From contig WBXG01000005.1 in assembly GCA_008932965.1 (NCBI GenBank), positions 8,307 to 40,306 on the forward strand: 32,000 bases of DNA, given 5' to 3'. Both the position numbers and the translations under genes were made by a program. The notes beneath the pieces were generated by a model, which saw only the letters and a list, made by a program, of their open reading frames with translations, had not been told where the DNA came from and ran no database searches. This document shows, piece after piece, positions 1 through 32,000 of the stretch (position 1 is the first letter of the stretch; each line of letters begins with the position of its first letter). Source of the DNA: Verrucomicrobiota bacterium (GTDB taxonomy: Bacteria; Verrucomicrobiota; Verrucomicrobiia; Chthoniobacterales; UBA6821).

Positions 1-104
1 GAGTGATGGGTTCTAAAGAGCACTATTCATTATCGAACGTAATGTTGAGAAGAGGATTACTCTCAGTACAAATTTCGAAATTTAATTTCATTTCGATTCT
101 AAAA

Positions 105-335
105 TTACTCCTTACCCATTACCCATCACCCATCACCCATCACCCATCACCCATCACCCATCACCCATCACCCATTACTCCTTACTCCTTACTCCTTACT
201 CCTTACTCCTTACTCCTTACTCCTTACTCCTTACCCATTACCCATTACCCATTACCCATTACCCATTACCCATTACTCATTACTCATTACTCATTACTCA
301 TTACTCATTACTCATTACTCATTACTCATTACTCA
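105..335. repeat. Head-to-tail heptanucleotide array of 33 units in homogeneous blocks: TTACTCC x1, TTACCCA x2, TCACCCA x7, TTACTCC x8, TTACCCA x6, TTACTCA x9
   Basis: Units counted directly from bases 105-335. The plus strand has no G from 96 to 347. The array ends 10 nt before the der ATG at 346. Confidence 0.97.
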
Positions 336-345
336 TTCCTTTTTT

Positions 346-1794
346 ATGTATCGTGTAGCCATTGTTGGCCGACCTAACGTCGGCAAATCCTCTCTCTTTA
401 ATCGTCTTCTGGGTAGACGTCTTTCTATTGTTCATGACCAACCTGGGGTTACCCGTGACCGGCTTGCAGCAGTGTGTGAAAAAGGAGATATCCCTTTTGA
501 AATTATCGATACAGGCGGGATTGGAGATGCACCTGACCCTGATTTTGCCGAGGCTACTCATGCCGCAGCCATGGCAGCAATTCAATCTGCAGACCTACTT
601 CTCTTTGTGGTTGATGGTCGTGCTGGGGTGACTCCGCTAGATCAAGAATTAGCTCAGCAACTACGTCGAACCGATCGCCCGCTTCTCCTCATTGTTAATA
701 AAATCGATGAAAAAATGCACGAGTCATTTGTAAGTGATTTTTATGAGCTCGGTTTTGATCAGATTTTAAGCGTGAGTGCAGCCCATGGTGTGGGACTGCA
801 TCATTTAATGGAGTCTATTGAAAAACATCTTGGGGTATGTGACGAAAAACAATCTCTAGTAAAAGAGGCGATTCCAAAACTTGCTATTGTAGGACGCCCT
901 AATGTTGGTAAATCTTCTTTGCTTAACACCATTCTTGGAGAGGAGCGAACTATTGTAAGTCCTATTTCTGGCACAACACGGGATGCTATTGATATTCGAT
1001 GTGACTTAAAAGGGGTTCCCTATTTACTGGTCGATACAGCAGGACTGAGGCATCGATCCAAGCCTGATACCTCAGTGGAGATTTTTAGTGCAATGCGAAC
1101 CCAGGAGGCCTTGCGCCGTGCTGATGTTGGTATTCTTGTTCTTGATGCTACCGTTGATATTACAGCTCAAGATAAACGTATTGCCGGAATACTTCAGGAA
1201 TCTTTTAAACCTTGCCTAATTGTTGCCAACAAATGGGATCTTGTTCATAAAGAGGATGGTGGTCGTGCCTCCCAAGGTGAATACGCAGCGATGATCCGAA
1301 GTGAATTATTTTTTCTCGATTATGCACCGATTATTTGTCTGTCCGCTAAAACCGGTCAGGAAGTAGGACGTCTACTCACCGCCCTTGAAGAAGTGAGAAA
1401 AGCTGCAGAGGTCCGTATCACTACAGGAGAGCTTAATCGATTTTTTAAGGCAGTATGGGAACATCAGCCACCTCCATCACGTGGAGGACGTCGTTTTAAG
1501 CTGCTGTATGCAACTCAGGTTGCTCCCGAAGTGCGCCCTCCATTTCATGCTCCAGAATTTTTGCTCTTCGTCAACGATGCAAAATTAATGACCGACTCCT
1601 ATCATAAGTACCTTCTTCATGCACTTCGCTCGGAGTGGCCTTTTTCAGGACTTCCCATTCGACTGCGTCTTCAGGGAAGGCTCTCTCGCGAAGAGCAAGA
1701 TCGCAAGGCTGAAGGAAATGAGCAGCATATTCGAACAAAAATAGAACCGTATGTACTAAAGAGGAATGAAAAAGGAAACCGCTTAGGGGGGTAG
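346..1794 (+). CDS. der: Ribosome-associated GTPase Der/EngA (tandem GTPase domains plus KH-like C-terminus)
   Basis: There are two P-loops, GRPNVGKSS (N-terminal and at about aa 183). Each has its own DTGG/DTAG and NKID/NKWD motifs. The N-terminus MYRVAIVGRPNVGKSSLFNRL is typical of Der. Confidence 0.95.
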   Translation: MYRVAIVGRPNVGKSSLFNRLLGRRLSIVHDQPGVTRDRLAAVCEKGDIPFEIIDTGGIGDAPDPDFAEATHAAAMAAIQSADLLLFVVDGRAGVTPLDQELAQQLRRTDRPLLLIVNKIDEKMHESFVSDFYELGFDQILSVSAAHGVGLHHLMESIEKHLGVCDEKQSLVKEAIPKLAIVGRPNVGKSSLLNTILGEERTIVSPISGTTRDAIDIRCDLKGVPYLLVDTAGLRHRSKPDTSVEIFSAMRTQEALRRADVGILVLDATVDITAQDKRIAGILQESFKPCLIVANKWDLVHKEDGGRASQGEYAAMIRSELFFLDYAPIICLSAKTGQEVGRLLTALEEVRKAAEVRITTGELNRFFKAVWEHQPPPSRGGRRFKLLYATQVAPEVRPPFHAPEFLLFVNDAKLMTDSYHKYLLHALRSEWPFSGLPIRLRLQGRLSREEQDRKAEGNEQHIRTKIEPYVLKRNEKGNRLGG

Positions 1795-1828
1795 GGCCTT
1801 CAACATCGAGAATATTGACATTGTCTTT

Positions 1829-2032
1829 TTGACAAGCTACAAGACTCCACTCATGGAACAGTTCCCATATCCTACACCTCCTACTGATCAAGAGCGTATT
1901 GCTGAAAATAAACTGATTCGATTCTTCTTGTTTTCAACCCCGCCTCTCTTCATTGCAGTCCTGATAATCGTTGCGCTTCTATGTGCGGTCTGTATTGCTT
2001 TGAATTTTAATCCGATGAATTGGCTGGAGTAG
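1829..2032 (+). CDS. Hypothetical small membrane protein (one predicted TM helix)
   Basis: A 67-aa ORF with a hydrophobic stretch, FFLFSTPPLFIAVLIIVALLCAVCIAL. No recognisable family and no clear RBS. Confidence 0.3.
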   Translation: MTSYKTPLMEQFPYPTPPTDQERIAENKLIRFFLFSTPPLFIAVLIIVALLCAVCIALNFNPMNWLE

Positions 2033-2082
2033 ATTCAAAAAGTGGCCCTGTAAAATAGGGTTTGTAAAGGGGGTGACTCTTT

Positions 2083-2724
2083 TTAGGGATTTAATCGTTC
2101 GATAATCCAAGCACTTTCTTTTTTTGTGTACTGAAAACAATCATGGAGGCGGTCGCTTCTCCCTTGCCAAAATTGCATTGAATGAGGTGCAACAAGGTAG
2201 CCATTCCAGAAATCAGGAACAGGAACCTCTTGGTTTTTATATTTTTTTTTCAGTTCCTGCATGCGGCTTTCTAAAGTGTGACGATTAGAAAGCGTCATGC
2301 TTTGAAACGAGGCACACGCGGCTAACTGACTATTCCTCGGGCGAGAGTGAAAATATTTTTCTGTTTCTACACGGGGTAGTAGGCTAGCCGTTCCATTAAT
2401 TCTAACCTGGCGTTCCAAAGGTGGCCAATAAAAGAGGAGTGCGACATTGGGATTTTCAGCAATGTGTCGTCCTTTAATACTGGTGCTATTGGTAAAAAAA
2501 CGAAAACCATCCTTTTCGTATCCTTTAAGTAAAACCATACGAGAGGTTAGTAAACGGTCACAATTGGCTGTAGAGAGGCTCATCGCATTGGGTTCTGTGA
2601 TTGCATCACACATGCTTGCTTCTTGAAACCAAAGATCAAATTGTTCCATAGGGATTTTCTTAAGATCTGCACGCCGCAGTGCTCCTTGGCAATAGTCTTT
2701 ACGCTGTGAAGAAAGTGATTTCAT
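2083..2724 (-). CDS. pdxH: Pyridoxamine 5'-phosphate oxidase
   Basis: Family-typical segments are present: RMVLLKGYEKDGFRFFTN, ALLFYWPPLERQVRING, FWQGRSDRLHD and a C-terminal ERLNP. I chose the internal start MKSLSS (ATG at 2724) because the longer ORF to 2799 adds a non-conserved 25 aa. Confidence 0.88.
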   Translation of the reverse strand: MKSLSSQRKDYCQGALRRADLKKIPMEQFDLWFQEASMCDAITEPNAMSLSTANCDRLLTSRMVLLKGYEKDGFRFFTNSTSIKGRHIAENPNVALLFYWPPLERQVRINGTASLLPRVETEKYFHSRPRNSQLAACASFQSMTLSNRHTLESRMQELKKKYKNQEVPVPDFWNGYLVAPHSMQFWQGRSDRLHDCFQYTKKESAWIIERLNP

Positions 2725-3027
2725 GCAAGAAAAAAAGTATCTTTTTGTGAAGTTAAATGCAAAAAAAATATTGGACTCACAAAAAAATGGTTTTGACACT
2801 GACGCTTAGGCTGGTATTCGTAACAACCCGAATTCTAACGAAACGCATCATCTGCTCCTTACCTAAAACCTAAAATAGTAACAGAAGAATGATTATTCCT
2901 TACTCATTCTTATGATCGCTGGAGGTTTACCTTGGCTAATGTGCAGATTCTGTGTAGTGTTACAACTTGAATATTTCTCAAAATCATTCTTTGAACATAA
3001 ACTTGCTCGGTCCTTTGGATTGAACAA

Positions 3028-3103
<76 letters not shown>

Positions 3104-3139
3104 GAAGAGTATAACAACAACAACCACTAGAACACTAAT

Positions 3140-4324
3140 ATGGCTAAGGACACATTCCAACGCAACAAGCCGCACGTTAACGTCGGCACCATTGGTCACG
3201 TCGATCACGGCAAGACCACACTCACTGCTGCGATCACTACGGTGCTTGCAAAGTCTGGTAAAGCCCAAGCACGAGCTTATGACCAAATCGATGCTGCTCC
3301 CGAAGAAAAAGAGCGCGGTATTACGATTTCAACAGCCCATGTGGAGTATGAAAGTGATGCTCGTCACTATGCCCACGTCGATTGTCCAGGACATGCTGAT
3401 TATGTTAAAAACATGATTACTGGTGCTGCTCAAATGGACGGAGCAATTCTTGTTGTGAGTGCTGCTGATGGTCCAATGCCACAAACACGTGAGCACATTC
3501 TTTTGGCTCGTCAAGTAGGTGTTCCATCCATGGTTGTTTTCATGAACAAGGTAGATCTTGTAGATGATCCTGAATTACTCGATCTCGTTGAGATGGAAAT
3601 TCGCGATCTTCTTAGCTCCTATGATTTCCCTGGTGATGAAATCCCTATCGTCAAAGGAAGTGCAAAAAAAGCTCTTGATGGAGATCCAGAAATGGAAAAA
3701 CAAATTCTTGCACTCATCGATGCTGTAGATAAATACATTCCACTTCCAGAGCGTCCAAAAGACCAACCATTCCTCCTTCCTGTGGAAGATGTCTTCAACA
3801 TTGAAGGACGTGGAACTGTTGCCACAGGTCGTGTAGAACGTGGTATTCTTAAGAAAATGGAGGAAGTCGAAATTGTAGGTTTGAAGCCTACAGTCAAGAC
3901 AACAGTCACTGATATTGAGATGTTCCGTAAACTTCTTGATACTGCAGAAGCAGGCGACAACGTTGGTCTCCTACTTCGTGGTGTCAAAAAAGAAGATATT
4001 GAGCGTGGTCAGGTCATTGCAAAAGTCAACTCCATCAAGCCTCATAAAAAGTTCAAAGCTGAAATTTATGTCCTAAGCAAAGATGAAGGGGGCCGTCATA
4101 CACCTTTCTTCTCTAACTATCGTCCTCAATTTTACTTCCGCACTACCGATGTTACTGGCAGCGTTAAACTCCCAGAAGGAGTTGAAATGGTCATGCCCGG
4201 TGATAACGTAGCTATCGAAGTAGAACTCATTACTCCAATCGCTATGGAAAAAACGATCCGCTTCGCTATTCGTGAAGGTGGTCGTACCGTAGGTGCTGGA
4301 CGTGTTTCCGAAATCCTAGACTAA
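3140..4324 (+). CDS. tuf: Translation elongation factor Tu
   Basis: Full-length 394-aa EF-Tu with [17 protein letters not shown] and NKVD motifs. Very similar overall to chlamydial EF-Tu as I recall it. Confidence 0.99.
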
Positions 4325-4342
4325 TCTACGAAAATAGAAGAT

Positions 4343-4367
4343 TGGGAGTCTGAAAAAAGTACTCCCA
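4343..4367 (+). terminator. Hairpin downstream of tuf (possible terminator or processing site)
   Basis: TGGGAGT (4343-4349) pairs with ACTCCCA (4361-4367) around an 11-nt A-rich loop. It starts 19 nt after the tuf stop. The downstream T-run is poor. Confidence 0.3.
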
Positions 4368-4403
4368 TCTACTATTTCTGGATTTTAATATCCTCAAACG
4401 TAA

Positions 4404-4476
4404 AGGCCAGTAGCTCAATTGGTAGAGTAGCGGTCTCCAAAACCGTTGGTTGGGGGTTCAAGTCCCTCCTGGCCTG
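4404..4476 (+). tRNA. tRNA-Trp (anticodon CCA)
   Basis: Hand-folded 73-nt cloverleaf: acceptor AGGCCAG/CTGGCCT, anticodon loop CTCCAAA, T arm GGGGG-TTCAAGT-CCCTC, discriminator G. The 3' CCA is not encoded. Confidence 0.95.
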
Positions 4477-4582
4477 AATGACGTTCGAAATTTTTAAAAC
4501 GCTACCATTACGAATTAAAATTAGAGAAAAAGTACAAAAAAGTTCCTCGATTTTCTATTTATAGCGGGTACTACAGCACTTT

Positions 4583-4798
4583 ATGGTTCAAAAAATTAGT
4601 AACTACATCAAAGAAGTTCAAATAGAACTTCATAAGGCACAATGGCCTTGGAGCAATGAAGAGCATGGAATCAAACGCTTCAGGGAGCTTTGGAGTTCCA
4701 GTCTGATTGTCATTATTGCAATGCTCCTAGTTGGTGGTTATATCTCATTTTTTGATTTTATTGCCATTAACATCATTGGCTTCTTAACACGTTCGTAG
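4583..4798 (+). CDS. secE: Preprotein translocase subunit SecE (short, single-TM form)
   Basis: The 71-aa protein has KEVQIELHKAQWP followed by one TM helix (LIVIIAMLLVGGYISFF). It sits in the conserved position between tRNA-Trp and nusG. Confidence 0.8.
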   Translation: MVQKISNYIKEVQIELHKAQWPWSNEEHGIKRFRELWSSSLIVIIAMLLVGGYISFFDFIAINIIGFLTRS

Positions 4799-5022
4799 TT
4801 ATTAAGAGTATAGGATTTTCACGAGTAGAATTTCACTTAGTAAAATCAAAGGAAAAAAATATTATTTTCTTTGAATTTATACCTCTTTAATCTTTCACTC
4901 TTATCGCATTCACTTTAAAAGAATAGTTCTCCCTTTGTGGATTGCTTTCAATTCAACTTCTTCTTTGCGGCTGCAGAATCCGTACAGTAGCTAAATTTTA
5001 ACTTTTAACATCAATTTTAAAC

Positions 5023-5586
5023 ATGCCTCTCGCTCCTAAAGATCAATGGTTTGTCGTTCATGTGCTCTCTGGCCAAGAACAGAAAATTCACGACAACATT
5101 GTCAAACGTATTAAAACAGAAGAAATGGGAGACTCTATCTTTGAAGTGCTCATTCCTACAGAGCGGGTCCAAGAAATTAAGAGAGGTAAAAAAACGGAAA
5201 CAACCCGAAAATTTTTTCCAGGATACATTATTATCAATATGCATCTTTTTGATGCAGAGGATAATATCATTGAGAACTCATGGACCTTTATTAAAGAGAC
5301 AACGGGAATAATTGGTTTTGCTGGAACCAAAGATCGTCCTATTCCGATGAGACCAAAAGAAATTCAAGGAATGCTTGCACAGATGAAAGAGCGTGAAGAG
5401 AATATCACGCAAAAAATCATTTTTGAAGTCGGTGACAAAGTTAAAGTTGCTGATGGTCCATTCCAAAATCAACAAGGTATTGTTGAGGAAATTGATCCTG
5501 AGCGTGGTAAACTACGTGTCTCTGTTAGTATCTTTGGAAGAGATACACCTGTAGAGTTAGAATACTGGCAGGTAGAAAAAGCGTAG
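5023..5586 (+). CDS. nusG: Transcription termination/antitermination factor NusG
   Basis: The NGN domain starts QWFVVHVLSGQEQK. The C-terminal KOW motif is FEVGDKVKVADGPFQNQQGIVEEID. The gene lies downstream of secE. Confidence 0.95.
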   Translation: MPLAPKDQWFVVHVLSGQEQKIHDNIVKRIKTEEMGDSIFEVLIPTERVQEIKRGKKTETTRKFFPGYIIINMHLFDAEDNIIENSWTFIKETTGIIGFAGTKDRPIPMRPKEIQGMLAQMKEREENITQKIIFEVGDKVKVADGPFQNQQGIVEEIDPERGKLRVSVSIFGRDTPVELEYWQVEKA

Positions 5587-5792
5587 AATGTCTCCCAAAT
5601 TTTACTGATGCAACGAGGAACTGCGTCGCGTCAGTGTTCAGCTCGTCGAGTATTTTCATATACACTTATTGTTCTTCATCTGCCTCAGTGAACTTTGAAC
5701 ACATCCTTTTTTTAGTTTTCGGATGCTATTAGCTCAACGAATTTAAAACAGCCTCTTTGTTCTCTGAGTAGGTTTTTTGATTTATTTACTAG

Positions 5793-7574
5793 ATGCAAAA
5801 AAAATGGATTCTTCCTTCTTCGGCAGATTCTAAGCTAGTTGAGAGGCTTGCTAAGGAATTGAAACTACCGCTGGCTCTTACTGAGGTGCTGGTGCAACGA
5901 GGATATGCCTCTGTAGAAGTTGCTACCAATTTTCTCAATCCACGTTTGGCTCAGTTGCGACCTCCTGAGGAGATTCCAAATATTTCTGCGGCAGCAGATC
6001 GTTTGCAAGTGGCATTGCAAAAAAAAGAAAAGATTATTCTTTATGGGGATTATGATGTTGATGGCATTACTTCATTAACCTTGTTGTGTCGCTCTTTGAG
6101 AGCTTTGGGAGGTGACGTTGATTGTTTTATTCCAGAGCGTGCTTCAGAGGGATATGGGCTTAGCAAGGCAGGATTGAAACGGTGTTTTGAAATATTCAAG
6201 CCAGGCCTTATCGTAGCTGTTGATTGTGGTACAAATTCTTTTGAGGAAGCTCAAATCATCCGGGAACAAAAAATCGATCTTATTGTTGTTGATCACCATG
6301 AAATTCAAAATAGAGGTCAGGCTAAGATTTTTGACAAAACTTCAATAGTAGTAGAATCAATAGAAACATCATCATGTTTTGTCAAAAATCTTAGCTTGAC
6401 CTCTATTTTAGTAAATCCTCAGCTAGGTTCTGACTATCACTATCTTTGTAGTGTTGGCTTGGTTTTCAAGCTCGTTCATGCACTGCTCAAGCGTTATCCC
6501 GCTCCCCCTTTTGACTTACGTGAATATCTTGATCTTGTGGCTTTAGGAACGGTTGCTGATATCGTCCCTCTTACGAAAGAAAATCGTATTTTTGTGACAC
6601 ATGGTCTCAAGCAGCTAGCTAAATCACGATGGCCGGGAGTAGTAGCTTTAATTAAGATTGCGGAGGTTCAACCCCCCTTTACTACCTATGACGTAGGTTA
6701 TAAATTGGGACCTCGTTTAAATGCAGCTGGTCGTCTTTCCTCTGCTTTAGAGGCATTGGAGCTATTGCTCACTGATGATCCTAATACTGCAACTCGTCTT
6801 GCCCATGATTTGGATCTTCGTAACCGTGAACGTCAGCTCATTGAGCGTGCTGTGACCCAAGAGGCAGAGGAATTAGTGACCTCGATTTTTTCAACATCCT
6901 CTCCTAAAAGCATCGTTTTGGGCCGCTCTCATTGGCATCACGGTGTTGTGGGGATTGTGGCTTCTCGTATTTCAAAACGCTGGCATCGTCCAACTCTTAT
7001 TATTGGTTTTGATGAACAGGGTCTTGGAAAAGGGAGTGGACGGAGTATTGAAGACTTCTCTCTAGTAATGGCTTTAGAAAAGTGCGCTGCTGTTTTAGAA
7101 ACTTTTGGAGGGCATGCAATGGCAGCTGGACTCACATTAAAAAAGAAAAATTGTGACATCCTCGCTAGCTCTTTTGAGCAGGCTGCAGAGCTTCTTCTCA
7201 CAGAAGAGGAGCTTACTCCTAAATTAAGATTCCATGCAGAAATAAAAACCTCAGAGCTTGATTCCAGTTGGTTGTTGGCACAAGAGAGGCTAGCCCCGTT
7301 TGGTGCAGGAAATGCACAACCGCTTTTTCTGGCTTATTCACTAATTCCGTTGCGAGAGCCACGTCTCTTAAAGGAAAAACATCTTCGTTTTGAATTTGCT
7401 GGAAAAAAGAATGTTCCCCTCATTGGAATTTTCTTTAATGGCGCTCAAGAGCCCCTTCCAAAGCCACCGTGGGATATTGCTTTTACGCTTATGAGCAATA
7501 CTTACCTTGGAAGAACAACGATGCAACTTCAGATTGTTGCGATTCGAACATCCTCGTTATCGCAGTTGATTTAA
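5793..7574 (+). CDS. recJ: Single-stranded-DNA-specific 5'-3' exonuclease RecJ
   Basis: DHH-family motifs are present: YGDYDVDGITS, VDCGT, VVDHH and GGHAMAAG (DHHA1). The length of 593 aa fits the family. Confidence 0.93.
   Translation: MQKKWILPSSADSKLVERLAKELKLPLALTEVLVQRGYASVEVATNFLNPRLAQLRPPEEIPNISAAADRLQVALQKKEKIILYGDYDVDGITSLTLLCRSLRALGGDVDCFIPERASEGYGLSKAGLKRCFEIFKPGLIVAVDCGTNSFEEAQIIREQKIDLIVVDHHEIQNRGQAKIFDKTSIVVESIETSSCFVKNLSLTSILVNPQLGSDYHYLCSVGLVFKLVHALLKRYPAPPFDLREYLDLVALGTVADIVPLTKENRIFVTHGLKQLAKSRWPGVVALIKIAEVQPPFTTYDVGYKLGPRLNAAGRLSSALEALELLLTDDPNTATRLAHDLDLRNRERQLIERAVTQEAEELVTSIFSTSSPKSIVLGRSHWHHGVVGIVASRISKRWHRPTLIIGFDEQGLGKGSGRSIEDFSLVMALEKCAAVLETFGGHAMAAGLTLKKKNCDILASSFEQAAELLLTEEELTPKLRFHAEIKTSELDSSWLLAQERLAPFGAGNAQPLFLAYSLIPLREPRLLKEKHLRFEFAGKKNVPLIGIFFNGAQEPLPKPPWDIAFTLMSNTYLGRTTMQLQIVAIRTSSLSQLI
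6307..6409. repeat. 103-bp palindromic element embedded in frame in recJ (34-bp arms, 35-nt spacer)
   Basis: The left arm 6307-6340 (AAAATAGAGGTCAGGCTAAGATTTTTGACAAAAC) is the reverse complement of 6376-6409, with one mismatch that would be a G:U pair in RNA. It encodes about 34 extra residues between the DHH motif and the conserved NP. Confidence 0.9.
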
Positions 7575-7587
7575 TTTGATGAGAGAG

Positions 7588-8271
7588 TCAAAAATCTGAT
7601 TTTGTATCCTCAATGGGCCTTTTCATAATCGTATCCATGGCTGAATCATGGGGTGCACCAAGGTCGAGTGCTCGTTGATAATGGCGACGTGCTACTTCGA
7701 TGGCAGGTGGATTGTGTCGCATGTAATAAACTGCTAAATTAAAATGTGCGTCAGCATACTTAGGATCGAGTTCAATAGCTTTGCGTAAGGAGGCTTCTGA
7801 GATTTCATGCCACTCTTTCCGTCCAGCTACAATGCCTAGATAATGATAAGCTTTAGCATTTTTAGGATCGTACAGAGTTGCTTGAACTAAAGCTGCAAAA
7901 GCCTCATCGATCCTTTGCTCCTGAAGATCATTCAAACCAAGCAAGAGCCACGCATTAGGATTTTCTAATTTCTGTTGAAGTGATTCTTTTAGGAGACGCT
8001 CTGTTTCTTCAGTTTTATTAAGGTGAATTTCTACTGCTGCAAGATGATTGAGTGTTTCTACATCATGAGGAGTAATGCTTAAGAGCTGTTGGTATTTTTT
8101 TTCCGCAGAGGTAAAGTTTCCTCTGTCGTAATCTTTGCTTGCTTCAAGAGCAATTATGTTTGTTTCTTGTAAAACCTTTTTATTAGTAGTTGCTACTGTT
8201 TTATCCTCTTGAGCCTCGGTAGAAGCAACCCAAAGAAGAGAAAATATTAGCAAATAAAAACAGGGATTCAT
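7588..8271 (-). CDS. Secreted tetratricopeptide-repeat (TPR) protein
   Basis: N-terminal signal peptide MNPCFYLLIFSLLWVASTEAQ. Repeated TPR-like A/Y/L patterns follow (for example AKAYHYLGIV... and ADAHFNLAVYY...). Confidence 0.75.
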   Translation of the reverse strand: MNPCFYLLIFSLLWVASTEAQEDKTVATTNKKVLQETNIIALEASKDYDRGNFTSAEKKYQQLLSITPHDVETLNHLAAVEIHLNKTEETERLLKESLQQKLENPNAWLLLGLNDLQEQRIDEAFAALVQATLYDPKNAKAYHYLGIVAGRKEWHEISEASLRKAIELDPKYADAHFNLAVYYMRHNPPAIEVARRHYQRALDLGAPHDSAMDTIMKRPIEDTKSDF

Positions 8272-8290
8272 CTGTGGTGTTTTTGTAAAA

Positions 8291-9094
8291 TTAAGAGGCT
8301 AATTCCTGAGCTCTTTTAGTGGCTGCATGCACTGCCCTAATAATAGTGTTCGAAAATTGTTCTACCTCAAGAAGGTTAAGACCTGCTTCTGTTGTTCCCT
8401 TAGGGCTTGCAATCTCGGCTCGAAGGGCTGCTGGGGAATCCTCTGTTTCTAAAATAAGTGCTGCCGATGATGCTAGTACATGGGCTGAGAGAGCTCGTGA
8501 GAGTGAAGGATCAAGGCCTTCCTGGATTCCTCCTTGAAAAAGAGCTTCCAAAAAGAGCAGTGCAAAAGCGGGTCCACTTCCACTAACGGCAGTAGTAGCA
8601 TTCGTTTGCTTTTCACCAATTTCAAAAACCTTGCCGACAGTGGTAAACAATCTTGCTGTAAGCTCCATGTCATTTGCTGTTGCAGAGTGGTGTGGGGTTA
8701 TTGTTGTGACTCCCTTGCCAATACGAACAGCAATGTTTGGCATTGTACGAATGATGCGTGCCTCTCTCCCAACTGCATCATAGAGATCTTCTAATAAAAT
8801 CCCAGCTGCAATGGAGATGATTAATTTATTTTTGAACAAAGAGGCATTTTGAGAGAGAGCCTCTAAGGCCTGTGCAGGCTTGGTGCAAAGAAAAATCACG
8901 GGTGAAGCCATGATTGCTTCTTCATTATTAGAGGTAGCATTGACTTGATATTCTCGAGCAAGTTCTTGAGCTGATTCTCCATGACGTGAAGAGACAAATA
9001 TTTTTTCTTTTTCTATGAATGGGGCCTGCAATAGGCCTCTAATCAGTGATCGTGCCATTCGGCCTGCCCCAAGAAATGAAAGTGAAGGAGTCAT
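8291..9094 (-). CDS. proC: Pyrroline-5-carboxylate reductase
   Basis: N-terminal Rossmann motif FLGAGRMARSLI. C-terminal family signature SPKGTTEAGL. Length 267 aa. Confidence 0.9.
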   Translation of the reverse strand: MTPSLSFLGAGRMARSLIRGLLQAPFIEKEKIFVSSRHGESAQELAREYQVNATSNNEEAIMASPVIFLCTKPAQALEALSQNASLFKNKLIISIAAGILLEDLYDAVGREARIIRTMPNIAVRIGKGVTTITPHHSATANDMELTARLFTTVGKVFEIGEKQTNATTAVSGSGPAFALLFLEALFQGGIQEGLDPSLSRALSAHVLASSAALILETEDSPAALRAEIASPKGTTEAGLNLLEVEQFSNTIIRAVHAATKRAQELAS

Positions 9095-9147
9095 TATTTG
9101 TAATTGAGAATCGGTCTGTAAGTGAAATGCTTGAAAAATTTCAGATG

Positions 9148-10560
9148 TTATAATTGTTGGTAAGCCTCTAGAGCATTATCTCGAGACGATGCAAGAGCGA
9201 CAATCGGTTGGGGATAGGTCTTTCCTAGTTCCACTTCAGCCGATCTTAGGATCTCCTCTGGAGCTTCCCATGGTGTAAATAGGTATTTTTTTGGGATCTT
9301 TTTTAGCTCAGGAACAAAGTGGCGAGTATAGTCCCCCTCTGGATCAAATTTTTCACCCTGAAGTACAGGATTGAAAATTCTAAAATAGGGGGCTGCATCA
9401 GCACCCGAGCCAGCTACCCATTGCCAGCTGGCACTATTATTAGCGAGATCGGCATCCAAAAGAGTGTCCCAAAACCAAGCCTCACCATGGTGCCAATGAA
9501 TGAGGAGATTTTTTACTAAAAAGGAGGCTACAATCATGCGCACTCGGTTATGCATGGTTCCGGTTTGCCACAGCTCGCGCATTCCAGCATCGACAATCGG
9601 GTAGCCTGTTTTTCCTCTTTGCCAGGCTTTTAAGAATGATTCATTTTCTTTCCAAGGGAAGCGATCGAACTTAGATTGAAAATTTTTCCAAGGTAACTCG
9701 GGAAAATGGTAGAGCAGGGAGTATGAAAATTCACGCCAGCCAAGTTCGCTTAAGAAATGATTTTTATCTGTTGTTGGAATCTCAGGACCTACCTTATTGA
9801 CTGCATGCCAGACCTGTTGAGGAGAGATTTCACCAAAATGAAGGTAGGGGGAGAGATGAGAGACATGGGCTTGAGCAGGATGGTTGCGTCCCTCCTTATA
9901 GCCAGATAGTCCATGAGATAAAAAAGTGTTTAGTTTTTTGTGTGCTCCCATTTCCCCAACTTCCCACTCCTTTTCAAAACCGTGATGCCAGGGAATTGTT
10001 GGAAGTAATGCTAAATCAGACAAGGTCGTGGTATTGGTGGAATCTTTTAAAAATTCAACAGAATGGGGTCTAGATAATGGCTCTCGTGGTGCCCTGGAAG
10101 AGGCCTGGCGATAAAAAGGAGTAAAAACCTTGTAAGGGGTTTGATCACTTTTAAGCACCTCCCATGGTTCCCAAAGCAATGATCCATTAAAACTTTCACA
10201 GAAGATTCCTTGCTCCTGAAGTTGTATTTTAAGAGCAGTATCATTTTTAATACGCCATGATTCGTAGCAACGATTCCAATAGACAGCTTCAATTTTTTGA
10301 GAATCTATTAATCCAGTAATGATCTTAATTGGATCACCCGAATAAAAGTGAAGCTTTCCATCGAGCGCCTGATTTAATTTTACTAAGGAGTGATGAAGCC
10401 ACCAGCGACTCGCAGCTCCCATTTTAAAATCTCCAGCATTTTCATCATCTAAAATATAAATTGCGATGATAGGACCTTTTTTGGCAGCTTGAAGTAGTCC
10501 TGGATTGTCCGCAAGTCTGAGGTCTTGACGAAACCAAAAAAGGGTAGGAGAAGGTTTCAT
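9148..10560 (-). CDS. phrB: Deoxyribodipyrimidine photolyase (class I CPD photolyase/cryptochrome family)
   Basis: The FAD-binding block TGYPIVDAGMRELWQTGTMHNRVRMIVASFLVKNLLIHW...ANNSASWQWVAGSGADAAPYFRIFNP is nearly colinear with E. coli Phr as I recall it. I chose the start MKPSPTLFWFRQDLR (10560); the ORF can extend to 10617. Confidence 0.92.
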   Translation of the reverse strand: MKPSPTLFWFRQDLRLADNPGLLQAAKKGPIIAIYILDDENAGDFKMGAASRWWLHHSLVKLNQALDGKLHFYSGDPIKIITGLIDSQKIEAVYWNRCYESWRIKNDTALKIQLQEQGIFCESFNGSLLWEPWEVLKSDQTPYKVFTPFYRQASSRAPREPLSRPHSVEFLKDSTNTTTLSDLALLPTIPWHHGFEKEWEVGEMGAHKKLNTFLSHGLSGYKEGRNHPAQAHVSHLSPYLHFGEISPQQVWHAVNKVGPEIPTTDKNHFLSELGWREFSYSLLYHFPELPWKNFQSKFDRFPWKENESFLKAWQRGKTGYPIVDAGMRELWQTGTMHNRVRMIVASFLVKNLLIHWHHGEAWFWDTLLDADLANNSASWQWVAGSGADAAPYFRIFNPVLQGEKFDPEGDYTRHFVPELKKIPKKYLFTPWEAPEEILRSAEVELGKTYPQPIVALASSRDNALEAYQQL

Positions 10561-10631
10561 AATTCGATCATATACAGAATAGAACATTCTATTGTAGCTT
10601 TTGATCAAAGAAACCAAAACGAAAAAAAACT

Positions 10632-11069
10632 ATGAAGAAAATATTATTACTGCTATGCCTCCTCGGCGCTCTGACTTTTATGCCTGCTAGGGTCATGGCC
10701 CACTGTCAAATTCCCTGTGGTATTTTTCATGATGGTCTTATTTTTGAAACATTAGAGCAAAACATAGAGACCCTACAAAAAGCCGATCATGAGCTCAGTG
10801 ACTCATCTCTTTCTAACAATCAATCGGTGCGTTGGATCTTAAATAAAGAAGCCCAATCTGATCAGATCGCGCAGACAATGTTGACCTATTTTTTACAACA
10901 ACGTATTAAGCTAGATGATCCCAAACGCGCTGAAAAATTAGACCTTATTTCCAAAATTGTGATGCAATGCACCAAAGTAAAACAAACCACAGATGCTAAG
11001 GAGGTTTTCACTCTTGGTGATGAAATTCAACAACTCAAAGGACTTTCTGGTGTTGTTTTAGCAAAATAG
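10632..11069 (+). CDS. sodN: Nickel-containing superoxide dismutase (NiSOD) precursor with a Sec-type leader
   Basis: After a 23-aa leader (MKKILLLLCLLGALTFMPARVMA) comes the Ni-hook motif HCQIPCGIF (consensus H-C-x-x-P-C-G-x-Y). The mature part is about 122 aa, which fits the four-helix-bundle NiSOD. Confidence 0.8.
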   Translation: MKKILLLLCLLGALTFMPARVMAHCQIPCGIFHDGLIFETLEQNIETLQKADHELSDSSLSNNQSVRWILNKEAQSDQIAQTMLTYFLQQRIKLDDPKRAEKLDLISKIVMQCTKVKQTTDAKEVFTLGDEIQQLKGLSGVVLAK

Positions 11070-11164
11070 GGGTCAGTTTCGGCTATTTGGCTAATGGAGT
11101 GCCAGCTGGGATATTTATGTTATCGAGAAAGGGGAGAGTTCTTGGAAAGTGGTCGCTTCCTTTA

Positions 11165-11767
11165 TCAAGATAAATCTCCTTTTTCCACAGCCTTTTGAAT
11201 CAGTGATTGTGTAAAATCCCAGAGCAGGGTGGAGCCCTTTTCTATATGATTGTTTTTATCGATGATCTGTTTTTGGGTGATTGAAAATTTATTCCAGATT
11301 TTAGTTTCAGAGAAACTATGAAGCAAGATAGGCATGAATCGATCAATGCTATTCGCAAATTGAGCTTCTGGGGTCTGTTGACTTTCAAACTCAATCCAAA
11401 GAGAGAAGAAATCTTGTGCTTGCTCTGCAGGAAGAAGACCAAAAATCTTTTGAGCAGCCTTTATTTCTCGTTCCGATAACGTTGTATCATCTTCCTTGTG
11501 ATAGTGAAAAGTATCACCACAGTAGACCTCCACAAGGTCATGAACGAGGAGTATTTTTGTTACATGAGCAATATCAATCTTCTCATTAGCATATTCGGCA
11601 AGGATGATAGCAGCTAATGCTATCTGCCAACTATGTTCTGCAGAATTTTCAAAACGATTCTCATAGAGGAGCATTGTTTTGCGTAATACAGTTTTCAGTT
11701 TATCAATTTCTAGGATAAAACTGATCTGCTGATAGAATTTTTCGCCAAACAAAGAAGTTATTTCCAT
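11165..11767 (-). CDS. HD-domain phosphohydrolase (YfbR-like 5'-nucleotidase family)
   Basis: Contains the motifs ENSAEHSWQIA (His) and LLVHDLVEVYCGD (HD...D). The size of 200 aa is typical of the family. Confidence 0.75.
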   Translation of the reverse strand: MEITSLFGEKFYQQISFILEIDKLKTVLRKTMLLYENRFENSAEHSWQIALAAIILAEYANEKIDIAHVTKILLVHDLVEVYCGDTFHYHKEDDTTLSEREIKAAQKIFGLLPAEQAQDFFSLWIEFESQQTPEAQFANSIDRFMPILLHSFSETKIWNKFSITQKQIIDKNNHIEKGSTLLWDFTQSLIQKAVEKGDLS

Positions 11768-11779
11768 ACTAGTGATTCG

Positions 11780-12499
11780 TTATTGTAATTCCCTTTTGTA
11801 ATGGTGGATGGTTGTTTCAAGTCCGAGGTAAAGCGCATCAGCAATCAGAGCATGTCCGATGCTTACTTCATCGAGGCAAGGAATATTTTTTTTAAAAAAA
11901 TGAAGATTATTTAAATCCAAATCGTGTCCGGCATTGAGCCCGAGACCTAGCTCTTGTGCTTTGTGAGCAGCCTCTACATAAGAAGCGATTGCCTCCTCTT
12001 GAAGTCCTGCTGCATATTTTCTCGCATACTCTTCCGTGTATAACTCAATGCGATCAGTTCCCACAGCTGCTGCACCCTCCACCATGGCAGAATTAGGATC
12101 AACAAACAGGGAGACTCTAATGCCTGCTTTTTTAAATAGTGAGATGATCTTTTTTAAATAATCACAATTCGCAATCGTATCCCATCCATGATCCGAAGTC
12201 AGCTGTCCCAACGTGTCAGGAACGAGTGTTACTTGATCTGGTCTCACCTCTAACACAAGATCTACAAAGGGTTGATGATCAGGATTTCCTTCAATGTTAA
12301 ACTCGGTTGTAATATTTTTTTGAAGCTCTCGCACATCTGCATAGCGTATATGGCGTTCATCGGGGCGAGGATGGACTGTGATTCCATCTGCCCCAAAATG
12401 TTCAATATTGATGGCTGTTTGAAGCACGTTGGGGATAGCGCCTCCACGTGAGTTTCGCAATGTTGCGATTTTGTTGATATTGACTGAAAGCTTAGTCAT
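11780..12499 (-). CDS. pdxJ: Pyridoxine 5'-phosphate synthase
   Basis: N-terminal LSVNINKIATLRNSRGG, then GADGITVHPRPDERHI and a C-terminal VSIGHALIADAL. These are all PdxJ hallmarks. Confidence 0.93.
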   Translation of the reverse strand: MTKLSVNINKIATLRNSRGGAIPNVLQTAINIEHFGADGITVHPRPDERHIRYADVRELQKNITTEFNIEGNPDHQPFVDLVLEVRPDQVTLVPDTLGQLTSDHGWDTIANCDYLKKIISLFKKAGIRVSLFVDPNSAMVEGAAAVGTDRIELYTEEYARKYAAGLQEEAIASYVEAAHKAQELGLGLNAGHDLDLNNLHFFKKNIPCLDEVSIGHALIADALYLGLETTIHHYKRELQ

Positions 12500-12507
12500 G
12501 AGGGGCT

Positions 12508-12930
12508 TTAAAGTTTTAACGAAAAGTGATGACTAGTGAGCTCAAAACCATAGCGTAAATAAAGACGGTGAGCCTTATTTCGCATGTAACCACTATCGAG
12601 GTGCACTTGATTGCAATGGAGTTCGTTCGCTTGTTTTATGGCATCATCAAGTGGTGCAGTTCTATATCCTTTCCCATGAAGGTGAGTCTTGGTGGTGAGA
12701 TCATCAATGTAGAGAATCTTTCCCCAGGCAAAAGTCGTTATGAAACGAAAACCGATGGCTGCTACTGCTTCTTCTCCTTCAAAAATAGCAGCTAATTGAA
12801 ACCCTTCTTGTTGCTGAAGAAGCACCTTTTTTATAAAATCTTTTTTATTTTCAAGATGTGGGCGCAGTTCTAAATAGACCTCAAAACAAGCATTTATTTT
12901 ATCAGGAGAGATGACATTTTCTATAGGCAT
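12508..12930 (-). CDS. GNAT-family N-acetyltransferase
   Basis: The acetyl-CoA-binding segment is LYIDDLTTKTHLHGKGYRTAPLD, followed by AHRLYLRYGFE. I chose the internal start MPIENV (12930), which removes the overlap with the upstream gene. Confidence 0.8.
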   Translation of the reverse strand: MPIENVISPDKINACFEVYLELRPHLENKKDFIKKVLLQQQEGFQLAAIFEGEEAVAAIGFRFITTFAWGKILYIDDLTTKTHLHGKGYRTAPLDDAIKQANELHCNQVHLDSGYMRNKAHRLYLRYGFELTSHHFSLKL

Positions 12931-12940
12931 GGAAAAACTC

Positions 12941-13840
12941 TTACGGCAGCAGTTCAATAATGCAGTGAACTTGATTCTGTGATAATTCAGCAATCTGAGC
13001 AATTTGTTCCAAGGGTAAACCAGAGCGATGCATACTGATCACAAATCTTTTTTTCTCCTCTTCTTTTCCTTTAGCCTCACCTTGAGCAAGCCCTTTAGCC
13101 TCACCTTGAGCAAGCCCTTGAGCAAGCCCTTCTTTGTACTTGCCACTGAACAGAGTTCTTTCAGAGCTCACTGCATCCCAGCTTTTATCGTAGGCAAGTA
13201 ATTCAGCTTCGCTGTAGGAAGCGATTTCTAGAAGAGAGATGGCCTCTTTGATCGAATCTACTTCCAAAAAACTGGGATCGACAACTTCTGTTTTTTCGTT
13301 GATCTCTTTTAAAAAACGGAGCCAAAGAACAGTAGCTCTTTTTGTGGTGATGCTGGTTGGTTTGAACTTAGGAAGTTCAATAAGGACCAATTGAATATCT
13401 TCTAAACTCTTGCTTTCATCATGAGCATTGGTCATTCGGTAATGATGAAACCACTCTTGTTCTTGAGAAAAAGTGGTATCTAGTAACGCCACTCCATAGA
13501 CAGGGCTGAGGTGTTCATAGCTTTTCCCTTTCTTTAATTGCCGAGCATAGGTTGTAGCTGTGTTGAAAAGCATTCTCTTGATAAAATCACTCGTCCATTG
13601 CAATTGCATTTCTACGATGAAGTGACGTCCGTGATTGTCAAAGCAACGCACATCAACAATAGAATATTTTAACGCAGTAATTTCAGGAACACTCTCCGAA
13701 GGCAAGTAGATCAAACTCTCAATGACGCAATCTGGAGGCAACGGCAAAATAGCATTGAGAAAATCTTGGAGTACATTGGGATGGTGACCAAAAATTTTCT
13801 TAAAGACTAAATCACTCTTAGGGTCCAGGTAGCGTGGCAT
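12941..13840 (-). CDS. Rpn-family recombination-promoting nuclease / putative transposase (PD-(D/E)XK, YhgA-like)
   Basis: The N-terminus YLDPKSDLVFKKIFGHHPNVLQDFLNAILPLP is characteristic of this family. A nuclease-core-like segment DVRCFDNHGRHFIVEMQ follows. This is a family assignment from memory. Confidence 0.7.
   Translation of the reverse strand: MPRYLDPKSDLVFKKIFGHHPNVLQDFLNAILPLPPDCVIESLIYLPSESVPEITALKYSIVDVRCFDNHGRHFIVEMQLQWTSDFIKRMLFNTATTYARQLKKGKSYEHLSPVYGVALLDTTFSQEQEWFHHYRMTNAHDESKSLEDIQLVLIELPKFKPTSITTKRATVLWLRFLKEINEKTEVVDPSFLEVDSIKEAISLLEIASYSEAELLAYDKSWDAVSSERTLFSGKYKEGLAQGLAQGEAKGLAQGEAKGKEEEKKRFVISMHRSGLPLEQIAQIAELSQNQVHCIIELLP
13070..13129. repeat. 24-bp in-frame tandem repeat (2.5 copies) inside the Rpn-family gene
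   Basis: TTTAGCCTCACCTTGAGCAAGCCC occurs twice, followed by a partial TTGAGCAAGCCC. It encodes GLAQGLAQGEAKGLAQGEAKG. Confidence 0.9.
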
Positions 13841-13914
13841 AATTCGGGTGTTCTATAGAATGGGAATGGGTTTGTCAACGAGGCATCGCGTGTTCCTGTC
13901 AATCGATACAGTTA

Positions 13915-15912
13915 TCATAAGTTCTTCACTCGGAAAATATGCGCTGGGTGTGTGAGTGGATTGAGAGAGATAAAATTATGAGTTCCTTTCCACTCATAGC
14001 ATTCCCCGGTGAGAAGATCTTCGACACAATAAGGACTTTCATAAGGAATTCCTAGCCGATGGAGAGGGATTTCTACCGTTGCTGCTTGCTGCTGGTGAGG
14101 ATCTAGATTGACCATAATCAAGAGATGGTTTGTGTTATCTTCCGAAGATCTTAAATAAGCAATAATAGCATTATTATTACTATGGCAAAATTGAAGCTGA
14201 TGGGTGTTTTGAAGGGCACTGTTAGAGTTGCGAATCTGATTTAAACGAGTAATCCAAGGTTTGATATTGCCAGGAGCATTCCAATCACGTTCCTTAAATT
14301 GATATTTTTCTGAATCAGCATACTCCTCCTTGCCAGGCAGAGCAGCATTTTCACAAAGTTCAAAACCACTATAAATTCCATAAATCGAAGAGAGGGTGGC
14401 TGCCAAAGCAGCTCTAATAAGGAAAGCAGAACGTCCCCCCTCTTGAAGATAGAAAGGGAGAATATCAGGAGTGTTGGGGAAAAGATTAGGGCGAAAATAT
14501 TCTTTCATTTCCGAGTGAGTAAGTTCGGTAAAGTAATTTTCTAGCTCTTCTTTGGTATTACGCCAGGTGAAGTAACTATAACTTTGCGTAAACCCAATCT
14601 TTGCGAGTTTTTTCATCATCGCTGGGTGGGTAAAAGCTTCACTCAAAAAAATGACATCAGGATACTTTTCCTGAACCTCTGCAATGACCCATTGCCAAAA
14701 AGTAACTGGCTTGGTATGGGGATTGTCGACACGGAATATGCGCACTCCACGCTCCGCCCAAATAAGAAAGATGCCTAATAGCTCCTTCCAGAGTTCTTTC
14801 CACCTTGTGTTATAAAAATTGAGAGGAAAAACATCCTCATATTTTTTGGGAGGATTTTCGGCATATTTTATCGATCCATCTGGCCGATGATAGAACCATT
14901 CAGGATATTGTTGAACATAGGGATGATCTGGAGAACAGTTGAGTGCAAAATCCAAAGCTACTTCCATATTGCGTTCACGGACTTGAGCGATAAGCCATTG
15001 AAAATCCTCGATTGTTCCCAAAAGTGGTTCTATTGAATCATGTCCTCCTGTTACTGCGCCAATCGCATAAGGAACACCAGGATCTTCTGGTAGACATTCT
15101 AAAGAATTGTTCCTCCCTTTTCGTCCAGTAAGACCAATAGGATGAATAGGGGGGAAGTAGATAACATGAAAGCCCATTGCTTTGGCATCATCGATGCGTG
15201 CAAGAGCTTCACGAAAGTTAGACCCCGATTCTTTTTTTCCCTCTGCTGAACGAGGAAAAAATTCATACCATGCCCCAAAAGCTGCTCGCAGACGGTCTAC
15301 TCGAACTTGTTGAAAGGGCTCGAATAATGTCGAAAAAGAACGATCAGGATAGCGATGCATCAAAAAAAGCAGTCGCTCCGTTTTTAAAAAATCTTTCAAA
15401 GAGTAAAGGGAAGATTTTTTTTCTAATTCAATAGCAAAGTTTATGAGCTCTTGTTGTTCTGCATTATCTTTAGATCGCTGAGCCGCTGCATGAATCAGGA
15501 TTGCTCCTTCTTGTGCTTCTAGATGAAGATCCTCAATACCAGCCTCAATCTTTTTTTTAACCTCTTGCAACCAGGAATCAAAGGGATCTCCCCATGCTTC
15601 GATCGTATATTCAGTGAATCCCACAGAGGTTACTTGAAACGAGCCTTGAAACCGATGGTTCTCAAGAAGTTTCATCGGTATTTCTTGCCACAGGGATTGA
15701 TTTTTAGAATTTCTATTTTCAGTTTCAGTTGATTTTGAATGGCTGCTCTTAGCGCGCCATTTCAAAAGAGCACGCACAGCATCATGCCCCTCTTTGAAGA
15801 TGGTAGCCTCTATTACGACTGATTGACCAGGAACACGTTTGATTGGAAATTGGCCCCCTTCGATAGAGGGAGAGAGATCTTCAATAGTGATGCTTGGGAA
15901 AGGAGAGCCCAT
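13915..15912 (-). CDS. glgE: Alpha-1,4-glucan:maltose-1-phosphate maltosyltransferase GlgE (GH13_3)
   Basis: The N-terminal domain matches the GlgE type (GGQFPIKRVPGQSVVIEATIFKEGHDAV). Catalytic blocks are IFRVDNPHTKP and IFLSEAFT, and GFTQSYSYFTWRNTK is present. I chose the start MGSPF (15912), 16 nt after the upstream stop; the ORF can extend to 15987. Confidence 0.88.
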   Translation of the reverse strand: MGSPFPSITIEDLSPSIEGGQFPIKRVPGQSVVIEATIFKEGHDAVRALLKWRAKSSHSKSTETENRNSKNQSLWQEIPMKLLENHRFQGSFQVTSVGFTEYTIEAWGDPFDSWLQEVKKKIEAGIEDLHLEAQEGAILIHAAAQRSKDNAEQQELINFAIELEKKSSLYSLKDFLKTERLLFLMHRYPDRSFSTLFEPFQQVRVDRLRAAFGAWYEFFPRSAEGKKESGSNFREALARIDDAKAMGFHVIYFPPIHPIGLTGRKGRNNSLECLPEDPGVPYAIGAVTGGHDSIEPLLGTIEDFQWLIAQVRERNMEVALDFALNCSPDHPYVQQYPEWFYHRPDGSIKYAENPPKKYEDVFPLNFYNTRWKELWKELLGIFLIWAERGVRIFRVDNPHTKPVTFWQWVIAEVQEKYPDVIFLSEAFTHPAMMKKLAKIGFTQSYSYFTWRNTKEELENYFTELTHSEMKEYFRPNLFPNTPDILPFYLQEGGRSAFLIRAALAATLSSIYGIYSGFELCENAALPGKEEYADSEKYQFKERDWNAPGNIKPWITRLNQIRNSNSALQNTHQLQFCHSNNNAIIAYLRSSEDNTNHLLIMVNLDPHQQQAATVEIPLHRLGIPYESPYCVEDLLTGECYEWKGTHNFISLNPLTHPAHIFRVKNL

Positions 15913-15928
15913 GAGGTGGAGTTGGAAT

Positions 15929-17014
15929 TTAAAATTGGAGTTTGGATAAAAAACTTGAAAACTCATTCCAATGACTCTCTGGTTCAAGCTGAGTTAACGC
16001 ATGTCTGAGCCCCTTGAGAGCCGATGGAACATGCTCAAGAAAATGGGATTTTCCTCGATCGAGTCCTAAAAAACCGTAACAGCCAAGAGCCTGCATCAAG
16101 CGTTGAAGTGCACAGCACCAAAAAATCTTTTCAATATCATAGGAAAAAACAAATTGGTGTTTTTTCATTTCTTGCTGATAAAAGTCGAGCAATTCTTGTC
16201 TCTCCAATGCAGTAAGTGTGACATAAGGATCACATAGTAGAGAAGCAAGGTCATAAGGGGCTAGTCCAGCTCGCATTCCTTGAAAGTCAATCAATCCAAC
16301 CTGATTTCCAAAGAGAAGAATATTTTGAGATTGAAAATCACGATGAATGAGTTGTCGAGGCAGGGAGGCAAGTTGATTTGAGAGAGTTTCAAAGGGGTGG
16401 GTAGAAAGGAGTTTATTTCTTATTTTTGGATCAACCTTAAAAAGAGAACCCAAGGCATGTTCAAAAAAATAATGTTGCTCCCAACGATAGAGTTCTTGTT
16501 CAAATGCTGGTTGCAATGTGACTTCCTCTTTTGCTTTTTCAAGTGAAATTCGATGTAATCGTGCTGCCTCGATCAGGCTCTTTTCATACCATGGGCGGCG
16601 CTCTTCCCATGAAGCCTCACGCATACTCCATAGATTTTTTTTACCAAGGTCTTGAAGCCACAACAGGCATTCTTGCTCAGAATAATTCATGACTGAGGGA
16701 ACAGAAATACCTTGTTTTCTTAAAAAAAAAGCGTGCTCTGCATAAGAACTATTTTCTGATTTTTCTCTGTTGTAGTGAACCAGGATAAGAGAGTCTCCAG
16801 AAGTATTGATACAACGGTAAAATTCCCGATCAGAACCCCCTTCATAAATAGAAAGGAGAGTGGCTTGTTCAAACTGAGGAAAACGTTCGCTCGTTTTCCT
16901 CAAAAGCTGGTCATGCGTCATCATTGCATGATTATGAGTACTTTTGGACTGAAACGCAATTTCTTCGAAATCAGTTTTTAACTCTTTTTGTAAAAAGAAG
17001 CGGTAGAAACTCAA
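15929..17014 (-). CDS. APH-fold sugar kinase, AmgK-like (anomeric sugar 1-kinase family); substrate unknown
   Basis: Contains a nucleotide-binding region (GGSDREFYRC), a catalytic loop (LIHRDFQSQNILL) and a metal-binding segment (LIDFQGMRAGLAPYDLASLLCDPY). This resembles the HRDYHSRN and DFQDA...YDL.SLL.D pattern of MurNAc/GlcNAc anomeric kinases (from memory). It does not match the maltokinase HGDLHLGQ/DFEGE pattern. Confidence 0.8.
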   Translation of the reverse strand: MSFYRFFLQKELKTDFEEIAFQSKSTHNHAMMTHDQLLRKTSERFPQFEQATLLSIYEGGSDREFYRCINTSGDSLILVHYNREKSENSSYAEHAFFLRKQGISVPSVMNYSEQECLLWLQDLGKKNLWSMREASWEERRPWYEKSLIEAARLHRISLEKAKEEVTLQPAFEQELYRWEQHYFFEHALGSLFKVDPKIRNKLLSTHPFETLSNQLASLPRQLIHRDFQSQNILLFGNQVGLIDFQGMRAGLAPYDLASLLCDPYVTLTALERQELLDFYQQEMKKHQFVFSYDIEKIFWCCALQRLMQALGCYGFLGLDRGKSHFLEHVPSALKGLRHALTQLEPESHWNEFSSFLSKLQF

Positions 17015-17035
17015 TAGCTCTGTTCAAATAGGAAA

Positions 17036-19390
17036 TTAATTTTCCATTTTTGAAACTAAAATCACAACAGAGCGTGATTCTACTAAGTAACTTTCCGCAT
17101 TGATGGAAGGGGCTTCTTTCCAAGGGAGGATGTCCTGAGGCGATTCCTTAAAAGTATCAATACAACAACGCCAGGGTGTGTAGAAATTAGTGCACAAGGG
17201 AATTTCAAATTCTAGAGATTTCCAAAAAGAATTGATCATGATATGAATCATCACTTTGTGATCATAATTACGCATTGTTGCAGCTAAGGCGTGTGAATCT
17301 GCACCTAGGTCAGGAGCATTGAGTTTGACACCATGCCACTCAATGGCTTTTTCGATAAGAAGTTCTCTCAATGTTTGAGCATAGGTGTCACAAAGATGAC
17401 TGCGGTCTAAACGAAAATTAATGAGTTGCCGTGTGAATCGATGGATATCGGCATGTTTCTTGAGGAGGGACCAGTCAAAGGATCCGATATCACCTGCATG
17501 ACAGTAGGCATTGTTATTTCCTTGTTGAGTACGTCTCACCTCATCACCAGCTAAAATCATTGGTGTTCCTACAGAGAAAAAAAGTATTGTTAAAAAATTT
17601 TTAATTTGTCGATTGCGTAATTTTTCAATTTCAGAATCCTCCGTAGGCCCCTCCATTCCGCAATTCCAGCTGCAATTGAAATTAGATCCATCGCGGTTGT
17701 TTTCTTGATTAGCTTCATTATGCTTTTCATTATAGCTCACCAGATCATTGAGAGTAAAACCATCGTGACAGGTAATAAAATTGACGCTCTGTTCAGGGTT
17801 TCTCTCTTCATTTTCATAAATATCTGGGCTCCCTGTCATGCGGTAAGCAAGAGATCTAATAGTATTATTATCTCCTTTAATAAAAGAGCGAACATCATCA
17901 CGAAAATGTCCATTCCACTCATTCCAGGAATCTCCAGGAAAATGTCCCACTTGGTACAGTCCGGCAGCATCCCATGCCTCTGCAAATAACTTAATGTTTG
18001 CTAGTACAGGATCGGATTCGATATCCCAGATAGTAGGAGGATGAGCCATGGGAGTTCCTGATTCATCACGAGAGAGAATAGAGGCTAGATCAAAACGAAA
18101 ACCATCGATATGCATCTCATCAACCCAATAACGAAGAGAGTCAAGAATGAGACGACGCACAATAGATTCATTAGCGTTGAAGGTATTTCCACAACCACTA
18201 AAGTCAGCATAGGTTGCTTTATCTTTTCCTAAAATATAGTAGGTTTCATTGCCAAGTCCACGGAAAGAGAGTGTAGGGCCATGAAGGCCTCCTTCCGTAG
18301 TGTGATTAAAAACGACATCGAGAATTACTTCAATGTTTGCACGATGCAGTGCTTTGACCATGGAACGAAATTCATCTAATACGGCTAATGGCTCTTTTTT
18401 TGAGGAATACTGAGGATGCGGTGCAAAAAAAGCATAGGGTTGATAGCCCCATATATTAGAAAGGCCATCGGGTGCGTCTTCCGGGTCAAAGGCAAAGATC
18501 GGGAGTAATTCCACAGCAGTGATTCCAAGCTCTTTTAAATAGGGGATTTTTTCAATAACTCCAGCATAGGTACCTCTTTTTTCAGGAGAGAGACCAGAAT
18601 TAGGATTGCTAGTGAATGTCCCAATATTCATTTCGTAAATAACTGTTTTACATAAAGGATGGCGCAAAGGCAAATCACCCTCCCAATCGTAAGATTTAGA
18701 ATGAACAACTACATTTTTTATCGCAGTAACACAATTATCCCCTGGTGCTGCAGCAGCTTTACGGGAACGAGAAGAAGGGAGAGCTATACATTTTCCATAA
18801 GGATCAAGTAATACTTTTTCAGAGTCAAAGCGAAGTCCCTCCTTGCTATTAAAGGGACCATACATACGCCAAGCATAAATTTGGCCCTCTTTCAGACCAG
18901 GTACAAAAACATGCCAATAATGATAAGATCTATTTTGCTGGGTTGTAAGTGGAATCACTTTCGAGGGCTTGGTATCCTCAATATGATCAAAAAGCAGCAA
19001 CTCCGCCTGCTTTGCATGTTTTGAAAAGATGCTAAAGTTAACGCCATGCTTAAATACAGTGGCTCCAAGTGGAAAACTTCTCCCCGTCTCCTTGCCAAAT
19101 GCTGCTCTTGAAACTAATCCAGATATTTCATGCTCATCACCTACAACAATTGGGGAGCCAGATGGATGCTGCGATGAGCTCAAAGTAGTGCTCTGGCAGT
19201 GTATGCTTGCACCTAGGTCGTCAGACTTCATCACATATCCTGACCCATCAGGCTTCGCAGCCTCCTCGTCACGATCAGTATGAAATATCTCAGTGAGCTG
19301 GGAGGACTCCATGTTTACCTCCTTGGGTTTATTCAAGGACTGAGCGCTAGGAGCTGCTCCAGGGATATTCTTTGTGGTAAGATCTGTCAT
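17036..19390 (-). CDS. glgX: Glycogen debranching enzyme GlgX (GH13_11) with a ~100-aa N-terminal extension
   Basis: The core is colinear with E. coli GlgX from PLGATVFKHGVNFSIFS onward. Catalytic blocks are GFRFDLASIL, AEAWD and VNFITCHDGFTLND. Confidence 0.92.
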   Translation of the reverse strand: MTDLTTKNIPGAAPSAQSLNKPKEVNMESSQLTEIFHTDRDEEAAKPDGSGYVMKSDDLGASIHCQSTTLSSSQHPSGSPIVVGDEHEISGLVSRAAFGKETGRSFPLGATVFKHGVNFSIFSKHAKQAELLLFDHIEDTKPSKVIPLTTQQNRSYHYWHVFVPGLKEGQIYAWRMYGPFNSKEGLRFDSEKVLLDPYGKCIALPSSRSRKAAAAPGDNCVTAIKNVVVHSKSYDWEGDLPLRHPLCKTVIYEMNIGTFTSNPNSGLSPEKRGTYAGVIEKIPYLKELGITAVELLPIFAFDPEDAPDGLSNIWGYQPYAFFAPHPQYSSKKEPLAVLDEFRSMVKALHRANIEVILDVVFNHTTEGGLHGPTLSFRGLGNETYYILGKDKATYADFSGCGNTFNANESIVRRLILDSLRYWVDEMHIDGFRFDLASILSRDESGTPMAHPPTIWDIESDPVLANIKLFAEAWDAAGLYQVGHFPGDSWNEWNGHFRDDVRSFIKGDNNTIRSLAYRMTGSPDIYENEERNPEQSVNFITCHDGFTLNDLVSYNEKHNEANQENNRDGSNFNCSWNCGMEGPTEDSEIEKLRNRQIKNFLTILFFSVGTPMILAGDEVRRTQQGNNNAYCHAGDIGSFDWSLLKKHADIHRFTRQLINFRLDRSHLCDTYAQTLRELLIEKAIEWHGVKLNAPDLGADSHALAATMRNYDHKVMIHIMINSFWKSLEFEIPLCTNFYTPWRCCIDTFKESPQDILPWKEAPSINAESYLVESRSVVILVSKMEN

Positions 19391-19478
19391 GGAAGCACTA
19401 CATTTTGAATGAGAACGGCATTTCTTAAAATTTCAGAGGGGTCCTCTCTTACTCATGATAAGGCCTATTTTTCTCTAT

Positions 19479-20633
19479 TTAGGAGATAGCATCAACTTTA
19501 CTGAGGCGACGTAGATGTCTCTCTGCATGACTGTAGTTACTCTGAAGAAAGGTTTGAACGAGATCCCAAGCGACCTCTAGTCCCATTGTTCTTCCTCCCA
19601 TACAAAGAAGATTGATATGATCATCTTCAACTCCCTGCTTGGCGGAAAAGTGATCTTCAATAAGTGCTGCTCGAACTCCTTGGATTTTGTTAGCACAGAC
19701 AGTCACTCCAACCCCACTTCCGCATATGGCAATACCTCGAGCGACTGTTCCCTTGGAAACAGCATGCGATAATGGAATGATGTAGTCAGGATAATCATCT
19801 TCAGGAACGAGTGTAGGAGCACCAAAATCAGTAACGTGATATCCTAGAAATTGAAGTCGTTTTACTAACGCCTCCTTGAGCTCAAAACCACCGTGATCTG
19901 AAGCGATACCTATGGTGAGTGGATGTTCTTTCCATAGGGAGAGATCTAGGGAGCCTAAAGCTGTAGTATCCGCAAATAGAGTTGCTTGATTTTGCTGGAC
20001 TACCCCGCCTGGAATAGAGGCATCACGATTTAAAAGATGACACAAAGCTCCTGTTTTTTCTTTTCCTGTAACAACCCAGAGAATTTTTCTAGCACGATTA
20101 ATGACGGGGTATGTTAATGTCATACGCTGATGATTTTGATAAACTCCTGTAATGGCTACCTCTCGATCAACAACATCTAAAACGGAATCTCCAGGAATGA
20201 GTGAAGCAGTATGACCATCTGGTCCAAGTCCAAGATGAATTAAATCCAAAAGGATTGGAGAACCTGTAATATTCTCTAAAAGATGAGTATATTGTTGGGT
20301 TGCAGCCTCAATGTGCTTCTCCTCAACAGGCATTGCAATTATTTGCTCAGGTGGCAATGGAGCGTGACTTAGGAGACTTTCTTGAAGGTGAGTTAAATTT
20401 CGATCTGCTGATCCGCTCGGAGCGATACGTTCATCTACTTGAAAAATATAAACATTTTCCCATGGGATCTCCTCTTGAGCAAGCATGCGCAGCATGATCC
20501 AGGGAGTTTTACCACCACTCACTGCCATTACAAAACGACCCCGTTCTGCAACCGCTGCCCGAGCTGTAGCAGCTATAAAACAAGCTGCTTCTCGAGCCAC
20601 AGAAGTCTCATCAGGAAAAATTTCAATATTCAT
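19479..20633 (-). CDS. Fusion protein: 6-phosphogluconolactonase (N-terminal) plus ribose-5-phosphate isomerase B (C-terminal)
   Basis: Residues 1 to about 230 carry Pgl motifs (AVSGGKTP, FQVDERIAP). From about residue 240 the RpiB motifs appear: IGIASDHGGFELKE, DYPDY, ICGSGVGVTVCANKIQGVRAAL and a C-terminal AERHLRRL. It is one uninterrupted 384-aa ORF. Confidence 0.85.
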   Translation of the reverse strand: MNIEIFPDETSVAREAACFIAATARAAVAERGRFVMAVSGGKTPWIMLRMLAQEEIPWENVYIFQVDERIAPSGSADRNLTHLQESLLSHAPLPPEQIIAMPVEEKHIEAATQQYTHLLENITGSPILLDLIHLGLGPDGHTASLIPGDSVLDVVDREVAITGVYQNHQRMTLTYPVINRARKILWVVTGKEKTGALCHLLNRDASIPGGVVQQNQATLFADTTALGSLDLSLWKEHPLTIGIASDHGGFELKEALVKRLQFLGYHVTDFGAPTLVPEDDYPDYIIPLSHAVSKGTVARGIAICGSGVGVTVCANKIQGVRAALIEDHFSAKQGVEDDHINLLCMGGRTMGLEVAWDLVQTFLQSNYSHAERHLRRLSKVDAIS

Positions 20634-20727
20634 ACAAAAGTTTTTAAAGTGAGGGGTTTTTGGAAATGGGATAATCTCATCTGCAGAGCGATGAGGTTGT
20701 TAGAAAAACAAAAAAAATATCTTAGTT

Positions 20728-22098
20728 CTACTGAGGATTATGCCATCCTCCTTTTGGAAGAAGGTGCAAGTCTGTTTCTTGAGGGCCCCAAGTATGAATT
20801 TCATACTGATAAATCGGGGTGCTAGCTTTGATGATCGGGTCAACAATACGCCAAGCTTCCTCGACATAGTCTTCACGAGCAAAAAGAGTTGGGTCGCCTG
20901 CGAGAGCATCTGTTAACACGCGCTCGTAAGCAGTCATTTCAATAGAATCTGGTTGATGAGTTGTGATGAGTTCAACAGAACGGCTTTCTGTTTCATTATC
21001 AGGGTTCACAGCATTCATCCCCATGCCAATAATGACTTCCGGGCTAATACGAATACGAATATGATTTTGTCTTACTTGGTAGTTCGTATAAAAGGGAGTG
21101 CTTGGCTTTAATCTAATAAAGATTTCAGTGCATTCTACTGGAAGATTCTTGCCAGCTCTCAAAAAGATAGGGACTCCTTGCCAACGTGGAGAATTCACCT
21201 CAAGTTGAAGAGCTGCGAATGTTTCTGTTTGAGAGCCACCAACAACACCTGGTTCTTGGAGATAGCCTTGAAATTGACCTCGTATGATATTTTTCTCTGA
21301 GAGTGGGGGTATTGCTTGGAGCACTTTTACCTTTTCATCTCTAATAGATTCACTGTCGAGACCTTGAGGCTGCTCCATAAGAATGTTGGTTAATAACTGG
21401 AAAAGATGATTTTCCATGACGTCACGGACGGTTCCAGTTTTATCATAAAAACTTCCCCTTCCTTGAACTCCAAAATCTTCTGCCATTGTGATCTGAATGC
21501 TTTCTATATGATCACTACTCCAAAGAGCTTCAGGGATCATATTTGTAAATCGGAAAAAAAGCATGTTATGTACAACCGGTTTTCCCAAATAATGATCAAT
21601 CCTAAAAATGCGTGATTCATCAAAGACATTGAGTAAAATAGCATTTAATTTTTTCGCTGATTCTAGATCCGTGCCAAAGGGTTTCTCAATAACAACACGT
21701 GCATTTGCTCCAGCACATCCGGAGGAACTGAGCTTTTCGACAACAAGTCCAAAAAGAAGAGGAGGAATAGCTAAATAGTGAGCTGGATGGGTTGAGGTGC
21801 CAAGTTCTTGGCGTAGTAAATCATAGGTGGAATCATCATTGTAATCTCCATCTACGTAGCGTAGGAGATTTGAGAGTTTTTTCCATGCATCAGGATCAAG
21901 ACCTCCATGTTTCTCAAGACTATCCTGAGCCCGTGCTTTGAGTTGATCTAGATTCCATCCTGCTTTGGCAACTCCAATAATAGGGATGTCAAGATGGCCT
22001 CGCTTGACCATTGCTTGTAGTGATGGGAATATTTTTTTATAAGCGAGATCACCAGTCGCACCAAAAAAAACAAGGGCATCAGAAGAGTGGTTTTTCAT
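20728..22098 (-). CDS. zwf: Glucose-6-phosphate 1-dehydrogenase
   Basis: FFGATGDLAYKKIFPSL (NADP site), EKPFG and the active-site block RIDHYLGK. Confidence 0.95.
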   Translation of the reverse strand: MKNHSSDALVFFGATGDLAYKKIFPSLQAMVKRGHLDIPIIGVAKAGWNLDQLKARAQDSLEKHGGLDPDAWKKLSNLLRYVDGDYNDDSTYDLLRQELGTSTHPAHYLAIPPLLFGLVVEKLSSSGCAGANARVVIEKPFGTDLESAKKLNAILLNVFDESRIFRIDHYLGKPVVHNMLFFRFTNMIPEALWSSDHIESIQITMAEDFGVQGRGSFYDKTGTVRDVMENHLFQLLTNILMEQPQGLDSESIRDEKVKVLQAIPPLSEKNIIRGQFQGYLQEPGVVGGSQTETFAALQLEVNSPRWQGVPIFLRAGKNLPVECTEIFIRLKPSTPFYTNYQVRQNHIRIRISPEVIIGMGMNAVNPDNETESRSVELITTHQPDSIEMTAYERVLTDALAGDPTLFAREDYVEEAWRIVDPIIKASTPIYQYEIHTWGPQETDLHLLPKGGWHNPQ

Positions 22099-22182
22099 AA
22101 AATGGTTTTTAAATTTCTATAGCGAAAACTAGCTTCTAGGTATTTCTAATACGTATTCCTACTTGGTGAGTTGAATTATTTA

Positions 22183-23229
22183 TTAATCCTTTTTTTCAAG
22201 ATGTCCTCCGAAGCCAAAGCGCATCGCAGAGAGGATTTTATTTTGGAATTCAGCTTCACCACGTGAGCTAAAACGGGCATAGAGTGCTGTTGTAAGGACA
22301 GGTGCTGGTGTTCCTTCATCGATTGCAGCCTTAATTGTCCAGCGTCCTTCTCCAGAGTCAGAAACACGACCTGCAAATTTACTGAGTGCTGGATCTTGAG
22401 CAAAAGCATTTGCAGTGAGGTCAAGTAACCATGAAGCAATAACGCTTCCACGACGCCATACCTCGGATATTTCAGGAAGATCCATATCGTACTGATAATG
22501 CTCTGGATCACGAAGTGGAGTTGTCTCAGCATCGATATCATGAGTCTTCTTTCCAATATCAGAATTTTTAATGATACTAAGTCCCTCTGCATAGGCTGCC
22601 ATGATGGCATACTCGATACCGTTATGAACCATTTTTACAAAATGGCCTGCTCCATTAGGTCCACAATGGAGATATCCATTTTCTGCGGTTCCTTTATTAG
22701 GAGGACGCCCCTCCGTCCGTGGAATCGTTCCAATACCAGGAGCTAATGTTTCGAAGATAGGGTCAAGATATTGAACGGAATTTTTCTCTCCACCAATCAT
22801 CATGCAGTAACCACGTTCGAGTCCCCAGACTCCACCGCTTGTCCCGACATCAACATAATGAATATTTTTTGCAGCAAGCTCTTTAGCACGTCGTATATCA
22901 TCGATATAATAGGAGTTACCACCATCAATAATAATATCATCTTTGCTTAAATGAGGTACGAGTTCAGCAATGGTTTCATCAACAACTGCTGCAGGAACCA
23001 TGAGCCAAATGGCACGAGGAGTTGTTAACTTGGAAACCATGTCACTTAGCGATGTGGAGCCAATTGCCCCTTCTTTTTCTAAGATAGTCACATTCTCCTG
23101 GGACTGATCAAAGGCAATGCAATGATGCCCCTCCTTCATAAGACGTCGAACCATGTTAGCGCCCATACGACCAAGACCAACCATTCCAAGTTGCATTGCT
23201 TTAGGATTATTCATAATTTGAGATTTCAA
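22183..23229 (-). CDS. gnd: 6-phosphogluconate dehydrogenase, decarboxylating (short ~300-350 aa form)
   Basis: [15 protein letters not shown] Rossmann motif, [15 protein letters not shown] and [16 protein letters not shown]. The start may be an internal Met (MQLGMVGLG). Confidence 0.88.
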
Positions 23230-23237
23230 GGTTAAGG

Positions 23238-23912
23238 TTAAAAGTTTTGGGAAGAAGAAAGTTGTTTCATTGCTGCTGCAATACCAAGAGGAGATTTAAA
23301 AATAGAAGTTCCAGCCACAAAAACAGTTGCTCCTGCTTTTTCAGCAAGTGAAATAGTTGAAGCATCAATACCTCCATCAACTTCTAATTCACATTCTGGA
23401 TTATTCAGTGCAATCATCTTCTCAATGAGTCCAATTTTCTTTAATGTAAGCTGCAAGAAGTGCTGGCTTCCAAAGCCAGGATTAACAGTCATTACTAAGA
23501 CAAGATCTAGTTCTGGTAAGATTTCCTCGAGAACACAAGCAGGAGTTGCAGGGTTAATTGCTACTCCAATTTTTTTACCAATCTGTTTAGCTTTTTGGAC
23601 TGTCCTATGTAAATTATTGTTTCCTTCATAATGAACAATAAAGCTGCTAGCCCCAGCTTGAGCAAATTCTTCCATAAAGAAATCAGGGTTAGTGATCATC
23701 AAATGAACTTCAAGTGGCAACTGAGTTATTTTGCTAGTTGCTCTAATAATAGGTTCGCCCATGGAAATATTAGGAACAAAATGTCCATCCATAACATCGA
23801 TATGAATACGCGTGGCTCCTGCTTTTTCTGCTTCAGAAACCTGATTTCCAAGACAGCTGAAGTCAGCTGCAAGGATAGAGGGAGCGAGTTGGCGTGGAGA
23901 GGCGAGGTTCAC
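23238..23912 (-). CDS. rpe: Ribulose-phosphate 3-epimerase
   Basis: [32 protein letters not shown] and VDGGI motifs. Length 224 aa. Confidence 0.95.
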
Positions 23913-24055
23913 TGTGCTAAGAATAAAATGAGGTGAGAAAGAAGAGTGACAGCAAGCAAGGAGTCATCTTGTAAAATATAGGGTTTAATAAAAATGTCTC
24001 TAGAAAGCTCTATTTTTATCACACATTTATAGTGTTATCTTTTTCCTTCGTCTCT

Positions 24056-25690
24056 CTAACGATTTTTTCTATAAAGCGAGATGAGATTATTTGTAGAGCT
24101 ATCATGCTGAAGTGGAGGCTCTATAGGATTTTCCAACTCTGGAATGATTTTTTGTGCTAGAACCTTACCAAGTTCTACTCCCCATTGGTCAAAAGAATCA
24201 ATGCCCCAAATGGCACCTTGAGTGAAAACATTGTGTTCGTATAAGGCAACTAATTTGCCAAGTGTTTCTGGAGTGAGCGAATCGGCAAGAAGTATATTGG
24301 AAGGGCGATTTCCTTCAAAAACCCGATGTGGAATCAGGGTTTCGGGTGTACCCTCTGCTTGAACTTGTTCTTTTGTTTTTCCAAAAGCAAGCGCTTCTGC
24401 TTGAGCAAAAACATTAGAAACTAAAAGATCATGGTGCCTGCCAAGTGGGTTGAGTCCTTTGTAAAAAGTAATAAAGTCACATGGGATGAGGCGTGTTCCT
24501 TGATGTATCAATTGATAAAAAGAGTGTTGGCCATTTGTTCCTGGTTCTCCCCAATAAATGGGTCCTGTCTCAGCAGAGACAGCTGTTCCTTCTAACGTTA
24601 CATGCTTGCCATTACTCTCCATCGTGAGCTGCTGAAGATAGGCAGGAAAGCGCTTGAGGTATTGATCGTAGGGGAGAACAGCAACAGTTTGAGCACCAAA
24701 AAAGTTATTGTACCAAACCGAGAGTAGTCCTAAGAGGACTGGGAGATTTTTTTCAAAAGGAGCTGTGCGGAAATGCTCATCCATAGAATGAAAACCGGCT
24801 AGCATCTCATTAAAATGTTCTGGTCCAATGGCAATCATCGTGGAGAGCCCAATAGCCGAGTCCATGGAGTAACGTCCACCAACCCAATCCCAAAAACCAA
24901 ACATATTAGCAGTATCAATTCCGAACTCTGCAACTTTGGTTGCATTTGTTGAAACTGCTGCAAAATGTTTTGCAACAGCTTTTGAATCACCCCCCATGCC
25001 CTTCAGTAGCCAATCACGAGCACTATGAGCATTCGTTAAGGTCTCAAGGGTTCCAAACGTTTTTGAGGAGACAATAAAAAGTGTTTCAGAAGGATCAAGA
25101 TCGCGAGTTGCTTCGACAAAATCAGTAGCATCCACATTGGAAACAAAGCGAAAGTTCATAGAGCGTTTGCTGTAGAAACGAAGCGCTTCATAAGCCATTA
25201 CTGGCCCAAGATCGGATCCACCAATGCCAATGTTAATGATGTTTTTAATCGATTTGCCACTATAGCCTTTCCATTCGCCGGATCGTATGCTAGTGGCAAA
25301 ACATGACATTCTTTCAAGGACTTCGTGAACTTTAGGAACAACATCTTCCCCATCAACGATCATTTTTTCTCCTTTTGGGGCCCGAAGAGCGACATGCAGC
25401 ACAGCTCTATTTTCAGAAATATTAATCTTATCACCGCGAAACATGGAATCAATCCGCTCACGTAAACCTGATTCTTCTGCTAGCTTGACAAGGAGCTGCA
25501 CTGTCTCTTCTGTGATTCTATTTTTCGAAAAATCAAGGAAAAGACCTATTGCATCAAGGCTCATTTTTTTACCTCGATCCTGATCTTGAGCAAAGAGCTC
25601 TTTTAGATTTTTTTCATTAAAGAGGGATCGATGAGACTGGAGTGCTTTCCATGAAGGGCGCTCGGTAAGTTGAGATAATTGAGAAGTCAT
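24056..25690 (-). CDS. pgi: Glucose-6-phosphate isomerase
   Basis: [28 protein letters not shown] and [12 protein letters not shown] signatures. Length 544 aa. Confidence 0.95.
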
Positions 25691-25880
25691 AGTTGGTTTT
25701 TGTTGACTGAAGTTTTAGGGCTGATATCCATCGTCTCCATTGATAACGCTACTAGAAACGATGCTGTATCATTGATTTACTAACAAATAAATATTAATTT
25801 ACTGAACTCGTTTCATCTACTTCATTGACTCACTGCTCGACTGCATTTTCAATGATTTGGAAAAGGGACCTCAAAATAAC

Positions 25881-26660
25881 CTATTTCCTCTGTAGGATGT
25901 TTTTTTTAATAGGTGTTTTTTTTGAGATCGATTTTGAAGCGTTCGTTTTATTTTTATAAGGTGTTTTGTTTGGGACAGCACGTAGTTTGCCTGGAAAATG
26001 TTCCCAAAGACGAAAGCCTCCTATGAAGGCATTGGAATTTGCAGCAATGGTACAGCCAATAGGGATAACAGTCAGATGTTGAGCATTTCCTCCACCTATA
26101 ACAACTTTTTCAGCCTGTAACGCTGTTTGTAAAATTTCAATAATATGGATTACTTCTTTTTGCCATTTCTCTTTACCATATTTTTTAAAGCCATGAAGAC
26201 CTACATAATCTTCAAAAGTTTTGCTTTTATAGGGAAGGTGAGCAAGTTCCATCGGGATAATAACACCATCATCAATCATGGTAGAACCTAACCCAGTTCC
26301 CAAACCTAAAAAAAGCATTCTTCCGCCACTGTAGTCACCTAAAGCCTGCATCGCAGCATCATTGATAATACGCACAGGGCAGTGGAAAGCTTTTTCATAA
26401 TCAAAATTGACCCATCCTGTTCCGAGGTTGACTGGTTCTTTGAGTGGTCTTCCATCTTTAGAGATAGGCATAGGACACCCAATAGAAACAACATCATAAT
26501 GCCATCCCTCTGCCAGCTGCTTCACTCCCTCTACCATCATTTGAGGTGTCATTGTGGGACCTGAAAGTAATTTTCTCTCTTCTTTGCTACCTGTAGCTCT
26601 AATTTTGACTTTGCTTCCACCAACATCAATTACAAGAATTGACAGTTTGACGTGTTCCAT
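25881..26660 (-). CDS. ROK-family glucokinase (polyphosphate/ATP-glucokinase-like) with a Lys-rich C-terminal tail
   Basis: LVIDVGGSKVK (phosphate-1 motif), RIINDAAMQALG, LGLGTGLGS and VIGGGNA. The layout and size resemble PPGK-type ROK kinases. The tail is VPNKTPYKNKTNASKSISKKTPIKKNILQRK. Confidence 0.78.
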   Translation of the reverse strand: MEHVKLSILVIDVGGSKVKIRATGSKEERKLLSGPTMTPQMMVEGVKQLAEGWHYDVVSIGCPMPISKDGRPLKEPVNLGTGWVNFDYEKAFHCPVRIINDAAMQALGDYSGGRMLFLGLGTGLGSTMIDDGVIIPMELAHLPYKSKTFEDYVGLHGFKKYGKEKWQKEVIHIIEILQTALQAEKVVIGGGNAQHLTVIPIGCTIAANSNAFIGGFRLWEHFPGKLRAVPNKTPYKNKTNASKSISKKTPIKKNILQRK

Positions 26661-26689
26661 TTTTAAAAAAATGTGAAAGTGTTATAAAA

Positions 26690-27769
26690 TTATAGAGTGA
26701 GTGAAGCACTCTTAGACTCAATAATAGCCATGAGATCCTTCCACGAAGCTACGAAAGATTCAGCTCCCTCTTTTTGAAGGGTTGCTCCAAGCTCCTGAAT
26801 ATCTATTCCAGACTTTGCGATTTCCGAGAGAACATGGGATGAGTTACCACCATTAGCCGGTAGCAAATCAGATACATGACCGTGATCCCCAAAAGCAAGG
26901 AGTGTTTTTTCTGGCATCGTGTTAACAGTATAAGGAGCTGCCAAACCTTGAATGTAAAGGGTGTCAGAAGCCTTAGGGTCTTTTGTACCTGTGCTAGCAA
27001 AAAGAAGTCGTTGTGCCGATGCTCCTGAATTAAGGATTTTTAAATAGCGTGGGGATTGAATCAGTTTACAGTAGGCTTGATAACTCTCACCTCCAACAGC
27101 AATACCAAGTTGATCTTTAAGCGAATCAGGTACCTTGTTAGTTACTGCTACATCCCAACGGCTAATAAAGAGTGAGGCTACAGAGTGAACGTTAGGATTT
27201 AATCCTGCTTCAATGCGCCTTTCAATGGCTCTTAGGTAGGCTTCAGCTGCAGCCACGTAATGCTCACAAGAAAATAGAAGCGTTACATTGATTGGAATTC
27301 CCGAAAAAAGCGATTCCTCGATTGCAGGAAGGCCTTCTTTTGTCCCTGGAATTTTAATAAACAGATTAGGACGTTCTGCACGGCGGTGGAGTTCCTGGGC
27401 AACCTTGATTGTTGTTTGCGTGTCGTAGGCCAGGAGAGGTGAGACCTCAAGGGAGACCCAACCATCTACCCCGTTAGTGCGATCAAAAGTAGGACGAAAC
27501 AGGTCAGCTGCAGCAGTGATATCCTCCAAGGCCAAATCAAAGAAAAGCTCTTCCCCTTTGCGGCCTTTTAAAATTCCTTCTTTGATGGCTTGATCATAGG
27601 AAGGGCTATTTTTAATAGCATGATTAAAGATAGTCGGATTGGAGGTTAATCCTGTGACTGAAAGCTCTTCAATGTATTTTTTGAGCGTCCCATTGTTAAG
27701 TAAATCGCGAGTGATATTATCAAGCCAGAGGCTTTGGCCCAGATCGTGGAGTTGTTGTGTTGCTTTCAT
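26690..27769 (-). CDS. tal: Transaldolase (long ~360-aa type)
   Basis: SLWLDNITRDLL at the N-terminus, TSNPTIF, and the Schiff-base lysine context LFIKIPGTKEG. Confidence 0.92.
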   Translation of the reverse strand: MKATQQLHDLGQSLWLDNITRDLLNNGTLKKYIEELSVTGLTSNPTIFNHAIKNSPSYDQAIKEGILKGRKGEELFFDLALEDITAAADLFRPTFDRTNGVDGWVSLEVSPLLAYDTQTTIKVAQELHRRAERPNLFIKIPGTKEGLPAIEESLFSGIPINVTLLFSCEHYVAAAEAYLRAIERRIEAGLNPNVHSVASLFISRWDVAVTNKVPDSLKDQLGIAVGGESYQAYCKLIQSPRYLKILNSGASAQRLLFASTGTKDPKASDTLYIQGLAAPYTVNTMPEKTLLAFGDHGHVSDLLPANGGNSSHVLSEIAKSGIDIQELGATLQKEGAESFVASWKDLMAIIESKSASLTL

Positions 27770-28086
27770 AATGAGTAAATAACTTGGTGGAAGCTATGGT
27801 GTATTAAATTGATAAGGACACGTTACAAGCTAGCTCTTTTTTCTTATGACTATGTTCTCAAACTTTGCATTGCCTTGAAATAGCGCTGCAATCTTCGGCC
27901 ATGTCGTAAGAAAAAATTTTAACGCTTCTAACACGCACTGCTCCATTGAATACATGATAATGATTTTGTAAACAAAGACTGTGACTTATGTGAGGATCGT
28001 CAAATTTTTTTTATTCTGCAATCATTGAATTAAGAAAAAAAATTTGATTCTCTCGTAAATTTTATTCTATTCATCATTCAGTCATT

Positions 28087-28353
28087 ATGAATAAAACTAA
28101 AAAACCACTCACTCAAAAAGTTGCTGATACGAATTCAAAGCTCAGTAAAACAGTTTCAGCACATGCAAAAAAACCACTCTCTTCAAAAAAAGAAAAGAAG
28201 CCGATTATGCCATGCGAGTGTTCTTATGACTCAATAGCTCTTCGGGCTTACTTTATTAGTGAGCGTCGTCGGGAACTCGGTTGGGACGGAAATGAGCAAA
28301 CAGATTGGTTGGAGGCTGAAAAGCAACTTTTGGCAGAGGCTGGTGTAAAATAG
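28087..28353 (+). CDS. Small basic protein with a DUF2934-like C-terminal domain
   Basis: Lys-rich N-terminal half. The C-terminal IALRAYFISERRRELGWDGNEQTDWLEAEKQL matches the DUF2934 pattern (AY..e.RG...G...DW..AE) as I recall it. Confidence 0.55.
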   Translation: MNKTKKPLTQKVADTNSKLSKTVSAHAKKPLSSKKEKKPIMPCECSYDSIALRAYFISERRRELGWDGNEQTDWLEAEKQLLAEAGVK

Positions 28354-28471
28354 TTAAGATAAAATGCTCACAAGATTTTTTGTGGTTTTTACCCAAAAAA
28401 CTGCAAAAAAATGTTTCAACTTTCTTCACGCCCTTTAAGAAAAGCTAATAAGAATCCTCTGTCACTTATCA

Positions 28472-31400
28472 ATGAGAGTTCTTAAGCATTTGCTTCCTAT
28501 ATTAGTATTGTTTTCTATTACTAGTGACCATCTGCAAGCTCAGGAAGGAAACACTTCTTACGATTTTTTCTACGCTTCTATAGAAAAGTTTTGTTCTTTT
28601 TTAAATGCTAGTCCTGCATCAGATACGTTTCAACTTTATACAAGTGAGATGGAGGGGGGGCCTATTATACGCTTGGGAACTCCTGGTTTTTATACTTACT
28701 CCTACATTGAGAAAGATGGTTCTTTGCCCATGCGTGATTTTTCTTGGAGTGCTGCTTCCCTATTTTGCAACTGGGAGAAAAGCGGCGCTCTTTCTCAAGC
28801 TCTCTGGCTTGAGTCAATGGAGCATGGTCTTAATGAGTTGAGAGAAAATAATCTCGCTTTGGTACATCGGGATGCATCTCATGTTCTCATTTCAGAGGAG
28901 AATGTGAGCCAACTTAAAAACAGTATTTTAGGAAACGATAAGATGCATTTCTGGATTTTTCCTAAAACAGGGGAATCTTTTTTGAAGCCGCTCCATGCTT
29001 TTAATGGTTCTATTGAAAAGGAATATTGTGATCCCAAGTTACAATCAAATCTTATAGGATGCGCTCTTAGCGACTTTGTGTGTGAAACAGCGGGTGCTAT
29101 TTCGTTCTCCAACGATCAAGAGGAATGGTTCGGTGTCATAGCGCTTCTATCACTAGTCAGCTTTGGAGGCGTTTATTGTTCAGGGGGGAGCATTCATTGT
29201 AATCATAGAACAGATCCTTTTAATCCTATGCTCAGGAAAAATGAAAGTACTCCTGATGCTTCAGGTGCTTCCTCCCTTTCTAATGCTCATTCTCATGAGT
29301 ATTTTGAGAAAGTTTCTCTTGTGGAATCCATCATGAATAGCGATTCCATTGCTCAAGAGGATCTTTTTGTAAATCATCCTTATTCATTATTTCAAGATAT
29401 AGAAAGTCTTCAGAATACCTTTGAAAAAATGCACGAGACTTTTTTGCTTCATGTTGCCTTGGATCATAAGGGTGGATCAACAATTGCAGCCAGTAATGCT
29501 TTACGTCTTAACGCCAGAGCCAGTGGGATAGATCAGAGAATATTCCAAGGAGAGGATGAAAGAAAATTAGCAAGAGCATCGGATCATAGTTTAATTGATC
29601 AAAAACTTTTTGTTTTACAAAAGCTTGCAGAATCAGCAAGGAGAGGAGCTGAAGCATACAAGACCTTTGCATTGATTGAGCAACAAATGCCTGAGTATTG
29701 GAATGATTTGCAAAATAAACTGCTCAACAATTCAATACGTATTGAAGCTGCTCAAGCAGGTCTTAAGTATGCTTTTCAAGATTTAAGTCCGCTTCATCTG
29801 CAGGCGATCAGGGGGGTATTTGATAGCACCTTTAAAAACTCTTTAGAGAGTGCAGATGTTCTAAATAGAACCCTTGTTTTAAAAGATTATCAATTCTTTA
29901 TTGATCAAGAGAGGGAGAAAAGCAGGAATGCTTGGACCAGGTTTTACTATCAGCGCAACCCCCTTTTGAATGCGTTTGCTTGGCGTACATTTGCTTCATT
30001 TATTACCGCATTAAAATCCCAGGTTTTTTTTACAGATCACGTCTCTGCAGCTACATCAATAGCGATGAATTATGCCGTAATGACAGTGGGAGATTACACG
30101 AGTTGCTATCGCCAATTTCCATTAGAGCAAGAAGAGCTTTCGCTTGCTGATTCTAATGCGCGTGCTTCAAAAAGCACTTATTCCTCGATGATGTACGAAT
30201 TTTATACTCGAGTTTGTTCGGGAGAATATTTTAGCAGTCCTGTTTTCTATTCCATGGTTTGGAACTTTTATAGGACTGTTTTTTCGGTGACTAGAAATTA
30301 TCCTGGTAATTTTTTTCATGATCACTTTTCAGCATTTATTGGAGCTGCCTGGGTGAATGAATGTGTCGATGATCTTACCCGTGGATGGCGCCAGTACGAA
30401 GAAGGGCCTGAAGAACGAAATATCCTCTTACGTGAAGCGAGACTCCATGAAGAAGATAACAATGAACGCTCTTTTCAATCTAAGCTGGAGGATAATAGTT
30501 GGCATGTTCAACCATTAAAAAATGAGCTGCTCCAGCATGCTAGGGAGGAAGAATCCTTTTTTCAGACTAATCTTCACAATACTTGCCGGTCTTCTTGGGA
30601 ATCCCAATCACTGCTATTTTCGAATTGCAATTCGGATGTGGTTACTATCGATGCTCTTTTTTCACAACTTGATAAGAATGAGTTATTGAATTCTAACAAG
30701 AGAATACTTGGTGATGAAAGCGCATTAAGTTTTCAAGACGAGCATGCTTCTATTAACGATCTAGAACGTCTGTTTTATAGTCAGGGAACGCATCTCGTTC
30801 GGGTCGGGATTTATAAAAAATTTGGAATCGGTGCAATTCAGCGATTTGATAATCAATTTCAGATTAAGATCAGGGCTCAAAATCCATTGATGGGTAGTGA
30901 GCTCCAAACATTTTTTATATCTGAAAAAGAGAAATTTAAAGAAAGCTATTTTATCTCTCCTATTTCGCGTTGGAGTGAGCAAGAGGGGATATCTGAAGAA
31001 GTCGCCCATTACATTATTAAATCGAGTGGGAGGAAGAGTGGCTTCAATCCATTTTATCATACAGAATTTTTGGATCCTATTGATGATGAAAACGAAACTT
31101 TAGAAGGTATTTCTGAGGCGAGAGATCAGCTTTGCCATATTTTTAATGATTTAAAACCTTTTCATCAGCGTGATATCATTTCCAATTTTAATATTCGATT
31201 TACTCCCTCTGGAAATACCTACTCGAGTTTTTTTGCTGATTCCTCCTGGAAAGAAGAACCATTGACTGTCCAGGCATTTCAATCCTTTATTCTAGAACAA
31301 CGGGAAAAAAGTCAGCAAAGGTGGACACAAATATATTATGATTGTATTAGCAACCCTTACTTATGTGCTGGGCTTTGGAATACAGCCACCGTGGCATCAG

Positions 31401-31522
31401 CAGCAGCACGTATTTACTTTTTGTCTCACAATCTTGTAGTCTCAACCCTCATTGTGATGGCAGTGAATATTCCTGGAGATCTCACGGGTCGCTATCGTCA
31501 GCTACCACGTGAGCAGGAGTAG
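28472..31522 (+). CDS. Large (1016 aa) secreted/membrane protein: signal peptide, FGE/SUMF1-like N-terminal domain, TM helix, and an internally duplicated C-terminal module
   Basis: Long uninterrupted ORF with signal peptide MRVLKHLLPILVLFSITSDHLQAQ. The segment FLNA...D.F.LY..M.GG.I.R.G.PG.YTYS...PM...SW..A..F.NW resembles the PVC-type SUMF1-like domain. A TM helix is present (WFGVIALLSLVSFGGVY). Two homologous ~120-aa modules each end in YRQ(F/L)P(L/R)EQE. Confidence 0.7.
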   Translation: MRVLKHLLPILVLFSITSDHLQAQEGNTSYDFFYASIEKFCSFLNASPASDTFQLYTSEMEGGPIIRLGTPGFYTYSYIEKDGSLPMRDFSWSAASLFCNWEKSGALSQALWLESMEHGLNELRENNLALVHRDASHVLISEENVSQLKNSILGNDKMHFWIFPKTGESFLKPLHAFNGSIEKEYCDPKLQSNLIGCALSDFVCETAGAISFSNDQEEWFGVIALLSLVSFGGVYCSGGSIHCNHRTDPFNPMLRKNESTPDASGASSLSNAHSHEYFEKVSLVESIMNSDSIAQEDLFVNHPYSLFQDIESLQNTFEKMHETFLLHVALDHKGGSTIAASNALRLNARASGIDQRIFQGEDERKLARASDHSLIDQKLFVLQKLAESARRGAEAYKTFALIEQQMPEYWNDLQNKLLNNSIRIEAAQAGLKYAFQDLSPLHLQAIRGVFDSTFKNSLESADVLNRTLVLKDYQFFIDQEREKSRNAWTRFYYQRNPLLNAFAWRTFASFITALKSQVFFTDHVSAATSIAMNYAVMTVGDYTSCYRQFPLEQEELSLADSNARASKSTYSSMMYEFYTRVCSGEYFSSPVFYSMVWNFYRTVFSVTRNYPGNFFHDHFSAFIGAAWVNECVDDLTRGWRQYEEGPEERNILLREARLHEEDNNERSFQSKLEDNSWHVQPLKNELLQHAREEESFFQTNLHNTCRSSWESQSLLFSNCNSDVVTIDALFSQLDKNELLNSNKRILGDESALSFQDEHASINDLERLFYSQGTHLVRVGIYKKFGIGAIQRFDNQFQIKIRAQNPLMGSELQTFFISEKEKFKESYFISPISRWSEQEGISEEVAHYIIKSSGRKSGFNPFYHTEFLDPIDDENETLEGISEARDQLCHIFNDLKPFHQRDIISNFNIRFTPSGNTYSSFFADSSWKEEPLTVQAFQSFILEQREKSQQRWTQIYYDCISNPYLCAGLWNTATVASAAARIYFLSHNLVVSTLIVMAVNIPGDLTGRYRQLPREQE

Positions 31523-31794
31523 TCATTGATTTGAAAACACGATGAATGGCTTTCGGCTTTTCGCAGAGCTCTTATATAGAGTTAACCAGCCTATTTCATA
31601 CCGATTCTGCTGCGGCTTGCGAACCCCTGATGGATACTGCGTCAGTCTCGAATTGCTCCTCGGGCAGTATTAGACATACAGCCGACATCGCAATCCTTCG
31701 CCCACTTTGCACTCATAAGCTTTACACGGCCCCTTATGACACTTCAGTATGAAATATCCGGACTAACCCCTTTTTTCTTCCTCCCGTACCCCTT

Positions 31795-32000
31795 ATGACT
31801 ATTCAGTTTCCCCTTTTAGCTATTGCTCTCTTCATGATGGGTACCCTACCGATCTTACAAGCGGCCCCTCTCTATGATTCCGCTGAAGAGATGATTGCAT
31901 CGGATGACTATGGGGCCTTTCTCAACGCACTCGAAGCACAAAGAACATCCGAGTTTAGAGAAATCGAACCAGCAAAGAACTCCCAAGAATTCTATGAGGA
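31795..32000 (+). CDS. 5' part of a signal-peptide protein (runs off the window); possible paralogue of the 1016-aa protein
   Basis: Open frame from the ATG at 31795 to the window end: MTIQFPLLAIALFMMGTLPILQAAPLYDSAEEMIASDDYGAFLNALEAQ... It has a signal peptide and a DYGAFLNA segment like YASIEKFCSFLNA in the upstream protein. Confidence 0.45.
   Translation, partial: MTIQFPLLAIALFMMGTLPILQAAPLYDSAEEMIASDDYGAFLNALEAQRTSEFREIEPAKNSQEFYE

What the first reader, a model, noticed from the sequence alone, without database searches (positions are those of the whole stretch)
6307..6409. In-frame 103-bp palindromic element inside recJ, resembling Rickettsia palindromic elements
Within recJ, a 34-bp arm (6307-6340) is repeated as its reverse complement at 6376-6409. 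There is a single mismatch, which would be a G:U pair in RNA, and a 35-nt spacer.

The element is translated without a stop (…EIQNRGQAKIFDKTSIVVESIETSSCFVKNLSLTSILV…). It accounts for about 34 extra residues between the catalytic DHH motif and the conserved NP. Other RecJ proteins, for example E. coli, have only about 12 residues there.

A 34-bp near-perfect inverted repeat is very unlikely to arise from coding constraints. The geometry (about 100 bp, long arms, in-frame insertion into a surface loop of a housekeeping enzyme) matches what is known for Rickettsia palindromic elements. I am not aware of this being a described feature of this lineage. It could be a selfish mobile repeat, or a very stable mRNA hairpin that regulates recJ.
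Basis: partly seen in the sequence, partly recalled or inferred. Interest (0 to 1): 0.7.

Follow-up and report, generated by a model that had tools for sequence, protein, structure and literature searches.

The report
Transposon-derived palindrome inside recJ gene
A 103-base hairpin-forming piece of selfish DNA, a miniature copy of a transposon scattered through related Verrucomicrobia genomes, sits in-frame inside the DNA-repair gene recJ and has been inherited there across several species; such insertions are already known from other bacteria, so this is a clean example and not a new principle.

Summary
In detail: 34-nt arms at 6307-6340 and 6376-6409, one G:U mismatch, a 35-nt spacer, RNA MFE -49.5 kcal/mol (z = -10.7), translated in-frame within a 593-aa RecJ.

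It is not specific to recJ. The arm (core GGGGTCAGGCTAAGAATCTTGACA) is a dispersed repeat in Chthoniobacterales and other Verrucomicrobia genomes, with several copies per MAG. Many copies are 102-103-nt extragenic hairpin doublets.

In four of four independent loci the same repeat brackets, in inverted orientation, a ~345-aa Y1 (HUH) transposase. Its catalytic domain is structurally closest to the E. coli REP-associated tyrosine transposase (4ER8). The arms fit the published "TIRYT" terminal-repeat motif GGGGWSAS and do not fold on their own. The element is therefore a non-autonomous TIR doublet (MITE/REPIN-like), not a Rickettsia RPE.

In recJ it replaces a 13-residue loop with 36 residues that AlphaFold models with low confidence. 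It is inherited in a clade of 77-100% RecJ identity. A sister lineage keeps only a deletion remnant, and a distant lineage carries another arm subfamily in the same loop.

The element is the best-conserved stretch of recJ at third-codon positions. Why the arms stay complementary is unresolved.

Intragenic REP dimers in repair genes, including in Verrucomicrobia, were described in 2013. This is a new member of a known kind.

The parts
5793..7574 (+). recJ ORF (593 aa), host gene of the element
   Evidence: ORF list. Pfam DHH 71.6, RecJ_OB 61.1 and DHHA1 46.5 bits. AF2 model pLDDT 85.6; Foldseek top hits are RecJ structures 5F55, 8Y30 and 2ZXO.
6291..6299 (+). codons of the catalytic DHH motif (D167 H168 H169), 7 nt upstream of the element
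   Evidence: Sequence. Invariant columns D167 H168 H169 in alignment A1.
6307..6409 (+). whole palindromic element: non-autonomous TIR doublet, 103 nt, read through in its only stop-free frame
   Evidence: Same length (102-103 nt) and arm sequence as the extragenic doublets L018 3142-3244, L018 7501-7602 and L020 504-606. Only frame 2 is open.
6307..6340 (+). left arm (terminal inverted repeat). Core 6313-6336 is GAGGTCAGGCTAAGATTTTTGACA, 3 substitutions from the family consensus. Encodes QNRGQAKIFDKT
   Evidence: The family consensus GGGGTCAGGCTAAGAATCTTGACA begins with GGGGTCAG, which fits the published TIRYT motif GGGGWSAS; the window copy itself reads GAGGTCAG and departs at position 2.
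6341..6375 (+). 35-nt spacer (hairpin loop). Encodes SIVVESIETSS. Homologous among the four orthologous recJ copies (26-29 of 35 identical)
   Evidence: AF2 residues 181-201 have pLDDT below 50.
6376..6409 (-). right arm (same TIR, inverted). Core 6380-6403. Encodes CFVKNLSLTSI. Its last two bases are the first two bases of the invariant Leu206 codon
6408..6419 (+). codons of the invariant L-V-N-P motif that abuts the right end of the element. The junction is the same in the independent L006 insertion
   Evidence: Alignment A1, invariant L206 V207 N208 P209. Right-anchored DNA comparison.

Best explanation
The 103-nt palindrome is a non-autonomous copy, a doublet of two terminal inverted repeats around a 35-nt spacer, of a transposable-element family of Chthoniobacterales and other Verrucomicrobia.

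The autonomous form is a ~1.1-kb unit: TIR, then a ~345-aa Y1 (HUH) tyrosine transposase gene, then an inverted TIR. This is the published TIRYT or 'TIRtron' type, a long-form relative of the REP-associated tyrosine transposases.

Proposed mechanism, by analogy with TnpA-REP and IS200/IS605 enzymes (inferred, not shown): the transposase acts on single-stranded DNA, where the two arms of a doublet pair into a long hairpin, and moves the short doublets in trans.

One such doublet landed in the loop between the DHH and LVNP motifs of recJ in an ancestor of the window's clade. It displaced most of the original 13-residue loop. It survived because it sits in the one reading frame of the doublet that has no stop codon and in a part of the protein that tolerates a disordered extension.

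It has since been inherited vertically. It was largely deleted in one sister lineage. A different arm subfamily was inserted, probably independently, at the same junction in a distant lineage.

In recJ it is most likely a tolerated passenger. It adds about 23 residues to RecJ and places a very stable hairpin in the mRNA.
For: SHOWN
1. Dispersed family. A degenerate 23-mer of the arm hits 14 loci in one-genome-per-species data where about 2 are expected by chance. There are several contigs per MAG: LS5_sbin.15 has 4 contigs and 5 sites, Deming_bin.170 has 3 contigs including its recJ, and LS6_sbin.56 has 2. A fuzzy scan finds about 40 arm copies at 5 or fewer substitutions in the fetched loci, about 30 of them in the 14 genome-scan loci, arranged as doublets with spacers giving spans of 72-256 nt, plus singlets.
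2. The extragenic doublets of the MAG that carries the orthologous recJ insert are 102-103 nt long with near-identical arms. All 8 non-recJ doublets lack a spanning open frame.
3. Transposase link. In L011, L041, L042 and L043/44 the repeat brackets a Y1_Tnp gene in inverted orientation. One copy lies about 28 nt before the start codon and the other overlaps the stop codon, and the central bases of the TIR co-vary with the transposase lineage.
4. Transposase identity. Pfam Y1_Tnp scores 46.5 bits against a cut-off of 23. The best NCBIfam match is REP-associated tyrosine transposase. The AF2 model's top PDB match is 4ER8, the E. coli RAYT bound to a REP hairpin (E 7.7e-8, TMt 0.77), ahead of ISDra2, IS608 and IS200.
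5. Doublets derive from the full unit. The 256-bp doublet in L013 still encodes transposase residues 300-324.
6. The family arm begins GGGGTCAG, which fits the GGGGWSAS motif of TIRYT repeats (PMC3733652; PMC6006769).
7. History in recJ. The insert is present in the window, P0002, P0003 and P0004 and absent from most RecJ proteins. An NJ tree puts the remnant-bearing P0006/P0008 as sister to this clade (bootstrap 93) and the insert-free P0005 and P0009 outside. L008 and L007 keep 15/24 and 11/24 identity to the outer right arm, against 4-6/24 in insert-free genes.
8. L006 carries a perfect 28-nt palindrome of the other arm subfamily at the same right junction.
9. Tolerance. Residues 181-201 are the only long segment below pLDDT 50 in an otherwise confident RecJ model. 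Each doublet has at most one stop-free frame, and it is the frame used in recJ.
10. Not an assembly artefact. The same protein is encoded on contigs from ENA, JGI, Logan and NCBI assemblies.
Against: - No second copy and no transposase are seen in the window itself or in about 90 kb of syntenic DNA from close relatives. The rest of the window's own genome could not be searched, so multi-copy status is shown only for related genomes.
- No transposase gene was found on the three loci held from Deming_bin.170.
- Mobility is inferred from distribution and homology. No excision or insertion event was observed.
- The spacer of the recJ copy resembles the extragenic spacers only marginally (23/35; 53 of 1000 shuffles as good).
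- A pure passenger should decay. Yet between the window and L005 the element is the best-conserved stretch of the gene at third-codon positions (30/35 against a mean of 18.9; 0 of 486 windows as good). The arms have 1 and 0 mismatches where 9-15 are expected under neutral decay. Something beyond simple tolerance is acting.
Confidence: 0.85

Rival explanations
1. Exapted functional hairpin. The element arrived as mobile DNA, but its stem is now kept by selection in recJ. It could act as an mRNA structure that tunes RecJ translation or stability, or as a DNA hairpin or protein-binding site that couples RecJ supply to activity of the single-strand transposon. This is compatible with the best explanation for origin and differs only on present function.
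For: - Between the window and L005, third-codon identity is 86% in the element against 56% in the rest of recJ. No other 35-codon window reaches it, and the left flank is ordinary.
- Three stem pairs changed on both sides between orthologues. The left-arm changes are synonymous and the right-arm changes alter the protein (S>P, T>P, L>F).
- Neutral simulation gives P(1 or fewer mismatches) of 3e-4 or less.
- Published intragenic REPs are enriched in DNA repair genes (PMC3733652).
Against: - The stem has decayed in the closest relatives. L001 has 6 disrupted stem positions (5 true mismatches plus one G:U) and its MFE falls to -31.8. L004 has about 5, of which 3 are G:U.
- P0123 of the window's own species has an uncompensated D>E change in the arm.
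- One sister lineage deleted most of the element and kept recJ intact.
- With four sequences the covariation is not significant against shuffles (59 of 500).
- Element pairwise identities are 82-87% whatever the species distance, which does not fit uniform purifying selection.
- No promoter or terminator signal lies at the element, and there is no Rfam family above threshold.
Confidence: 0.15
2. The arms are kept alike without selection. Intramolecular template switching or mismatch correction within the extruded hairpin (quasi-palindrome correction) copies changes from one arm to the other. The palindrome then persists as a mutational by-product while the insert is otherwise a neutral passenger.
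For: - Changes appear on both arms even when they alter the encoded protein.
- Outcomes are patchy among lineages: perfect in L005 and L006, near-perfect in the window, decayed in L001 and L004. That pattern is expected of a stochastic process.
- An extragenic doublet (L018 7507-7596) also shows a private variant (AATATT) shared by both of its arms.
- Quasi-palindrome correction is an established mutational mechanism (own knowledge).
Against: - Arm-to-arm conversion explains complementarity, but not why the arm sequence, and third positions of the spacer (11/12 between window and L005), are conserved between species.
- It was not directly testable here.
Confidence: 0.3
3. Canonical REPIN/RAYT system in the strict sense: a doublet of short self-palindromic REP units moved by a single-copy domesticated RAYT.
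For: - Doublet hairpin geometry of about 100 nt.
- The repeat flanks a Y1 gene.
- The best NCBIfam match and the best structural match are the REP-associated tyrosine transposase.
- JGI names many homologues RayT.
Against: - Single arms do not fold on their own (DNA MFE -0.5 to -1.2 kcal/mol, z about 0).
- There is no GTAG or CGTC tag (against PMC3733652).
- The NCBIfam score of 63 is below the equivalog cut-off of 80.
- The protein is about twice the length of the 165-residue 4ER8 chain.
- Transposase fragments occur at several loci, which looks more like an IS than a single-copy domesticated gene.
Confidence: 0.1
4. Local de novo inverted duplication, or a member of the Rickettsia RPE families proper, unrelated to any transposon of this lineage.
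For: Only the geometry: about 100 bp, in-frame, long arms.
Against: - The arm is a dispersed, transposase-linked repeat in Verrucomicrobia.
- The host is not Rickettsiales.
- RPEs have no known dedicated transposase, and the intragenic RPE-4 and RPE-6 are CGTC-type repeats (PMC3733652). These arms are not.
Confidence: 0.02

Closest known systems
TIR repeat families of TIR-associated tyrosine transposases (TIRYT, 'TIRtrons'; Di Nocera et al. 2013, PMC3733652), equated with TnpA-REP subclass 2.1 by Quentin et al. 2018 (PMC6006769)
   Same: - A Y1/HUH transposase longer than RAYTs, bracketed by long terminal inverted repeats that begin with GGGGWSAS (GGGGTCAG in the family consensus).
- The repeats are not self-palindromic.
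- They occur elsewhere in the genome as dimers and clusters.
   Different: - Those papers report intragenic copies only for GTAG and CGTC REPs, not for TIR dimers. recJ is not among the listed host genes.
- The C-terminal HTH reported for subclass 2.1 (Bac_DnaA_C, HTH_23 or HTH_28) is not detected by Pfam here.
- The lineage (Chthoniobacterales) and this particular repeat sequence are not in the papers I could read.
REPIN/RAYT systems (Bertels and Rainey 2011, PMC3116915; Nunvar 2010; E. coli TnpA-REP structure 4ER8)
   Same: - Doublets of about 100 nt made of two inverted repeat units that form a hairpin.
- Non-autonomous.
- Flank a Y1 transposase whose fold is the closest match to ours.
- Overwhelmingly extragenic, and can persist over long periods.
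   Different: - REP units are short self-palindromes with a GTAG tag. These arms are neither.
- RAYTs are about 150-190 aa and typically single-copy.
- The NCBIfam equivalog cut-off is not reached.
Intragenic REP dimers in DNA replication and repair genes (Di Nocera et al. 2013), including Opitutus terrae (Verrucomicrobia)
   Same: - In-frame dimers that add 20-30 residues to housekeeping proteins.
- Many of the host genes are repair genes (uvrA, uvrB, uvrD, polA, recBCD, dnaE2, ligase).
- The same phylum is involved.
   Different: A different repeat class (GTAG or CGTC REPs rather than the TIR type). recJ is not reported. No analysis of orthologous persistence or arm co-evolution was made there.
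Rickettsia palindromic elements (RPE-1 and others; Ogata et al. 2000, own knowledge; mentioned in PMC3733652)
   Same: Palindromic repeats of about 100-150 bp inserted in-frame into many protein-coding genes, translated, and thought to sit in surface-exposed, tolerated positions.
   Different: - A different phylum and no demonstrated sequence relationship.
- No dedicated transposase is known for RPEs.
- RPEs are frequently intragenic. In this family 8 of 8 other doublets are extragenic.
Bacterial MITEs in general (review PMC10969869)
   Same: Small, non-coding, multi-copy, with TIRs matching those of an autonomous element. They arise by internal deletion.
   Different: - Classical MITEs depend on DDE transposases and make target-site duplications.
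- Here the partner is a Y1/HUH enzyme and no duplication is evident.

Membership tests
TIR/TIRYT ('TIRtron'; TnpA-REP subclass 2.1) | Y1/HUH transposase gene bracketed by long terminal inverted repeats | tested here: met
   Four of four independent loci (L011, L041, L042, L043/44). The TIR(+) ends about 28 nt before the start codon and the TIR(-) overlaps the stop codon.
TIR/TIRYT ('TIRtron'; TnpA-REP subclass 2.1) | TIR carries the motif GGGGWSAS (GGGG[AT][CG]A[CG]) | tested here: met
   Family consensus GGGGTCAGGC.... Motif taken from PMC3733652 and PMC6006769. The window copy reads GAGGTCAG, with one substitution present on both arms.
TIR/TIRYT ('TIRtron'; TnpA-REP subclass 2.1) | Transposase longer than RAYTs, with a C-terminal HTH domain (Bac_DnaA_C, HTH_23 or HTH_28) | tested here: inconclusive
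   Length is met: 343-353 aa across the family, against the 165-residue 4ER8 chain. The AF2 model shows a helical C-terminal part. Pfam finds no HTH family even at E up to 10.
TIR/TIRYT ('TIRtron'; TnpA-REP subclass 2.1) | TIRs also occur as dispersed dimers or clusters in the genome | tested here: met
   Doublets in L010, L013, L018 (two), L020, L021 and L022. Tandem ends in L019. Several contigs per MAG.
REPIN/RAYT (strict sense) | Two inverted repeat units with a short spacer forming a hairpin of about 100 nt | tested here: met
REPIN/RAYT (strict sense) | Each unit is itself a short imperfect palindrome (REP) with a conserved GTAG-type tag | tested here: not met
   Single arms fold at -0.5 to -1.2 kcal/mol with z between -0.8 and +0.7. 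There is no GTAG or CGTC at either end.
REPIN/RAYT (strict sense) | Associated protein is a RAYT | tested here: inconclusive
   NCBIfam NF047646 is the best hit, but 63.1 bits is below the cut-off of 80. The best structural match is the RAYT 4ER8. HUH (H60-Y61-H62) and YIHLNP motifs are present in the sequence.
REPIN/RAYT (strict sense) | Single-copy, vertically inherited transposase; tens to hundreds of extragenic repeats per genome | not testable with these tools
   Whole genomes could not be read. Transposase fragments at L011 2555-2673, L013 and L019 hint at more than one copy. At least 5 repeat sites were seen in LS5_sbin.15 with a strict pattern.
Rickettsia palindromic elements (RPE) | Repeat family of Rickettsia genomes with sequence similarity to an RPE consensus | tested here: not met
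   The host lineage is Verrucomicrobia/Chthoniobacterales.
Rickettsia palindromic elements (RPE) | Palindromic, about 100-150 bp, inserted in-frame in protein-coding genes and translated | tested here: met
   Translation is inferred from the intact ORF, not observed.
MITE (generic) | Short, no coding capacity of its own, TIRs identical to those of an autonomous element, multi-copy, derived by internal deletion | tested here: met
   The L013 doublet retains a transposase C-terminal fragment.
MITE (generic) | Target-site duplication flanking the element | tested here: inconclusive
   No duplication is evident by inspection of the flanks, but the exact element ends are uncertain within the AAAAT/ATTTT termini. 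None is expected for Y1 enzymes.

The most novel reading that the evidence does not exclude
The hairpin is not just tolerated but kept in place inside recJ, because it links the transposon to the enzyme that would destroy its intermediates. RecJ degrades 5' single-stranded DNA, and the element family moves through single-stranded hairpins. A transposase-recognisable hairpin inside the recJ coding sequence (in DNA or mRNA) could lower RecJ output when the transposase is active, or could be maintained by repeated enzyme-mediated repair. This would explain the extreme third-codon conservation, the paired arm changes, the second, probably independent insertion at the same junction, and the published enrichment of such repeats in repair genes.
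Probability: 0.1. Interest if true: 0.75.

Novelty: new member of a known kind. Interest (0 to 1): 0.4.

Why it matters
The finding turns an odd-looking hairpin in a housekeeping gene into an identified object: a miniature derivative of a Y1-transposase element that is abundant but barely studied in soil and freshwater Verrucomicrobia.

It adds three things:
- an example of a TIRYT-type repeat, as opposed to a GTAG/CGTC REP or an RPE, living in-frame in a protein;
- a second, probably independent, insertion at the same junction of the same repair gene;
- an orthologous series (intact, decaying, deleted) in which the fate of an intragenic palindrome can be followed over deep divergence.

The open point is why the arms, and even silent sites of the element, are conserved in situ. 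It bears on a general question about REPIN-like elements: whether their hairpins are preserved by selection, by the transposase, or by hairpin-templated repair.

For annotation, it warns that the extra RecJ loop is transposon-encoded, not a lineage-specific functional domain.

Tried and rejected
1. The metagenome scan for close RecJ relatives returned only 32-39% identical genes, with no information on the insert.
2. A composite peptide query of doublet translations against 5.8 billion proteins, meant to find in-frame copies in other proteins, gave 43 candidates and none scored. It did not even recover the RecJ proteins that contain the peptide, so the result is technically uninformative. Whether other genes carry in-frame copies remains untested.
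3. The 'site 2' inserts after NPQ(L/K)G in L006, L007, L008 and L040 were tested for relics of the repeat. Local alignments are no better than shuffles (44-300 of 300 shuffles as good). A relationship is rejected for lack of evidence.
4. A plasmid-collection BLAST of the element gave only 25-nt chance hits in Borrelia plasmids.
5. Rfam gave only sub-threshold matches to eukaryotic miRNA-precursor models, which are generic long hairpins.
6. No sigma-70-like promoter or intrinsic terminator lies at the element. The T-run is part of the stem.
7. Pfam detected no HTH in the transposase C-terminus.
8. Cluster members of the insert-bearing RecJ proteins add almost no variation.
9. A recombination tract as the cause of the conservation is not supported. 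The left flank is ordinary (8/20) and the right flank only mildly raised.
10. Independent fresh insertion as the explanation for L005's perfect arms is rejected. L005 shares with the window clade a derived T at core position 16 on both arms, a homologous spacer and identical junctions, and it differs from the other copies in its own genome at 3 of 24 core positions.
Full report
OBSERVATION. The inverted repeat is real and sits at the stated coordinates: arms 6307-6340 and 6376-6409, 34 nt, 97% complementary, 35 nt apart. The single mismatch is a G opposite a T, which is a G:U pair in the sense transcript. No shuffle of the window produced a match to the arm at up to 3 mismatches. Every other inverted repeat of 20 nt or more in the window is only 71-77% complementary. 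As RNA the region folds at -49.5 kcal/mol against -16.7 +/- 3.1 for shuffles (z = -10.7). The element lies in ORF 5793-7574 (+), a 593-aa protein with DHH, DHHA1 and RecJ_OB domains. An AlphaFold model of the protein (pLDDT 85.6, pTM 0.85) matches solved RecJ structures: 5F55 at E 8e-46 and TMq 0.79, also 8Y30 and 2ZXO. The element starts 7 nt after the DHH codons (6291-6299), and its last two bases belong to the invariant Leu of the LVNP motif (6408-6419).

SIZE OF THE INSERTION. In an alignment of 21 RecJ proteins from the same phylum, the stretch between DHH and LVNP is 36 residues in the window and its three closest relatives. These are P0002 (89% identical), P0003 (86%) and P0004 (77%). 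In most others the stretch is 13 residues. The net gain is therefore about 23 residues, not 34. The palindrome replaced most of the ancestral loop. Residues 181-201, inside the element, are the only long segment of the model with pLDDT below 50. That fits a disordered loop, although surface exposure was not computed.

IT IS A DISPERSED REPEAT. Nothing else in the window, or in about 90 kb of syntenic DNA from relatives, resembles the element. A scan of one genome per species with a degenerate 23-mer covering the three intact arm variants (GRGGKCAGGCTAMRAWTYTTGAC; about 2 chance hits expected) returned 14 loci, all from Verrucomicrobia or unclassified MAGs. Several contigs came from the same MAG. 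LS5_sbin.15 gave four contigs and five sites. Deming_bin.170 gave three contigs, one of which is its recJ. LS6_sbin.56 gave two.

A fuzzy scan of the fetched loci (5 or fewer substitutions to the core GGGGTCAGGCTAAGAATCTTGACA or its variant ...CTACAAATCTTGACA) finds about 40 arm copies, about 30 of them in the 14 genome-scan loci. They are arranged as hairpin doublets with core spans of 72, 90-91, 135, 176 and 256 nt, as singlets, and as tandem ends. The doublets of Deming_bin.170, the MAG whose recJ holds the orthologous insert, are 102-103 nt long, like the recJ element. None of the eight non-recJ doublets is spanned by an open frame. Only the recJ copies are.

THE PARTNER GENE. In L011 the repeat brackets, in inverted orientation, a 343-aa ORF. 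The ORF passes Pfam Y1_Tnp (46.5 bits, cut-off 23). Its best NCBIfam match is 'REP-associated tyrosine transposase', at 63 bits and below the equivalog cut-off of 80. It has an HUH motif (H60-Y61-H62) and a YIHLNP tyrosine motif.

The family is large, with 3,668 hits at E of 1e-10 or better. Members are 343-353 aa and conserved over their full length. JGI often labels them RayT. Three further homologues from other genomes show the same arrangement: one repeat ends about 28 nt before the start codon and the inverted one overlaps the stop codon. The central bases of the repeat differ between transposase lineages, while GGGGTCAGGC and TTGACA (or a single-base variant of it) at the inner end stay.

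An AlphaFold model of P0128 (pLDDT 82) is closest to 4ER8, the E. coli REP-associated tyrosine transposase bound to a REP hairpin (E 7.7e-8, TMt 0.77). ISDra2, IS608 and IS200 transposases follow. The 256-bp doublet of L013 still encodes transposase residues 300-324, and N-terminal fragments occur in L013 and L019. The short doublets are therefore internal-deletion derivatives of the full unit.

CLASSIFICATION. Single arms do not fold by themselves (z about 0) and carry no GTAG or CGTC tag, so they are not REP units in the strict sense. They do fit a class described by Di Nocera et al. 2013 (PMC3733652). That class comprises 'TIRYT' genes: Y1 transposases longer than RAYTs, flanked by long terminal inverted repeats that share the motif GGGGWSAS, with the repeats forming moderately abundant families of dimers and clusters. 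The repeat family here begins GGGGTCAG. Quentin et al. 2018 (PMC6006769) equate TIRYTs with TnpA-REP subclass 2.1, which carries a C-terminal HTH. Pfam does not detect such a domain here, although the model shows a helical C-terminal part. I therefore file the element as a non-autonomous TIR doublet of a TIRYT-type family. It works like a REPIN or MITE and is not a member of the Rickettsia RPE families.

HISTORY IN recJ. An NJ tree of RecJ built without the loop columns places P0006 and P0008 as sister to the insert-bearing clade (bootstrap 93). Insert-free P0009 and P0005 lie outside. P0006 and P0008 have an 11-residue loop, EIQDPDQLPPI and EIKDKAHLPPI. It shares EIQ and LPPI with the insert-bearing proteins. 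At the DNA level it keeps 11/24 and 15/24 identity to the outer right arm, against 4-6/24 in insert-free genes. The simplest reading is one insertion in the common ancestor, followed by an in-frame internal deletion in that lineage.

L006 (P0015, about 62% identical) sits elsewhere in the tree, though its exact position is poorly supported. It carries a perfect 28-nt palindrome whose arms are the other subfamily (GGGGTCAGGCTACAAATCTTGACA, identical to copies in L013, L015 and L022). Its spacer is not alignable with the window's, and its left junction is three codons further from DHH. Its right junction, abutting the LVNP codons, is the same. This is probably an independent insertion into the same loop. 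It could reflect a target preference or simply the only tolerant spot.

HOW THE ELEMENT EVOLVES IN SITU. Between the window and L005, recJ is 74% identical overall and 56% at third-codon positions. The element is 84% and 86% identical respectively. Its 35 codons are the best-conserved third-position window in the gene (30/35 against a mean of 18.9, sd 2.8; 0 of 486 windows as good), while the left flank is ordinary at 8/20.

Three stem pairs differ on both sides between orthologues. The left-arm changes are synonymous and the right-arm partners change the protein (S>P, T>P, L>F). A neutral simulation calibrated on third-position divergence expects 9-15 mismatched pairs of 34. The window has 1 and L005 has 0.

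There are caveats. With four sequences the covariation count is not significant against shuffles (59 of 500). L001 has 6 disrupted stem positions (5 true mismatches plus one G:U) and L004 about 5 (3 of them G:U). A variant of the window's own species has an uncompensated arm change. Pairwise element identities are 82-87% whatever the species distance.

L005's copy is orthologous and not freshly inserted. It shares with the window clade a derived T at core position 16 on both arms, the spacer and both junctions, and it differs from the other copies in its own genome at 3 of 24 core positions. Some process therefore keeps the arms alike in some lineages. It could be selection on the hairpin, hairpin-templated correction, or an effect of the transposase. 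The data do not decide.

MECHANISM, SHOWN AND INFERRED.
- Shown: the family, its link to the Y1 gene, the deletion origin of the doublets, the single open frame, the in-frame position, and the phylogenetic pattern.
- Inferred from homology to TnpA-REP and IS200/IS605 enzymes: single-strand cleavage and joining at hairpin-forming ends, and mobilisation of the doublets in trans.
- Inferred from the intact ORF and the model: translation through the element and a tolerated disordered loop.
- Not tested: any effect of the -49.5 kcal/mol hairpin on recJ expression.

COMPARISON AND NOVELTY. In-frame palindromic repeats are known from Rickettsia (the RPEs). Di Nocera et al. reported intragenic GTAG and CGTC REPs, more than half of them dimers encoding 20-30 residues, enriched in replication and repair genes, with the highest GTAG count in the verrucomicrobium Opitutus terrae. 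In the literature I could search, recJ is not listed as a host gene, and TIR-type (TIRYT) repeats are not reported inside genes. This is a new member of a known kind, with an unusually clear orthologous series.

DEAD ENDS. These are the metagenome scan, the composite peptide search, the site-2 inserts, the plasmid BLAST, Rfam, the promoter and terminator scan, and the Pfam search of the transposase C-terminus.

Noticed in passing
L016 about 3905-3990; L043 2925-2960 and 4060-4125; L041 4045-4140; L011 flanks of 808-1839; L020 600-620; also L015, L019, L022, L023: Just outside almost every transposase-linked or singlet repeat there are 2-6 tandem copies of a short unit. The unit is the last 8-10 nt of the TIR (GGGGTCA / CTGACCCC) plus 5-12 nt of flank, for example GAATTTAGGGGTCA five times or CTGACCCCTATTGTTGATGA three times. 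They are absent from the recJ copy. They may be footprints of repeated cleavage and rejoining by the Y1 enzyme, but this is unexplained.
   Followed up: partly
recJ of L006 (2446-4230), L007 (151-2031), L008 (794-2662), L040 (10001-11854): region right after the NPQ(L/K) codons: There is a second insertion hot-spot a few codons downstream of the first. Four lineages carry unrelated 45-66-residue inserts there, and several have their own hairpins (L006 GTTCAGAGCC...GGCTCTGAAC; L040 GAATTTTGATTTGGGC...GCCCAAGTCAAGATTC). None shows significant similarity to the repeat studied here.
   Followed up: partly
L041 3953-4741 (-): An IS110-family (DEDD_Tnp_IS110) gene sits directly on the downstream TIR cluster and overlaps the 3' end of the Y1 transposase gene. 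IS110/IS1111 elements are known to target REP-like repeats (own knowledge), so this may be another case.
   Followed up: no
L015 5735-5758 (Haloferula chungangensis CCUG 61920, NZ_JBHTBS010000019.1): The exact 24-mer of the second arm subfamily (GGGGTCAGGCTACAAATCTTGACA) occurs in a cultured verrucomicrobium. That strain could serve as an experimental host for the family. No transposase lies within the 8 kb held.
   Followed up: no
L011 2555-2723; L013 3561-3635 and 5751-5843; L019 5861-5917 and 3450/3808/4222: Truncated or frameshifted transposase fragments lie next to repeats, and L019 has three same-strand repeat ends spaced 358 and 414 nt apart. Together these suggest repeated decay and rearrangement of full-length units, which is more IS-like than a single domesticated RAYT.
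   Followed up: partly
window 6304-6412: Rfam's only matches are sub-threshold hits to eukaryotic miRNA-precursor models (for example MIR8706 at 42 bits against a gathering score of 95). Any long perfect hairpin draws such hits.
   Followed up: yes
window 10632-11069 and syntenic loci L001-L005: The neighbourhood is conserved across the clade: tuf, secE, nusG, recJ, a TPR protein, proC, photolyase and a nickel superoxide dismutase (Sod_Ni). The recJ insert therefore sits in a stable, syntenic core region and not in a mobile island.
   Followed up: no

Follow-up and report, generated by a model that had tools for sequence, protein, structure and literature searches.

The kinase encoded directly before glgE in this stretch of Verrucomicrobiota DNA is, judged by its sequence, AmgK-like and not Mak-like, and the ancestral operon of its family has the order nucleotidyltransferase, kinase, GlgE. 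The model favoured here, with a probability of roughly 45%, is that the protein acts as an anomeric sugar-1-kinase of the AmgK type and supplies the nucleotidyltransferase with its substrate, and that it is co-transcribed with glgE for no evident reason. In this model, the kinase would first phosphorylate a free sugar at the anomeric C1, giving an alpha-sugar-1-phosphate. Next, the nucleotidyltransferase would activate this product to an NDP-sugar, in a two-step salvage resembling AmgK-MurU. The sugar would most likely be an amino sugar, for instance GlcNAc or MurNAc.

The window, meaning the whole stretch of 32,000 nucleotides that was analysed, contains three consecutive minus-strand ORFs: glgX (17036..19390), an APH-fold kinase (15929..17014) and glgE (13915..15912). 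An earlier note on this DNA had placed these genes side by side and had seen no treS, mak or glgB in the window. Both observations stand, as the ORF positions were checked and a tblastn search of the window for treS, mak and glgB homologues returns only cross-hits on glgX. The note had also described the spacing as operon-like. This is true of the 16-nt gap between kinase and glgE, while the 21-nt gap between glgX and kinase is obtained only when the kinase starts at TTG 17014 (361 aa). With a start at ATG 16924 the gap becomes about 111 nt. The latter is probably the true start, giving a protein of 331 aa, because the methionines of MMTHDQ form the N-terminus in all homologues except the two closest. 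Neither gap contains a terminator-like site.

GlgX and GlgE themselves are ordinary, and the second is by its motifs and domains a bona fide GlgE. The longest glgX ORF encodes a glycogen debranching enzyme of 784 aa with the Pfam domains CBM_48 and alpha-amylase catalytic domain, and its 679 bits on TIGR02100 (equivalog cutoff 641) place it in the GlgX family. Its N-terminus is approximately 100 aa longer than that of its relatives, which have 695-755 aa. The glgE gene encodes an alpha-1,4-glucan:maltose-1-phosphate maltosyltransferase of 665 aa from its ATG. It has the N/S, GH13 catalytic and C domains of a GlgE (GH13_3), with Pfam scores of 158 bits for GlgE_dom_N_S and 92 bits for GLGE_C. 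It matches the S. coelicolor GlgE 3zss end to end at 612 bits and shares 46-47% identity along its entire length with the annotated GlgE of Streptomyces and Rhizobium. PPKKYEDV, RVDNPHTKP, LSEAFT and NTPDIL can all be aligned with the S. coelicolor enzyme; we take these catalytic and donor-site motifs to represent the nucleophile, acid/base and phosphate site.

Evidence for AmgK-type salvage is provided first by the family identity of the kinase. The protein scores 66 bits on Pfam APH, and its best NCBIfam match is the AmgK model NF045759, at 69.6 bits against a cutoff of 550. This cutoff does not discriminate, because AmgK-type proteins of Legionella (263 bits) and Bacteroides (63.9 bits) also fall below it. 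Nevertheless, the fact that kinase and transferase both score far under the NCBIfam equivalog cutoffs counts against the salvage model. Using hhalign, the kinase aligns over 284 columns, with 99.1% probability, to the Legionella AmgK-type protein, whose gene adjoins murU, and its homology to AmgK-type proteins is full-length at 23-30% identity. The motifs RDFQSxN and IDFQGxRxG are common to the kinase and the Bacteroides AmgK-like protein. The motifs quoted in the earlier note (LIHRDFQSQNILL, IDFQG...APYDLASLLCD) are present in the protein and invariant across the family; HRDFQSQN and IDFQG do not vary among 53-89 family members, and the kinase has the catalytic HRD...N and DFQ of the AmgK/APH fold. 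Its AF2 model (pLDDT 95) matches APH folds. The top Foldseek match is 3csv, with a TM of 0.77-0.79 where all others reach at most 0.66, and a sequence comparison with the PDB gives this entry as its only significant hit (2e-16 over 275 residues).

The comparison with maltokinases gives a different picture. Among Pfam and NCBIfam matches at E<=0.01, the kinase has neither the maltokinase model TIGR02457 nor the Mak N-terminal cap, whereas the Rhizobium TreS-Mak, used as positive control, scores 520 bits on TIGR02457. With the Rhizobium Mak domain, the hhalign match is limited to 62 columns surrounding the catalytic loop, at 61% probability. No Mak structure occurs among the PDB sequence matches of the kinase or in its top 50 fold matches. 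Nor is the kinase linked or fused to a TreS, no homologue of which is found in the window. The earlier assignment of the kinase to an AmgK-like family, with motifs that are not of the Mak type, is thus borne out.

The second line of evidence for AmgK-type salvage is the gene neighbourhood. A tree of the kinases shows one orthologous family, distributed across Chthoniobacterales (Verrucomicrobiota). Directly upstream of the kinase, 70 of the 80 genome loci have a gene for a MurU/GMPP-like nucleotidyltransferase, the median gap being 0 nt. Of the positions conserved in transferase-linked kinases, just 5 are different in the window clade, which suggests one function across contexts. Recurrent neighbours have a cell-wall flavour: YkuD L,D-transpeptidases, a Prc-type protease and a GlmM-like mutase. 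GlgE follows the kinase directly in 19 of the 80 loci and is close by in 4 more, and at approximately 10 of these 19 junctions the kinase stop and the glgE start overlap by 4 bp. The kinase–glgE adjacency, whose conservation in relatives the earlier note had proposed to check, is ancestral for the order and kept in several deep clades, and the co-transcription of the two genes is genuine and old. An amino-sugar role gives no reason for this co-transcription in deep lineages, which counts against the salvage model.

The transferase consists of a MurU/GMPP-like catalytic domain and a short C-terminal left-handed beta-helix (LbH). The best NCBIfam match of the catalytic domain alone is MurU, at 137.7 or 99 bits (cutoff 250). 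The Chthoniobacterales transferase as a whole reaches 136 bits on this model and the Bacteroides transferase 134 bits, so that the AmgK and MurU scores are both about equal to those of the Bacteroides homologues; this speaks for salvage. In Tannerella (Bacteroidota), AmgK and MurU are functional (PMC10941766, PMC7670621). Over its full length, however, the transferase is nearest to UGPase (8x7s), its best full-length PDB match, and to GDP-mannose pyrophosphorylases, and MurU lacks the LbH domain. The order of transferase and kinase is also opposite to that of amgK-murU in Legionella and Bacteroides. These points weigh against an AmgK-MurU type of pathway.

Another model, which takes up the idea of the earlier note, is that the kinase is a non-orthologous maltokinase, which would phosphorylate maltose or short malto-oligosaccharides at C1 to form alpha-maltose-1-phosphate for GlgE. 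The sugars would be released by GlgX and amylolysis. As an NDP-glucose pyrophosphorylase, the transferase would supply the same glucan/trehalose network. The tight link between kinase and glgE would stop maltose-1-phosphate, which is noted to be toxic (PMC11046441, PMC7935935), from accumulating. We consider this model unlikely. The wider claim, that an AmgK-family kinase related to Mak by fold alone would be the maltose-1-phosphate-forming enzyme throughout Chthoniobacterales, translationally coupled to GlgE, is likewise doubtful.

Several observations would fit a maltokinase. The ancestral adjacency and the common 4-bp overlaps point in this direction, and the kinase–glgE pair has remained intact each of the at least three times that it was parted from the transferase. 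The motifs by which GlgE aligns with its S. coelicolor counterpart are retained, and the best full-length match of the transferase to UGPase is consistent with the proposed glucan network. The chemistry would be the same as that of AmgK, an alpha-anomeric phosphorylation on an APH fold, a fold which Mak has as well. Finally, around some 110 related GlgE loci, no treS-mak or glgB was found in the flanking 8-10 kb, which also counts against the salvage model; in Rhizobium, by contrast, glgE, treS/mak and glgB are contiguous. That survey covers the flanks of GlgE, which lessens its value for the maltokinase model.

Other observations oppose a maltokinase. The nucleotidyltransferase is the commonest and tightest partner of the kinase, as in AmgK-MurU, and we know of no nucleotidylation of maltose-1-phosphate. 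Since the usual partner of the family is a sugar-nucleotide enzyme, a role of the kinase as the source of maltose-1-phosphate is possible but unproven. In the largest clade, the kinase remains with the transferase while GlgE is located elsewhere. Kinases without an adjacent transferase show no signature of a specificity shift relative to those with one, and the recurring neighbours are related to the cell wall. In other clades without the transferase, no glucan genes have been recruited beside the kinase; a GT4 gene adjoining it in locus L055 was considered as GlgM and rejected, with 31 bits to 6tvp.

A glgX gene lies upstream of the kinase only in the window clade (L001, L003, L174), where kinase and glgE were relocated jointly, as one block, to a place behind glgX. 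The pair now ends a string of pentose-phosphate and glycolysis genes (19479..27769, minus strand; Pfam, NCBIfam), which has the same order in L003. The string consists of tal (27769-26690), a ROK/polyphosphate-glucokinase-like gene (26660-25881), pgi (25690-24056), rpe (23912-23238), a short 6PGDH (23229-22183), zwf (22098-20728) and a pgl-rpiB fusion (20633-19479). That the kinase went with glgE when the cluster broke up, and joined glgX and sugar catabolism genes, argues for a maltokinase and against salvage.

The transferase of this clade was left at the old site, beside an L,D-transpeptidase and a GlmM-like phosphohexomutase. No MurU-type nucleotidyltransferase is present within the window, and an orthologue is retained on another contig of the window-clade MAG GCA_049314455.1, with the ancestral mutase-YkuD flank, which supports AmgK-type salvage. 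A murU-type partner located elsewhere had been named beforehand as a warning sign for the maltokinase idea. The self-contained cycle of GlgX, kinase and GlgE that the earlier note proposed is not supported, as no clade other than that of the window has glgX next to the kinase. Directly downstream of glgE, and outside the module, lies a gene for an Rpn-family PD-(D/E)XK nuclease or putative transposase (12941..13840, minus strand; PDDEXK_2 152 bits, TIGR01784 132 bits). L002 has a 91% identical copy at this position, and L174 lacks the gene.

In a third model, kinase and transferase would salvage a neutral hexose, such as glucose, via alpha-glucose-1-phosphate to NDP-glucose. Alternatively, the kinase might use the sugar left by a disaccharide phosphorylase; the bifidobacterial APH-fold anomeric kinase NahK works with such an enzyme. 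The link of the operon to GlgE would be indirect, via the supply of NDP-glucose or glucose-1-phosphate for glucan or trehalose synthesis. Although the UGPase/GMPP-like transferase with its LbH domain, the phosphohexomutase that neighbours it both in L179 and in the sister clade of the window, a GH94 disaccharide phosphorylase divergent from the kinase in L030, and the linkage of the operon to GlgE would suit this model, it is improbable: the mutase is best matched by GlmM-like proteins, the GH94 neighbour occurs at a single locus, glucose-1-phosphate is already supplied by phosphoglucomutase, and we know of no anomeric glucokinase in the AmgK-like kinase family.

If AmgK-type salvage is correct, the pathway also exists in Verrucomicrobiota, where its transferase is unusual in bearing an LbH domain, and a kinase adjoining glgE is insufficient for annotation as a maltokinase. 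If the kinase is instead a maltokinase, it would represent a third, non-orthologous way of making the GlgE donor, in a bacterial order that is among the most abundant in soil, and AmgK-type kinases would not be limited to cell-wall amino sugars. A review from 2024 (PMC11046441) describes only two routes to maltose-1-phosphate. The new route would stand beside TreS-Mak and GlgC-GlgM. Under either model, the conserved transferase-kinase-GlgE operon comes down to three recombinant proteins that can be tested directly.

Several known systems can be compared with this operon. NahK, from the bifidobacterial GNB/LNB pathway, is an APH-fold GlcNAc/GalNAc anomeric kinase that acts alongside a phosphorylase and a step of nucleotidyl transfer; it has no detectable sequence match to the kinase and is related by analogy only. 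The structural-genomics "aminoglycoside phosphotransferase" 3csv from Silicibacter sp. TM1040 is the best match in both sequence and fold, but it is only about 20% identical and its structure has no ligand or demonstrated substrate.

Mak/Pep2 of the TreS-Mak-GlgE systems (Mycobacterium, Streptomyces, Rhizobium, Chlamydiae) has in common with the kinase the superfamily fold, a gene adjoining glgE and, as predicted for the kinase, ATP-dependent phosphorylation of the anomeric OH to an alpha-1-phosphate. It differs in its N-terminal cap, its TIGR02457 match and its TreS partner or fusion, in a profile similarity limited to 62 columns, and in its position outside the top 50 fold matches.

AmgK-MurU (Pseudomonas, Legionella, Tannerella) differs in gene order, with the transferase here preceding the kinase, and in its scores, those here being far under the NCBIfam equivalog cutoffs. 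The transferase here carries the C-terminal LbH and is GMPP/UGPase-like over its full length, and the pair is ancestrally followed by glgE, the transferase no longer being adjacent in the window. Common to both systems are an APH-fold kinase with HRD...N and DFQ motifs and, in most relatives of the kinase, its pairing with an NTP_transferase whose catalytic domain is best matched by MurU, often with overlapping genes.

Three successive minus-strand ORFs are present in the window where the earlier note put them. The first, glgX (19390-17036), encodes CBM48 and GH13 domains and scores 679 bits on TIGR02100 (cutoff 641). The middle ORF (17014-15929) encodes the APH-fold kinase, and glgE, with its N/S and C domains, runs from an ATG at 15912 to 13915. 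The gap of 16 nt between kinase and glgE was also given correctly, and the window indeed contains no treS, mak or glgB.

For the kinase, ATG 16924 is the probable start, since nearly all homologues begin there; the protein would then have 331 aa and start about 111 nt after glgX. The 30 codons 5' of this conserved start (16925-17014, minus) are open, and their translation is conserved in the two nearest homologues, P0001 and P0002, which leaves the start codon of the window's sub-lineage uncertain. The GlgX ORF has about 100 additional N-terminal residues ahead of CBM48 (19090-19390, minus) that match nothing. Because relatives measure 695-755 aa, its true start may be further downstream. Promoter-like sites are no commoner in the scan than in shuffled sequences. 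Terminator-like sites are somewhat commoner (24 vs 14.3), and none lies inside the glgX-kinase or kinase-glgE gap.

The third ORF is a bona fide GlgE. It matches Streptomyces coelicolor GlgE (3zss) end to end with 612 bits, its PPKKYEDV, RVDNPHTKP, LSEAFT and NTPDIL blocks align with that structure, and it is 46-47% identical to annotated Streptomyces and Rhizobium GlgE.

The description of the kinase as AmgK-like rather than Mak-like holds. Among curated families it matches AmgK best (NF045759, 69.6 bits vs a cutoff of 550), and no maltokinase model in NCBIfam matches it. The family profile aligns over 284 columns (probability 99.1%) with an AmgK-type protein of Legionella whose gene adjoins murU; with the Mak domain of Rhizobium TreS-Mak it aligns over just 62. 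Among solved structures only 3csv is a significant relative, and it is also the best match to the AlphaFold model (pLDDT 95), with a TM score of 0.77-0.79 vs at most 0.66 for all others. No Mak structure is found among the top 50 fold matches. Judged by calibration on AmgK-type proteins, the low AmgK score would not be disqualifying, because other AmgK-type proteins score low too (63.9 bits for a Bacteroides protein, whose MurU-like neighbour scores 134 on its own model, and 263 for Legionella AmgK) and the AmgK/MurU of Bacteroidota are functional (PMC10941766, PMC7670621). The kinase family and the Bacteroides protein have two motifs in common, RDFQSxN and IDFQGxRxG. A literature search found no residue-level rules for AmgK specificity.

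The closest homologues of the kinase come from Chthoniobacterales MAGs. A scan of a genome collection returns at least 591 relatives. Neighbourhoods were counted in its 80 best loci, almost all from Chthoniobacterales. In 70 of these 80, the gene immediately upstream of the kinase encodes an NTP_transferase (about 315 aa), and the median spacing between the two is 0 nt. A glgE gene follows the kinase directly in 19 loci and is found close by in another 4; about 10 of the 19 kinase-glgE junctions overlap by 4 bp. The transferase consists of a MurU/GMPP-like catalytic domain and a short LbH domain. The full-length protein reaches 144 bits with the mycobacterial GDP-mannose pyrophosphorylase model and 136 with that of MurU; for the catalytic domain alone MurU is the best model. 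Its best solved matches are UGPase (8x7s), GMPPB and MurU. At one locus, L030, a GH94 disaccharide phosphorylase of the cellobiose/chitobiose-phosphorylase type (7489-9849, minus) is divergent from kinase-glgE, and could supply free sugar to an anomeric kinase.

Seen from GlgE, in a metagenome scan, the kinase is upstream in 23 of 80 GlgE loci and missing from 43. Neither treS, mak nor glgB occurs within 8-10 kb at about 110 GlgE loci; in Rhizobium, used for comparison, glgE, treS/mak and glgB are contiguous. Among the soil Chthoniobacterales loci that have GlgE but no kinase (for example L121 5102-6223 and L137 4429-5070), 45 carry a small winged-helix regulator ahead of GlgE, and ExbB, ExbD and TPR genes come after GlgE. 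A MalK-like ABC ATPase, whose Walker A looks degenerate (GPPDCGMSS), is present at 12 kinase-less loci.

In a neighbour-joining tree the kinases form one orthologous family. GlgE-linked loci populate the deep clades, and the loci of one large derived clade carry transferase and kinase only. The GlgE tree mirrors this, with the kinase-less GlgEs grouped in a single derived clade whose sister is again locus L076. These GlgEs belong to Chthoniobacterales MAGs, apparently of the series that also yielded the kinase-only loci. The two sets of loci are linked by the congruent trees and the shared series; no overlapping DNA was found between them. The ancestral order is inferred to be transferase-kinase-GlgE, with all three genes persisting after separation. 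The transferase-kinase and kinase-glgE junctions have each been broken on several occasions, so that neither linkage stands out clearly as the stronger.

The window belongs to a clade (with loci L002, L003, L174 and L175) in which kinase-glgE has no adjoining transferase; in the members with upstream sequence (the window, L003 and L174), glgX and pentose phosphate pathway genes lie there. Its sister clade has the order phosphohexomutase-YkuD-GNAT-transferase-kinase-GlgE. The MAG GCA_049314455.1 holds a kinase (P0004) 67% identical to that of the window, and its transferase orthologue is on a separate contig, still beside YkuD and the mutase. Kinase and glgE therefore relocated together, leaving behind the transferase, which is retained. 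No transferase remnant was detected by tblastn between glgX and kinase in the window, L002, L003 or L174; a 190-aa ORF there in L174 is an unrelated secreted protein. No signature of a specificity shift is seen in the kinase. The window clade differs at only 5 of the positions conserved in transferase-linked kinases, and other transferase-less clades, which have recruited no glucan genes, differ at none of the 5. A GT4 glycosyltransferase whose gene immediately precedes the kinase in L055 was considered as GlgM and rejected (31 bits to GlgM 6tvp; best matches BshA/MshA-like). In L173 a frameshift near 6621 splits the transferase (6001-6908), and tblastn recovers it as two pieces in separate frames; this reflects either an error in sequencing or gene decay in a near relative of the window clade.

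Upstream of glgX, on the same strand, are tal, a ROK kinase, pgi, rpe, a short 6PGDH, zwf and a pgl-rpiB fusion. The last (19479-20633, minus) encodes one 384-aa protein with a 6-phosphogluconolactonase (Glucosamine_iso family) and an RpiB ribose-5-phosphate isomerase domain, and is also found in L003 and L174. Just 3' of glgE is an Rpn-family PD-(D/E)XK nuclease or putative transposase (12941-13840, minus; L002 3170-4081). The two copies occupy the same position and are 91% identical, flanking orthologues just 67-85%; the gene is missing at the corresponding position in L174, and a PDDEXK_2 gene lies near the operon in L173. The GNAT 3' of the window glgE is not the one preceding the transferase in relatives (mutual identity 20-30%), and NCBIfam gives no specific function for either. 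On the plus strand are a nickel superoxide dismutase (10632-11069), syntenic with L002, with a signal-peptide-like leader ahead of its HCQIPCG nickel hook, and a 1016-aa ORF (28472-31522) without a Pfam match at E<=0.01. G+C is 41-46% in the window and sister clades (window, L002, L003, L174, L008, L171, L173) vs 53-66% in other Chthoniobacterales loci, which suggests that the two clades form a low-GC lineage of the order.

The kinase is tentatively read as an AmgK-type sugar-1-kinase feeding the transferase, with a probability of roughly 45%. This reading is favoured by the family identity of the kinase, its near-universal and tightly coupled transferase partner, and the fact that the window clade still keeps that transferase. 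It is also favoured by cell-wall genes that recur nearby (YkuD, a Prc-type protease, and a mutase whose best match is GlmM-like). The earlier note had instead proposed a substitute maltokinase, making maltose-1-phosphate for GlgE. Such a role is unlikely but draws on several observations: kinase-glgE co-transcription is old, with often overlapping junctions; the pair migrated together into a glgX/sugar-catabolism operon; no GlgE locus has a nearby treS-mak; the transferase has a UGPase/GMPP-like architecture; and its order with the kinase is opposite to amgK-murU. Avoidance of toxic maltose-1-phosphate offers a rationale (PMC7935935, PMC11046441). Salvage of neutral hexoses, linked only indirectly to glucan, is more doubtful still.

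A 2024 review gives only TreS-Pep2 and GlgC-GlgM as maltose-1-phosphate routes (PMC11046441), and no paper was found on a transferase-kinase-GlgE operon or on an AmgK-like kinase adjoining GlgE. On the best, still provisional, reading the genes represent a divergent form of the AmgK-MurU pair, in a phylum new to it, with a conserved link to GlgE that this reading does not explain.
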